From contig KZ538295.1 of assembly GCA_000934665.2 (NCBI GenBank), positions 186,001-250,000 on the forward strand: a DNA stretch of 64,000 bases. Reading direction: 5' to 3'. The notes below the pieces were generated by a model, which did not search any database, had not been told where the DNA came from, and saw only the letters and a program-made list of their open reading frames with translations. The position numbers and the translations under genes are program-made. Origin of the DNA: Catajapyx aquilonaris (lineage: Eukaryota). Positions 1 through 64,000 of the stretch are shown piece by piece (position 1 is the stretch's first letter; every line of letters begins with the position of its first letter).

Positions 1-1823
1 CTATTAGTAGTGATTCACGGCCGAGGTTGCCATGTGTGCCACTTTTAGTGGCGATTCATGCGTTTATTTGGCGATCGGGAGGGATAATAATTAGCGGGGC
101 CAATAACGAGGCGTAAAAATTCGCACCGCATTGTTGGGAGTTTTTTGAGACCAGAGCTTGGTACGTCAGTTGGCTTTGTTTGTGAAAAAAAAATGCTGTG
201 TAGTGGTTGAACAATGCTAATTTTTTAGCAGGCAGGGAGGCTATTCTCTCAGATCTCTCTTAGTACAAACGGAAAAGTTTGTTGGTATGCATGTTTGTCC
301 GGGTTACCTAACCCACTTCCGAACTACTGAGTGTGTTGAAAATTGCCACACTGATGAATTACATGCCGATGATTACGGGAAAAGTCCGAAAACTACATTT
401 TTGGGGGGCTAAATACTCAAAATTTAGTTTTTTCTTAATGTTTAGTTTCTCATCTGATGAACACACCACAGATGGCGCTCCTGCCATCCCATCCCCATCT
501 TGTCTTACATATATATGAGGAAAAGTTTGTTTGTCCGTGGCATCAAAAAACGACTGCTTGTTGTTGATGATATTATTATGGAAACAGGCCGTGCAAAGAA
601 CGGGCTCCGCTGCTAGTTTAGTATAATCAGATATTTGCGTTCATGCAACTGGACCTTACTGAATAAGCAAACTATTTTTTCCTTGTTTCACCCAGTATAC
701 ACATGTAAGAAAAATATTATGATTCCCCCCCAACTTTGTTGACATCTTGATTACAGGTTGTAACACGCAGACTGAGCATAAACTTGTTTCGTTTGTTTTC
801 GATTGAGACAGCCCGTGTCAAAACACGTACCGGTACGAGTTAACATGCAAGTTTTAATAAAATCACGCCAAAAACCAAGGCTCCTAAATTTTGCACGCAA
901 TAAGGTATTACATGCGCCAATTTTTTTTTCGTGTGTGGATTCGGGATGTGTTAGGAAGGATGAGACCCAACATGCAGTACATCCCCCCATCACTCATTCT
1001 GCGATCATTTGCTGACACACCTCGGATCACTGATCCCCCTGTGCCCTGTAATTGTATGCCAGACCTTTCATCAAAGGGGATCAAACAGGGGGGGTAGGTA
1101 GTGGGGGAATAGGGGAGGGGGGGGGCTGTCGAGAGGGATTTGCCTATGTCATAACTGTGTACAAAGTTGGACCCGTCTTAGTTCGAAACATTTTGGGGAA
1201 ACAGGGTTTGCGAGGCCCCCGTGTTTTGCACCTCACCGCGCAATTCGTCAGAGCTGGCCGGATTATTCAGGCCGCATATATTTTTTATATCCCATTATGA
1301 CTGGCGTTACACAGGATGGAACAGCAAGACAGACTTATATAGACATTAGCAGTGGACCCTTTCTGCGCAGGCGCAATGGGGATGGAAGGCAGCGCCTCTG
1401 GTGGGTGAGAGGAGGAACTATCAATTCGTTCACTGTCTTCCGGAGGGTCTACATCGCTCGCTCCCCTCCGCACCCAGTGAGCAACGTTCGGGGTTTAATT
1501 TAGCGAAGTGGTTGAAATTTAGATTTGTTGCAGTTACAATTTTTCGCTCCAAATTGATGTTACTCTGCAATTAAAAGTAATAAAGGGATTAAATTTGCAC
1601 TTCCGTTTTTTTTACAGGGGGGAGTGCAAACAAGATTTAAGCGATTGTTGAGAGAGGCGAGAAGATTTGGGGAAGGCGAGGAAAAAGCGAAACAAAACGG
1701 TGGCTAATGAATCCAAGCTTCCCCCCTTTTTCGGAAATGGGAGAGAAATCCTTCCAGGAGAGCGAGATAAGTGAAATGCAAATTGGTCTAGAAAAGAGGA
1801 GAAACCCTCCCTTCAACTTTTTT

Positions 1824-1860
<37 letters not shown>

Positions 1861-4800
1861 CTCCAACCAGAAGGAAGAGTAAGAAAAAAAAACAAGCTTG
1901 GCAATTTGCTACCCATACAATAGTCCCCCCAAACTTTGTTGGGAGGTAAAAATGACAATAATTATAATAGGAAGGAGAAGAAAACAGCGTTTTTGTGATG
2001 GTGATTGCAGATTTTCCCCCCTCCAACTTTTTTTTACCCAGAAAAAAAAATCCAACCCTTACAGTCCTTACCCTCACTGGCTGGTTACAATGCACATGTA
2101 ATTTTTCCACAAAGTTAATTAAAGATTCAGCTCAACTAAGAGGCTCAACCTCCCAGCCTTCGTTAATTATAAAAGCCGACGTGCATTGTTTCTGCCTTCA
2201 TTTCAATTATCCAAATGGATTTGTTCTTTCGCTTTGTTGCTCCGAATTATTACCACGCAGTCAGAAGGGGGGGAGGGGGCGGTCCATACTATAGGGTTTT
2301 GAGGTTGTTTTTTTTTGTAAAAAAAAATATACATATAGAAAGGATATTGGCACATTATTGCTCGAAAAAAAATGTCTGGTTCGTCGGTGCGTTAAAAGGG
2401 GTCAAGCGCCACTTTGGCTCTCACCGGCGCCAAGATCACTTAATAGGAAGGCTTTTATGTGCGGCTCACTATTAGCTGGCTAATGGGCCGTGATTTTTGC
2501 TCCCACGTGCGAGCATGCCCGCAATTTAATACTCTCGGTTAGCCCTCCCTTTTGGTGCAGTACAGTAGGTACGGATTTCATTTTTGGCCCTTGTTTGGGA
2601 CGGGAGAGGAGAGAGAGAGAATAAAAAATGTATGAGTGGAATTGGCGGTACAATGTAATTTTTTGGATGCTGTTAACAGGGTACGGTGTTTTTTTGGAGG
2701 GGGGGGGGTGGACAGGGGATGGAACGTGTGTTACGATCAAAAGCTTGATGTTGAAATATTTGTGATTTATACACTGTGATGCGGAATAATGTAATAATCC
2801 TGATTTTTATGCTGTGCTACGTTGATGGGCAAAATAATATTAGCATCATGAAAACAATGTAAGAATCCATCTTTTCACATCGAAAATTACTGATAACATA
2901 TTAAAAATTAGGATTGAAAACATTATCTCGCAATAAATTGCAATGTTTGTCAGAATAAGTATAGTAATATTGCCTTATTAGGCGTTTCTATAATTTTGCA
3001 TGATGAAAAAATCAACAAATTCATTGGGCATTGCAGCCTGATAAATTCCAATAACAACATTAAGCACAGAATCATTTTATTATTACTATCATAATTCCAG
3101 AGCAAAGATGTACCAGTATAGGTTTATTAAATGACCAGTAATTAGTAGCTTATGAGTAAAACCATACCGTAACAATTCCTGTAAATAAATGTGTAAAAAT
3201 AATACAATTGAAGTGCGACGGTTTGCAAATGACTTCACCTGCTGTTGTGATTGCTATTGCGATTTTCTTGTAAAGACAAAAATGGTAGAGTCATTTTAAT
3301 CGTTTATAAAGTTACACTGTACCAGTTGTGTCTTAAGTTAGTGTTTTTAAGAGTAAAAAACACGTCGTAGATGCATATTACAGACAATAACTTGTTAAGA
3401 TACCATGAATAATTGCCAAAAAATTAATTGCAATATTTTAGTTACTGTTGTCATTTACTGTGAACCACATTAGTGTGCACATGCACATGTCACGTAAAAA
3501 TATTCCATTACAGACACCTCATGCCTTCTATATCCGATTCATCCGAAAAATCGCGCATCGACAGCGAAAAAAAAACACCAGAAGAGCGTCAATCCTTTAT
3601 GAATACTATAAAATACGAATACCAGTCATGGAAGTTGAAGCAGTTATTACCGAAATCGCTGAAGTGAAAAAACAAAGTTGATAGAAAGGAACTGGAATGG
3701 CTCGTTTGGCCTGGATTTTTCCGCTTGCTATAGGTTGATTTCCCTTCCCGATAAGGCCGAAATTTCGATTTGTGCAAGGAACCCATTTAATTCTGAGCAA
3801 TGGCACAAAAAAGGCCACGGGTTCTTTAAGAAAAGACCGGTTGACGTTTTACTTACAAGTATGAACCCTTGTGAGCGTCCGAGTGCGTTTACCTGCGTTC
3901 GAGTGCGTCGTGTCTCCTGGTGTGTGTGTGGGATGTGGCAGACACGTGGCTCATGTTGGGTCAGATGCAGATGTCGTGGTAGGCGGCACAGGACCGACCT
4001 CCTCTCCCGCCGCCTCTCCCGCCACTGACGCCTCCGACGCCTCACGACGCCCGCTCCGAACCGCCCCGACCTCTTGCGACGGCCACGTCAACTTCTACGC
4101 GTTTCAGATTTGTATACAAATCCTAACCAGAAATGAATCTAAAGAATGTTGGTGCAACGGACTGTGATTAAATTCTTTCTAAAGAGTATGGAACAATTTG
4201 CTATTTTCTACACACAACAATGCGTGTACATATTTTTGCCAAAAAATAAAATATTGTTGACAGAGATGTTGATCAAAATTGGGTTCTAAGGGCGCGACAC
4301 TGCAAGCAAATTTGAAGGCTGAGTCAGCCCTGCATGGAGCTCATGCATTGAACGGGAGGGGTTGTGCTCTGGCGGAGTTTACTCTCTTGTAATATTTATT
4401 ACACACCTTGGGCTGGGGTGTGGGCCATGGCCACTCGCTGATAGGCCTTCCGTTTAAGTCCTCTCATCGCATTCGAGTCACGTGCAAAGTCTGCGCCCGC
4501 ACCCGCAAACCCTGTTTCTCTGCATCTCATAAGAACATCGTTATGCCAAAAAATACCAATATTTGAACTGTAAATGAGTTTGCCCACCATAATTGCCTCT
4601 TCATAAGGGCGGAACACGGTTATATAGAAGCCCAATTATCTGCTATATATTCCGCTGTTGACTGAACAAATAGGCTGCGGCTCCCCTCGGAACCGCAGGG
4701 ATTAAATCAAATTCAAGAGGTCTCTTTAACCCCCCCCACCCCACCCCACCCACCCTCCAACCCTCCAACCCCTCTCCATAACTACCCCCAAACCCAAAGT

Positions 4801-7702
4801 CCTAACTCAAGTTCCTCCCTTCTCCTTACCTTTTTATTAAATTCAATTTCATCTTTCCAATTCGAGTCGCCCCCCACCATATACCTGCAGCTTTTCTTTC
4901 CGGAGTTATTGAAACCACGCGCCTGCTGCTGCCTAAGAAAAGCAATCATGCCCCGTCTTTTGTTGGGGAGAGGCTACCCCCTCCAACTTCAATTATTTAC
5001 AGATTGTTGCTGGCCCTTCCATATTCCCTCCTTTTTCCTTCCCTTGGCTGTAGCCAAATTTAATAGTTTTTTTTTTTTAAAAAAAAGGTGTGGCATGTGA
5101 AACTTTAAAAATCTGCAGTTATTTTGCTGCCAACTTGCCTTCAACTTTTTTTTGCTTCGAATCGGCTCGTTTGAACTAAACAAACTGAAAGCATCAAAAA
5201 TTCCAGCAATTTTTGCAACACCCAGTAGGGTCAGTATAAATAATCAGCAATTTAAAATTTTGCCTCATTATGCCGGATCTAGCTGCTGGGGAGTTGAGAA
5301 TGAACCACTCGGTACATTTCCCTCTTGTAAATCATGCATGCTAATAAAACGCTCCATAACTCGTAATAGCATATTTTCCAATACCCTCCTCTAATGACGC
5401 TTACCGGTATCGTTTCCATAAATACCGTACATCTGATGGGTATATGTAGACTGATGCTTATTATTTTCTAATATTATAGTTTAGTCAATATTACGTGCTG
5501 ATGTTAGGTTTAATAGGAAGTGGGCATTACAATTAATTTTCTAGCTCATATTAAGGTGAAATGTACGATTGTTTGCTTCAACTATTGAGCTTGGGCAGTG
5601 CATATATTGTAATAGGCCGTGACTGTTGGAGCCAGGTGTGTCAGCAGCCGTCGGTCCCTATGGATCACATGAATGAGACACACACACATACACTCACTCA
5701 GAGAGAGACAGAGTGAGAGAGGCCTATGCAGCAGCAGCAGCAGCCTCCAGTCCATTCGGAATCCATTCCCTATTCATTTCATTTGGACTGTCGTCCAACT
5801 AACTGCTAGTCTCCTGTCAGGCCCTTTCATCCTTGCCTCCCATTATCCGAAGCCGAGCAGGGGAGTCGGCAACAGTTTTATTACAATAATTGGACCTTAT
5901 TGCTTATTCTTGTTCACATAGGTGATGTCTAAAAGCAAAACCTCGTCACTTAACTTGGAATGTGATAGAGTTATTAATATCATTTGTTTTGAACCGCTGG
6001 AGTGAACAAAAGCATTTTCCTCTCTCCTATATAGAGCCCTAGCTGGGGCTGGCTGCTGCTCCAAATGAAGTTGGCCAAGACTGAGTGAGTAATGGAGGGA
6101 ATGCTCCGGTTGAAATGCAATTAGTTCGACTCCCAAGTTTGCTCGGTGGCGCAAAGTTAAACAACATGAAACAGTACTTAAAGCGTCAATGTAAAGTGGC
6201 AGTGGGGCTTTTCACTCCGGGGCGAGGGATGGAGGCGAGAGAGATGGCTGCGATTTCCACTTGGCTCTACCACCTGCTTCCCCCCCCCCCCCCCCCCCNN
6301 NNNNNNCCCCCCCACCCTTCTATTCCCTCTTCACCCACCCCCCTTTCCATCATCTCCTGGTACCCAGATTAACACCACTTCCCCAGCGAAACACGATCTC
6401 ACATTTCTAGATTATGCTCAAAAAGCATACAAAAGAAGTATAGCGCGCGGTTGGAGGCAAACGGCCGCGAGATTGTCCAATAAGGATGACTTTAGCTAAG
6501 AAAATATTAGTTAAAATTTTGCTATGCGCTGAACAAATTCCCACCTGGCATCCTGCACATTTTCACCCCTCCACCCTTTTTCTCTTCCGAGTCAAAGCCC
6601 GATTCCCCACACTGGTCCCACTTCGGTTTTGCCTAATTCGGGCGCAAGTGCATGTACCAAACTTTGGCCCAGCCCAGCAGAGTAAGGGGTGGTAGGAAGG
6701 GTGGGGGGGATCAGAACAGCCCGAGTTAGTTGGAGAGTTAGAGAGAGGCGTGATATTTCTCAGAGTCCCTCTCTCCCAGGCCAGCCCCAGCCCTTTCCCC
6801 CTAATTAGGCGCATTCTGTAATCCTGCCGAGCAGTCCGCTTTCGTATCGTTTAATCAAAGGAACGCCGAGTTGGTAAGCCTCCAATAATAACGGAGCCCG
6901 ACCAGCTGTTACCGAATCTGACAATTAAACACGGGGACACCGTATGCGCAATTAATGAAAGGAAACTTGCACCGAATCTCCCCCTACCCTCTACCACCAC
7001 CAGTTTTGCTGGAAGCAGCTTGTTGGCACCATGGGGAAGGGAAATTTCAGAGAGAGAGAGAGAGACCTTCTGCCGAACAGAATAACATTACCACACTTTT
7101 GGGCCAGAGCTTTAAAAAAAAAATCCGGTTTTAGAGAGAGGGAGGGTTGGGCCTAACTTTTTGGAAGGCTTGACCCGTTGTAAATGAGCCTGGGTCTCGA
7201 TATTATGGTCCTCCCTGCATTAATAGCGCTTTTTGCCATTCCCCGAATGATTATAATGCGTTCTGACTCAAAAGTGGGACCGGGAGCTGTGTGGGTTTTA
7301 TTTTCTCGCGCTTTGCCGCAGTGCTAATGAGAGAGGGACTGAGAGATGGTGTAGGGAGGGACGTATAATAAGTGCTGCCCATTCACGCTCTATCCTGGTT
7401 AAAGCTAGTTCGGTCTGAATAATATTAGGTTCATCCAAATGTGTCTGCTATACCTTATCCTTCGTCTAATTCGCTTATTCTCTCCGTCGGATGTTTGTTC
7501 GACCTGATAGTACCACTATCATCCGCACGACTTGAGTGGCAGGAGTGTGCAGGGGAAGGGTGCTCCATCTATGGGTGAAGAATAGAACTATGTGGTAAAT
7601 CGACCTCCAGCGCGGTACTATCAGGTAGGACAAATATCCGATAGAGAAATAGTATTTTAAAAGAAAGATCAGTGTTGCCTTGGAAACGGGTTCACTGTAG
7701 AT

Positions 7703-7982
7703 GAGGGTTTTGCAGCGGGTGCTCACCTGAGACCGCCACGAGACATTTCCCAGAGCATATATGTGGCGACCATACCGGACTAAGGCTGAACTTTATAGGT
7801 ACGAAAGGGGACGGCTACATTGGGGGGCCCAACATGGCCGCCGGCGGCCATGTTGGGCCAGCATGTAGCCCTCCCCTTTCGTACCAATAAAGTTCAGCCT
7901 TAGTCCGGTAGGGTCGCCACATATATATGCTCTGGGAAATGTCTCGTGGCGGTCTCAGGTGACACCCGCTGCAAAACCCCTC
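7703..7982. mobile_element. Long near-perfect palindrome (~140-bp arms, no loop); probable foldback/MITE
   Basis: Left arm GAGGGTTTTGCAGCGGGTG...CCCAACATGGCCGCC is the reverse complement of right arm GGCGGCCATGTTGGGCC...CACCCGCTGCAAAACCCCTC; centre at 7842/7843; few mismatches; no TSD seen. Confidence 0.75.
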
Positions 7983-9421
7983 GGCAGGGGGTGGGTGGGG
8001 AGTGACCTAACCTGAGTCTTCTACAACCATGGTCAAGGCTCTGAACGTGTGTGAATTTGGGTCCTGAGGAGTAACTGTGGCAACGTTGTTGTGGGAGCAA
8101 TGTACTTGCGCGAGTATGGATGCGCACTGGGTTGCACTCGTTTAAAAAATGGTCTATAGTTGATCATATTCACTTTGCTCGTTTCCGCATCTCCTTCCAA
8201 GGCTGCTGACGGCATATTCCTGCATATACAGGCCACATCCTGTCTGCTACTCAAAAATACATTAGTGGCAGGGGGTCTCCTGATCCGTTCCTGTAATGAC
8301 ATAGGGGGAGGAGCCCGAAACCGCAAGAATGGCCGTATAAGTAGCTCCGCAATAAGGCATTGGGAAGCAGCCAGTCGCAGTATAGGCCATCATCTATCAG
8401 GATGTTTCCTCGATATGCCCTCCCCGTCCTAAAATGGGGGGAGCCATTTTTCCTCTCATTTTTGGGCCCCTCCCCCCCCCCCCCCCCCNAAGGGCCCGCG
8501 ATAACTGGCTTTGAAATATCGACTCCAGGGCAGGTTCCCTCCATTGTATGCAGTTGACGGTATCAAACAAAAGCCTTTGCTCCATCATTCCGTTTTCTGG
8601 TGACAAAAGGGGGTTGTAATGTGAGAGTTTGGTGTGGCAGAGAGAGGAGCCGGGTGGGGGTGGGTGGGGCGTGGGGGGAGCGACAATAACCAAAGTACTG
8701 CCAAACTCAAGCGCCATTTCCCAGGGCCTGACTGGTAGTTGGCTCTATCTGCTCCCCATTTTTTGGTGGGGTGGCAGGGGCCATCAGCGCCAGTCCTAAC
8801 GTTGTCAATATCCTCCGCAAATGCCACTGGATCAAGTCCAAAAACTCTATCTGCGCCCGGTTCTCCCCCTCCCTCACCGAAAATGATTGATCCACGTAAG
8901 CCGTAAAATGCCGGGAGACGGAACATTGTATTTTCAGAACCGCCACACTAATGGTTTTGTGGATGGGAGAAGGACGGCCTATACTAGAGAGAGCGACTCC
9001 TACAGATACAGCCCGAATCACGTTAAGAGTAGCGCTGAAGAGACCCGTGTTTCATATACGGTACTCACACAGCCTGGCTATTATTTGTGCACCCTGAGAG
9101 AAGGAGGGGGGCAATTAACCCTATCTGGGACCCTCCCATATTTTTTGGACCGCCCTCTCCGTCTCCATGGCTGGCACCCATCTCTCCCCATAACGCACTT
9201 CATCATCTCCCTCATCCCCCCGAGCAAGCAGATGCAGATTGCAGTCGTCTGCCTGGGAAAGAAAATGGGAGGGCTGTAAAGGGTCCAGGGTCATCATCCT
9301 CTCTGCTTTGCATGATTACTTAATCCATGGGAGAAGAGATTGTTTCCTCTTGATTCAGGTCATCATCATCGACAACCTAATGGCGGCACTAAAGACGTGG
9401 AGCCAGGTGGCAAAAATCTGA

Positions 9422-10560
9422 GGGCAAAAGTGGGCGGAGCATTAGGAGACATGGGCGGGGCCTAGACTGGTGGTGGGCGGAGCTTGTGTTTACTAATGGG
9501 AGTGGCTTAATGGTAGGAGGGGCTTATGCTGACGGTGGGCGGGGCATTAGGAGACATGGGCGGGGCTTAGACTGGTGGTGGGCGGAGCGTGTGTTTAGTA
9601 ATGGGAGGGGCTTAACGGTAGGAGGGGCTTATGCTGACGGTGGGCGGAGCATATGTTGGGGTGGGCGTGGCTTGTTAGCGATTGAGTGGCATAGACTGAA
9701 TGTGGACGGAGCTTGTGTTGGTAATGTTTGTTTGTTGGTTATGCCAAAGCAACTAAGGCTATCTCAGTATCTGGCAATCGTAAACTGTTTTTGGTAGTGG
9801 GAGGAAACGGGAGAACCCCGAGAAAACCCACGCAAACACTGTGAGAACCCATCGAAACTCACGCGGGGATCGAACTCGGGACCTTAGCTAGGTGGAAGGC
9901 TGCGGCGTTATAACCACTACACCACCGTTTCGCCCTTTGTGTTGGTAATGAGAGGGATTCAACGATGGGAAGGTGCTTATGTCGACGGTGGGCGGAGCAT
10001 AGGTTGGGATGGGTGGAGCTTGTGCTGATAATGGGAGGAGCTTAACGATAGGCGGGATCTAGACTGCCGGTGGGTGGAGCATAGTTTGGGATGGGCGGGG
10101 CTTATACTGGCCATGGTGGGGCTTAGACGGGTGGTTGTGTTGGTAATGGGAGGGGTTTAACGATGGGAGTGGGCTTATGCTGACGGTGGGCGGGGCTTAG
10201 ACTGGTGGGCGGAGCTTGTGTTGGTAATGGCAGGCGCTTAACGATATGCTGGGCCTAGCCTTATGGTGGGCGGAGTATAGGTTGGGATGGGCGGGACTTA
10301 TGTTTGTTAATGGGAGTAGCTTAACTATTGGTGGGGATTATCCTGGCGGTGCGGTGGCTGAGCGGTAGGCTGGGATGGGTGGGACTTGTTAGCGATGGGA
10401 GTGAGCTATAATGAAAGTGGGGCCATCTGTTAGTGTTAGATGGTGTTAGGCAATGGGAGGGACTTATGCCGCCAAAGGGAGTGGCTTACGCCGGAAGTGG
10501 GCGGGGCTGACACTGGCAATGGGTGGAGCTTGGGCTGGCAACAGGCGGTGCTTATTCTCC
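9422..10560. repeat. Degenerate G-rich minisatellite with repeated GGTGGGCGG(A/G)GC(T/A)T units, upstream of the ZNF143-like gene
   Basis: Recurrent units such as TGGGCGGAGC, GGGCGGGGCTTAGACTGG and TTGTGTTGGTAATGGGAG; interrupted by a SINE at 9727-9936. Confidence 0.8.
9727..9936 (-). mobile_element. tRNA-derived SINE with V-SINE-like core and 14-bp TSD
   Basis: Minus strand: A-box-like TGGTGTAGTGG, B-box-like GAGTTCGATCCC, core GTTTGCGTGGGTTTTCTCGGGG...TTTCCTCCCA and (CAAA)n tail; flanked by TTGTGTTGGTAATG at 9713-9726 and 9937-9950. Confidence 0.85.
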
Positions 10561-10707
10561 ATACGAGTTTGAACCGGCCGCGGCGTGATCGAGAGGTCTC
10601 TGTCGTGCAGGCCTGCAGCCCAGTGGCGCCCTCAACCTCCCTCCGGCCATCTTGGCATCCCGACCACTTCTCTCCCTTCTCGATGATGCTGGTGGGCTGA
10701 CCAAGGC

Positions 10708-10765
10708 CCCGGTGCCTGCCGGGTAATGTTTCCCGTCATGCCTCCTCCATTGTCATGTCGGGAGC
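10708..10765. promoter_or_regulatory. Cluster of Staf/ZNF143-binding-site (SBS)-like motifs in the 5' region of the ZNF143-like gene
   Basis: TTACCCGGCAGGCACCGGG (minus, 10708-10726) matches 17/19 and TTTCCCGTCATGCCTCCTC (plus, 10729-10747) matches 16/19 positions of the recalled SBS consensus YYWCCCRNMATSCMYYRCR; a weaker third site lies on the minus strand near 10747-10765. Confidence 0.45.
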
Positions 10766-10812
10766 GGGATGAATTCAACTAATGTGGACACCATTGCAGG
10801 TGTGGCCTGGAG

Positions 10813-12453
10813 ATGAGCTCGGTGGAGGAGGAGGAAGAGGACGACACCCACACCCTTCTGGTCCACTCCCTGCCAGGCGGCGACATCGTGCACTTTGACA
10901 GTGAGTGTCGAGTACTATTAACCCCATAAGCAATGTACAAACACACTGCGGTACCCTTGGTACTGATAGAGAGGTTTTCAGCTGACCATCTGCTGGTGTC
11001 GACGGATGATGTCGGGAGCGACCTGGTTATTGGAGGAAGAGTTGCGGTGACTCTGGAGGATGGGACGCAGGCTTTCATCACCGGAGACATTGAAGACGGG
11101 ACTGTGCAGTTGGACGATGGGAGCGTGGAGGTGGAGAAAGAGACGGTGCAGCTTGAAGATGGGTCGTCCTTTTTGAGTCAGGATGTGAAAGGTTTGTTCG
11201 TTTTGCATGTTGTATGAGCCCACACTAATATCCGGACTCTTCAGCCTTTCGCCATGTCCAGCTTGACGATGGCACAACAGTTGCGGTTCCCGACCCTCTG
11301 CTTAACATCACATTTGAGCCGCTTGTGGTGTCAGAGTCGGGTCATGAGCCACTAGAGGATGAGAGCGAGGAAGAAGAGGATGTGGATGAGCCGCCACCCA
11401 TATTTTTACCCAAGAAGCGTAACCAAAAGGCTAATACAAATGAGAAGTCCTTTCAGTGCAAGCATGAGAATTGCGGAAAGCAGTACACCACTCTCAACCA
11501 TCTGAAGGTAAGGCCTGTTCATGAAGTGTTAAGTCTTGTCAACACATTTATGAGTTGCATACAAGTATAATCAGGTGCGGTATTATGTGTTGTCATATTA
11601 ATTAAGTGGACTTGTATTGCAGGTACATGAGCGATTCCATACTGGGGACCGTCCATTCAAGTGTGATGATTGCCATAAGGCGTTCTCCACTGGTTACAGT
11701 CTGAAGGCACATACGCGGACACATACGGGGGAGAAACCGTACAAGTGTCAGGATAATCTCTGTGGGAAGTCCTTCAAGACATCGGGGGACCTGCAGAAAC
11801 ATGTACGCACCCACACAGGAGAAAGGCCGTTTCTTTGCGAAGTTGAAGGGTGCGGACGATCATTCACGACTTCTAACATACGCAAGGTGAAAACGCTGTA
11901 TGCGATCTGACGTTGTGCACTATGTTAGGTGAAATAACGTAGGGACGGATAATTAATAATTTTTCTCTCGCAGGTTCACATGCGTACTCACACTGGTGAG
12001 CGTCCGTACACATGCCCAGAGCCAGGTTGTCGCCGTGCTTTTGCTTCCGCTACCAACTTTAAGAACCACGTTCGCATCCACACTGGAGAGAAACCGTACG
12101 TGTGTACATACAACGGATGTGGGAAGCGGTTCACAGAGTACTCGTCTCTGTACAAACATCACGTGGTGCACACCCAGAACAAGCCGTATGTGTGTGGTTT
12201 ATGTGGACGGTCATATCGGCAGCCGTCAACCCTAAGTGTCCATCTGCGTTGCACCCACGGAGATGAGAGTTTCATGGTGGAGGAAGGGGAAGGAAGTGAG
12301 CCCAGCCTGCAACTGGTCAGCGTCGTTGCAGATCAGGACGTGCTAGCAGCACTGGAGGGAAGGACAGTAGAGGGCGGAGAGACCTCGCAGATTTACATCA
12401 TGACCGATCCGACTCAATTGGTAGAACTGGACATGGGGAGGGACACGCCATGA
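10813..12453 (+). CDS. ZNF143: Zinc finger protein 143/76 (Staf)-like transcription factor, ~434 aa, seven C2H2 fingers
   Basis: Exons 10813-10900, 10982-11191, 11245-11507, 11623-11886, 11974-12453 (GT-AG, phases consistent). N-terminal V(T/Q)LEDG(T/S) repeats typical of ZNF143/76. Fingers include [69 protein letters not shown] and [16 protein letters not shown]. Confidence 0.92.
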
Positions 12454-13773
12454 GATGAAATTGGTTGTGCAAAAGTACATGTAAGAGCATCATGAATCTC
12501 ACCAAATTGTTGTTGTGTTTTTTTCTCTCTGTATTACCGGTACAGAGGCAAAGGGCAGTCATTTAAGTCACTTTAAATTTTTACGTTTGTTGATTTTTCC
12601 CTCCAAAATGGGTGTGGATTTGTGTCACATGATGCGGTAGATGCGAGAAAAAATCATGGTGGTTGCATTATTGCTACTTGTGTTCGACCTCACAGTTGAG
12701 ATTATATGGTGTGGTTACATGCTTGAGACATGGGCACGTTGACGTAGGTGAAACTATGGGCAAGTGTCATCTCAACAGTGTCTCGAATGTGTCTTAAGCG
12801 CACCAATTGAAACGAGAAAAATACCATTCCTACACGTATGCAATCCGAGAAAGTGCTGAGGTGTTTTTGCGAGTAATGCTGTTTTGGGGGATGAAAATAA
12901 TGTGCTTATTACTTTCAAGCGTGCTTGTAACCCAGTTATTGTAGAATATTCTGTAATTAATACCTTCCAGGAAATATTTTCCAGACATTCTGAGTCATTA
13001 AATCAGCACTTGACAGTTACACTATTGTACTTAATGTAATGCATATAAGGGTGATCCAAAAAAAAAAGACTGCATATTTAGCAGTTTTTAAATGAGCAGA
13101 AAATATTCAGTTTATTAATTGAAAGTGCTTTTGCTGTTTTTGTTTGAGTGGGAAAGAGAGAATCTTTTACTATTAAAATCTTGGGCTACACAGTAATGAC
13201 TACAATCGACAGTCAACAATAGTGCATTGAAAATATGAGTTGAAATGTTTTCTATGATTACTTGCTCAAATTTTTGTTGTTGTATGAAGTGTAAGTGAGA
13301 AATACCTTCTGCTTATTGGAAAACAGCTAATTAATCGGAATTTCACCCTGTGTACATGCGGTAGTGTAACTATCCAGTGACATGTCCCATTAGTGTAGTA
13401 TTCATATGTGATTCTAGCAAGATTTTGTGGGTCACGCCTGCCAAAGCTTGCCACAATACTTTCATATGTAAAAAGCAAGATATGTTATTTACCTGTGATG
13501 AGCTGGTTTTGTGTTCATTTTGTTACTGGCTTGAAAACAACTAGAACAACTTCCACGTGAATTTGAGTCTGATTGCATCGATTTATTTATTGAAATTTGT
13601 TGGCTGCATAAGAATGTGTGTGATATGTACAGGTTAAAATATGAGAGATCTATTCACATGGTGTGTTTACTGTCCTAATCCAAGTCCTTTTATTGATTAC
13701 TTAATTACAGAGTACGCCTAACGAGGTAATGCACAGTGCCCGTTGGAACTGCAATGATGCTTCGACGCCAAGT

Positions 13774-15224
13774 TCAATCCAGCCACTCGTTCATGTATTG
13801 GCACTTGTAGGGTGTGACAAGCCCACTCTGACAGCAGTCTTTGATAATGGGGCACATACCGCACGGAAAATACATGAGGCCAGGAGGGGGAAGAAGGCTC
13901 TCAACGGCTCTGTACAGCTTCTGTGTCTTGTCACCACTACCGGTCATAGTCTTCTCCACTTTTCCGTCATACACCAAAGTGTCCAGTATGACCTCAATGT
14001 TATCAAGCGTGAGCTTGATAGTGAACAGCCCCGAGGTGGAGATCCTCTTCCAGATATCCTCCGATGCCATGAAACTCTGCTTCTTCCGCGCAATTGGCCC
14101 AGACTTGGCCCCCGTCGTCTCCCCGCTCGTGGCCTTCTCCAGCTCATCTTGCAAGTACCGGTAACACTGCTGGTTCAGCACATCCACAAACTCAGAGTCA
14201 AACTCCTGGTCCGAATACCACGATCCCCCAGTAATCGACTGATCCGGCTCCAGATCATACAGCATATACACCTTCTGCTTCGGAGCCACAACTGACTTAA
14301 CCGCCTTGATCATATGCTTACCCTCCAGGCTCTTTAACACCTGCAAAAATATAATTAGGTCGCATTAATTAAACACCCGAGACAGATGGGAAAAATCCGC
14401 AAAAAGTGGGTGAAACATTCAGGGACAGTGGGCGGAGCTTAGACTGACAGTGGGTGGATCATCAGTTGGTGTGGGAGGGGCTTCTCCATATGAAACATTT
14501 TATCCAAGTAAACGTTAGTTGTGCCAACAATATATATTAGTTATGTATTTATTAGTTACACTAAATGTAAGGTTAAATATAATATAATTAATAGCCTATA
14601 CCATAGTTATTAGGTTAAATATTAGTTATACCAACAATATATATTAGTTATGTATTTATTAGTTATACTAAATATAAGGTTAAATATAATATAATTAATA
14701 GCCTGTAATATAGTTAATATTAGGTGAAATATTAGTTATACTACATATCAGTTATAGCAATCCTTTGACATTAGTTATGAAAATAATGTATAATGTTGAT
14801 TAATGCATTTGAAGAGCTTGTGAGCAACCTTTGTCAGCTGGGTTGTGACCAAGTTGGACTTGCTCCGTATGTGCCTGATCCATATCCCCTTGTTGCCAGC
14901 GCCTGTGATGATGTCGTACACCAGCTTCTCCTCGGTGTTGGCTCCCTTTATAGCCGTGGCCGCCGGACCTTTGGCTGTGCTGACGGCTCCTCCTCCAACG
15001 ACCGCCCTGGCCAGCTTGTAGAGCAGGCCGCCTCCTTGCTTGTACAGCTCCAGCTTCCCTGCGGCCAGCAGCTTGTTGACGGCAGTTGCCCTCACCGGAG
15101 CTGCCACCCCGTCCAGCTCCTTCACCAGAACCTTGTCCTGGACACCACCCGGCTGCCTCTCCAGCATGTCCAGTATCCTCTTCTCCACCTCACACGAAGA
15201 AGAAGTACTTGCCTCTGCTGCCAT
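13774..15224 (-). CDS. POLR3F: RNA polymerase III subunit RPC6 (RPC34/RPC39), ~320 aa
   Basis: Exons 15224-14829 and 14340-13774 (phase-0 intron). Motifs EEKLVYDIITGAGNKGIWIRHIR, KVYMLYDLEPDQSITGGSWYSDQEFDSEFV and the C-terminal Cys cluster PCGMCPIIKDC...PYKCQYMNEWLD (4Fe-4S motif of RPC6). Confidence 0.95.
14515..14760. repeat. AT-rich tandem duplication (~107-bp period) in the POLR3F intron
   Basis: CCAACAATATATATTAGTTATGTATTTATTAGTTA...TAAGGTTAAATATAATATAATTAATAGCC occurs at ~14524 and ~14631. Confidence 0.8.
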
Positions 15225-15391
15225 ACCCGCTGTACTGTACCAAACGATGCACACGCTGTCTTGCAGTCAACTATCGGACAACTATCGCCATCATTGTGCC
15301 GTTGTCATCATATCACGTGACTAATATGAGATGTCAATAGTAGCCAGAGCGATAGGATCACATTTGGAACGTTCTATCCACAGCTGGAGTT
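15225..15391. promoter_or_regulatory. Putative bidirectional promoter between POLR3F and the MULE/SWIM gene
   Basis: Only 167 bp between divergent ATGs (15224 and 15392); palindromic E-box TCACGTGA at 15313-15320; AGTAGCCAGA at 15339-15348. Confidence 0.65.
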
Positions 15392-18300
15392 ATGTCGGCC
15401 CCTGGTGCTGCCCCTGGGCCGCCCTTGGTGTTCCCGACCGACACCAAGTTGGTGTCGAGCCTGAAGGACGAGGTGGTGCTGAGGTTTGCTGGAAAGACTA
15501 AGGAGGACTTCCAGGTATGGATGAAGGAGTTCCAGGCGTCCAACAAGCTCACGTACAGGATCATGAGAACGCAGAGTAGGAAGAAAGTGCTGTACAAGGT
15601 GAGGAGGAGGACAGAAATTGGGGAAAATTTTGGTGCTGAATTTTGGATTTCTGTTGCAGGCGCACTACCGCTGCCACCGCAACACCTTGCCGAAGAGGCA
15701 CGGAACCGTCAAGCCTCATCCGAAGCACACCGGATGCCCAGCATTGATGCTAGTCACCATCAAAGGAATTGCAAAGAGACCCAGGTTATACCCAGGACAT
15801 TGTAATTTCATTAATATTAATTATAGTTGCATTAATATTGGTTACATTAATTATATTTCATTTAGTTGCATTAATATTGGTTATATTTATTAGGTATATT
15901 AGAGTAGACTAATTTGGGTATCGCCAGGGGAAAAAATACATAAAAGTATGAAAAAATGTCGGTATGTTTTGCAAACGGAGAAATGTACTTTTTTCCAGAA
16001 GACAAACTAAAAATTTGTGGTAAGTTTCATTATTTTGATTCAATATTGAAACTTGCAGTATGTACATTAGTTCATTTAAAACCTCTGAACAGCTCACTGT
16101 TGCGGAATCTAGAACCATGTTAGATTATCTGTGTTTTCCGATTATCTGGCCCGTATAATCGGGAGTAGGGCCTACAGTGTATTTAGTTACATTAGTTATT
16201 ATATTAATTATTAATTTCCAGTAAGCCATAACAATACGTTTAATTACAGGTCTAAAGATGAGTACCTGTTGAAGTATCCGACGAGAATCGTGCTGAAGAA
16301 TCAGCATAATCACAGCATTGATGCGATTGAGAGTGTGAAGCATCGGGATCCGAGCGAGGATGTTAGGAAGAAGTTTGTGGAGCTGTTCAAGGCTGGGTTC
16401 GGTACGACAAGGGCGTTGGAGCTGCACAGGCGGCACTTGATGGAAGAGTATGAGAATTACGCGGAGATTGCACAGGATCGGTTCTTTTGCCCGGATATGT
16501 ACTGGGTTAATCGTTTGCATGGACTGACTGCGGAGGAGTTTGGAGCGTACTCTGCGGATGAAATGATGGCGACTTTGAGGCGCAATGTCAGCGAGATGGA
16601 AGAGAAAGGGGTTCAAATTGTACTGAGAGAAGCTGGGGAGCATTTCACTATCGCTATTTGCACGCCTTTGATGCAACGTGTTCACTCCTTGCTTACTAGT
16701 GGAGAAATTGCCTTTTTGGACAGCTCAAGAACTGTGGATCCATACAACTGCCATGTATTTTTGATAATGGTTGACAGTTGTGTCGGGGGTCTTCCGGTTG
16801 GGGTGCTCATTACGAGTACTGAGGAAGAAGACATGTTGACTAATGCACTTGAAGATTACGTGTCCTTGCTTTCAGAAGAATCATTTGGTGGCCGCGGAAA
16901 AATAGGCCCTGCGGTTTTTCTAACTGATGACTGTGAAAGCGAGAGAAATGCGCTGGCACATTGTTTTCCACAGAGTAACGTCCTGCTTTGTACCTTCCAT
17001 TTTCTTCAGGAAACATGGAAGTGGCTGCGGGATGTAAGCCATGGCGTGGAACATGAATGCCACTATCTTTACTCATGTGTGTCGAGCCTTGTGCAGGCCG
17101 GAACGACGGAGGTGTTTGAAGAATTGCAAAAGGACCTTTTGTTGTTAGCTCTTGAGAAGAGTCCACCGTTTTATGCATTTTTGCTTGCGAATTTTGAGAA
17201 GGCAAATGAATGGGCGATTTGGTTCGCGCACAATGTCAGCACGAGGGGGAAACACATGAAGAGTGTTACGGAAGCCGCGATTCGTGCATTTGAGGATAAG
17301 ATTATGCTAAGGAACAAGGCGTACACTGTTCCGCAGCTGGTCTGTTTCATGGTTGGTGACGTGACGGCATACTATGAAGAGAAGCTGACTGCTGCTGGTG
17401 CCGGAAAATTACATCAGTTCCATCTCTCTCAGTACAAAAGTGAAACTCAGACTCTACAAGATTTGTTTGTTGAGAAACTATCCAACTCTTTGTTCAGTGT
17501 CACATCTGGTGACGATAAGACATGTGTAGTTAATGTGGATTTGGGAACATGCAGTTGTTGTATGGGACAAAATGGTGCGACGTGCAAGCATCAGCATGTA
17601 GTTGCAGTGATGACTTGCACTTGTAATGATAGGACTCCTCGGAGCTCCACAGCCAGAAAGGAACTCTTCTTTGTGGCTTCTGGGAAGAACGAATTACCTG
17701 ACGATTGGGTCGATTCATTACTGTGTAATGATATCTCCAGCATGCAAGCCAACAGCGGTTCAAGCGATTCACCTGATAATCCCACAGGTCAAGTGTCATG
17801 TAAACGAGAAGCTGTAAATGTATTGCAGCGAATAATGAATGATATCGCCACGCGATATGAGAAAGATCCAGTTGCCTTCAATGATGCTGTGTCCGTTTTT
17901 GCAAAAAAGTACTCCAACTTACAGAAAGACTGTGACTTACTGTTGGCCTTGCACACATTTGGAGATTCCAATGCACAGTCCAGTTCATCAGCCAGTGCAC
18001 GAAGCGATCTTCTGCAGGTTATGCCGCAAGCAAGCATCACAGAAGGCAATTCAGAAGCTATTATGATTATATCAGTACCGCAAACTACCAGCAATATGCA
18101 AGTGAATGCAGATAATTTGTCTGCAAATGGAGGGCAGACCAGTCCACAACCTGGAAAGCAGAAAGCAAGGGCTCTTCCGATTGGAAAAAACACCAGCAAA
18201 CTCAACAGTCAAAATGAGTTGGACAATGAACAAGAAGGGACCTTACATAGTACTTCCGAATTAAGTACTGAGCTGGGTAAGGAAGAGCTGATCACGCCAT

Positions 18301-18449
18301 CAAGTCATAAGCTTGGCGTGATGCCAGTGCCTCTTCCGCCTACACAACCAGCAGCTTGTGGCAGTAAGTACGTGAAAATCCTGCCGCGACCTGAAAAGCC
18401 GGTTGTGGGATACCTGATACGGAAAGTTACACTCCCACAGACAAAGTAA
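15392..18449 (+). CDS. MULE (Mutator-like) transposase-derived protein with N-terminal WRKY/GCM1-type Zn finger, DDE domain and SWIM finger, ~843 aa
   Basis: Exons 15392-15598, 15660-15784, 16250-18449 (phases 0 and 2 consistent). YRCHRN..TGCPA..HNH finger; AFLDSS (D1), FLTDD (D2), LLCTFH (CxxH), VTEAAIR (E); SWIM CSCCMGQNGATCKH; AATAAA at 18469-18474. Confidence 0.85.
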
Positions 18450-18532
18450 AATTGTGCAACGAAAGCGGAATAAACTGGGATGACCGTCTGTACCAGTAAA
18501 TGTATTTGTCCGCATTTATTGTAGCAAAAGTG

Positions 18533-20414
18533 TCAGTCCATTAGAGTTTCATAGTACAGATGCATCTGCAGGAGGAATATGGTGTCGTCCAGCTGCAGCT
18601 CAGCAGCGCTCAGTTTGGCCATCCTGGCGCTGACCTTCTCCAGGATGTTCTTCTCAGGTGGGGTTACCATCGATTCAACCTGAAATGGACAATGTGCTTG
18701 GAAAATTGCGCTGAATTAAAGCATAAAAGTACTCACCTCTTGCTGTTGCTCTTCAGTACCAGTCTGCTCCTGTAGATTCATAAGGAGTGTCTCAACCCGC
18801 TGGTTCTTCTCTATCAACCACTGGTGCTCTTGCTTCTCTCTTTCCCTCCGTAGAAGCGAATTAACCATCGCTTTGTAGCATGTTTCCTGTACCATCCGTA
18901 CCGCATCATTAAAGTCCACGTGAAACAGGTATGCCGACTTGTTCATGCCGCCTCCGATGGACTTCCGCAGCTCCTTAAGCTTCAGGAAATTCTCCTTCAG
19001 CAGCTGGTATGTATGCATCTTGGCTTCCTTGGCCGGAATCATTGCAGTTTCCTAGAGGTGACCAGAATTAGTGTTCGTTGTAACTCTGCGAAGATTTATC
19101 CTTACCTGCAGACGTTCCTGCTCTACAAACTTCTTGGCCCTGACCACCCTGAATATCCGAGCCGCCTTGGACCCCATCCGCTCCTGCACCACGCCCTCAA
19201 CTGTTGCCCACGCTAACTGTCGAAACGCAGTCTTCAGATCGACCCTGTACTGTCCACCTCCAGCATCTCCAACCCGTATTATGAAACCCGTCGTATCCTC
19301 TTCGAGAAGTCTCAGGTACTGGTCCAAATACTGGGTCAGATGTGGATATGTAGTTTCTTTTTGCATTGAACTCCGTATCTCCGAGTGCGGTATGGGATTG
19401 GATGATGCAGCCCATGCATCAGTTCGGGTGTACATAAGTCGCAGTAACACACGCATTAGATGCCCAGCGTTTGCGTCCATGCGACGTGTCACGGCCGCCA
19501 CCAGCACGTCGTCTCGAAAGTCTTGGTGGAACCGGTCGTAGTTGATGCGCCAGAATATGGTGTCCTTTGTGCCTGAAAATCCACATAATTTACACAGGAT
19601 TAATTACATAAACATGATCAATTGTATGCCATTTGAACATACTTTTATTCTACACTATTTCTTTAAAAAAAAAGCAGGAGACACTTTCTTTGTAACGGGA
19701 ATTGATAAAAGGTAGCAGTTTATAAGACATTGGTGTGCCAAGTTTCATCACTCTCATAGTAGTCCGGAAGTGGGTTACGTAACCTGGACATACAAACTTT
19801 CCGTTTTCTTTATGGAGAGATTTAATTTCAATTGCACAACTGGTCATACCTGCATTCCTTTCCTTCGCTTTGACACGCTCCTCTATTTGCTTCAAGTCAA
19901 GATCGGGAAGCGCACAATTGTCAAGTTCGGGCGGGCACTTCAGGATATACTTCTCCCGAGCCAGCATTTCAACAGTGTCTTTTAGTGCGGCAACCGGAGT
20001 TGTCTGCATGGCTTCGTTCATGCGACAGGACGCCCTGAAGATGAGCCCCGACGCCGTCTCCTGCCCTCGTCTCTGCAGCTCCTCAAGGATCACCTCCGCA
20101 CCGTCACCATGCACTCGCTTGGCTGCCACTAAGTACTTGCAGTACCGCATGAGGAGTATGGCATGTTCAGGACGGGCGCGGTACAGTTCGGGCAAAGGCT
20201 GCTCGGGCGAAGACTGCTCGTTTTTGACTATGTTATGCTGCATGAGTGTAGCTAACGCCTGCCTGGTCTTGTCCAGAGGCTGCTTCGACGTGGTGCTGAC
20301 CGAGTACACAGTCTGTGGTCCCCATTTAATCAGACACGAGGCCACAGCGGACACAATGGGTCCAAACGCCTCTCCAATCAACAACCCACACAAATCGCCA
20401 TGCAAGGTCGACAT
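18533..20414 (-). CDS. POLR3C: RNA polymerase III subunit RPC3 (RPC62/C82), ~497 aa
   Basis: Exons 20414-19850, 19572-19106, 19051-18737, 18679-18533 (phases consistent). Motifs ALATLMQHNIV, WRINYDRFHQDFRD, GDAGGGQYRV, VQERMGSKAARIFR, AMIPAKEAK and ELQLDDTIFLL; minus-strand AATAAA at 18515-18520. Confidence 0.93.
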
Positions 20415-20446
20415 CTCTCGCAGCTGACTGTAATATAGGAAAATCA

Positions 20447-21210
20447 TACTTGTAATTCAGGAATAGTCATACAAGTACTTGTAGGTAATACAGTAATGAC
20501 CATACAAGTACTTGTAAGTAATACAGGAATGATCATACAAGTACTTCTACTTACACAAGTACCTGTAAGTAATACAGGAATGATCATGCAAGTACTTACT
20601 ATAATTACACACGTACTTGTAAGTAATACCTTGGTAATACAGGAATGATCATACAAGTACTTCTACTTACACAAGTACCTGTAAGTAATACAGGAATGAT
20701 CATACAAGTACTTCTACTTACACAAGTACCTGTAAGTAATACAGGAATGATCATGCAAGTACTTACTATAATTACACACGTACTTGTACGTAATACCTTG
20801 GTAATACAGGAATGATCATACAAGTACTTCTACTTACACAAGTACCTGTAAGTAATACAGGAATGATCATACAAGTACTTCTACTCACACAAGTACCTGT
20901 AAGTAATACAGGAATGATCATGCAAGTACTTACTATAATTACACACGTACTTGTAAGTAATACCTTGGTAATACAGGAATGATCATGCAAGTACTTACTA
21001 TAATTACACAAGTACTTGTAAGTAATACAGGAATGATCATGCAAGTACTTGTAATTACAGTAAAAAATTATACAAGTACTTATAAGTACCGGTAATGCAG
21101 GAATAATACAAGACTACAAGTAGGCCTACTTGTAAGTATTACATGAATAATCATACACGTATTTGTAATGCAGGAATAGTGATACTTGTAAGTTATGCAA
21201 GAATAATCAT
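20447..21210. repeat. Higher-order tandem repeat (51- and 65-bp subunits, ~167-bp period) in the probable 5'UTR intron of POLR3C
   Basis: Core CAAGTAC(T/C)TGTAAGTAATACAGGAATGATCAT repeated; identical spurious ORFs are offset by 167 bp (20656 and 20823); edges degenerate. Confidence 0.9.
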
Positions 21211-21244
21211 ACTCTAAATACAGTGCACGGTACATGAAACGCAC

Positions 21245-21600
21245 CTAGTTTTCAGCTTAAAAAATAATGAAAATCACGTCAAAAGCTGCAAAATGGTCAA
21301 CGAAGGCTGCCATGTTGGATTAACAAGTGAGGATCGACGCAGAGTAGCCAGATGCAACTTTCGAACGCTGGGGCCCGGATTCAGCAAGTAGGCAAAGTTT
21401 GTACGAATAATTAATTTATGCAGTTAATATCAGGACTAATTAAGTGTTGGCAGGTACTTTTGATTGCAATTAGTGCGTGTGTTTTAATGGGGTAGTGTGT
21501 TGTGGATGCGGCGACCTTGTCCGAGGTCCCCGCCCCCTCCAACAGTCCAAGTGCGCACGCGCGTCGACGTATTTTGCAAATGGCGGCCTGAAAGCCGGGC
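21245..21600. promoter_or_regulatory. Putative divergent promoter region for POLR3C and the alpha-adaptin gene
   Basis: Minus-strand donor-like AG|GTGCGT near 21244; plus-strand donor-like CAG|GTACTT near 21453; YY1-like CAACATGGC (minus, ~21309-21317) and AAATGGCGGC (~21578-21587); CpG-rich. Confidence 0.4.
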
Positions 21601-22273
21601 CTGTTCTATTCGCATATCTTCCCTCCTCTTCATCTGTTCCAACTCGACCGCTGTCCAGGCAGGGGTCCAGCTCCTTCCCAGGCCCGCCTAGTGGACAAGA
21701 CAAGTGGACAGGCTGGACAGGACAGGACAACAACTCTCAAGAGGTAGAGAGAGAGATTCCGTGCCTCTCCCCCACCCGCCCTCCTCCCCCTGACCTCTCT
21801 CTTCCTCTGCACGACACATTTCCGGGGGAGGACCCAAAAGTCAATTATGCCAACTCTTACACCCCATTTTTTTTTTTTTCCATGCCAATGTTTTGTTAAC
21901 TGGTGACCATTCCATTAGTTGGCAGATGCTCATTGGACTGGGACCAGATTGGCAGGGTTTGCCGCTTGACGAGGGCTTGAAATAGGTGGGGGTTTGACAC
22001 TTCGGGGGGTGGGAGAGAAACTGTTGCAGCGTTCCACTGTGTACACAGCATTTGGACAAAGTCGAGGACGCAAGGCATCGGTTGTGCGACGCATGTCAGT
22101 TGATTAGATGCAATAATTACATGTAATGATGGGAGTCATTTTAATGTTTACATGTGTTACGTTCGATCTTATTATTGCGGTTTGCGTAATTCATGTGTCA
22201 TATTTTTGTTTTAGAGGTCGTGATGGCATCCTCGTAGGATGAGTATCGTTAATTATTTGAAATTGAAGCATAA

Positions 22274-22596
22274 AGGTGCCTTGACATCTTAGCGATTTGA
22301 TCGCTTGATGTCATCACCGAGCGAAGAATCCAATTGTTTGAAATTGAAGCATAAAGGAGCGTTGACATCTTGGCGATTTGATCGCTTGATGTCATCGCCG
22401 AGCGAAGAATCCAATTGTTTGGGACGAAAGTTTATTGCTCAGCAATCAAATCGCTCACATGTTAAGTGAGCGATTTGATCGGCGATGTCTGCTGAGCGAT
22501 GAATCCAATATTGTTTGGGGCAAAAATTGATTTGTTACTTTCGCCCTAAACAATTGTATTCATCGCTCATCAAATCGCTCGCATGTAAAGGCAGCT
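22274..22596. mobile_element. PIF/Harbinger(Tourist)-like MITE with internal repeats
   Basis: Ends AGGTGCCTTGACAT and ATGTAAAGGCAGCT flanked by TAA/TTA; internal repeated AGCGATTTGATCG and GAATCCAATTGTTTG in both orientations; left end duplicated in tandem with an 81-bp period. Confidence 0.55.
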
Positions 22597-23546
22597 TTAT
22601 TATGGAGGCTTATCTCGGAGTTAAACTGTGCCGAGATATTTTGGCCGAAATAGCTAGGAATTGATAAATTATAGGGTGTGTGTGGGATGCTCCCATGACT
22701 GGTACAATTATTTGAATAAACGGCTGATATGGAATTATGGGGAAAAAAAGTACTGCGGTCACCGTTGAGTTAGTTCTGTGATTAGGAAACTGAATATTTG
22801 TTGTGACTTTGTATCCACCGACAAGATGGGGATGGAAATTTTAAAAACACTTTGTGCATAATTTTTTGGAGCGAATATTAGTATTGAATTTTTTTCCCAT
22901 GACGTTTGTCATAGTGTTCGTTTCATGAGCTGAGTGAAGATGTAGAAAATTTTAGTGGCATTATTGAATCATCAATCTTGTGTTAAAGCTAGAGAGAATT
23001 CATATAATTTTTGTATGGGAAATGCAAGCAAAGTTGCATCTCATTATCATGAACTCCTTTTTCCATAACATTGAAATATAGCAGGAGTAATTAATGTGTG
23101 TCAGTGTTACATATCCCATTCATTAACATGACATGTTAATGAAGTGTTGATCTCAAGCACATCATTCATTTTTCGATTTGTGAAGTTATTAGGAACACAC
23201 ATTCGTGGATGCCAATTATCTGGTTCTACCTTCGAACATTTGCGACAGCTCATTCATTACAGATTGAAGGTACAATTCGATGTCTTTGTTACAAATAGCT
23301 TTGGGGTTCAAGTGTGTTACAGCAGCGAAGAAGTCATTATTATCTAATCGAGTTCAGAACCAAGTTAGTGTACACTGTACATTAATAAAACTGTCACTGT
23401 TAGTTGATTTACGGCTATGCTTACAAGCGTCCATTATGCTGTACGTGTTGAATTTTAAACATGACAAGTGCTGTTGAGTTCAGATGAGTTCAAGTTAGTG
23501 AACCATGACAGCTACGTAGCTTGTTGTGTACAGTCGCATATACCGG

Positions 23547-23734
23547 CACTGTAAAGCGCAAAACATTAAAAGAGCATCACTGGTGAGTCTCGCATGGATC
23601 GTCAATTTTTAATGCTGTTGTAATGCTTTTTTGTTGCTAAAAAGCATCACAGGAGCATTAGAAGAGCATTAAAAATTGATGTTCCATGAGAGTCTCACCA
23701 GTGAAGCGCTTTTAATGTTTTGCGGTTTACAGTG
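23547..23734. mobile_element. Palindromic MITE with CACTG...CAGTG termini (CMC/CACTA-like ends)
   Basis: CACTGTAAAGCGCAAAACATTAAAAGAGCATCACTGGTGAG pairs with CTCACCAGTGAAGCGCTTTTAATGTTTTGCGGTTTACAGTG; inverted arms ~85 bp; no clear TSD. Confidence 0.7.
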
Positions 23735-24936
23735 GAGACGATATGGGACATATTTAGGGAAAATATTTTTTGACTGTTGGTGTTTATATTTATCCAGGAT
23801 TATCGTGAATGTGTCCAATCATGTTTAATGTGACAAGGCAAAGCACATGTTTTATTTTTGGAAGAGATTAAGTCAGTATAACATATCGTACGGTACCTAC
23901 CTTACACTCACACCTTTTGCCAAAAAAATATGCAAATGGACCAGAGGTCTTCCCCATAGAAAAGTGGCATATTTACATTAGATTAGATTTTTGATCAGGT
24001 TGCAGAATGTTGGGTTCAAGGACAGAGATCGGCCCTCTGAATACCACAACTACCTTCCTGTGAAAGGTTTTCACTTACATTATCTCGTATAGGCAGTAAT
24101 TGCAGGGAATGAGCCCAGATTTTGTGGGATGTATGACACATTAGGTTTTTGGGTTAGTCACAGGCTTAGGTTGTACACATTTTAGTGCAACCTTGTAACC
24201 GGCACCATTGTTTTCTCTCAGTACACCACTAATTATGGCATGCATACAAAGCTGGAAGTGTACTGTACCAGTTTTTATTTAAAAGGCCGTCACATGGCAT
24301 TCATATATGTGCAAATTTCCGATCGGGTTTGTTTGTTGTTATTTATACGGCAATACATGATCCTTATCCACCCCAATGGTATGTGTGTGCATGTGTGTGA
24401 TATCTGCTTTATGGTAGTGACAGGAGAGGGAATCTGATAGGTTAGATAGGGCGTCAGTCATGAGTTGATGAACTCATTGCAGCACACTCGAAATAAGTGT
24501 TTGACAGGTTGTGGCACCAGGGTTAAGTGCATGTGTCAAGCTGTAAGCTTTGATACTTCTTTTTTTTTTTTTGTACTGATGTGACACTGTAGATGAACCT
24601 AAGTAGCCTGACCTACTTCACAAGGGCAGATTGAAAAATGAAATTATCATGCAGCCCACCCTGGTCTCGACTATGTTGCATTATGCATGTTATTCTCACT
24701 ATTCGGCATTACTATGTTAACGTTTATTTTATGCATGGCATGCAATGTATTTGCGAAGGTTTCATGAATGTGTCATCTTCAAGGTCTCGGAGCATCAATT
24801 TTACCAAACGATCTAAGATCATGTTCCTAGAGTAGGTATTTCATGCCACCTGATATGATCGGTTTGATCGCCTAATTACTAAAAGCAGTTACATATTTAC
24901 AATTGCAGAAACGAGGCTACAGAAACATAAGCAATC

Positions 24937-27900
24937 ATGCCTGCCGTCAGAGGAGATGGAATGCGCGGGCTGGCCGTCTTCATATCCGACATTCGAAATT
25001 GTGAGTACCGGATGCTTAATGAACATCTGAATTATTTGTCTAACACTCGCTGTCTACCCAAAATGTAGGCAAAAGCAAAGAAGCGGAAATCAAGAGGATA
25101 AATAAAGAGCTGGCCAACATTAGAAGCAAGTTCAAAGGTGATAAAACTCTGGATGGGTACCAGAAGAAGAAGTACGTCTGCAAGCTCCTCTTCATCTTTC
25201 TGCTTGGTCACGACATTGACTTTGGTCACATGGAAGCTGTCAATCTCCTGTCTTCTAACAAGTACACCGAGAAACAAATAGTACGTGCAGAGTATTCGGG
25301 TTGACCTCGTTTTTGCCTGCCATTGCTGATCTCTTAACCTGGAATGTTCTTGTTTTAGGGCTACTTGTTCATATCTGTGCTTGTCAATACAAACAGTGAC
25401 CTTATCAAGCTTATTATCCAAAGCATCAAGAATGATCTGTCCTCTAGGTGAGGAATTTTGGGTTGATTTTTATTTTTTACGACAGATTTTCTGTGGAGGG
25501 CGATAATGAAATGTGTTGATTTCGTTGCAGGAACCCGATCCATGTGAACCTGTCCTTGCAGTGTATTGCGAATATTGGCAGCAAGGATATGGCCGAGTCG
25601 TTTGGCAATGACATTCCAAAGCTACTGGTTTCTGGGTAAGTTTCATTGCTATAGTCGAATCCAAGGTGATTGAAGAAGTCAAAAAGTTCTGTACTGAAAT
25701 AAGCTGCCATTTCATGACTCTTTTTACCAATTTTGAAGTTGTTTCCACTCGATTCAATGTGCGTCAATTTTTCAATCGTCATCTATTTTTCCATAGTGAC
25801 ACCATTGATGTTGTGAAGCAGTCGGCAGCTCTGTGCCTCCTCCGACTCTTCCGCACCCTTCCTGACATCATCCCATCTGGCGAGTGGACCTCCCGCATAA
25901 TTCACCTGCTGAATGACCAACACATGGGAGTTGTCACTGCCGCAACAAGCCTCATTGACGCCCTGGTGAAGAAAAGTCCGGAGGAGTATAAGGGCTGCGT
26001 TAGTCTAGCTGTCTCCAGACTCAGTCGAGTAAGTTGCTAATTTAGCTAGTTGTCCCATTAAACTTCATGCTGATGTATCTTGATGTGTCTAATCTTCATT
26101 TTGTTCCAGATTGTTACTGCCAGCTACACAGATTTGCAAGACTACACGTACTACTTCGTCCCTGCCCCGTGGCTGTCTGTCAAGTTGCTACGCCTTCTGC
26201 AAAACTACACCCCACCCGGTGAGTGCAAAATGATGTCATTGCCTGTAGGTTCGGTCGTCTCATTATTCCCCTGTTGGTCGCTGGGTGTAGAAGACCCGGG
26301 GGTGCGCGGACGGCTGAACGAGTGCCTGGAGACAATCCTCAATAAGGCACAGGAGCCGCCCAAGTCCAAGAAGGTGCAGCACTCCAACGCGAAGAACGCG
26401 GTGCTCTTCGAGGCCATCAGCCTCATAATCCACAACGACAGCGAACCCAACCTCCTGGTGAGAGCCTGCAACCAACTGGGCCAGTTCCTGTCGCATCGCG
26501 AGACCAATCTTAGGTACCTGGCTCTCGAGTCCATGTGTCTGCTCGCCACCTCAGAGTTCTCACACGAGGCCGTCAAGAAGCATCAGGAAACCGTCATAAA
26601 TGCCCTTAAGGTAGGATTTATTTTTAAAGCCTTGAAGCATTATTATAAGGGCAATAGGCTCAAGTTGTTAAATTGCGTCTGCTGAGAAAGTGTAATTCAG
26701 TGAGAAGCACTTGTTATTAAGCTTATTAAATAATCAGCATGTGGATACTCAATATTTACAAGTGCGGTGCACGTGTTGCGACCAAATTGTTTGAGTACCG
26801 AGTCACTTTCCTGTTCTTATCTGTTGCGATAACAAGGGAAGTGATGATTTCTGCGAACTGTTTCAGTTTCTAATAATGTTTTGCAATCTTTAACCTGACA
26901 GATAACTACATCGTCTTCCTTAACCTGTCCTGATTACAGCTGTTGAAAGGGGCTGAAATATATTGATGATGGCTGGTTGTTATTTTTCCTTCCCACATTT
27001 TTTGCTAATGACGATTAATCTTCTCCACAGACGGAGCGAGATGTGTCGGTTCGCCAACGAGCGGTGGATCTGTTGTATGCAATGTGCGACAAGACCAATG
27101 CCGAAGAGATTGTGCAGGAAATGCTTAACTATCTGGAGACTGCCGATTATTCCATCCGAGAGGAAATGGTGAGTAGTGAAGATCTCGTTTTTTTTGCCTT
27201 GACCAAGTGCATGAAGGTTAAGATAAGCGTTGTCTTAGCTTTGGGTTAGGGACATGGCCTATTATCACTTCCTGTGGTGTTGCCACATTGTGGTATATCA
27301 ACTTGAGTAATGTCTTTTTCTTGCTATGGTGTAAGATTATTTTTTTCTATGCTTTGATTAAAAGTAATCTTAAGCTGAGGAAAATTCCTTCATTTATTTG
27401 GAAGTCATGGTAGACATTCGTATATCATTCGTTAATTATGCAGATAAATGTTTTTGTGGTCTGCTGCTTGTCATATTGCTTAAAACGTTAGTTCGTGGTA
27501 TTTACTTGACTGTGTATCACTTGACAGGTGCTGAAGGTGGCCATTCTGGCGGAGAAGTATGCAACGGACTACACGTGGTATGTGGATGTGATCCTGAACC
27601 TGATCCGCATAGCTGGTGATTACGTGTCGGAAGAAGTGTGGTACAGAGTCATCCAGATTGTGATCAACCGGGAGGAAGTGCAGGGCTATGCGGCCAAGAC
27701 TGTGTTTGAGGCTCTGCAGGCGCCCGCTTGCCACGAAAACATGGTCAAAGTCGGCGGGTATATCCTAGGGGAGTTTGGGAATCTCATTGCCGGGGATCAG
27801 AGGTCATCTCCATCTGTGCAGTTCCAGCTGCTGCATTCCAAGGTAAAGCTGCTGTAAGATTTAAACGTGCACAGAATGAGTACTAATCGCATCTCCTATT

Positions 27901-30900
27901 CCAGTATCACCTGTGCTCTCCGATGACACGGGCTCTCCTGCTCTCTACGTACATTAAGTTTGTGAACCTGTTCCCCGAAATAAAGGGGCAGGTACAGGAC
28001 ATTTTCAAGCAGGACAACAACCTCCGAAGTGCTGACGCAGAACTGCAGCAGAGAGCCTCGGAGTACCTCCAGCTATCTATCGTCACCTCGACGGACGTGC
28101 TTGCAACCGTGCTCGAGGAGATGCCACCCTTCCCGGAGAGAGAGAGCTCCATCCTGGCCATACTCAAGAAGAAGAAACCTGGGAGGCTGCCCGAAGCTGC
28201 AGAGCCTAAGGAGAGGAAGAGTCCGGCCGCTGTAAGTACTTATGTTTACAAAAGACATGTGCTGAAACTATTCATAGTTTTTACCAGTTTATCATGGGAG
28301 TGTTGGCTGCCATTGACAGAAAATGTGTTTTAGAAGGTCGCAGAGATAACAATTTTTACAGCTTAAACGTTATTATGTTTCGCAACTGTTATGTTAATCA
28401 CCTGGACAGCATTTAATCCAGTTTTCAGGGTATGCTTTACTAAAGGTGGTCGCCACGACTGGTATCTTTATGAGGCACTTGGCAAGCCCATTAAATGCTT
28501 TCAAGTGCTCCTTACTTGGTTTCTCAATAATAAAAAATTTGATGTGCTACTAATAATGATTGCATTAGGCTACAAAATATCTGCCCCGTCTTCGCCCTCC
28601 CCAACACTTTATTTTCTTTGCTTAAGGGCCCTCTCATACTGAAGCGGCGCGGAGCCGTTCGGCGCCGCCCCAATCGGCGTGGTAAGGTAGTTATCTGTTC
28701 ATGGCACTTGCTAAATTTTGGACGTTGTTAGCACCAGGCAGAGCAGTGGAGAGGTGGAGGAGCTTTGTTGCTATTGCTGCTTCTGCGTGACCATGGGTGA
28801 AGTGATTACTTTGGGTGCATGCCCTCTGACTATGCCAATTTGCAGTTGGGGCAGTTTGATGCAGCCTAACAATGACTTGTTGCTGATTGTTACCGGACCA
28901 TTTGCTTGTGCATGTCAAGTGAGTTCATTTGATGACCTAACACATCGTTGACTAATGACTCTTGTCGGACTTGACGTGACGTGACATTCGTCTCATGTCC
29001 ATTGTCCGTTTTGGCTTTTGCCATGTGAAAGGGGATGCCAAAAAAGCTTTTTTTTATTTTTTATTTTTCTGAATGTGCAGTTGGAACTAAAATGATTCTG
29101 TGGCATCAGCCGCACCACTTCAGTGTGATTGGGCTCTAACAAGGCACTTCCCTTGCTCGTCAGAAACCATTGGGATTTGATGAACTCTGTGCCTTAAAAA
29201 ATAATGTCTTTCTTTGTTATCAATGAAAACGGGGATTTGTTGGGGACTCGTAATTATTGTTAACAATTAAGCCTGTTTTGTATTTCAGACTTTTCAAAGT
29301 TTAGCATGCGGATGTAATTCTTACGAGGATTCAGTTGCAAGCCTGTTACGATAAGCCTTCGACCAGGTATTTGACATCACTAGTAAGGGCAGACTGCAGG
29401 ATGTTAGAACTGCTTTGTTTTCCTTAGGGCTAAATTAGTTATTACACAACTGTCTTGAACTAACATTTCTTCTTGTGACATCAACATATTGTGGCGTTAG
29501 TGACTTTTGGACAATTTCGAGTGCTGCTGTTTTGAGTGCACTTACGTGGATGAAAATGTGACACTTGCCTCCAGGTGATGAACCACAATGCGGAGCACAA
29601 TGCGGCACCAAAACCAACGGCCAACAGTGTGTCGGCGGACCTTCTCGGTCTCTCCACACCGCCTGCCTCCCAGCCCAACGCGGCGTCCAACACAGGGGTG
29701 CTTGTGGACGTCCTCGGAGATCTGTACAACTCAACCCCTCACACAAACAACATCCAGCAGCAGGTCAACAACAACATGTCCGGATCCATGGAGCCAACTG
29801 ATAATGTCAAGAAGTCAGTATTTTAAAAGAAATGTTTTGGTACCATGTTTGAGTGTGAATGGTTTTGCCCTTGTCCTTAAATTGCGGATGTATGATGCAT
29901 TTGTCCGCCAATAGTGTTGATACGGCTTCTGTTTATGCCCTAGTGGTACTTGAGTGAAGCTATTCAAAGCCCATTTCCCACTTACACGATAACATTATGG
30001 TCAATTGAGAAGTGATCACTGGTCGAGCTCATAAAATATTGTGGCCATGATAAAATTTATACATTGTAATTATTTCGCTTTACATTTGCAGATTTGTGTG
30101 TAAGAACAATGGCGTCTTGTTTGAGAATGACCTCATCCAGATCGGAGTGAAATCTGAGTTCCGCCAGAACTTGGGAAGAGTAGGGCTGTTTTACGGGAAC
30201 AAGACGTCATTTCCTCTTCAGGTATGGGACTTTGTGAACTAGTTTAACTTGTTAGAATGGCCGTTTCTAATACCACCAATTTATTTTTTTTGACCACATC
30301 ATGTAGAATTTCAATCCTACAATAAGCTGTCCTGGCGAATTGGCATCGAAGGTTAATGTTCAAGTGAAGCCAGTGGAGCCTGTGATAGAAGCTGGAGCTC
30401 AGGTGCAGCAGATGGTCAATGCAGAGTGTGTTGAAGACTTCCTGGGTAAGCTAGAAGAAATCCATATACAATAATTGCAAAATTGAGAATAAAAATGCTC
30501 TTACATCTTTCAACTGATCTGCAATTCCCCTCTCTGTTATTCTAGAGATGCCAAGCCTGACTGTCACATTCCTGTACAACAATGTGCAGCAGAGACTGAA
30601 CCTCAAGCTCCCCTTAACGGTGAACAAGTTCATCGAGCCGACAGAGATGAACTCTGAGGCATTCTTTGCCAGGTGGAAGAACCTCAGCGGGTACGTCACA
30701 TGTCCGGATGCTTCCCAGGCGAGGTGCTTACGGTCTGAGAATTCCTGTTTCAGGCCTCAGCAGGAAGCCCAGAAGATATTCCGGTGCACCCACGCGATGG
30801 ACATGACTGCGACCAAGACCAAGTTGCTAGGTTTCGGGATGCAACTGATGGAAAACATCGATCCCAACCCAGAGAACTTCGTTTCTGCAGGCATAGTGCA

Positions 30901-31170
30901 CACGAGGCTGCATCAAGTTGGGTGTCTATTAAGGCTTGAACCCAACAGACAAGCACAGGTCAGTTGGAAAAACAAATTAACGCTATGTCCATGAGAAAAA
31001 ATGGTCGATCAAATTCAGACTGTCAAGGGTATGATTTTAGAACCTTACAAATTATTGTGGCAGGGAAACAATACAAGTTGTCTCTTTTCCAGATGTATCG
31101 CCTGACTATAAGAGCCAGCAAGGACTCTGTTTCAAAGCAACTCTGTGACCTCCTCTGCGAGCAGATGTAG
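24937..31170 (+). CDS. AP2A: AP-2 adaptor complex subunit alpha (alpha-adaptin), ~948 aa
   Basis: 16 exons: 24937-25000, 25069-25280, 25359-25447, 25531-25635, 25797-26028, 26110-26218, 26291-26610, 27031-27168, 27528-27842, 27905-28231, 29575-29813, 30092-30221, 30307-30445, 30546-30690, 30754-30958, 31093-31170 (phases consistent). Starts [22 protein letters not shown]; appendage [24 protein letters not shown]; ends [20 protein letters not shown]. Confidence 0.97.
28627..28686 (+). CDS. Candidate 60-nt in-frame cassette exon in the alpha-adaptin hinge ([20 protein letters not shown])
   Basis: Polypyrimidine tract plus TAAG acceptor, AAG|GTAGTT donor, phase 0-0 matching the flanking exons, no stop codon, GC-rich island in an AT-rich intron. 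Confidence 0.45.
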
Positions 31171-33738
31171 TTGAATCTGCTACGACAACAGCAAACGATG
31201 GTAAGGCAGGGCAAATCCATCGATTGATCTGGCAATCTGTTTAAGGTCAGGCAAATGTTGGTGGAAGACAGTTTTTGAGTTTGACGTTTCAATGTTGTAT
31301 GTATCGCGTAAAAAAAAAACAAATTGTTATTATAGGGGGGGAGGGCTGGAAGTTTATGTTTATATTTTGAGAAGGATTTTTTTTTTCTCCTCTATTTATC
31401 AGCATCTTTTTGCTTTTGTGTCGGATCTGAGTTTGTACTCAGTACAATTATTGTGTTAAAAATGAATTATGGATAGACTCATTATCCTCCCCTCCCCCGT
31501 ATCCCAGCTCTAATGGGATAAAATAAATTTTTGAATCTGTACATGAAGTGCCCGACACGTGAGTGAGAAACACACGAAAACCATGAACACATGTCGAGGG
31601 TTATCACATAGTAGAGTCTACCTAGCGATAAAGTATATTAGCTACCCTTGCAGAGTGATTTATCCATTGTTTTTCCCGGTTTAAAAAAAAAGCGATATCT
31701 ACGTATCACGAATTTGTTTTCTTTTTGAGCTGGAAGCAGAGGCACTAAAATTTATTTGGTGATGGATTTAAAAAATCATTCAGGAATACTCATTTTTTTG
31801 GGCAATAACAAGGCACTTGTTTACCTCCCAGCGGTGTAAAAGTTTTGCGAAAATGAGAAAAGAGAGAGAGCGAGAGAAAGAGTTTTTTTGGTGTACATAA
31901 TCGGTGCCATTGACATTCCGTATCTGCTTTCCGAGTGAAGACGAAAAAGCTATTGGGACGCTTGCTGTTGGCCGTTTCTTTCATCATCTCGACCGATTTG
32001 AAATCTTAGTGCCATTTTTGCAAAATTAAGCCCTGTGAAAACTTTAATTGTCATTGTTCAATTTTTCCTGAGACAATAATCGCTTATGCTTGCAAGAGAA
32101 AGGAACTTCAAAAGAAAAAAGTGTTGCTTCAACCGTATTGCACTTTTTAAGTTTCATGAAAGCCGTTTTTCTTGTCTCCAGTAGAACTCAGCTGTTTTTT
32201 GGGGTGAGAAGAAGCGATGTGAAATTGTGTGTATGGAAATTTAAGAAAGAAAAAAACAACCCAGTGTACACCTTGTCCCTATGTCAAAGCAACAAATATT
32301 AAAAAAAGTTACAAAAAAATAATAATGATAAGAGAGAAGTAGTGATTCCAGCTTACCTACTCTTCCTTGGAGTCACACAATATTATGTCTGTTAATTTAC
32401 TTGTAATGTTGGTGTCATAAAACATACAAACAAAAAAAAAATACCCGCATCATTTACCTACTGTATACTGTTTTCCAGCTCGATGTAGCTGTGCTACTGT
32501 GCGAAACAATGTGAATTTAATTTCCTCCAAAAAGTTAAAAAAAAAAAATGGTTGAAGAAATTGTAACATGCATTTTCAGGTGACTTTGTTGTGGGTGAAG
32601 AAACCGAACAAGTACTTATCCGCTTTCCTTGTCAAGATCGGAATTCAGTAAAATCCCCGGTGATGTTTTTGGTTCCTCAGACGAAGGGTGCATGTTATAC
32701 TGTACGTTTGAGGCATTAAAAACAGCTGCCCCTTTTACAGAAGAAATTGCGCTGGATCTGTAGAGCAAAAATACTGTAGGTGAAAATAAAGGTGTAAAGA
32801 GTTGGACACAGGATGAGCAACACCAGCGTTGTCAATAATTGTTGCGGTGAAATCATTGAATGACTTGGTGGAACGAGGGCGAATAGCGTAGAAAAGTGCA
32901 GAGAGTATTACAAGAAAATTTTCGACCAAAACTTTGTTAATGACATCCTGAAAGGGCCATACGAACATTAATTTTTTTGTATGGCAATACAATTTGTTAC
33001 CATTATCCTGTACTTTGGCCCTTGTTCCAATGAGTAATTCAATTCCTTCCATTGTATTTCAGCACATGCGTATTTCTATCGGATGCAAAGTTTATTCATC
33101 GAACTACAATCCTCGTACGCAAAGTTACCTATCTGAACAGTCATTTGCTGGATAAAGCAGTTACAAATGCATCTAATTAAAATTCTACTATAAAAATACT
33201 ATTAGTGTCATATTCGTACACAATTTTGAGATCTTTTTGACTCGAAGCCTAAAATTCCTAGATTGACTGTATCGTACTATAGACTCTGTAACCATTGTGT
33301 TTTGCAGTGAACATTATGTCTATTGTTTAACTTTGGTAGTACTGTAACTGGTGCATTGGGATTTTTTTTTTTCCCTCAAGGGCAACGGTGCTGGTTGTGA
33401 TTGCTTTGTGCAGCTATGTACATAACCTCATCATTATATATGGGGGAGAGTTTGGTGACAGCACTTGTTCTACGGAATAACAAAGGGAAGACAATGTTTG
33501 GAAAAAGACAATGGATCAGGATATGAACTACCTGCACCATACAAATTCAATGCATAAAACGTCCGGGTTATTGAAGCAGTACCATCACCATGCCAGTTGT
33601 TTTCTTCTTTTTTTTTAAATCACTTATCACTGATACGTATCACATATCTGCATGAGCTGTGCTGCTTATTACTCGCAGCCTTGTTTCACTTCTGATCAGT
33701 TTGATTGGCAGCTGCCAGTTTTCCCACTTTTTTTTTCA

Positions 33739-36700
33739 CTAAACTGTTGTCGGAAGAATGTCCACATTCTGAAACTGGATATGCAATAGTGTTAGGAATT
33801 GTTCGGACAGAAATTGCATGGGTTTCTTACCCTGGTGTATGTTACTTGGGAATGAACCCAGGCGGTCATCCGGAGGGCCAATGCCGCTAATGCAATCGCT
33901 CCCAACAAGAGCGCAATCCCCACTCCGACCATCTTCCATGACCTTGCTTCTGCTGTAAAAACACACAACATGACATTAGGCTGTCCAAAATGTTCCGACC
34001 GACTGTTTGTACCTTTATGGCTGTCATCGTCCGTGAAATTTATGGCACTTTCAGTTGTCCCCAAGTTTGATGCATTTGTACTCTGGTTAGTTAGCCAGTC
34101 TGAAACAACATGAGCCGTTTGACTTTCCTGTAACTAGATTTCTCAGCCATACTCACCATAAGCTTGGTACGCCTTGTGAGACTGGGTGGTTGGGGACATG
34201 CACTTTCTGATATAATCCTGGTTGTCCGCAGGAACCCTAAAGGTATGACACGAGTCACAGACTGTGTCAGACGTGAGGCTGCATGGATGGGCCTCAAACA
34301 GTCCTGGCCCACACCTCGAACAAGGAATGCATGGCTGCTTATACGAGTGATGTCCGGAGTAAGAATCATCCAGTACGCATGGTTTGCACACTGTCGGTTG
34401 ACCACCAGGCAAACACCGCCGCTCTGCACCATGACCAGGCGGACATCTCTCACAGGACGAGTCCTTAGCCCAAGATGGTGCATGCCGAAGCCTCCCCAGT
34501 GATGAATCCTGTAGGGTAAGTAGTTTATTCAGAATCTGTTTTACATGCGGTACTAGCACATTGATTTATAATTTTAAAAATCTGTGCCGCAGATGAGACA
34601 CCAAACATATAAATTTTGGGTAGTAAGCTGGGAAAGCAGTATAGCGCCGTGGTGGACTTTGTCCGCGTAGTGACTCATCACCAACGTGCATGTACTGTAG
34701 TATCACTTTCTCCCTGAGAGTGGCAGGTGTGTAGAAGGACAGCCTATGCGCCAACTGGCAGTGGCCTATTGTACTACGTCCAAGTTAATGGGAGGTGGGC
34801 CAAGCAGTGTTGCTAAAAATTTGGCAACCGCTACTTAGTATGTAAGATTACAAAAATGGCAGGTTGCTCTGAACAATTAGGCCCAATTTGACCATTATTG
34901 CTGCTTCAATGAGCTGATGACATTCCAGTCACCATCAGGGTCAAATGTGTCCTGTGGGCTTCCTCTCACATTTGTCTCTGTACAGGATCAACCGAGCCGA
35001 TCCAACATTGATAGATCCGGACACAGTCCTTTGAGGGTAAGTCCGAAACACATGATTTACCGGCCTGTAATTGCTCTGTGTCGGAGACAGAATCGTGACG
35101 CCTTAGGAGTAATCACAGGTCTCTCCGAAGCTCCAAGGGGAAATGAGCCTGGTATAATCACAGTGTTGCTTTCGTAGGCGGATCACCATCATTTAAACCC
35201 ATGGGATAGAAACCTGATTAAGGGTCGAGGGACTATAGACTATGAAGTGTTTTTAACCACACGGTCGCAACCTGTCACTTTTTCTGGAGGCGACCATCTG
35301 CTCACCTTTCAATCAAAATCACGAGATGTAACGGTGAGTTTTTTTTGGGGTGTGGGTAGGGGTGTTTGGAGATCGTGCCAGGATGGCGTGTCTATATAGG
35401 ATAGTTTGTCATTTTGGTATGCTGGTGAGAAAGTCGTGTGAATATGCAAATTTGGCAGCATCATCTTTGTGGAAGAAATTTTTCATTGAATGGAACCGCG
35501 GTTGCATTTTATTATGCTAATAGTTGGGAATTGTTATCACTTTTGTTGTATGGGCATGTTTCCTGTAGGGGGGTCAATTCCTATAGGGTAATTAATCAAT
35601 TTTCCCCTCCGTTAGGTGTAATGCACTGGGAAAGAAATTGGAAGGCTGTTGTTTACACCGGTGGCCTTCCAAATACAGTTAAGGGAAAACGTCCATTAGA
35701 AGCAATTACAGTCTAATTTGCCTTGCGAGAGACATTTTGGTCGAAAAGCGGAAAAAGAATCGCGGAAAAAAAACAACAACGTGGCAACGACCCCCACCCA
35801 CATATGGAGAGGATTCTCGGCGAATTTTAATGACACTAATTTTTATTTTTATTTTTTTAAAAGTGGGCGTTCATACACACACGTACAGCCTACTAATTTG
35901 GTCAATCCATCAGCCCTTGATGGAAAAACCACACCTTCATCAGACTCTGGACCTGTTCTTTCTCTCCGCCAAACATCCTCAGGCCATTGGCATCATCAGG
36001 GTGTGTGGGTATATAAGACTTTTTCTTATTACCATATATGCACGTTGCTTGTATCTCATCATTTCGGGGCACGTACCTTTTGTCTCATGCGCATGAAAAA
36101 TACGTTTCAATTTGCACGCCGAAGGCATGAACAGTTAACTCGTTTCGCGCGCAAAGGGTGGTCCTTATGTAATGAAAAAAAAAAAGAAGAGGCGAATGCA
36201 AATTGGTTCACTAAGCAAAGCGAATGTAAAATGTAGTGTTGTTGTAATAACTACCGTACAGTAAGAAATATTTTGAAATATATATACCTATCTAACTCAT
36301 AATATTATTATTATTATACCCTTGATAACACCTAACTAACAATACTCCGGTAAATAACTAATAGTAGGCCTACGTAACTTATACTGGTAACAGCACCTAA
36401 CGTCTAACTAATAATTTGCTAGTAATATCTTGCTAATGATTAGGTAGTAATCTCTGACTAATTTTAATAATTAACAGCTAGTAATAGCTAACTAACAACC
36501 TAATAATTAACAGCTAGTAATAGCTAACTAACAACCTAATAATTAACAGCTAATGGTATTGAACTAATAATAATTAAAAGCTAACAATAACTAATAATAA
36601 TTAAAAGCTAGTTATAATATATAGTTTAATACCTAACTCATAATTAATAATGTATTAATGATTAGCTGATAATATCCTAATTTTAATAATAAATAGCCAA

Positions 36701-39700
36701 TATCATCTAACTAATAAATAGCCAATAGTATAAACTAATAATTAGCTAATAATATCTTATATCTTAATAACCAATAATAATTAATGAATGCTGGAATACT
36801 GTATCTAACCAATAATAATGAATAACTAATAAAATCTAACTAACTATAATTAGTGCAATATGGTGACCTGTGCTTAATTGTTGCAAACCGGTATTTTCAC
36901 ACCTTGGTTTTGCATGTGCGTGTGGGACACTTGCCATTTTTTTTTGAGGGGAGCTAATTAGGGTGTAAGTGTCCTTTCGCTTTCGTGAGAAAATGCGACC
37001 ATCCAGCTCGTCATAAAGGCAGCGTCTTCATAATGGCGTGGCAAGAAGAAACACGACCGCAAAAAAAAATAATAATACGCGTAATAATCTGGGGTGAAAG
37101 TACACTTTATTGCGAGTAGTTACCTGCTTTTTTCCCACTTGTTGCATATCGAATTTGCATATCTGTACAAAGGGGGTGTTTGGAGCGAAATAAGTATGGA
37201 CATTAAGGGATGATGGAATATGCCAGAAGATTTTGTGTCCAGGTATCACTCTTTTTTAGGTTTTAATTAGACGTTTGCTGGGGTAACGTGACAGACAAAA
37301 TTAGCTTTTGACATGCTTTTTAAGCAATGTTGTTCTCACTCTTCAAGGTTGGATTTATAATGACGCTTTTTAGTCGGAATTCTGTCCAGAACTGCTAACG
37401 ACCTTCATAATGTTTCCGTCACGTGGACTCATCTCATTGTGGGCTTTTCAGAAAATTATTTTATTCCACTAGCTGCACCATACAAATGTGGTCAACACTC
37501 TGCCCTTGAGGTCTATTCATTAGTGGGTCACTTGCCATTGTCTATCCGGGTATGAAATTGAGGCTTTGTTTGGGATCAAAAAGTGAAAAAAAGTGTGCTG
37601 GGGAAAATGGCTGTTGTTTAGCTCCTAAATTATTCGTAGCCTAACATTTGTACGTGAACAATGCAATTAATAATTTGGCTTACTTAAACCTGTGATAATA
37701 CCGTCCTATTGTGTCTCTCATCCGAATTATGTCAGTCACACAGATGCTATAAGAATCGGGGCTAATTATACGCGTTAAAGGTAAACATTTCGGCATGTTC
37801 AGCATACGAATGGTCCGCACGATGTATATATTTTTTGTCTAATTTTTTTTCGCCCTCTTGCTGTCTTAATGGGCTCTTTTGGGGGGTATTAAACGTGAGA
37901 ACTGGCATCGCAGATTGCATGTTAAGATCGCTAAGCCAAAGACCATTGTTGGATATTCATATATGCGCGATCCTAAGGGGATCAAAATTCAGATATTTCA
38001 CCTTCCTAAAAGACATGTCTTTATTTTTTTCTTCTTAACGCACTTTTGGAAGCCACGTGTCAGTTTTTGCTGACCTGAAGGCCGCCCGGATGAAACCTGT
38101 AACACGATTCTTCACTTATGGCGACATTAGGCACGAATGAAGAGGAGTCGATTCGAAAGCGATTATTTTTCTTTAGATGTCCACTAGCAACACACACTCA
38201 CAAAAAAAAATAAGTGTTGTCACGAGGAAGGTTCGTAGGTCGTTTTATATCCAAGCTTGGAAACAACTGTTGACAAAACGTGCCTTCCATTCCCTATCAG
38301 GCCGGAATAGATGGTTTTACCAGAAGAGAGAGAGGGGAAAAAAAACCGGAATCGGGGTGGAGTCAAAGAACGGACATCAAAGCCTGGAAATTATGTGGCC
38401 ATCAGTGTCATTTCGAGGGTGGCTTGCTTGAGTTGTAATGACACTTTTGGGAGTTGACTTTACCACATTTTTAAAAGGGACCTCCGTTACTTCTGCATTT
38501 TGAAAATCAGGGCTCTGGAAGTCACCCATGTGTGAGGGTTCTCATGGGGGAAAGGAAATCCGGATTTCTCAGAAAAACAGGCTGCAATATACTGGCCGAA
38601 AAATATCCAGATGAATACCTAGGACATAGTTCAAGTAATGATTTCAGCTTGTCATAATATGACCTCCTATATATCCATCATATATGTGTAACATGTGCCT
38701 TTCGACACATCTGCCATCAGCGCATATTATTAACATAAGAGAGAGTACAAAAATTAGATACCTGTAATTATAGGCAGATGTTGGTTATTTAATAAAGGGC
38801 CAGGACACCCTGTAGTTGGCAACGGATTTAAAGAGTGACATGTTCGCACGTCAGTTTCATGTACCGGCAAGACATGCGTTACACGGGCGAGGAAATACTG
38901 GCACAACATCCGGCTGTTTTCTCAGCTGCAATTACTCCAGTTTTATGGTTAAAGACTGAGCCGAGACTTGCACGCAACTGAAGATTTAAAAAGAAAGATG
39001 ACAAAGATTACAAGCCCATGTCACACTGCCCTCTCTCGGAAAAAAAAAAATTGTCCGCAGCACCCATGGGAATAAAAGTATACCGGTCACTCCACCATTG
39101 TCTTTGTCGGATATTCATCCTCCTTTTGCCGAAATGGAAAGAAGAAAAAAAAAAGCTGGGAATAGCGGTCAAGTCCAGTTATTAAACCAAGGTTATCGGC
39201 TAATCTCTGAAATTTCGGAACCACCCGATGATTGTGACCAAATACTTGCAAAAGGGTCACTGACTCGGAAATAATACGGAACTTACACAAGTCAAACAAC
39301 CTATTGTTAATACACGTTTTTTTTTTCTTCTTCGCCATCACCTGTACTTCCCACCCATTTCCAAATATTCAGACTTCCTGATACGGTGCTAAAAACCTGA
39401 ATCCATTTTTTTTTTTTTTTTGAAAATAAAAAGGGCACAGTTCATTCACCCTTGTGAGCTTTATTAGCCTTTGTCAGGACCCTGAGGGCATGAAAAGATG
39501 CTGATGAAAAGAAAAAAGCTCTGCCATTGATTTAGCGAGGCCAAGGGAAAGGACTGGAACCGAAATCGTTAATGAAATTAAACCCTGCTATTCCACAGCT
39601 GTTCACGGTTTGAAACAAAAGTGGGGGTATTTCCAAGACTGAACAGTTGTGTAATCACCTGTAGCTTTTAGCTGACCCGAATAAAAAATATTGCTATTAT

Positions 39701-41580
39701 GATAATATGTACAATATGTACTTAGTAAAAAAGGGGGGCCTCCTAAGTCAATGTTGAGGTTGGGTTCCAGGCTAGTGAGCGTCAGGTGTTAAGCTTGTGA
39801 GGTGGGTTAGTAGCTGGTGGAAAAAAATAACAAAAGGATCTTTTCCTGCTGAAGACACCATTAGGAAGTGACTGGATATTGGCAAAAATTCTAGCATCGA
39901 ATTGTTGCGAAATTGCTGATTTTGCGGAAGGCATGTATTGGAGCGAAGATCCGGTCATCAGAAACGCCCTTTTCCCATTCAAGCCTCGACTTCGACCATG
40001 CATATCTAATGAAAAGAAAAAAAAGGCAGGGTCAAGTTGACCCACCTTGTGCGCACTTTTTTATATATATATAACGTTAGCTTGACCATTAGCCTCAGGG
40101 GCCTTGAGCTTCTCCCGCCCTGATTGACCTCCAAAAAGGTGCCATGAGAAGGTGCCCCAGGGGATTGCATTTTGTGCAACCTTCAACTGCCAAATGTTGC
40201 ATTACGTCTGTTGCACTCTGCATTCAGTGAGTGTATATAGCAAGCCCCCCCCCCCCCCNCCCCCCCAATTTTTTAAGTCCATGAGTGGCCATGCGTGGAT
40301 ATTTCATACCAGTTTTTTGATACCCCCAAAAATACATTTTTTGGACAGGCCATCATAAGCCTTAATCCGACTTCCGGCTGGTTTAAAAGAAGATCGTGTG
40401 AAACACCCCAGCACCAATAGGATCTTCCTCTGCACCTGTTTCCTATACATTGGGGTCCTTATCAAGTCTATCTCCAGACGCCCACTGCTTCTGGACAGGG
40501 GATAAAAAAAATTTAAAAAAGGGGGGAGAAGGCTTGGAACATCCTAAGTTGAATGTTTAAAAAAAAAAAACAGGTCTCCCCCATACTTGGAAACTTGGTG
40601 TGAACTTGTCCCAACGGTGATTTCTAGGAATGGGTTGCGCTTAGTTAAGTAAGGAAGTGTCTAATTGGTGTCGGATCATACCCAAAATTGGTATGGTCGG
40701 CCTGGAGTTGACCACAAGAATTTGTAATGAATATCTGCAAGGTTGTGTGACTTTCAGCAGAAACACTGTAAAAGAAATTAACCTATACAAGTGCACTCGA
40801 CATATGCTGCGAAAATTGCATGTGCAATTATCTCATCACAGTGTGATGAATATATATCTCAGCTCAACATGTGAATGAGCCGCCTTCTCAGGAAGGAAAC
40901 TTTTCCATGAATAATAATCAAAAGTGAGCCCGAACGTGACCGCCATTCATGAGATATTTAACTAAAAATGTGGTGCGTGACCTCTTAAAAGATATCTTTT
41001 AAAAGGGGGACATTGCATGACAGTGCTGTTGGGAGAGGTTATGTCAAAATCGGACATTCTTTTTTGTACATTTGAAGAAGAAAAAATATTGTTTTACATG
41101 TGATAAACAAGGACGAGAATTCATTGTTCTCCCGGAATAGCAGTTAATTTTCGAAATGTACAAAAGACTGTACTTTACTAGAGGTAGATAATAATTTGCG
41201 AAATGCACGGAAGGATGATGAGAATATTCGTGTCGTTGTGTTTTAACAGTCGTTTATAATAACATGCGCAAGCCGTTACGTGACCTCCACGGTACGGTAT
41301 AGTCCATCAAAAAGCCAGGCTAATAACAGATCAAGTGCAGACCAGAAATAAAAATCGAGAGAGAACATTCACGTGTTACCAGACAACAAAAGAGCAACAG
41401 ATGGTACAGGGTTCATCATCAATCACTTTTTTGGTACAAGGGGGGAATTGAATCTTTCCCTGCAGGACGTCGCAGGTGTCCTTCTTTTCCAGGTAGGTCA
41501 AGGTCGTGTTTTGTTACCTGCATGATGACGATTAAGATGAGGAGGCAGCAGGGCAGTGATGTCAAACAGTTTGTCCTCAT
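33739..41580 (-). CDS. TNF receptor superfamily type I membrane protein (two TNFR cysteine-rich repeats, TM helix, short tail ending PTTV), ~219 aa
   Basis: Exons 41580-41518 (signal peptide MRTNCLTSLPCCLLILIVIMQ), 34508-34157 (CERCPPGHGAERRC..TVCKPC..YS..CIPCSRC..C..TSDTVCDSC), 34099-34013 (Ser/Thr stalk with NQS/NAS/NFT sequons), 33952-33831 (TM VGVGIALLLGAIALAALAL), 33774-33739; phases consistent. Linking the first exon is an inference. Confidence 0.8.
36240..36860. repeat. AT-rich low-complexity/degenerate tandem repeat in the large TNFR intron
   Basis: Repeated TAATAATTAACAGCTAGTAATAGCTAACTAACAACC units and variants. Confidence 0.75.
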
Positions 41581-43057
41581 GTCAACGGTCAACGGACTCC
41601 GAGTATCTCAGGAGCTCCTCTGCCCTCACGACCATGACACATCTTCATCGGATCTGTAATATGCAAAAAAAAAAAAAAGCGACATTACCTGGTGCGTCAT
41701 GCACTCTTGACCTTCACTTGGGTCGGTAATCAACTGCACAAACACGCGTAATTGGAGGTGAATAATTCATAGTCGTAAACTGTGCGCAGTCACATATTTC
41801 TTTAACAATTACTGGGTTGCAAAATCCGCTGTTTCTAAGCCAAATCCTCTTTGTGTTGGGCTTTGGACGGATGTGTAAAAATAAAATCTGACCTCTCACC
41901 ATGCAAAAGTGATCTTATAGTGTCGCAAAGTACATCAAACATGCAGGTGCCCCCTCAGTAATCGGCTTTTCAGGCGCGATTAAATATGACCTTCCCATGC
42001 AACAACTCACGCGATATGCGATATATGGTGCAGGTGATGGCTCCAGATTTTACGCAAGCACAGTCGGGTAAACAAATATTTTTTGGTGGAAAAAATTACT
42101 ATACCAAACGTTTTATTCCAATGCGGAAATAACAGTTTAACCAACTAATATGGTGTTATGGTGACGCCCATGGCACGTGAACCTAGCAGGAAAACAATAA
42201 ATTATTTTTTAAAAAATATATAAACTGCTAAGGGTACGGTTTGATGTTAAGGAAGTTTTTTTTATTATTTTCTTTAAACGGAAATACTCGTTTATGAATC
42301 GTTCGGAAAATAATTTCCCGTGCGCACTGGCCTTGGGACAGGTGATGCTTGACTCGTGCGCACTTTGCAAAAATTTCGCAGCTAACAGATGAAGACGAAA
42401 TGGATACTGTTGCATAATAATTATGCAACAGCAAAGATTATTTTGTTTCAAATGTGGTTTTTAACTGACATACAGGTGTGCAAATTTGGACAAGTGTGAA
42501 AAATAAAGTAGGGCAGCCAACAATTGGTTACGCTTCAGAGATTAGTATCCGGTAGTTTTGAATGAAAAGCGAGAGTTTGTATATGGTTTTCAACTAACAG
42601 GAATTTCAAAAAAAAAGTGACTTACAGCCTTCTCTTTTGGTCCATTGGCAAAGGTATGCTGTAGTTGCTAGGCAGCTTGGAAATATACTGGAAGATCAGT
42701 CACCCTTAGCTAACTTGCGATTGTAAATGCTACACACGCACACTCAACGTACGTGGTAGGAAGAAAAGATCAAACAGCACAGCATCTATTGTCACAGTGT
42801 ATTGATAGATTGTTATCCAAAACTATCCCATCCCTAAAAATAGCCGTACTTAACAAACGACTCGATCACTTTGTGATGAATGATCCCTTTTGGAAAGAAG
42901 CAGAAGAAGACACAACCGCTTGATTCCCACGCTCCCAACACAAGAGAAGGACCCCCATCGAAATTGTTGCACCTCACCTGCCCTCAGGTGATCATGACGA
43001 TATTATAATTCAGAGGTCTCCCCTTTTGATGTAGATCAGCTGACGAAAAATTGTTGT

Positions 43058-43605
<548 letters not shown>

Positions 43606-46600
43606 CGTAAAGGTTGGTAGGAGGCCAGGCAGCTGCAGTGATTTTTTGGAATGGGGACTTTTTTTCGACCTTGAGATGATGATGATGATGGCATCGTAAA
43701 AAGAGCAGTTTTTGTTGTTGGACGGAACAAACTCTGAATAGGTAGCGTGAAATTTGCTCGTCCTGGTGCCCTACTCAGCTTTTTTTTTGGTATTATTCAA
43801 AAGGGTCAGTTGCGCAAAAAGGAGAGTGAGAATTCGCAAAAAAAATAAAAATTGATTGTCAGGTGGGTGGAGATCATTTGGAAGTCTCATTAGCCACGGG
43901 TAAACACTTGGAATTTTTCAGAATTACAGGTGTGTGCACTACTTGCCTTCAAGCCATATGGTTAAAAGTGATTACAGGCTGTTGAGCAATTACGCTGTAG
44001 CGAGTACAGTGTGTTCCAGTTGAGACTTCCGTTACAGATAGTTTCCAAAAAAAATTAATTATGATACATTTTAATTTGATAAATGTATGAATACATTGCT
44101 ATATTATCATATTTATTCTGAGCATCTATTACGATTTAACGATCTCATTTTTTTAAAAGCGAGCAGCTGACAGTGAATATGAGATTGTCCGGTTTTTTTG
44201 CTCAAGTTTTTATCGAATTGGGATTTTCTTTTATGGCAAAGTTTGATGCATATCTCCGGCATCATATAGCTTGAGGTCAGTTTTTGTCCAAGTTTTTGTT
44301 TCGTCGGATTTGATCAAAAAGAAAGCGTGACGGACACACTGTGTTGCGAGCATCATTATGCTTGGCATTTTGTATATCAGCTTGTATCAATACTGGAACA
44401 ATTTGCACTCACATTGCAACATGCTCTGCTTATCATTCGTGAAAGAGCGTAAGTCAGTTGATACTATTTTAATTGCCGATTGTTAGCAGATCGTTAATTA
44501 TATTATGAATGGTGGTGACTGCTCCCAAGAACCACAATTAGAAACTGTACAATCTACATTACATTTTCATGATTGTTGCTGTATATAATACCGATCTTTG
44601 TCTCTGCAGTACACCTCAGCTTTGTACTAACAATTTGTCCAGAGGTCATACTTCATGTCACCTTCTTTGTAAGTGTCAGCATCACCTCGCCATTTCTCAA
44701 GACCTGAGCCAACTCATGCATAACCAAAACTCCACCTCCCCGATTCATATTTGGAAGAGAGAGAGAAAAAAAGGCTCATTAAGTGATTTGTACTTTGGCG
44801 ACATGTGTCACACGTACTCTGAAAGCCAAATAGTTTCCGCCTGGATAGAAGGACACCGAGTCTTCATCAGTTGAGAGAGTTCAAGGGAGATGCTGGGGCT
44901 CTCAAGCAAGGACAACAACTTATCCAAATGGAGCAAAAGGAGTTGAAGCTTGTCCCGCTGAGAAGCAAACAATCTGAGTGGGAATTGTCCACGATCTATG
45001 CCGTAATGTTGTTAGGTAATGGCAGTTTATCCCCAGAAACCATCTAAAAAAAAATAGTTTGCTGAATACAATCTTTTTCAAATGAAGGTCGTAATGGCCT
45101 GTAATTATGGAGCATTGTATGACTTGTAGTTTATGTGCAGTCAATTGCCTCGTTAGTTGCGCATGTAAATGGCTGAGACATTAATTGCACGGTGGGTGCG
45201 TTGATTAACTGGAGGTTATCGCAATGGCATGTAATTATTATCTTACTGTACATGAACCTAAAATGCCATTATAAGTAAATCATGCTGAATTGTTGATCAA
45301 TAGATTGTCCCTCACTGAAGCAATCATTGCATATCTTTGTCTCTCTTTTTTTTTGATAACAGGCTGGGGTTGTGCACCTGCTATGATGAATATATTTACC
45401 TGAATAACTTTTGATGGAATTCCAGATAACGCATGAGCTTATTGTTCAGATTCAGGATGTCAGTATGGACGTGAATAACTTACCTTTGTGGGTTGAACAT
45501 ACAATTGACACACTGACTATTGAGATCATGAGGTCAGTATCACCCGCATGATTTACCGGTATGCTAATATTAAACACAGCATTTCTCGATAAGTACATGC
45601 TGTTTAGCCGGTAATAAACAACTTACCTTATGACACCTGTAGTGTTATGCCATTACACTGAGATGTTGAGAGAATAGCCAGTTGGTCTTCCTTCCTCCTC
45701 CGCAGCCCATGCCCCACTGACCCTTCCCTTCAGCTGGACTTGGCTTGCCATTTGTTGAGTGGGAAGGGCTTCAGCAGCCTATCCCAGCACAGCTGTGGGG
45801 ACAATTTTTTACCTTTTTTCTCCCCCCTCACCACCCTTACCACTCCCTTGCCATTGTGCCCTCTAGGCAGGTAGAGGGTGATCCACCAGCACCTGTTGAG
45901 GGGTTAAAATTTGTCTCAAGTTGTTCAGTCCGCACCCTCAGTAAGAATTAGATTGCACCCCGTTAAAGAATAAGCCAGGTTTAACAGTATACCTTCTGGA
46001 CTTTATTCCACATTTTTTACAGTCAGGACCTTAGACCATGTCTATAAATAGGGAAGCACATCCAACATTGTACAAGTCAACAACTGTCAAACTCTTTAAA
46101 ACGTATGAAACAATGGCACTATACTTAGGGAAAAAAATATTTGAAGCATCTATGCGCTTTTTTTTCTTAAAGAAGTCAACAAGGCCTATAAACAGCTATT
46201 ATAATAAATGTTGTGTTCATTTTGACATGCACGTTTCGATTGTCCTAATTGCACTTGGCAATATAATATTGTGAACTAGACAAACTTATATATACAACAA
46301 CTCAAACATTCACAATGTTCAAATAAGCTATGTGAAAAAGCAAATTAATGGCACGTTCACAGCAAATGATTGACATCGCTTCAGTAATTAACGATCTTGA
46401 AATGTTGATCAAGAGTAAATTGCAACAAAGGAACTTGCCAACTGAAGTGCATTTACGACATTTATGCACAACATTATCTCTGTAGAGTTGTGAAATTGTC
46501 ATACAAATATACCATCACCGTAGTGATCTGCAGTCTCAGTGTTTTGGTGTGTGTGCAAATCACTTCTTACACTTCTAGTCACATTGTGGCACGTAAGGTT

Positions 46601-49211
46601 CACGCACTAGTTTTTAACTGTTTCATCTTTTTTATATGTGATATGAAAATAGCCCAATCAAGTCATGGAATGTTTCTCACTTGGTTGTCTCTATATTTAA
46701 AAAACAAACTACTTCTACAAGTATACTCAAGGTGGTCACTTAATACCATTAAGACAAGTTAAATGATATGACCGACAAGGAAGGAGTGTAGTTGCTGTAT
46801 GTGAGTTAATTTCAATAATCTGATTTGTCGCAAATCCACAAAAAAACATGCATGATTTTGTACCATAGCACTGTAAAAATGATATGTAAGTGCATGTTAA
46901 CAGTATGGCAACAATAATTACGCTCAGTTTTGAAAACCAAAATCATCATGAAATCATATGAATACGTTTGAATCACATTGAACAAACAAGCTTTCAAGAC
47001 AGGCCTACAGAAGAAATTGTGATAATTATAATGAAGTGACCAATACCACTATGGCTATAGCAATTGCAGCAAAGCTTTTCATGACTTTATCACAAGTATT
47101 GGCACAATAGTTGGTGTGTTGTAATATGCATTCCATATGCTGTACCAATGGCAGAGTGTACAGCCAACCCAACTAATCCGTACACCTAATGAAATAGTTC
47201 TCTGAAGATAAAACCCATGCTCCAGACAAATTGCCTCAACCAAACATGAAGGTCAGGCAATGCGAATATCATTAGTCAGATTAGTTGGGTCGACAGTCGA
47301 TATCGGTTAACAATTTTCTGTGAATCGTCCAGTCAAAAGATAGGTCAAGCTTTAGTTCATGCATAGGTGACAATCTGCGAAAGCAGATGCTCAGGGAGTG
47401 CAAGCAACTGTAGGGCAATTAGTACAAAAATACCACCTATTTTATATACTATTGTTCACTGATGACAGTGTGTTGTGAGAACTGACGAGAATGACAGTAT
47501 AACTTTCCCCCACCACCAAGCAGTTGCATGCATAATTCCCAGATGGTGTGCTTCGGAAAGAGGTTGTTAATGATCATGCTACACTGCATGAGATGATGAA
47601 GACCTTAACATGCACATACGTATGATTACGCAGACCCATCATTTTTCAACACTGATCTATTTCCATTTGGTGCCAATTAATACTGCAAATTACAAGTCGG
47701 ACTCAAAGTCTCACAGTATTTTAAATTTTAATGATAGAATTCATTTATGAATCTACCAAAATAACCTCATCACTTTAATGATCTAAAAAAGTACGTTTGA
47801 GCAGTGCAATCACGTCAACCATAAACAGAAAGAGTACAGCATCACTAACACTTGTGCAATAAAAATAAAATGCATGTAAGGCCTATCCGTTGTTGCCAAA
47901 GGTGTGGCAAGTACATCAGCAACATGTCATGGAACAAAATGCCATTTTGTGATGTGAAGAGTGGGCATGTGTCGCCATCTCTAAATTACCATTGAGCCTT
48001 TTTACTGACTAGAGGACCATTGGCCTTTCCACGGATTGCCACATGATAAGTAACATCATTTAATCTAATCACATCAATTTTACAAATCTTGCACCAATGA
48101 CTGCGTGACATTGGGGGTCAATAGTTGTTTCAATAACATGAACGAGGCAGTGAGAAATTAATGGCTCAATTAACTCACATTTGTGAAGCATTGAAAATAC
48201 AGCCTTCCCTCCCATGAAAAATAAGTCTGTGAATATGGCAGCACCTGAAGTGTTTTTCATGATTAACGTCAAGAGTTACACAACCAACTAGAATGGCAAT
48301 CTAAATGATCACCAAATAATTGTACATAGTGTTGGCACAGTCAAAAATCCATGGAGAGGTTTCAAGCCAATGAACCTTTTGTGAGCTTGCACAAAACAAT
48401 ATTAAGTAGATTTTTTTATGTGAAAAATTGCACATCAATTCAGACACGATCTTACATTGCTCATTTTAAAAACAGCATGGTCACTTTACAATCTAATAAA
48501 AAATAGCTCAATTTATATAATTTACAAAGTGTAAAAATAAGTATGCAGATGAATTAGCACATGAATCCCTGCATAAAGTTGTGTGTCCACAGTATTTTGG
48601 CACTTTCCTGTTTATAACAGTATATTGAAAGCAATTTTAACAATTTCCCCGCATTAACAAGTTGTGTTCGTAGCACAAATGTAATTTTTTTTTTTGAAAT
48701 AACGCTACTGAACTATACTACACAGTCTAAAGATCTCACTTAAAAATGGCCTCGAAATCCTATGGACTTGGTCACTATGTGAACATGCAGAGATTCTAGC
48801 TGTCAGCGCATAAAAAACGTTGCATTTCTCTCCATCTATCCAAAATGCTGCAAGTGTTTAATACTGCCTGCAAAATATTGATTCAGGTACCAATGCATAT
48901 ATTTTTTAAAAATCGTCATAGGCTTCCTAAATTCGTTATGTCCCATTTGTATATTATTATCACAGGTGAAGTTGCCTTTCCATATACACAATTCTCTTCT
49001 TTAACAATTCTCTTTACAACGACCCTGTATTTTCCATTCATCACAGCACCACTCACTCTCGGAGCTAAAGGCAACCATCTCCCTGAAGTAATTTTTTTTT
49101 TCCCAGCACTCCTTTTTTTTTCATATCGTAATGTTTCATCACTTACACTCTTGCTCATGAAAAATAAATTACTGGCAGATAAATTTGAAGGGACGAGAGA
49201 GCATTTTTCCA

Positions 49212-52200
49212 TTAGTCGACCTCCACTCCCCAGAGATGTCTGACCTTCCCGTACTGAATATCCTGCATGCACTCTAGTAGTCTGCCGTACAAGGGGTCCT
49301 TCTGTTCCATGGTGGGAATGGGTATGGTCCTTCCTTCATAAAAAATTCCTGACACAGGACACACTATGCAGGCTGTCCCACAACCAAACACTTCTAGTAA
49401 CTGGAAAAGAAAAGTACAAACAATTAGTACACACATTCGGTTCATTACACTCATTCATTCCGACACGAACATTGACAATAATGCGCAATCAATTTTCTCC
49501 GCACAGGTCTTACTCTGTTTTCATTGAGGGCTTCCAGCAACTCTCCCATGGTGATGGTTCTCTCCGACACTTTGAACTCGTTCCATTCGACTGCAAGATC
49601 AAGGACGCTTCTTCTTGTCACTCCGGGAAGGATCAACCCATTCAGAGGTGGCGTCACCAGCTCTTTTTCTGCATGAATTACAGGTAGGTACTGTTATTTA
49701 CTGCCATTAATACATTGCCACAATAGATTAGCTCACCTCCATTCTTGTTGAGGAGGAAAACACACACGTTCATAGTTCCCACCTCAGTCAGCTGGTGGTC
49801 ATCACCAAACAACCAAAGTACCTGTTGGCAGCCATGAGCTTCGGCAGTTTTCTGAGGAGGTAAAGACGTTCTTACTTTACGAGATCAGGTATATCTTAGG
49901 CTGTGACCATTAGCCAATCATTGTAACAATATTATGGTCAAAATAACATTCATTATATCTTCATGCTAAACCTAGTAAATATCAGTACTAAACAAAATTA
50001 ACAAATATAAGAAAAAATATAACACTTTCCACAAAAAAAACCAACCAATCTCGTAGTCACAAGCACAGTACTGTCCTGCCTTACGTATTATTTTATGCAA
50101 AGATGTACGTTTCGGATTCAAAACACTTGCTGCTAAATTATGTGGGCTTGACATTTGAAATCCATCACGTGATTGTCACAAAACCAAGGAACTGATGATA
50201 ATTCCATATCTCTGAGTTAGATTACGGCATTTGGTTGGGCTTGAGGCAATCAGAGTGATTGACAAGTGGGGCTTGTTGTTCATTACTGGAACCACTAATG
50301 ACGTGAGAGGCACGAAAAGATCACAGCGTGGAAATACTACAGACATCTGCTTATCTTACAGGACTATAATTCAGCAGTTGCCGAGCCCTTCTTCAATTTT
50401 AAAGACTGACAGACATGCCTTAGCCTATAAGACGCAACACAAATTTTGGCTGCTACAGATAGGGTTCGGTGTAATTTTAAAAATCCCTACAATCTTTCCC
50501 ATGACGTACCCTGCAGATTAGATGCTAAGTTGTTGACCTGCTATGATAAAACTAAAACCCCTTCTTTTCAACAACCTGTATATCTCATCCTTGAAAGATA
50601 TAGGGGTGTAATAGTGATGGATTAGATAACAGTTATTGCACTTGGAAACTGAAGGCTGCGTTATGATTGTTCAGTTACTATCGGTACACCTGGCTTTACT
50701 GCAGGGCATAACTTTTATGCGACTCTGTAAGAACTGGACTAGAAAATGTGATGGTTACACACATGAATATGTAGTTGCAGCCATATTTCCTCTATTCAGA
50801 ACTTTCACCATTAGTAAACAAAATAAACGTGTGACTATATGCATATCTGTTTTACAAAGTTTCAAGTTATATTACATAGTACTGTTGAACTATAATTTTA
50901 ATAGTATTAACTTTAAATTTATTCCAGACACTTGTATGCAATGAAGCTAACCTGTATGGAAATGGTTGGCCCGTAATTGGATCCCATCTTCTTGTCTCCG
51001 CAGCCTCCTGGCCATGCCCGGACATACTGTGGGTCGGCCAACAGAGACACAGGCTTGAATCCGGATGGGAAGTACGGGCCCACAGGACACAGGAGAATAA
51101 ACAGCAATGCAGAGTTGGACCGGCCAACCCCGAGTGATGGCTGGAAAAGGAAAAATACGAATTAATATGCAGGTAACAGGGCCAAAATGATTCAAAGATG
51201 GTCAATGAAGATGGTAACCCTTAGTACAGTAGACTTTGGATATATCAAGACTTCAAGGGACCGCGGAAATAAGCCTGTTGTAACTGAGGTCTGTCGTATC
51301 CGGAGTCCACTGTATTACTATTGTAGATTTCATGATCCTTTCTCACCTCCGTCCCGATGAAAGTTGGTCGAATGTACAGACTGGAGGAGAGGGAATGCGG
51401 CACCCACTCCTGTTCAATCTTCACAAAATGCTTGAGGCACTGAAGGAACTCTCCCGGATCAAACAATGGAAGCGTCGCTCTATCCGCTGTGGAGAGAAGC
51501 CGCTCTATATTCTTGTCTGGACGGTATATGCGAATCTTCCCGTCTACACCACGGAAGGCTTTCAGACCTTCAAACAGCTGCGGAAAAGAATTAGTTATTA
51601 CTCTGTATACACCGCAGTTCCTGTTCCTGCCTAATCTTGACCTTCAAGCATCAAACTGACATTTGTTAATATTTTTTTTGTGTACTACATGCAGCTACAA
51701 ATTTTTGTACATTTAGATATCATGCATTACATTAAGCAGGGAATTAATCGACCGCATAAGGCAATTAATTACAGCACATTTTCACCTCTATGGCATAGTG
51801 GAAGACTTTAGATGCGGGATGAAGCTTCAGGTCCTGCAGCGGCATGATCTGCGGCTTTCCCCATCCCTGGTCCTGATGCCACTCCACCTGGAACATGTGG
51901 TCCGTGAAGATCCTCCCAAAAGTGAGCTGCGATACATCCGGCTTCTGCTTGAGCTGGTCCGGAGTGGCCAACGTCACCTCCATGTCAGAGAACTGAGGGG
52001 GGGGGGGAAACCAGTAAGTTTTGCATTCACAAATCTTAGTCGCAAGATCAGGTCATTATCTGACTTTGCATTTCAATTTTACATTTTATTTCATTCACAA
52101 TTACATACTTGGAATGTCCCTTCTTGGCCCGTAGACATGCAACGAAGGCATGAAGACGCATGATTTTTCACCACCTGTAATATTAAAGAAAAAAAGTAGT

Positions 52201-53246
52201 TACACATGACCTCTGACAAGTGCACTTACAAGTCTTAGATAAGCGTCGGTGTGATTTGAAGGTGTGACAATTGGGAAGAAGTGTGGGGGGGATATCTCAA
52301 AGTCATCTCACGATTGACGCCACACTTCTAACATTTCATTCCGCTCTATCTAATCGGTATATTCGATAAGATGTGAAAGGGGTTACTGAATTTTTCTAAT
52401 CCTGGCACACCAAGCGAGCAATTACTTCACTCCTTAGTCTGGCTGAAGTGGCAGACATGGCTTCAAGCCAAACCCTCATATTTTTCTCCCAGTTTTTATT
52501 CCTCAATATCGTGTCAGCCGCCAATCGGAACTGCTAAAAATAAAACCTCTTTGCTCTCAATTCACAGCATTAATTGATCTCTTGACATGACCGCTACCAG
52601 TATTGAAACTAGCAGGAAAATACATCCATTACCTTACCGCTGCAAATTGTGCAATCAGTTACATAACACCCCTTTTTTATGTGTCAGGTGCTGTATAATA
52701 CATGACGTGCAGCTTCGATCATACTACGAATCATACGGGAATACATGCATAAATGATTACAAAATACCATTGTTGCGACGTTTGGCGTACTTGCAAGGAT
52801 ATTTGTAGTAGCGGTACACATGTTTGCAGCAGGTAAACACAGAACATGCCATACCTTTTATCGCAATCATTGATAACCCATATCTGTAACCTTCAGTAAT
52901 TGCTGCTGATATTTTAATTTACATTTTCTTGTAGCGTTACCACGTCGGTGCAGTAAGGCATGTCGTGCTCTGTAATTACATGTGACTATGTACAATGTGA
53001 ATCTAATTAACACAAGTTGCAGCTTCATATGACACACTATTGTTGTCCTGATTGTTGCAAATGTACTTTTCCTCTCAACTTGATGCAAAAAGTCCGCCCA
53101 AATTTTCGCACAAAAACGTGAGTGGTGGCCACGTGGGGGTGCACGTGGCCTACCGTATTTAACAATTCTGGATACCGTATCACTTCCAAAATACTCACAC
53201 TTCTCCGCAGCAGCCGCAGACTTTCCCTGGCAATCATTCCTGCCAT
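49212..53246 (-). CDS. BCAT: Branched-chain amino acid aminotransferase with probable mitochondrial transit peptide, ~399 aa
   Basis: Exons 53246-53199, 52174-52109, 51992-51786, 51577-51347, 51140-50952, 49851-49737, 49668-49514, 49400-49212 (phases consistent). Motifs [53 protein letters not shown] (PLP Lys), [17 protein letters not shown] and [14 protein letters not shown] (CXXC). Confidence 0.95.
51227..51312. mobile_element. Tiny Tc1/pogo(Tigger)-like MITE in a BCAT intron
   Basis: TA|CAGTAGACTTTGGATA ... TATCCGGAGTCCACTG|TA: imperfect 16-bp TIRs with TA TSD. Confidence 0.6.
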
Positions 53247-53962
53247 GTTGTACACTTTTTTTTGGGGAGGGCTCTTTCCTCTAGTACCACAAACCTATGC
53301 CAGATGTCCGTCCTAGAAATAAGGGCGTGTTTGTATATAGTGGAGGGCCCTACAAGCTGAGAAGAAGAAAATAACCCCGGTCGCTTTGAAAGTGCGCGAT
53401 GTACTGAAAATGCAATTACAAGTCCAGCCCGCGGTTATCAACACGTGACGTTTACACGTACGTGGACTGTGAAGAAAGAAAGAAAGAAAAAAAGAGCAGG
53501 TTATTTGGTTGGATTGAAGCCAAGAGACGTCATCTGAATCCAACCATTCAGAGTAGGTTTGTACGAAGGTGTGGTCAGACCCCCACATGTTCCAACAACG
53601 CATTCGCCAAAAAGAAAAAAAAGAAAAAGAAAAATTCGCAAAAATTGTTTGCACCAGATCGCAGATGTACAGCAATGCCAATTATTGCTGACGCAGTGGT
53701 TAGGCAACTCTTCTTCTCTTTTTTTTTGTAATGATGGAGCTTGATTGGTGAGGTCAACATCTGATATTGCGTAGGTTGTGTATACGTGTATGGAAGCTTT
53801 GGAAACATCGCCTGATGCAGCGAGGAATGTGGGGCACGCCCACTATTTACTTGTTTATTTGTTTATTTATTTTAATTAGAGGTCTGGAGACTATAGTGAC
53901 GTTGGGGGAGGGAAATGGGACATACCGACAAACTTTCCTTTTTTACGTATAAGATGAAGATG

Positions 53963-54048
<86 letters not shown>

Positions 54049-54090
54049 TACTATTATTATTATTATTATTGTTACTGTTATTGTTATTAT
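53963..54090. repeat. (TTA)n microsatellite
   Basis: About 40 near-perfect TTA units upstream of BCAT. Confidence 0.95.
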
Positions 54091-55007
54091 GTAGGGTGAA
54101 CACAATGTGTCCTCTGCATGTCGCACTGCAGGGTTTACAAATAGAGTGTACTAGTTGTGCACGTGCCAAATTGAGGTATGTGACCTTTCCGGATTGTTCT
54201 CGGTGTCGACCTTTATGACGTGTTTAGTACCTGTCGTCATAGAGTAAGGAATGCGTTTCCAGTCATATCCTCAGATGCCAACCAACAGGATGCAATGCAC
54301 TGCACCGGGGGGAATGCGGTTCAGAAAAATTTCTTCGCGATTACTTCACAAGTTAGTGCATGCTGATAAAATCCGGTATGAAGTTCCCACTCGGAAATTA
54401 TGCCATTGTAAATAATTTACAGGGGATTTACCGAGTGGGAAGTAACAATGCAATTGGCGCACAGCTCCGTTTACTTATAGTTTTTCCGGCTAACTATTAG
54501 TTGCATGGGGGGAAGTACCGCAGAACCAGTTATACTGCTGACAGTGAGATCTTGAATTCCAGGAATGTTGAACTAGACTGAATCTGGACATTACTGGTTA
54601 TTGCATCTAAGGTCAGAACCTGTATTTAAGTGATATAATAATGAGTCCTGTAAAATTCAGTATTACTTCCTAGAAAATTGCGGGTGATTATATATTTCTA
54701 GAATTTCCAGAGCCGCTTCCTTCCTTCTTTATCCTTATCACCCAATGTGTCATGCGGATGATGAATTGAGATTGCATCAAAGTGACAGCACGTGGCAAAA
54801 AACACACGTGATTGTCCTCCACAAATGGTACGAGTAGACATTATGCAAGAAAATGATTGTAAAATGTACGCTTGTCTAAAATAAGAAATAAAATAATATG
54901 GAAATGCAAGCAGCTTTTTGGCTTTCATTTCTGTACAGTTTATTCGATGATAATACACTCAATAATAAATATCATGAAATGTTAGGTGCATTAGTGGTTG
55001 CTTAGAC

Positions 55008-56120
55008 CTGCGGCGTAGCCAGGAAATTTGTGTGTGTGTGTGTGGGGGGGGAGGGTCATGTGAGGGAAGACGGAAGAGCGAAGAGGCCCGCCGCATGCGA
55101 ATTTTTTTTTTGCTGTTCAAGCTCACACAAGCTTAGGTGAATGTAACTGACCAGTTACTTATTTATTTTTAATTGGTTTGCGGCATGCTGCTTGGTTCCT
55201 TTCGTCAACATGCTCAAAATTTAGACATCCAAAATCATCCAAAACATTACATCCATATCAAGTTTATTGACATCTTCCAGTTATTTAAATGAAAATGCAA
55301 GATATTTCATGCAAGATGAAAATGCAAGATAATTAAAATTGGCAACTGACCCAACAGACTCTTTGGGAATTTGCTGAAATATACAGGCTACAAAGAGCGC
55401 AATGTATAAATACCAGAAAAATGTGTGCATGGGATAACAATTATAGTACAAGTTGTAGTCAAACTCCATATTCGACATTAGCCTACATTACATGGGAAAA
55501 AGAAAAGGGTCACGATGAGAAATAATTTTAAAACTCATGAACGCACTTTTACTGCGGTGGAATCTGATTCTAACAAAAAAAAAGGTGACACAAGCAGTAG
55601 TGATATAGGCTAGATTAGTTTTACCATTTTTGTACTGACAAGTTGGCATAGCCTACATCACAAAAAATGACATATTTTATGATTGTGAGAGCTTTGATCT
55701 CATCATTTTATGTGTTAAATAAATATTTGAAACATAATCTATGCAGATTTTTTGTTAAAAAACTGGGTCTTTGTAAAAAAAAAACTCGAAAAACCCAAAT
55801 TTTCCTAGGCAAAAAACGAAAAATCAGTTTTTCCCTGGCCTTTACAACACTAATAGCCCTAACCGTGACAGTTTGGCCAAATCCGGGACAAATGGGCCTC
55901 CCGAATGACCCTAGAAAAAATCAGGGACAAAGGATGAAAATTCGGGACTGCCCCGGAAAATTCGGGATGTCTGGTCACCTTACAGTTATTTTCCATTTGG
56001 AATAAATTAGTTACATATTCACCACTTACTATATTTGCGCATGTGCGTTTTTATACCTTAAAATAGCGGATTTGAACTGTATATGTTTGAGGTTTGAGGG
56101 ACCCCCTCCCTACGCTACTG
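55008..56120. mobile_element. Non-autonomous hAT-like DNA transposon with 8-bp TSD
   Basis: GCTTAGAC at 55000-55007 and 56121-56128 flanks the termini CTGCGGCGTAG and CTACGCTACTG (imperfect TIR); G/C-rich subterminal runs; no transposase ORF. Confidence 0.75.
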
Positions 56121-59100
56121 GCTTAGACTATGTCCCCATGTAAAATGCACTTTACCGCTGACGATAGCGATAGCGTGTAATTGATAAATCCGTTTAGTTA
56201 ATTGCGGAATTACGAAAGTCCGTTGCATGATAATAATATAATCAATGTAAGTTATACAACCTTTACATGATAAGATCCTTTCCGTTGCAGTTATTTGTTA
56301 AAATCATGTAAGTGGAATTTTTTTTCTGACACAGGGTAATTTGGATTTAAGAATAACATACTGTATTTCCGCAGTAGATAAGTTTTCGCTATATTCAAAG
56401 TCTACTATGTGTAGGTTTCACTGTATATATACTAGGCCCTACTGTACTGTACCCTTGCAAGGTGATGCAATAATTCTGATTGTCTGCCCGGCTTGCGTGG
56501 AGGGTTACATGCCTGCCAGGATATTACAGGACTACTTAACAGTATAGCCTGCATTACGTAGTTTGCAACTCCGGATTTAATGTTCAAATACTGCAGAAAG
56601 TGATTAGACCATGTGAGTTTGCTTTCTAGTTTGAGGTCATGAACATATATGTAGCCTATATGCTTTTTATTCCATATGCAGTTAGCAGTGTGTCAAAACA
56701 TGGTTGCAAATCCAGTCCTTCCAGCACGTAGGTCTACCATGCTAAGTATAGGCCTACTATTAGAAAATAGTGGGTATGGCCCAAGTAATTATACGTTTTA
56801 GATAGTTCTTACCAGGTTACCCAGCCCTTTCCCCGGGAGCCCAAAGAAGGGTAAATAGAAGCCAATATATCAGCTTGAGGCAAATTCCAGGGGCACTGGC
56901 CGCTAACAATCCGAAATAACCTCTTAACGGGGATCACCGAAAGGGATCAGTCATAAAATCGGGGGTGAACTTGTTGTTGGAGACAATAAGAGCTATCTTT
57001 TGATGTCCCCTTTCCGGATTCCTCCAGTTGCTTTTCACGGCTATACATATGGGTATGTCCCCGGGAAATGGGTCAGAGGAAATAAAACAATATTGCCACG
57101 GCAGAAACCAGTGTCCGATTTCTGTTGCGATTGCGATCACTAATAAGTACTTACTCTTGTTAGTGATTACTATTATTATCAGAGGTATTGGCTACTTGGA
57201 TTAGGTTGTGTGAAGTCTTCCTTTATAAAGGCTGCAAATGGTCTGTCCTGCTAAAACGGACTTTTACCATTCACGTTTGATGCCAATCGTTCCAATGCAA
57301 TGGCCCATTTAGCAAATGGTATTGCAATTCAGAACTTCGATGTACTGGTATGGTTAAGTCAGGTCCAATATTAGCATCTAATACATTTTATAACCACTGA
57401 AATAAGCCAATTAAAAGTAACTACTTCATAGTAAGCAGGACAGCGCTAAAATGCTAAAATCGTAAGAGCAATTTGGGCAAGTATTTTGGATCACCATGTA
57501 TGATATGGATTTTCTATATAAATAACTAATTACATATAACACAATCAGATGGAAGTAAAAATGTAACGAGTTTTACACACCTAACAAATGATTGCGTGCT
57601 CATAAAATAACTGATATACCTGTATTAACTGCTAAAAACATGCTATTGTGTAATATCAGATCAAGTTTGTCATGTCGCAGAAGCATCCAGCCAAGAACGT
57701 GCTGTAGGTCTGGAAATGACAAGGCACCGGCATCGTCATGGGCGAGGTAGTCAATTCATGACAAAGGTACATTTCCTCGCAGAAATTTTGCTTATCTGTT
57801 GCCCCATTGTTTTGTTATGTAATGCTGAAATCCCCCTGTCATTCACCCAAGGACCGGTAGGCATAACTCAGAGAACAGCAGCATATTTGGACGTCTAGGA
57901 GAATTGAAAAAGTTCTTGAATGATGGGCCTTTTCAGGGAGCATAAAAACCGCTTAATTTTAAAGAGATTTAAATGATTAACAGTAAATGATTATGACATA
58001 ATCTACGTAATACTTTGAGGCCTGCAACGGACTTTCTGTTATTTCAGACTCGAAAGGTCGGTCCCTACAAACTTCCTAAGGCCACGTGTAATTTTATTCC
58101 TGCTATAAGAGACTCATATTTACCTAACGTCGAGTATAACATACCATTTCTTGACCCATTGACGTGAAAAAATGCATTTTCTGGTATGTAATTGGCAAAA
58201 AAAGAGACGGTAGAAGATTTTTTTTGGTTCTTCATAATTTTCGGGTGGGCTAATTTTTTTATTTTTATGGATTTTATTAATCAGTATGTAGCTGTGCATT
58301 ACAGACACATGGAAAGCAGCATGGAAGCAGTGTATTCGTTGCAAAAGTGACGATTTGGCCATAACAGACTTTTTCTGCTATCCCTTGATGTCTGTTACCG
58401 GATTCAACTGTATTTTATTATCACATAATTTATTATGTTACGGTACATTAGTGTGTTACACATCAATGCGTTTTAGCTATTACGTGACCAAATTAGTTTC
58501 GCTTCCAAATTTTTTTCTTTTAAGAGCCCAGTAGTTCACCAGCCCTCGACTTTCACCATGATTTTACAACCAAATTGTTTTACACCTTCTGAAGGTGCAG
58601 TATAACAGCAACCAATCCACCGTTTGACTTTTATACGACCTACCCTAAATTCCTACCCATCCATAGCAAGCAGCGTCTGTCTGCTGCCCTCCCTCCTCAT
58701 CACACTTAGTCCAGCTCCATCCACATTCTGACCAACAGCCCCATGTTATAGGCCCATATTAAATTTATGAACATAAAGCTGGCACTGCACCTGAGTTGTG
58801 TAGAACCGAGCTCTCCCCAACAATGGCCGTGTCCTGAGGCGGGTCCACCTTGGAAGAGGTGCGGGGGTCCCTCTCCATCCCCTTGTCCATCAGGGGAGAT
58901 CTACCCCCTCCTCTCCCCACACATTTCCCCCCCNCTCTACGTTTGCAAGGCCCGTTCTGTTTGCCGGATTTGTGTGTCGTCCCGTAGTAAAACGAGTTCT
59001 CATTGTGTCCTGCGCTTTCTATAGAGGACCCCCGGTTTCCTCAAAAGAACCATTGTTTGGTCGGCGCATTGTGGAGGCATTTATTGTATTAGCCAGGAGC

Positions 59101-61635
59101 TGGTTTTTACCGTGCTCGCAGCTTTTGTTCGCAAATGCTTTTACATCAGTATTTCTCCCAAGTTCGGGGGGGACGGGACTCCATTCCAGTGAGGAAGCTG
59201 GGCCTGGTGTGGAGGTCACCTCCTCAGGTCGCCCACCTTTTTATAGTGGGAGGGAAGCTCTGTCCCACACAGAGGTGACCACTAGGTCAAGTGCACTGGG
59301 TGGTAGTGACATGTGAACGTGTTTTTTTTTTTGGAAGAGTGTGTGGGACATCCCTAGCATACGGTGTGAGGGAGAGAGAGAGAGAGAAAAAATAGAAGTG
59401 AATAGTGTGGACCACGTGGGATTTCGATTGAGGGAACACCAAGCGGTGGGATTGGGAACACTGGAAATTTTGCGGGAGACCACGTGTTGTGGAGAGACTG
59501 CTGCTGTGAGGACTAGTGGGAATGTAAGTGCTGGTAAATATCGCACGTGTAGTTTGTTAGTGTGGCATTTAAAGTACTGCCCAGTGTCAAGGCAAGCACA
59601 AACGAGACCAAAATATTCTTACATCATTTTTGGCTGCGGAAATTAAAGATTCGATTTTGTGAGAATTGGACTCATATAGGGAATGTCCTGCAGGATATAT
59701 CACCCAGTGGGTTCGCAACTGTATTATTATGCGTCCGGAATGATTCTTGGTCCAAACTTTGAAGTGTAATAATTCCGTGCTGCCGTCATAAATCCTTATG
59801 CAGGGTGATCAAAAAGTCCGACTAATATGGGCATTTGATGGCACTAAGCTGCTTATTATTTTGTAGCAGTTTACTTTTACATGACTGCTTTTAATGGTTA
59901 TAAAAAGTATTCGTTGCTAATATTTAGGTTTCGTGTACGAGTAGATTATATATGTTTGGCCTAATATTAGCAGCTATTAGTGATACTAATTATTAAAAGT
60001 AACTGTGCAAAAGGGACAGCTACAAAATGAGCAGCTTAGTGCCAACAAAATAATGGTCACATTTGATGGGTCTGAGATTTTTTTAAAACAACAAAGTGAA
60101 CTTGGAAAAACTGGTCGTAAAATTAGCAAACACCGATGGCTTTCGAACTAATTTTGACCAAACATTGTCCCTAAGTTCGAAAACGTTTTCGGTGTTTTCA
60201 CCTGAGTGAGGACATGGGCACCTTGCCTTTCCAAATCAGCAAATATCCTGATGGCTTCTGCTAGGAATTGGTGCTTCTTGTTGGGTTATTGAAAAACATC
60301 ACCTGTTGGTTACAATCACATGCAATGGATCATTACGGGACATCTTCCAACAGAGTGGTTAGATTATTTACGCCAACAGATTAAAACAAGAGCAACAATC
60401 AAGCCACATTCACTTGCTTCTATATGGGAGACAGTTAGAAACACACGAAAGCGGTTTCTTTTGTGTAGACAGGTACATTGTTGGCTCACATTCTGCTATG
60501 TGTACGGTAGTCCGACGTCCGGAATGCACAAATGGCTAATGAATTGTCTGATTTTTTTGCTATATCCTGATGCCGGCGTGTTGTATCGTACTGTACAGTA
60601 CTCACTGAGGATAGACGGCCTTGTGTTTCAGTGTTGACAATGAGCAATGCGTTTAATTAACATCATCAAATATTAATCCTATCTTCACTGGTACGGCTGC
60701 ATGACCACAATAGTACTTCAAACTTAAAAGAATCTCAATCGAGTTGGCAGCACTGATGATCGTTTTTCCACCGTTCCGCAATTTCATGAGAGAAGCCAAG
60801 ACTTTTACACACAGAAAAATTATAGTCAACGTACCCCGCCACTAGAATACGCTCTATCGCACAATAGCCTTCCCGCCCCCTTTTCCCTAAAAAAAATCAA
60901 ATTACATCTATATGCCAGACTGAAATAATGACAAGCCTTACCACATAAAGACATGCGTGAGTCAATATGGCACTGGCTGGCTGAGTAGGTAGGTGCCCAT
61001 TTGAATGGTGCCGCTAAACGTCCAACCAGCTCACTTGTACAGAGCATGAGAGGAAAAGGGTGGGGGGTTGGATAGTGGTGATGGTGGGGTGCGAACAAAA
61101 AGGAAGGTCCGTGTATGTATGGGGAGAAAAAAAAAAGGCCAGGCCTTAATTCATAAGCACTCGGGGGGTGATCAGGTGACCAGTTTGTCAGTGTCGCAGC
61201 TGCTGGAAGGATCCCTCATAAGCATATCAGAAGAAGGAAGCTGCGTAGGAAGGTGTGTGGTGGTGGACTGGTGGTGGAAAGGAAGGAGGGTCCTTCCATC
61301 CATCCATCCATCCCCAGAAGTGGAGGAACCAGTGACACAAGTGGTGGCAATTGAGATGGGGACTCTGATGGAGGAGGAGGAGGACACGTCTTCTCCTTCC
61401 TCAAGGTGGATCATGCTTGGGAAGCATGTGAAGTGATTGGAAAACTCTGGAGGTGGCTGGTGGGAAACGCTGGATTGTTATTGGTGCGATGTTGCGTGGG
61501 AGGAACAGACCATAGAGGGGAAAAAAGGTAGGGTCTGTTTAGCAAAGAGTTTAAACCCTCGATGTGCTGAGGAGCAATTTGCCAGTTCACGTTTGGAATG
61601 AAAAATAACATGAGGCTTGATTTATGGTGTGAATG

Positions 61636-61769
61636 GTACTATGGGGCTCAAATTGTTTTGGTCTTGAAGCAACGCTTCACACAGACACACTTGCTCACCA
61701 TGGGGCCTGTGAAAAGGGTTGCTTCAAGACCAGGATAAAGTGGCCAAAACAATTTGAGCCCCATAGTAC
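61636..61769. mobile_element. Small MITE with 26-bp perfect terminal inverted repeat and inner inverted repeat
   Basis: GTACTATGGGGCTCAAATTGTTTTGG pairs with CCAAAACAATTTGAGCCCCATAGTAC; inner GGTCTTGAAGCAAC pairs with GTTGCTTCAAGACC; TA near both ends. Confidence 0.7.
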
Positions 61770-64000
61770 ATATTATCACGTTTTTCAATGTCTAAGTGTT
61801 GAATAGTGTTACTATCAGATGGGGATGAACATTATTATCTGCTTATATCAATTTACACCTGATAATCTTGGCACAGTTTAAAGATAACATGAGCCAGTCG
61901 CCACTGTATAAATGATTGCAATTCCGCCAAATAAGAGTAACAAATGAGAATGACAGAGGAACAGTGCAGAATAGAAAGTGCTGATAAATGATGGAGGAGG
62001 TATCATAGGTTAAAATATTAGCTTAATTATTATATTGTGGCCAAGTAATTGTGGAGTCGTATGAGACTTAGAAGCCTGGAGCATATACTTGATCTATTCA
62101 TCTACGAAACTAGTCCTACACGGAAAAGGCATTGTGGCATAGTTCTACAGTATACTTGCGTAATGTTGCACCATGAAAGTGAATTACCACACCAAGAAGT
62201 TAACCTCTGCACTTTAATTAGTAAAGAAAATGAGGCTAACTGCTGGCACAGTTTCACACATCATCCGATATGAAATTATCGACATTAATCATTGCTCTTG
62301 CGCCAGCATTGTCAAAATTGATATATTCCAATTGGTTTGATCGTTTGATATGATTAAGGATTAAAGGACATAACAAAGTAATATAAGTACACATATCAAG
62401 CAGAGAGGAAAAAACGCGTACAGCGACAGATAATGTAGGCTATATAAAATAATGTTAATTTTCAACACTTGTACGAGGGAAGGATATGGTAATATGGTAA
62501 AAGAAATATTAAAGTAAATAAATAAATTGAGCCAATTTCTACACAAATGTCGTGACATTTGTGTAGAAATTGTAGAAATCTGCATTGTTACATGTAACAA
62601 TGCACATTTGACTCCGTAAAACCACGTTTAGCTTCTTGATATTATTATTATTTATATTTTATATTTATTCTGTACCGTCGTTACAACTGGCATTGAAAGA
62701 GCAGTAGTTACAACCTCGCGTAATGAATTCGTCACGCTCCGTTATCCCGAGTCAAAAGGGTGGGGGTATGATGACACCCGACAATTTGTTAACGTGTAAA
62801 TTTTTCGGCACCCGGTAATACCATTTGTTTCGGTCTCGCACGAGAATCCTGACCCCCGAAGTCAAGAAGAATGTGCGGGAGGCAGCTGTGACCAATCGCT
62901 CTTTGGGTTGCACACCTTTTCTTCTTTCCTCCTTCTCTCTCTCCTCTCTTCNCCCCCCCTCTCTTCTAAGAGGTAATCCTTCCTGTTTTTCGGTGGGTCC
63001 AACATTTTCTTTTCTTCCGCCTTCCCGCCGCATCTCATTTCCTCTCCTGCATCCCTGTCTCCGGGTTGCTTTTCCCACAGGACCACAATAGGAAATTCCC
63101 CCCACCCCTCCCTCCTTCAGACCTCCCTATCTTTTCTTCTCCCAGAATTTCCAGACCAGTTGGGGGCTGCACAATGTTACCAACCTTCTGATCCCATTAG
63201 ACTCACCCTGTGCATCGCAATCCGGACACATACAGAGGCTTTAAAAAAAATTATAGGTGGGTTGCATACCCCTTGATTGCGGTCAATGGGGCGCGATAAA
63301 AATATGCAGCCTGGTTTGGGGGATCAAGAAGATAAATCGGTGTCCTGGGTGACAATGCTAATGTGACACTTGTGAAAATTGATTGAAACACTAGAGGGGA
63401 GGATATGTTCCCACACGTATGTGCACATATTCCCCGTTGGCAAGATTGGTCCTATAGGGAGGGGGGCTTAAGTTGGGGACAAAAGGACAAAAGCATGTAT
63501 TCTTCCGAAGGGAACCATTGACAACCTGAAGATGCAAGACGAGATTACGTTGGCGACTATACTTTAAACATATGCGGCTCTTGGAACCATTAGGGGACAA
63601 TACGACCTACAAAAAAATGTGCGCAAGTTTTCAGGACATAGTGATTGATGCTGGGATTTTTTTGAACGGCTTTGGCTATTTCGAGAGACCATTTCCTGCC
63701 AACCATTGGACCCAACCCCCTGCCCTGTTGGCGTGATTTCCTCATTTTGGTGTAATGTGGGGGAGACTTTGCGTGTTTGGATGGACAGGACAACCGGGGA
63801 AACAATGGGTCGAGTTTATTGTTCAGACCTTTTTTTATATACGGTATATTTGTTTCGAGCAGGGGGCATTGTTGGCGAATGACGTCGGGGGGATGTCCTG
63901 CGGATATTTAGGGGCACGGAGTGACACCAAGTATTCCGAATATGTAGCAACTTGGATTTTACTGGTTTGTTGTGGAATTTTATATATAAAAAAGATACAA

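Follow-up and report, generated by a model that had tools for sequence, protein, structure and literature searches.

Four genes lie on alternating strands (+ - + -) in a block of ~10.5 kb of Catajapyx aquilonaris contig KZ538295.1: a Staf/ZNF143-like gene, POLR3F (encoding RPC6), a MULE/SWIM transposase-like gene and POLR3C (encoding RPC3). The block lies within the 64,000-nucleotide stretch of DNA that we analyzed, hereafter the window, in which position 10813 is the ATG of the Staf-like gene and 20414 that of POLR3C. A preliminary description had placed the Staf-like gene, POLR3F and POLR3C within 10 kb of each other, and all three are found there, intact and spliced. Gene models built on GT-AG introns give proteins of 434 aa (Staf-like), 320 aa (POLR3F) and 497 aa (POLR3C). 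The features of the locus are as follows.

9451..10554, no strand: array of GGGCGGAGCTTA-like repeats of ~22 nt, resembling GC boxes, immediately 5′ of the Staf-like gene (family D3, 17 copies)
10813..12453, plus strand: predicted Staf/ZNF143/ZNF76-family gene, 434 aa (GT-AG model, Pfam fingers, X5 RNA)
10813-10900, 10982-11191, 11245-11507, 11623-11886, 11974-12453, plus strand: the five coding exons of the Staf-like gene, whose four introns are skipped by an X5 contig
12454..13773, no strand: interval between the convergent stops of the Staf-like gene and POLR3F, entirely RNA-covered
13774..15224, minus strand: POLR3F/RPC6, 320 aa, two coding exons (15224-14829, 14340-13774), intron skipped in X5
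15225..15391, no strand: head-to-head interval of 167 bp between the ATGs of POLR3F and the transposase-like gene, with a CACGTG box at 15314
15392..18449, plus strand: MULE/SWIM transposase-like gene, ~843 aa (exons 15392-15598, 15660-15784, 16250-18449)
18533..20414, minus strand: POLR3C/RPC3, 497 aa (Pfam, human RPC3 match, GT-AG model)
20414-19850, 19572-19106, 19051-18737, 18679-18533, minus strand: the four coding exons of POLR3C, whose introns of 277, 54 and 57 nt are all three skipped in X5
20428..21244, minus strand: 817-nt intron in the POLR3C 5′UTR (X5 joint 20427-21245, CT..AC)
21245..21315, minus strand: minimum extent of the POLR3C 5′UTR exon (X5 contig 11, 2329 nt, continues 71 nt past the joint, 56 of them within the matched stretch)

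Transcription units of the block

Transcript structure was read from X5, one RNA-derived run available as contigs, the depth of which cannot rank the genes. All predicted coding introns of the Staf-like gene, POLR3F and POLR3C (8/8) are skipped in X5 contigs, as are the plus-strand intron 15599-15659 and the POLR3C 5′UTR intron. Each of the 10 joints ends GT..AG or CT..AC, and none of them is present in the DNA run X1. Every gene of the block is expressed in this single RNA-derived sample.

The strand order implies four separate transcription units with at least three promoter regions, and sequence and X5 together place 5′ ends near 10.8 kb, at 15.2-15.4 kb and at or beyond 21.3 kb. X5 contigs connect genes solely through convergent 3′ ends. 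With alternating strands and separate promoters, the three Pol III-related genes form no operon and no polycistron, and strands, 5′ ends and RNA contigs reveal neither a common promoter nor a common transcript that would mark them as a cluster.

The Staf-like gene had been described as convergent with POLR3F, which we confirm (plus versus minus strand). The RNA coverage of the whole interval between their stops indicates that the two 3′UTRs abut or overlap; X5 contig 9 runs unbroken from 11972 to 14338 and bears plus-strand introns of the Staf-like gene as well as the POLR3F minus-strand intron. Poly(A) signals in the interval lie at 12997 and 13172 on the plus strand and at 13111, 13582, 13586 and 13689 on the minus strand. 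POLR3C and POLR3F had been called a tandem pair: both are indeed on the minus strand, but the transposase-like gene (15392-18449) stands between them, so they are not adjacent.

The POLR3C 5′UTR exon, reaching at least to 21315, puts the POLR3C promoter at or beyond that position, ~6 kb from the POLR3F promoter. A tandem array of 51/116/167 nt fills the 5′UTR intron (TRF 20504-21059; families D1, D2, D4, D5). POLR3F and POLR3C are otherwise intron-poor, with one and three coding introns, respectively. Plus-strand spliced RNA begins just past the 167-bp head-to-head interval (intron 15599-15659), and this interval probably acts as a bidirectional promoter for POLR3F and the transposase-like gene.

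No recognizable domains occur in the 10.8 kb upstream or the 3.6 kb downstream of the block, which therefore looks like a discrete island. Neither a tRNA nor any Rfam family was found in the 64-kb window, which contains no Pol III-transcribed gene. The GGGCGGAGCTTA-like array upstream of the Staf-like gene includes TRF rows 9430-9667 and 10451-10493, and the POLR3F intron contains two more GGGCGGAGCTTA-like repeats (14406-14463).

Identity of the encoded proteins

The two exons of POLR3F match the Pfam profile RNA_pol_Rpc34 (length 332) at positions 7-123 (E 4.7e-17) and 118-332 (E 3.6e-51), and exon 2 matches residues 127-315 of human RPC6 (chain 7a6h_P) with an E-value of 6.2e-62. Within exon 2, C160, C163, C169 and C180 fall in invariant columns of a 23-sequence alignment (A1); in human RPC6, these four C-terminal cysteines are the iron-sulphur cluster ligands. 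The RPC6 encoded here has a very long branch, at 1.2 changes per site, which points to a genome that evolves fast and has probably undergone much rearrangement. Successive exons of POLR3C carry HTH_9 (4.2e-14), RNA_pol_Rpc82 (3e-26), POLR3C_WHD (1e-11 and 6.4e-08) and RPC3_helical (5.4e-05) in the order expected of RPC3, and exon 2 matches human RPC3 (chain 2xub_A) with an E-value of 6.1e-35.

Judged from its similarity to arthropod proteins and ESM-Atlas clusters, the gene at 10813..12453 belongs to the Staf/ZNF143/ZNF76 family. Pfam identifies seven tandem C2H2 fingers in its product. Residues 131-373 of a tick protein (P0098) are colinear with exons 3, 4 and 5, with identities of 39, 71 and 77%, respectively. 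Exons 4 and 5 are also colinear with P0107, a protein from a planthopper that bears the name 'zinc finger protein 76' (72 and 66% identity), and with P0111 within the same 66-72% range, whereas generic poly-finger proteins peak at 56% identity to these fingers. Four Staf-type proteins occur among the 120 matches listed. The nearest named Atlas cluster is 'zinc finger protein 143' (0.96), and a ZNF76 cluster is also among the nearest named. Four N-terminal h-x-L-x-D-G-S/T repeats can be read in exons 2-3, and similar h-x-L-x-D-G-S/T-x-A-F/Y motifs occur in P0098 and P0107; BLAST of exon 2 gave no match among the 120 listed proteins. In vertebrate Staf, 15-residue N-terminal repeats are activation motifs, and the protein recognizes an 18-bp Staf binding site and drives transcription from snRNA-type and tRNA-Sec promoters. 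Staf-family genes with both a seven-finger array and N-terminal repeats would thus appear to occur outside vertebrates.

A fourth gene, absent from the preliminary description, is the transposase-like one. Its ORF matches Pfam MULE (6.3e-08) and ZSWIM1-3_RNaseH-like, and a SWIM-like CxC...CxH motif can be read in it. Intron 1 (15599-15659) is confirmed in X5, and RNA contigs lie inside the ORF; the putative intron 2 (15785-16249) has GT-AG ends and restores the reading frame. P0241 is colinear with exons 1, 2 and 3 (at 67-116, 119-153 and 165-316), P0243 also with all three and P0242 with exons 2 and 3. By DNA depth the gene is single-copy (31.5, equal to flanking unique genes), and it shares a contig with POLR3C. 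A repeat search found no inverted repeats bracketing 15.2-18.6 kb or the whole block, and we rejected an active MULE transposon given the lack of terminal inverted repeats and the single copy by depth. The gene's relatives are 27-35% identical and patchily distributed; together with the missing terminal repeats and single copy, this points neither to an active transposon nor to a domesticated orthologue that is conserved. It may be regarded as a candidate domesticated MULE transposase with a promoter region common to POLR3F.

Co-regulation and conservation of the linkage

A scan of the window for the Staf-site consensus, with as many as 3 mismatches allowed, gave two matches where 1.97 were expected, which is the level of chance, and the ACTAYRNNNCCCR motif gave 0 against 0.54 expected; no Staf-site signal was detected in the neighboring promoters. 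The three promoter regions have no k-mers in common at 7, 8 or 9 nt (shuffle means 0.74, 0.02 and 0.003). POLR3F's promoter partner is the unrelated transposase-like gene, and no Pol III-related pair uses a common promoter. ZNF143 has 3122 promoter binding events in human (PMC3627581), which makes it a general promoter factor rather than a Pol III-specific one, weakens the label of a 'module' and renders a link to any housekeeping neighbor unremarkable. Its ChIP peaks include POLR3A, POLR3B and POLR3E in human and Polr3b and Polr3f in mouse (PMC3627581 Tables S4, S5).

Conservation of the linkage was sought in metagenomic loci, in a published survey and in protein matches. By tblastn, which may miss a diverged RPC3, none of 80 metagenomic POLR3F loci contains POLR3C. 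These loci come from unknown, probably distant eukaryotes; 22 of them span 5 kb or more and 11 span 10 kb or more. Eight loci (seven of at least 10 kb and one of 8.8 kb), drawn from the 15 non-duplicate loci that reach 6 kb, were examined with Pfam: their 140 ORFs contain no Rpc82/HTH_9 domain, and 5/8 have unrelated neighbors. In a 64-species gene-pair survey of 2010 (PMC2871058), the partners listed for RPC3 are QCR2 (in 15 fungi) and RNF115 (in 8 vertebrates), and those for RPC6 are C20orf12 and a kinase; an RPC3-RPC6 pair is absent from this survey, which included few invertebrates and scored only immediately adjacent pairs. All RPC3, RPC6, Rpc34 and Rpc82 rows of its supplementary files 4 and 6 were covered. 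The statement that the two genes lie apart in human agrees with their different, unrelated neighbors there, RNF115 and C20orf12 (PMC2871058 supplementary file 6). In the planthopper Nilaparvata lugens, the only species found, by eye, in both the Staf-like and the RPC6 match lists, the contigs that encode the ZNF76-like protein and RPC6 differ in length (99.1 Mb and 52.9 Mb, respectively). The extra parts of two over-long RPC3 gene models (P0269, P0398) contain no Rpc34 domain and no fingers. The comparative evidence on linkage is thin.

Under random gene order, three of ~40 Pol III-machinery genes would fall within four consecutive genes with p ~0.0005 (20,000 genes) to 0.0013 (12,000 genes) per genome. 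With 500-2000 complexes, the same calculation predicts 0.6-4 same-complex pairs in each genome, and the Pol III triple was singled out post hoc in the course of a very large scan.

Interpretation and comparison with known systems

We favor, at a probability of roughly 0.6, the view that the block is a compact island, with four ordinary Pol II genes transcribed independently of one another and a linkage that is likely neutral and lineage-specific. Rearrangement and compaction in a fast-evolving, intron-poor genome would have brought the three Pol III-related genes together. Each gene gives rise to its own spliced mRNA, with the two convergent pairs ending in overlap or abutment; POLR3F and the transposase-like gene have the 167-bp interval in common, and POLR3C starts ~6 kb off behind its 5′UTR intron. 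The RPC3 and RPC6 products would join the Pol III-specific heterotrimer, as their orthologues are established to do, and the Staf-like product would act as a general promoter-binding activator, also for snRNA-type promoters. The linkage would probably be no selected, co-regulated module. The data establish the identities, exon structures and strands of the genes, their separate 5′ ends and their expression in one sample, whereas the neutrality of the linkage and the bidirectional use of the promoter are inferred. As it stands, the locus offers normal POLR3C, POLR3F and Staf-family orthologues in an under-sampled animal genome.

The preliminary description had instead suggested a possible functional, co-regulated cluster, from premises that hold: the three genes are not paralogues, and within the Pol III heterotrimer RPC3 directly partners RPC6, both proteins being present as chains in 7a6h, a human Pol III entry. 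Selection would then have kept the genes in a common chromatin domain, possibly with the Staf/RPC6 3′ overlap, so as to balance expression. The a priori rarity of the triple fits this, as do the partnership of RPC3 and RPC6 in one subcomplex, the expression of the whole block in one sample, mammalian ZNF143 at several POLR3 subunit promoters and a background statement in PMC2871058 that the subunits of stable complexes are encoded by genes that cluster above expectation. We nevertheless think a selected cluster quite improbable: strands alternate over three separate promoter regions, an unrelated gene is interleaved, Staf-site motifs do not exceed chance, ZNF143 is a factor of thousands of promoters, conservation was not found in the metagenomic loci, the 64-species survey or N. 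lugens, and the triple was a post hoc choice. Altogether, the testable evidence speaks weakly against co-regulation. More doubtful still is a clade-conserved 'Pol III island' in one chromatin domain, where the 3′ overlap would couple Staf and RPC6 levels and a domesticated MULE would have been recruited to the bidirectional RPC6 promoter. Conservation and co-regulation of the linkage, if demonstrated, would provide a rare case among animals of clustered transcription-machine genes together with one of their activators, and a handle on how Pol III subunit stoichiometry is set.

The block might also be a functionless relic of an ancestral chromosome or micro-syntenic block, unsplit here and dispersed in vertebrates and others. 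Nothing supports this directly; the intact, expressed state of all genes is compatible with it, and human ZNF76 (6p21) and POLR3C (1q21) map to regions assigned to the MHC paralogy group, which would fit a Staf gene and POLR3C on one ancestral chromosome. It is unlikely, if somewhat less so than a selected cluster, given the different lengths of the two planthopper contigs, the survey of 64 eukaryotes, in which RPC3 and RPC6 do not form a conserved pair, the lack of POLR3C in the metagenomic loci, and the long RPC6 branch. A false join of POLR3F and POLR3C at a high-copy repeat near 15990-16060 is what the X1 DNA contigs could suggest, since they break there with an overlap of only 29 nt (14636-16097, 16069-20533), depth jumps to ~700 and no RNA contig is reported to link transposase-like exons 2 and 3. 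Yet consecutive in-frame parts of one gene lie on either side, colinear with the relatives described above and joined by a frame-restoring GT-AG intron; moreover, the Staf-like gene and POLR3F exon 2 share a single DNA contig, as do the transposase-like 3′ part and POLR3C. Such an artefact is very improbable.

POLR3F and POLR3C have the domain content of their human counterparts and clear sequence similarity to them, with the four C-terminal cysteines retained in RPC6. The human genes are on chromosomes 1 and 20, whereas here they are 3.3 kb apart on one strand. The sole POLR3F intron lies 16 codons upstream of that in metagenomic animal-like loci (n=3). The seven fingers of the Staf-like protein match those of arthropod proteins, one of them named ZNF76, one by one (66-77% identity), but the protein is shorter than the representative of the Atlas ZNF143 cluster (434 aa versus 577 aa), and its DNA-binding specificity and Pol III-promoter role are putative. 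The transposase-like protein resembles MULE transposases and their domesticated derivatives of the FAR1/FHY3 and ZSWIM1/3 types in its MULE core, its ZSWIM1-3 RNaseH-like match and an N-terminal part colinear with relatives; it differs in that its gene is single-copy by depth, spliced, expressed and wedged between two housekeeping genes, with no terminal inverted repeats.

Eukaryotes have conserved neighbor pairs of genes for functionally linked proteins, such as RPABC2-TFIIIA and RAD16-RAD7 in fungi (PMC2871058). The present locus resembles them in that neighbors act in one process, and a conserved divergent pair of a Pol subunit and a Pol III factor exists among the fungal ones. Those pairs are kept across 11-15 species and are mostly divergent with a common promoter, whereas the Pol III-related trio is linked in one genome with no promoter common to any two of its genes. 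In vertebrates, RPC3-RNF115 and RPC6-C20orf12 are spaced head-to-head by 99 bp and 357 bp (PMC2871058 supplementary file 6), and here, too, POLR3F stands head-to-head with an unrelated gene.

Gene models and transcripts of the block

Genes were found from stop-to-stop ORFs and Pfam scans, and their models were completed by splice sites read in the sequence. The preliminary description had located three genes related to RNA polymerase III (Pol III), namely a Staf-like zinc-finger gene, POLR3F (RPC6) and POLR3C (RPC3), within 10813-20414. This location is borne out by the ORFs, Pfam matches, splice models and RNA contigs, and the block ends, 10813 and 20414, are the start codons of the zinc-finger gene and POLR3C. 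The trio is present as described, but the three-gene picture is incomplete. A plus-strand intron at 15599-15659, seen in contigs of the public run X5, reveals a fourth, transposase-like gene that starts 167 bp from the POLR3F ATG, so the block holds four genes in alternating orientation (+ - + -).

Genes of the block (window positions, exons in transcript order)
10813-10900, 10982-11191, 11245-11507, 11623-11886, 11974-12453; plus strand; zinc-finger gene, 5 exons, 434 aa
15224-14829, 14340-13774; minus strand; POLR3F/RPC6, 2 exons, 320 aa
15392-15598, 15660-15784, 16250-18449; plus strand; transposase-like gene, 3 exons, ~843 aa
20414-19850, 19572-19106, 19051-18737, 18679-18533; minus strand; POLR3C/RPC3, 4 coding exons, 497 aa

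All introns of the trio models are GT-AG. Five public runs cover the stretch: four DNA runs of one sample, which may be the source, plus X5, which is of undeclared kind. Compared with the window over 10300-21300, X5 contigs skip 8/8 predicted coding introns of the trio, with ends GT..AG or CT..AC, and none of these spliced joints occurs in the independent DNA run X1. Therefore, X5 is RNA-derived and the gene models stand.

The genes in 13774-20414 are intron-poor, with very short introns of 54, 57 and 61 nt. POLR3F has just one intron, 488 nt long and containing a tandem duplication of 107 nt. Relative to the intron of three animal-like RPC6 loci from metagenomes (L025, L031 and L045), it is shifted upstream by 16 codons, which suggests that introns were lost and gained in this lineage.

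Beyond the block, the only recognizable genes in the window are the following two.

Neighboring genes (window positions)
25044-30991; plus strand; AP-2 alpha-adaptin gene, Adaptin_N and Alpha_adaptin_C exons
34146-34565; minus strand; exon with TNFR cysteine-rich repeat

Long, near-perfect, MITE-like hairpins flank the gene block at 7723-7962 and 23547-23734; their arms are 43 and 64 nt at 95-98% complementarity and 92 nt at 86%.

Identity of the four genes

The genes of the block are ordinary orthologs. For POLR3F, the Pfam RNA_pol_Rpc34 match spans both exons, the comparison with human RPC6 (7a6h_P) gives E 6.2e-62, and its four C-terminal cysteines are conserved without change across an alignment of 23 sequences. 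POLR3C carries HTH_9, RNA_pol_Rpc82, POLR3C_WHD and RPC3 helical hairpin domains (Pfam) and matches human RPC3 (2xub_A) at E 6.1e-35. In a search of 5.8 billion proteins, the closest relatives of the window RPC6 are only 58% identical (insects ~57%, molluscs 52-54%, vertebrates ~50%), and in the RPC6 tree it forms a long branch of 1.2 changes per site without a supported position. The source animal therefore has no close relative in the protein database.

The zinc-finger protein has seven C2H2 fingers. A PDB search for a ZNF143 structure returned generic zinc-finger proteins only, and the protein search with exon 5 was dominated by poly-finger proteins. When the 120 matches listed were re-ranked by single-segment identity, four arthropod proteins came out on top. 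Exons 3, 4 and 5 are colinear with the tick protein P0098 (residues 131-187, 188-277 and 278-373) at 39, 71 and 77% identity, and exons 4 and 5 match the planthopper protein P0107 ("zinc finger protein 76") at 72 and 66%; among the 120 matches, no other finger protein exceeds 56%. Four N-terminal h-x-L-x-D-G-S/T repeats were read in exons 2-3, and such repeats also occur in the tick and planthopper proteins. The nearest named cluster in ESM-Atlas, at 0.96, is "zinc finger protein 143", and several ZNF76 clusters come next. Based on these sequence comparisons, we accept the gene as a member of the Staf/ZNF143/ZNF76 family. The planthopper ZNF76-like proteins carry Pfam family PF26176.

The transposase-like gene lies head-to-head with POLR3F (167 bp) and tail-to-tail with POLR3C (83 bp between stop codons). 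Its intron 2 was placed solely by frame and GT-AG. The protein has a MULE core with a ZSWIM1-3 RNaseH-like match (Pfam), and a SWIM-type motif was read in the ORF. Ten relatives, 27-35% identical, are scattered, with brittle star, sea urchin, thrips and coral among them. The gene is spliced and covered by X5 RNA contigs and is single-copy, with a DNA depth of 31.5, the same as for POLR3C, which shares its DNA contig. It is either a domesticated transposase, for which it is a candidate, or a lone immobile copy. No inverted repeats bracket this gene or the whole block, and on this ground capture of the block by a Pack-MULE or giant transposon was rejected.

Transcription and promoter regions

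The preliminary description had proposed that the trio may be a functional, co-regulated cluster. Given the + - + - order, there is no common transcript, and no promoter is common to any two of the trio; the probable promoter partner of POLR3F is the transposase-like gene. An X5 joint places an 817-nt 5′UTR intron of POLR3C at 20428-21244, and the 5′UTR exon extends to at least 21315, so the POLR3C and POLR3F promoters are ~6 kb apart. A tandem array with periods of 51, 116 and 167 nt (20431-21212) fills this intron. Trans-splicing or an operon was also considered and rejected: the AG just 5′ of the POLR3C ATG serves as acceptor for the ordinary 817-nt intron, and X5 contigs have no spliced-leader-like loose ends at the listed gene 5′ ends.

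One X5 contig connects the spliced zinc-finger gene with spliced POLR3F, unbroken through 11972-14338, and another is unbroken from 17782 past the POLR3C stop. This means that, in both convergent pairs, the genes touch or overlap at their 3′ ends; between the zinc-finger gene and POLR3F, poly(A) signals lie at 12997 and 13172 on the plus strand and at 13111, 13582, 13586 and 13689 on the minus strand.

Motif tests for co-regulation were negative. Scans for Staf sites and M4-type motifs gave no excess over chance: the Staf binding-site consensus has two sites at ≤3 mismatches against 1.97 expected, and the ACTAYRNNNCCCR motif had no match. No 7-, 8- or 9-mer is common to all three promoter regions, and a single 10-mer is common to those of POLR3F and POLR3C (~0.26 expected). 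No tRNA, U6, 5S or other Rfam family was found within the 64-kb window.

A CACGTG box lies at 15314 in the POLR3F/transposase head-to-head interval. The words GCCGCCATTTGC and GCGCGTGCGCA (21540-21580, minus strand), 5′ of the POLR3C 5′UTR exon, are presumably similar to motifs of the YY1 and NRF1 types found in housekeeping promoters. A ~22-nt GGGCGGAGCTTA-like (GC-box-like) unit occurs in 17 copies, 15 arrayed directly 5′ of the Staf-like gene (9451-10554) and two in the POLR3F intron (14406-14463).

Conservation and origin of the linkage

Scanning metagenomes for RPC6 yielded 80 loci, probably from distant eukaryotes, 22 of them at least 5 kb and 11 at least 10 kb long. POLR3C (three largest exons, tblastn, even at E 5) had no match in 80/80, and the only zinc-finger match, at L025, is a generic poly-finger gene (26-35% identity). 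Once near-identical duplicates were removed, 15 loci of 6 kb or more were left, and Pfam was run on 140 ORFs of eight, seven of them 10 kb or longer and the eighth 8.8 kb. These ORFs hold no RPC3 domain, and recognizable neighbors of RPC6 appear in five of the eight loci: acyl-CoA dehydrogenase and a kinase; WD40, M16 peptidase and an AAA protein; poly-C2H2; CAD, PIG-V and poly(A) polymerase; and LETM1.

Among the matches listed, Nilaparvata lugens was the only species seen, by eye, with both a Staf-like and an RPC6 entry; its ZNF76-like protein comes from a contig of 99.1 Mb and its RPC6 from one of 52.9 Mb. Among 150 RPC3 representatives, two gene models are over-long, and their extra parts hold a kinase or nothing recognizable, with no RPC6 and no fingers. 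In a survey of conserved neighboring pairs in 64 eukaryotes (PMC2871058), we considered all RPC3, RPC6, Rpc34 and Rpc82 rows of supplementary files 4 and 6. There, RPC3 is paired with QCR2 in 15 fungi or with RNF115 in 8 vertebrates, RPC6 with C20orf12 in vertebrates or with a kinase in 2 protists, and RPC7 with MBLAC2; these rows hold no RPC3-RPC6 pair in a 2010 survey that is poor in invertebrates and covers direct neighbors only. Literature searches gave no report of POLR3C-POLR3F-Staf linkage and nothing on POLR3F with "microsynteny"; one disease review mentions POLR3C, POLR3F and ZNF143 together. We note that the negatives on conserved linkage from the metagenomic loci, N. lugens, the RPC3 gene models and the survey are weak.

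We considered whether a mis-join at a repeat links POLR3F to POLR3C. The independent DNA contigs do break near 15990-16060, where a high-copy repeat lies (depth ~700, 29-nt overlap), but transposase-like exons 1, 2 and 3 are colinear with the relative P0241 (67-116, 119-153 and 165-316) and likewise with P0243, as are exons 2-3 with P0242. Colinear exons across the repeat make the join credible, and a mis-join is highly improbable. This short repeat, in transposase-like intron 2, and another short one at 19723-19756 in POLR3C intron 1 (DNA word depth ~245) stand out from flanks at a depth of 31-35, and contig ends with differing loose ends are numerous at both.

For random gene order and an estimated 40 Pol III-machinery genes, three such genes fall within four consecutive in 0.05% (20,000 genes) to 0.13% (12,000 genes) of orders, and two of RPC3/6/7 fall within three consecutive genes in 0.07-0.09%. 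Such linkage is rare, had the hypothesis been stated in advance; it was picked post hoc out of a very large scan, and the same arithmetic gives 0.6-4 expected same-complex neighbor pairs per genome over 500-2000 complexes. We regard a selected gene cluster as improbable, and an old linkage kept as an unselected relic as rather unlikely. The most likely reading, with a probability of about 0.6, is that the linkage would be a neutral, lineage-specific juxtaposition inside a compact gene island.

The third member, of the ZNF143 type, is not Pol III-specific: ZNF143 is active at promoters of both Pol II and Pol III, and its binding events at promoters number 3122 in human cells (PMC3627581). In the ChIP tables of that study, POLR3C and POLR3F are absent from human Table S4, which has peaks at POLR3A, POLR3B and POLR3E, and mouse Table S5 has peaks at Polr3b and Polr3f. 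The link between ZNF143 and Pol III subunit genes in mammals is real.

Follow-up and report, generated by a model that had tools for sequence, protein, structure and literature searches.

Host adoption of a MULE-type gene is a known kind of event, and FHY3/FAR1, MUSTANG and ZSWIM1/3 are all host genes derived from MULE transposases. Domesticated Mutator transposases have been well studied in plants, while in animals they are mostly unexplored gene models. In bacteria, the Mutator superfamily is represented by the IS256 family. Transposases have also been domesticated for programmed DNA cleavage, as in the case of RAG1, PiggyMac and Kat1.

The gene described here lies in Catajapyx aquilonaris, within a window of 64 kb (the whole stretch of DNA that was analysed), and is wedged between two Pol III subunit genes. 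POLR3F stands head to head with it on the 5' side, and POLR3C tail to tail on the 3' side. By descent, it belongs to the Mutator/MULE transposase superfamily, to which the Pfam model PF10551, the D-D-E triad with its CxxH, the IS256/Mutator fold and the SWIM residues all assign it. It is read here, with moderate confidence, as a stationary single-copy gene derived from a MULE transposase, no longer mobile and most likely retained by the host for its DNA-binding product. It is probably a further case of a MULE-derived host gene. A domesticated host DNA-binding regulator was also the original prediction. The single copy, the lack of terminal inverted repeats (TIRs), the transcription, the changed surroundings of the catalytic Glu and the zinc-finger pattern all agree with it; the introns say nothing on it, and the TIR absence is weak evidence.

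The closest described systems are the SWIM-finger MULEs of animals and fungi (the sea-urchin LOC763787-type and Rhizophagus). They have the same three-part architecture and are colinear with the gene from about residue 14 to about residue 682, at 29-39% identity. The two intron positions and the DDE, CxxH and SWIM residues are also common to both, and three contigs of relatives are without TIRs across the gene. Unlike them, the C. aquilonaris gene is single copy (at >=90% identity), has replacements both of the T-N-N and of the Lys that lies seven residues beyond the catalytic Glu (E+7), lacks the C-terminal module IGVQPTA...APHSL...LGK and is packed between two host genes. Non-TIR clades such as Ghost and Curupira (PMC6446971) are likened to it by their description.

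The plant proteins FHY3/FAR1/FRS and MUSTANG resemble it in their order of domains: an N-terminal zinc finger of the WRKY-GCM1 class (putative in the C. aquilonaris gene), a MULE core and a SWIM finger. They are likewise immobile, without TIRs and expressed. Nevertheless, FHY3/FAR1 is distant, as the FAR1-RELATED cluster scores 0.88 by features, which is under the Atlas line of 0.9 for more than a lead. The plant genes also have orthologues and genetics, whereas this gene has neither. In PMC10027918, 'FHY3-like' genes are described as patchy in animals.

Another comparison is offered by ZSWIM1 and ZSWIM3, vertebrate host genes in which a SWIM finger comes after an RNase H-like core of the MULE type. 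Their model PF21056 (ZSWIM1-3 RNaseH-like domain), through which the comparison was made, overlies the stretch matched by the MULE model; the gene reaches 21.3 bits, under the cut-off of 27.2. The same model is passed by only two of 14 relatives, P0002 (34.3 bits) and P0025 (29.3 bits).

Gene structure and transcription

The three exons join into a coding sequence of 2532 nt, which encodes 843 amino acids and a stop (Table 1). The start codon is the first ATG downstream of an in-frame stop, the reading frame being open from 15356. It had been claimed that the locus holds an intact ORF of about 843 aa over three exons, with canonical introns and its own AATAAA; the joined exons, the GT..AG sites and the signal itself bear this out. 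By tblastn, exon 1 is 42% identical to residues 18-74 of P0010, the nearest relative, and exon 2 is 60% identical to its residues 67-111.

Table 1. Positions of the gene, its functional residues and its neighbours in the window
Feature	Positions	Strand	Details
POLR3F (RPC6/Rpc34) first coding exon	14827..15224	-	Pfam Rpc34, E 3.4e-17; spliced joint 14338->14827 in X5
Divergent intergenic region, POLR3F ATG (15224-15222) to MULE ATG	15225..15391	.	167 bp; CACGTG at 15314-15319
Exon 1	15392..15598	+	residues 1-69; N-terminal zinc-finger domain begins here
Intron 1	15599..15659	+	61 nt, GT..AG, phase 0; spliced out in X5 contig, retained in DNA runs X1, X2
Exon 2	15660..15784	+	residues 70-110 plus 2 nt; YRCHRNT...GCP; zinc ligands C74, C95
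Intron 2	15785..16249	+	465 nt, GT..AG, phase 2
Exon 3	16250..18449	+	residues 111-843 and stop
HNH triplet codons H130, N131	16311..16316	+	H132 next, 16317-16319; H130/H132 are the last two ligands
D268 codon, first catalytic Asp (FLDSS)	16719..16721	+	D in 105/114 rows
MULE transposase domain PF10551	16764..17009	+	exon-3 peptide residues 172-253; E 6.2e-08, 33.4 bits against cut-off 27.6
D337, D338 codons, second catalytic Asp (LTDDC)	16926..16931	+	D in 96/114 and 92/114 rows
M-K-S-V-T-E, residues 447-452	17256..17273	+	family T-N-N-x-x-E; T 90, N 78, N 86, E 96 of 114 rows
E459 codon	17292..17294	+	family Lys at E+7 (K in 100/114 rows); charge reversal
SWIM finger C545-x-C547-x8-C556-x-H558	17550..17591	+	each Cys in 112/114 rows, His in 110/114
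C-terminal tail	17964..18446	+	residues 683-843; predicted disordered; no similarity to family C-terminal module
AATAAA, MULE gene polyadenylation signal	18469..18474	+	20 nt past stop; read in sequence
POLR3C AATAAA (TTTATT on +)	18515..18520	-	13 nt past POLR3C stop; read in sequence
POLR3C (RPC3/Rpc82) last coding exon	18533..18677	-	Pfam POLR3C_WHD, RPC82, HTH_9 on upstream minus-strand exons; 4 X5 joints

Intron 2 is supported by the gap-free colinearity with P0010 over the junction, along with a matching intron position and phase in relatives. It carries a high-copy repeat at about 15990-16056 as well as AT-rich 15-nt periodic repeats. In the whole-genome DNA run X1, the summed depth of the high-copy repeat is 870 against about 32-42, and loose contig ends lie at 15990 and at 16040-16056. 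Both introns occur at the identical position and phase in relatives that are only about 33% identical, and the position of intron 1 is common to L001, L002, L003 and L016. As the three-exon structure is common to distant relatives, it is a matter of family inheritance and is not informative on host status. A comparison of CpG observed/expected and GC3 between the gene and its neighbours gave overlapping ranges and was uninformative.

Spliced contigs were obtained from X5, a run of another study than the DNA runs X1 and X2. No RNA label is on record for it, and it is taken as RNA because of its splice joints. Each of the six joints takes out a GT..AG intron in the orientation of its own gene (one in POLR3F, one in the MULE gene and four in POLR3C), while X1 and X2 yield none. 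In the MULE gene, the joint removes intron 1 and reads 15596->15658, with the cut at +2 to GT..AG, in a contig of depth 5.3. Exon 3 is covered by X5 contigs at 16869-17297, 17511-17750 and 17782-18677. The last of these, contig 21, is continuous over 17782-18677 and goes on with the splicing of POLR3C, so that the contig over the 3' part of the MULE gene is merged with POLR3C. The gene is therefore transcribed and spliced, with X5 coverage that is partial and unstranded and leaves 16124-16691 and intron 2 uncovered.

Transposase core and catalytic residues

A MULE/SWIM transposase origin had been proposed for the gene, and it is confirmed by the PF10551 match above the cut-off together with the structural match of the core to ISCth4. 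The AlphaFold model of the core is confident (pLDDT 80-94) and has the RNase H-like fold of the IS256/Mutator type. Among PDB structures, its best Foldseek match is the IS256-family ISCth4 transposase (6xgx_B, E 3.8e-06, probability 1.00). The top five matches are all ISCth4 chains (E 3.8e-06 to 4.3e-05), and Hermes comes next. A sequence search of the PDB gave a best match of only E 0.74. Even as the best structural match, ISCth4 (6xgx, 6xg8, 6xgw) shows just 11-13% identity and a TM-score of 0.34-0.44 on target. It also differs in being a bacterial insertion sequence with ends, having neither a WRKY-like nor a SWIM finger.

Residue conservation was counted over 114 aligned rows, each of 540 aa or more, made up of the query and 113 relatives. 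It had been stated that the D, D and E positions are kept while the usual T-N-N-x-x-E reads M-K-S-V-T-E, and the alignment upholds this. The catalytic E452 is retained, and T447, N448 and N449 of the family are replaced by M-K-S. The CxxH after the second Asp is also kept, with C358 in 98 of the 114 rows and H361 in 102. Overall, the gene keeps 59 of the 67 columns conserved at >=75% (0.88; family median 0.89). Such average conservation is equally expected of an active or recently active element. The losses are gathered around the catalytic Glu: three of the eight fall within residues 437-459 (R437A, T447M and N449S), and with K459E the count there becomes four of eight. N448K, in a column conserved in 78 of 114 rows, adjoins them.

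Conservation, together with general knowledge of DDE enzymes, suggests that the T-N-N and the Lys at E+7 would be needed for activity. With replacements on both sides of the catalytic Glu, at the T-N-N and at the Lys of E+7, the chemistry of the core is probably impaired. As the D-D-E triad, the CxxH and the SWIM residues are intact, the loss of activity is only something that we infer.

Zinc fingers and the C-terminal tail

At the N-terminus, a C-C-H-H pattern is formed by C74, C95, H130 and H132. These ligands are nearly invariant in the family: Cys is found in 63 of 64 filled rows at C74 and in 64 of 65 at C95, and His in 88 of 88 at H130 and in 87 of 88 at H132. Pfam gave no match to the N-terminal domain, the FAR1 DNA-binding domain included, in the three exon peptides or in 14 relatives (E up to 10). 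The fold was modelled on the nearest relative, P0010, which is collinear with the gene at the N-terminus. Its N-terminal 149 residues are predicted with confidence (pLDDT 87, pTM 0.81) as a domain resembling the WRKY-GCM1 type, with WRKY domains and DNA-bound AFT2 as the best matches (Foldseek 2ayd, E 0.013, probability 0.99; VIA-align 4lmg_A, Z 6.8, rmsd 2.5 A, 77 aligned). These scores are middling (Foldseek E 0.013-0.07, Z 4.4-6.8, where unrelated chains reach Z about 5), and neither a Foldseek E <= 0.001 nor a Z of 8 was seen for this domain. The modelled zinc-finger pattern of the WRKY-GCM1 type would fit a DNA-binding role. The second finger, of the SWIM type, keeps all of its ligands (Table 1) and scores below the cut-off of the Pfam SWIM model (11.4 against 19.6 bits).

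The C-terminal tail has a pLDDT of about 25-35. By its 161 stop-free codons alone (1 of 20000 shuffles), an ORF of such length is well outside what chance would give. The tail was described earlier as a long extra one. It is indeed longer: after the shared ALxTFG helix it runs on for 161 residues, and relatives for about 100. Nevertheless, the relatives have a tail too, and the real difference is the missing conserved module. This family module, IGVQPTA..RR..GRP..HGY..APHSL..LGK, is about 70 residues long and is present in 39 of 158 proteins of relatives. A profile built from the tails of these 39 matches the gene only up to ALHTFG, and the module is undetectable beyond it. One relative, P0012, also bears a long low-complexity tail. 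A kinship of the two tails was considered and rejected, as the alignment is confined to the shared helix ahead of ALxTFG (E 2e-08) and does not take in the low-complexity parts.

Copy number, element ends and relatives

One unbranched contig, 16069-20533, spans all of exon 3 and POLR3C in both DNA runs. This contig stands at a depth of 31.5 in X1 and of 22.3 in X2, and the flanking contigs of X1 at 35.3 and 42.2, so the gene is level with its flanks. The summed depth of exon 3 equals that of this single contig, which means that X1 and X2 hold no other match to exon 3 at >=90% nucleotide identity. The window likewise holds one copy of the gene. It is thus single copy at this identity in two whole-genome DNA runs.

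The absence of visible TIRs, noted earlier from the sequence, was sustained when the left flank was aligned with the reverse-complemented right flank and the scores were tested against shuffles. In three nested tests the alignment scored 15, 16 and 25, scores equalled by 159, 287 and 53 of 300 shuffles, respectively. The repeat search gave no flanking inverted-repeat pair either. No direct repeat bracketing the gene, as expected of a target-site duplication of 8-11 bp, was present among 20 of the 24 repeat families; the ends of the element are undefined, so such a duplication is not placeable. All three relatives' contigs that were examined are also without TIRs across the gene, and non-TIR MULE clades such as Ghost and Curupira are described in PMC6446971. 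The TIR absence is for these reasons weak evidence for domestication.

Searches of protein sequences returned 1987 relatives at E <= 0.001, of which 280 reach E <= 1e-30. The named protein collection, searched with a profile, added no further hits. No orthologue was found among 1.84 billion representatives, the best match being 38% identical (39% over the tree columns) and the nearest relatives 36-39% identical. In metagenome contigs, 45 pattern matches gave no confirmed close relative, while diverged but open copies of the family occupy 24 loci and range from 48 to 100% in their identity to P0001. In the trees, the gene groups with P0011, P0019, P0012 and P0014 (FastTree support 92, IQ-TREE SH-aLRT 84). 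Three of these four are also without the T-N-N and the second Asp. Support for this grouping with catalytically dead relatives is weak, and the trees give the gene no definite sister. Its terminal branch is long, at 0.95-1.08 against a median of 0.62-0.65.

Stationary host gene, mobile element or relic

Among the alternatives, the one that survives best, though rather doubtful, is a selfish single-copy MULE of the non-TIR or cryptic-end kind. Its transposase would be functional now or would have been until recently, and it would have landed in the POLR3C-POLR3F spacer, where it is read from the promoter of its neighbour. Much of what the gene has in common with its family is compatible with this: the DDE triad, the CxxH and the SWIM residues are intact, the 88% of conserved columns kept is the family median, both introns occur in relatives, and the missing TIRs are matched in three relatives' contigs and in the non-TIR clades of PMC6446971. 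The family also has many diverged open copies at the 24 metagenome loci, and vertical inheritance is not seen in any orthologue among protein representatives or metagenome contigs. What argues against it is the lack of any further copy at >=90% identity in the two whole-genome runs, the replacement of the T-N-N and of the Lys at E+7 (kept in 78-100 of 114 rows), the loss of the C-terminal module and the long terminal branch. Space is a further difficulty. The X5 contig on POLR3F exon 1 extends to 15283, so that at most about 108 bp remain before the MULE ATG; with 83 bp on the right, little room is left for ends, promoter and UTRs.

A neutral relic would be a copy that lost its mobility, still awaits its first disabling mutation and is transcribed only because the POLR3F promoter adjoins it. 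The missing orthologue, the longer than typical terminal branch and the loss of conserved residues in the region of the active site all speak for it. Against this, the three-exon frame of 2532 nt is open with its splice sites intact, the tail of 161 codons stays stop-free in only 1 of 20000 shuffles, and the gene retains 59 of the 67 conserved positions at only 36-39% identity to the nearest relatives. The replacements of the T-N-N, of K459 and of the module accumulated without a stop or a frameshift, which would be hard to fit with neutrality, and this explanation is considered improbable.

Still less probable is a domesticated but catalytic nuclease or recombinase, the retained DDE centre of which would serve the host in programmed DNA cleavage: D268, D337/D338, E452 and C358/H361 are all kept and the core is confidently predicted as a DDE transposase, whereas T447, N448, N449 and K459 flanking the catalytic Glu are replaced, the last with a charge reversal, the model is poor immediately ahead of the Glu helix (residues 326-335 of the exon-3 peptide, with pLDDT under 50), and no target repeats or ends lie near the gene.

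For the preferred reading, that of an immobile gene which the host would have retained for DNA binding, the working model proposed is taken from the plant FHY3/FAR1/FRS and MUSTANG. Both finger domains, the N-terminal one and that of the SWIM type, would bind DNA, or DNA plus a partner protein. The DDE core may act as a scaffold, perhaps for oligomerisation, with its chemistry probably impaired. By analogy with transposase-derived transcription factors, the new Ser/Gln/Asn-rich tail might recruit other factors. Transcription would proceed from a bidirectional promoter common with POLR3F. Being single copy and expressed, with a kept triad in altered surroundings and a new tail, the gene is a clean animal candidate. 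It also calls for caution in similar scans, as introns and missing TIRs are inherited traits in the MULE/SWIM family and not marks of domestication.

Neighbouring Pol III genes

RPC3 and RPC6, the products of the two flanking genes, are members of one Pol III subcomplex. Both neighbours were confirmed by Pfam, and a search for longer relatives of the 268-aa exon of POLR3C gave none. The tight spacing remarked upon before is correct, with 167 bp on the side of the POLR3F ATG and 83 bp on that of the POLR3C stop. The divergent spacer, which puts the gene about 100-170 bp from the POLR3F start, probably serves as a shared bidirectional promoter of POLR3F and the MULE gene. On the other side, the two stop codons are separated by 18450-18532, and the convergent 3' ends abut or overlap.

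A putative connection of the gene with Pol III comes from its position and the short divergent spacer. On position, the sole support, one may picture a DNA-binding factor of transposase origin, specific to the lineage, that was recruited to the Pol III system. It would be driven by the POLR3F promoter and act at loci or repeats transcribed by Pol III, whether or not some DDE chemistry remains; such a role is highly improbable. A POLR3C-POLR3F tandem with a foreign gene inserted may be of interest for studies of the regulation of Pol III subunit genes. As for POLR3F itself, which together with the other genes nearby points to an animal host, its C-terminal part has a much stronger match to human RPC6 (E 1.4e-62) than to the RPC6 chain of yeast (E 9.9e-21).

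Gene model and neighbours

The gene lying between POLR3F and POLR3C is, on balance, best read as a MULE-derived gene that has become stationary and is kept by its host. Its product would bind DNA via WRKY-like and SWIM fingers, with the transposase core serving as a scaffold and the new C-terminal tail recruiting partners, while transcription would start from a promoter that it has in common with POLR3F.

The three exons join into a frame of 2532 nt (843 codons plus stop), and both introns read GT..AG. The original prediction of an intact ORF of about 843 residues in three exons, with canonical introns and its own AATAAA, thus holds; the spacers it gave, 167 bp to the POLR3F ATG and 83 bp to the POLR3C stop, are exact.

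Coordinates of the MULE gene and its neighbours (window positions)
Feature	Position	Strand	Basis
MULE gene exon 1	15392-15598	+	joined frame with exons 2 and 3
MULE gene exon 2	15660-15784	+	joined frame with exons 1 and 3
MULE gene exon 3	16250-18449	+	joined frame with exons 1 and 2
AATAAA of MULE gene	18469-18474	+	read in sequence
POLR3F, left neighbour	13774-14364 and 14775-15224	minus	Pfam Rpc34
POLR3C, right neighbour	18716-20456	minus	Pfam HTH_9, RPC82, POLR3C_WHD

The exon-3 peptide exceeds the Pfam MULE cut-off (33.4 against 27.6 bits). It stays under the cut-offs of the SWIM model (11.4 against 19.6) and of the ZSWIM1-3_RNaseH-like model (21.3 against 27.2), and so does not reach the model of vertebrate ZSWIM1/3. 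The C-terminal part of POLR3F matches human RPC6 at E 1.4e-62, as against 9.9e-21 for the yeast RPC6 chain; together with the genes around it, this points to an animal host. POLR3C and POLR3F stand in tandem on the minus strand, separated by a mere 3.3 kb that hold the MULE gene (13774-21245); they code for RPC3 and RPC6, which belong to one Pol III subcomplex. The one thing that speaks for a Pol III connection of the MULE gene is its position. No report of a MULE gene flanked by Pol III subunit genes was found in the literature search, which was not aimed at Pol III.

Copy number and ends

The stretch 16069-20533 is one unbranched contig in both whole-genome DNA runs, X1 and X2, with zero differing letters and a depth of 31.5 and 22.3, respectively; the flanking contigs in X1 have 35.3 and 42.2. 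Since the summed depth over exon 3 is that of this one contig, no other X1 or X2 contig matches exon 3 at >=90% identity. The copy-number check proposed earlier thus returns a single copy at that identity, with a depth like that of the flanks, and the window likewise holds one copy. As had been noticed, terminal inverted repeats (TIRs) are not visible: the best inverted alignments linking the flanks score 15, 16 and 25, and 159, 287 and 53 of 300 shuffles do as well or better; no flanking inverted pair is among the repeat families listed for the window.

Inverted repeats across the gene are missing as well from three metagenome contigs of 7-8 kb each (L001-L003) that encode relatives of the library protein P0001, and PMC6446971 describes MULE clades without TIRs. 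Absence of TIRs therefore carries little weight by itself. That the gene is a selfish element, present once and belonging to a TIR-less family, is a possible, if doubtful, alternative; animal and fungal SWIM-bearing MULEs belong to the same family as the query by every test but mobility. The exon structure is also shared. The metagenome relatives of P0001 (33% identical to the query) show the same division of the N-terminal part into three. The query junctions (...LYK before AHYRC, ...PR before SK) are matched by one after ...FK and before xEYRC in phase 0, and another after ...KR and before [ST/A]K in phase 2, with GT and AG read at both in L001, L002, L003 and L016. Thus, this structure is ancestral to the family and no mark of a host gene.

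The gene spans are 1094-5474 (L001), 953-6519 (L002), 1432-6962 (L003) and 349-5234 (L016), with introns of about 1.1-1.5 kb. At least 24 loci of P0001 relatives occur in metagenome contigs at 48-100% identity to P0001, and in six of these (L001-L006) the match spans all or almost all of the query. They could be a multi-copy family in a eukaryotic host within those samples.

Family, conserved residues and phylogeny

Among 1.84 billion representatives, 1987 relatives fall at E <= 0.001, 280 of them at E <= 1e-30; P0010 (744 aa, 38% identical) ranks first. In another collection the named matches come from sea urchin and Rhizophagus, with 29-33% identity. The query was aligned with 113 stored relatives of >=540 aa (114 rows), the 45 shorter of the 158 stored being dropped. 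It had been claimed that D, D and E are kept while T-N-N is replaced, and the alignment bears this out.

Family-consensus positions in the alignment
Position	Consensus	Rows	Query
D268	D	105/114	D
D337	D	96/114	D
C358	C	98/114	C
H361	H	102/114	H
T447	T	90/114	M
N448	N	78/114	K
N449	N	86/114	S
E452	E	96/114	E
K459 (E+7)	K	100/114	E
SWIM C545, C547, C556	C	112/114 each	C
SWIM H558	H	110/114	H

Of the 67 columns with >=75% conservation, the query keeps 59 (a share of 0.88, the family median being 0.89; rank 51/113 from the bottom), and half of its eight losses fall at 437-459 (R437A, T447M, N449S, K459E). Thus, the fold-defining residues are kept as in an average member, and what has changed is the neighbourhood of the catalytic Glu. 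Selection is argued indirectly, from the fact that several derived changes have piled up, yet the 843 codons, two introns and 59 conserved positions are intact. A young neutral relic is considered unlikely. DDE transposases and integrases classically carry a Lys or Arg seven residues beyond the Glu. A domesticated enzyme that is still catalytic seems very improbable.

FastTree (103 rows; 11 of the 114 dropped for <380 filled core columns) groups the query with the library relatives P0011, P0019, P0012 and P0014 at support 92. The group is recovered by IQ-TREE at SH-aLRT 84 (43 rows: 35 of the 36 members of the query's clade, P0132 being left out, and 8 outgroups), and neither tree resolves a sister of the query within it. 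P0012, P0014 and P0019 form a clade (SH-aLRT 98) and have neither T-N-N nor the second Asp; a THAP domain is present in P0014 and a 350-residue low-complexity tail in P0012. These three are candidates for domesticated MULE genes. The terminal branch of the query is long in the two trees (0.95 and 1.08, medians 0.62 and 0.65). Its position and long branch fit an old lineage whose mobility is gone, the grouping being short of orthology.

Predicted structures and the C-terminal tail

With an alignment of 10 rows, the exon-3 peptide folds into a core predicted with confidence (pLDDT 80-94 for residues 30-330, against a mean of 63). Five chains of ISCth4, an IS256-family transposase, head its PDB matches (E 3.8e-06 to 4.3e-05), and Hermes comes next. 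In this model, which answers the suggested structural check of the DDE core, the fold is of Mutator type, as expected.

The N-terminal domain was modelled on the collinear residues 1-149 of P0010, not on the query, with 35 relatives (pLDDT 87, pTM 0.81). Foldseek gave no match at E <= 0.001; its top three were WRKY domains (2ayd, E 0.013, probability 0.99), with DNA-bound AFT2 fifth. VIA-align, independent of Foldseek, placed AFT2 first (Z 6.8, rmsd 2.5 A, 77 aligned) and WRKY33 second (Z 5.5), with a FLYWCH domain at Z 4.4 and unrelated chains at about Z 5. Four zinc-finger ligand positions are kept in the query: C74 (63/64 filled rows), C95 (64/65), H130 (88/88) and H132 (87/88). No Pfam domain was found at the N-terminus of the query or 14 relatives.

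A conserved C-terminal module (IGVQPTAIARR...GRP...HGY...APHSL..CV...SLGK) is present in 39 of the 158 stored proteins. The profile of these picks up a degenerate copy even in P0010, and its match to the query goes no further than the ALHTFG helix. The last 161 residues of the query are unrelated to this module and predicted to be disordered (pLDDT about 25-35); the tail is stop-free in 1 of 20000 shuffles.

Among known systems, those nearest to the query are the animal and fungal SWIM-bearing MULEs, plant FHY3/FAR1 and MUSTANG, and vertebrate ZSWIM1/3. Plant FHY3/FAR1 and MUSTANG have the architecture and proposed way of working of the query, the relation being distant. MULE-derived 'FHY3' genes are patchily reported across animals in PMC10027918.

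Transcription and splicing

Run X5, from a study other than that of the four DNA runs, is not on record as RNA and behaves as RNA, judged by its intron-removing joints. Each of its six joints takes out a GT..AG intron in the orientation of the gene concerned (POLR3F one, POLR3C four, MULE gene one), and none is present in X1 or X2. The RNA-seq check proposed earlier thus succeeds for part of the gene: intron 1 is spliced out (joint 15598/15660), and exon 3 is covered in part, by contigs 16869-17297, 17511-17750 and 17782-18677. Because the last of these runs on into spliced POLR3C, it joins two convergent 3' ends and is silent on the strand that was read. The convergent AATAAA signals, the second at 18515-18520, are ~45 bp apart. 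Coverage leaves out intron 2 and 16124-16691. Support for intron 2 rests on homology, namely the gap-free alignment of P0010 across its junction and the relatives' intron at the same place. The POLR3F exon 1 contig extends to 15283, so that at most ~108 bp separate POLR3F RNA and the MULE ATG.

Repeats and other features of the window

Two stretches, ~15990-16056 in intron 2 and 19717-19756 in a POLR3C intron, reach summed depths of 870 and 306 in X1, against ~32-42, with many loose ends. They are short dispersed repeats and look like MITE-type or SINE-type fragments; other genomic copies of the former skip 78-81 bases at 16042-16124. An AT-rich repeat is common to the POLR3F intron and MULE intron 2 (14509-14746, 15799-15891, 16188-16229), with TTAGTTA/ATTAATA units, partly at 15-nt spacing, and a 104-nt unit duplicated at 90%.

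CACGTG, a palindrome, is found 25 times in the window against 9.5 expected (0 of 100 shuffles reach 25), one copy (15314-15319) being within the POLR3F/MULE divergent intergenic region. An uninterrupted 540-T run at 43063-43602 (GC 0.19, AT skew -0.68) probably stems from an artefact of assembly or reads, or is a homopolymer of extreme length. Short N runs, 12 bases in all, occur at 6299-6306, 8489, 40259, 58934 and 62952. The window also holds a C2H2 zinc-finger gene at 11953-12453 (+) and an AP-2 alpha-adaptin gene at 25612-30994 (+), with Adaptin_N and Alpha_adaptin_C over five ORF pieces.
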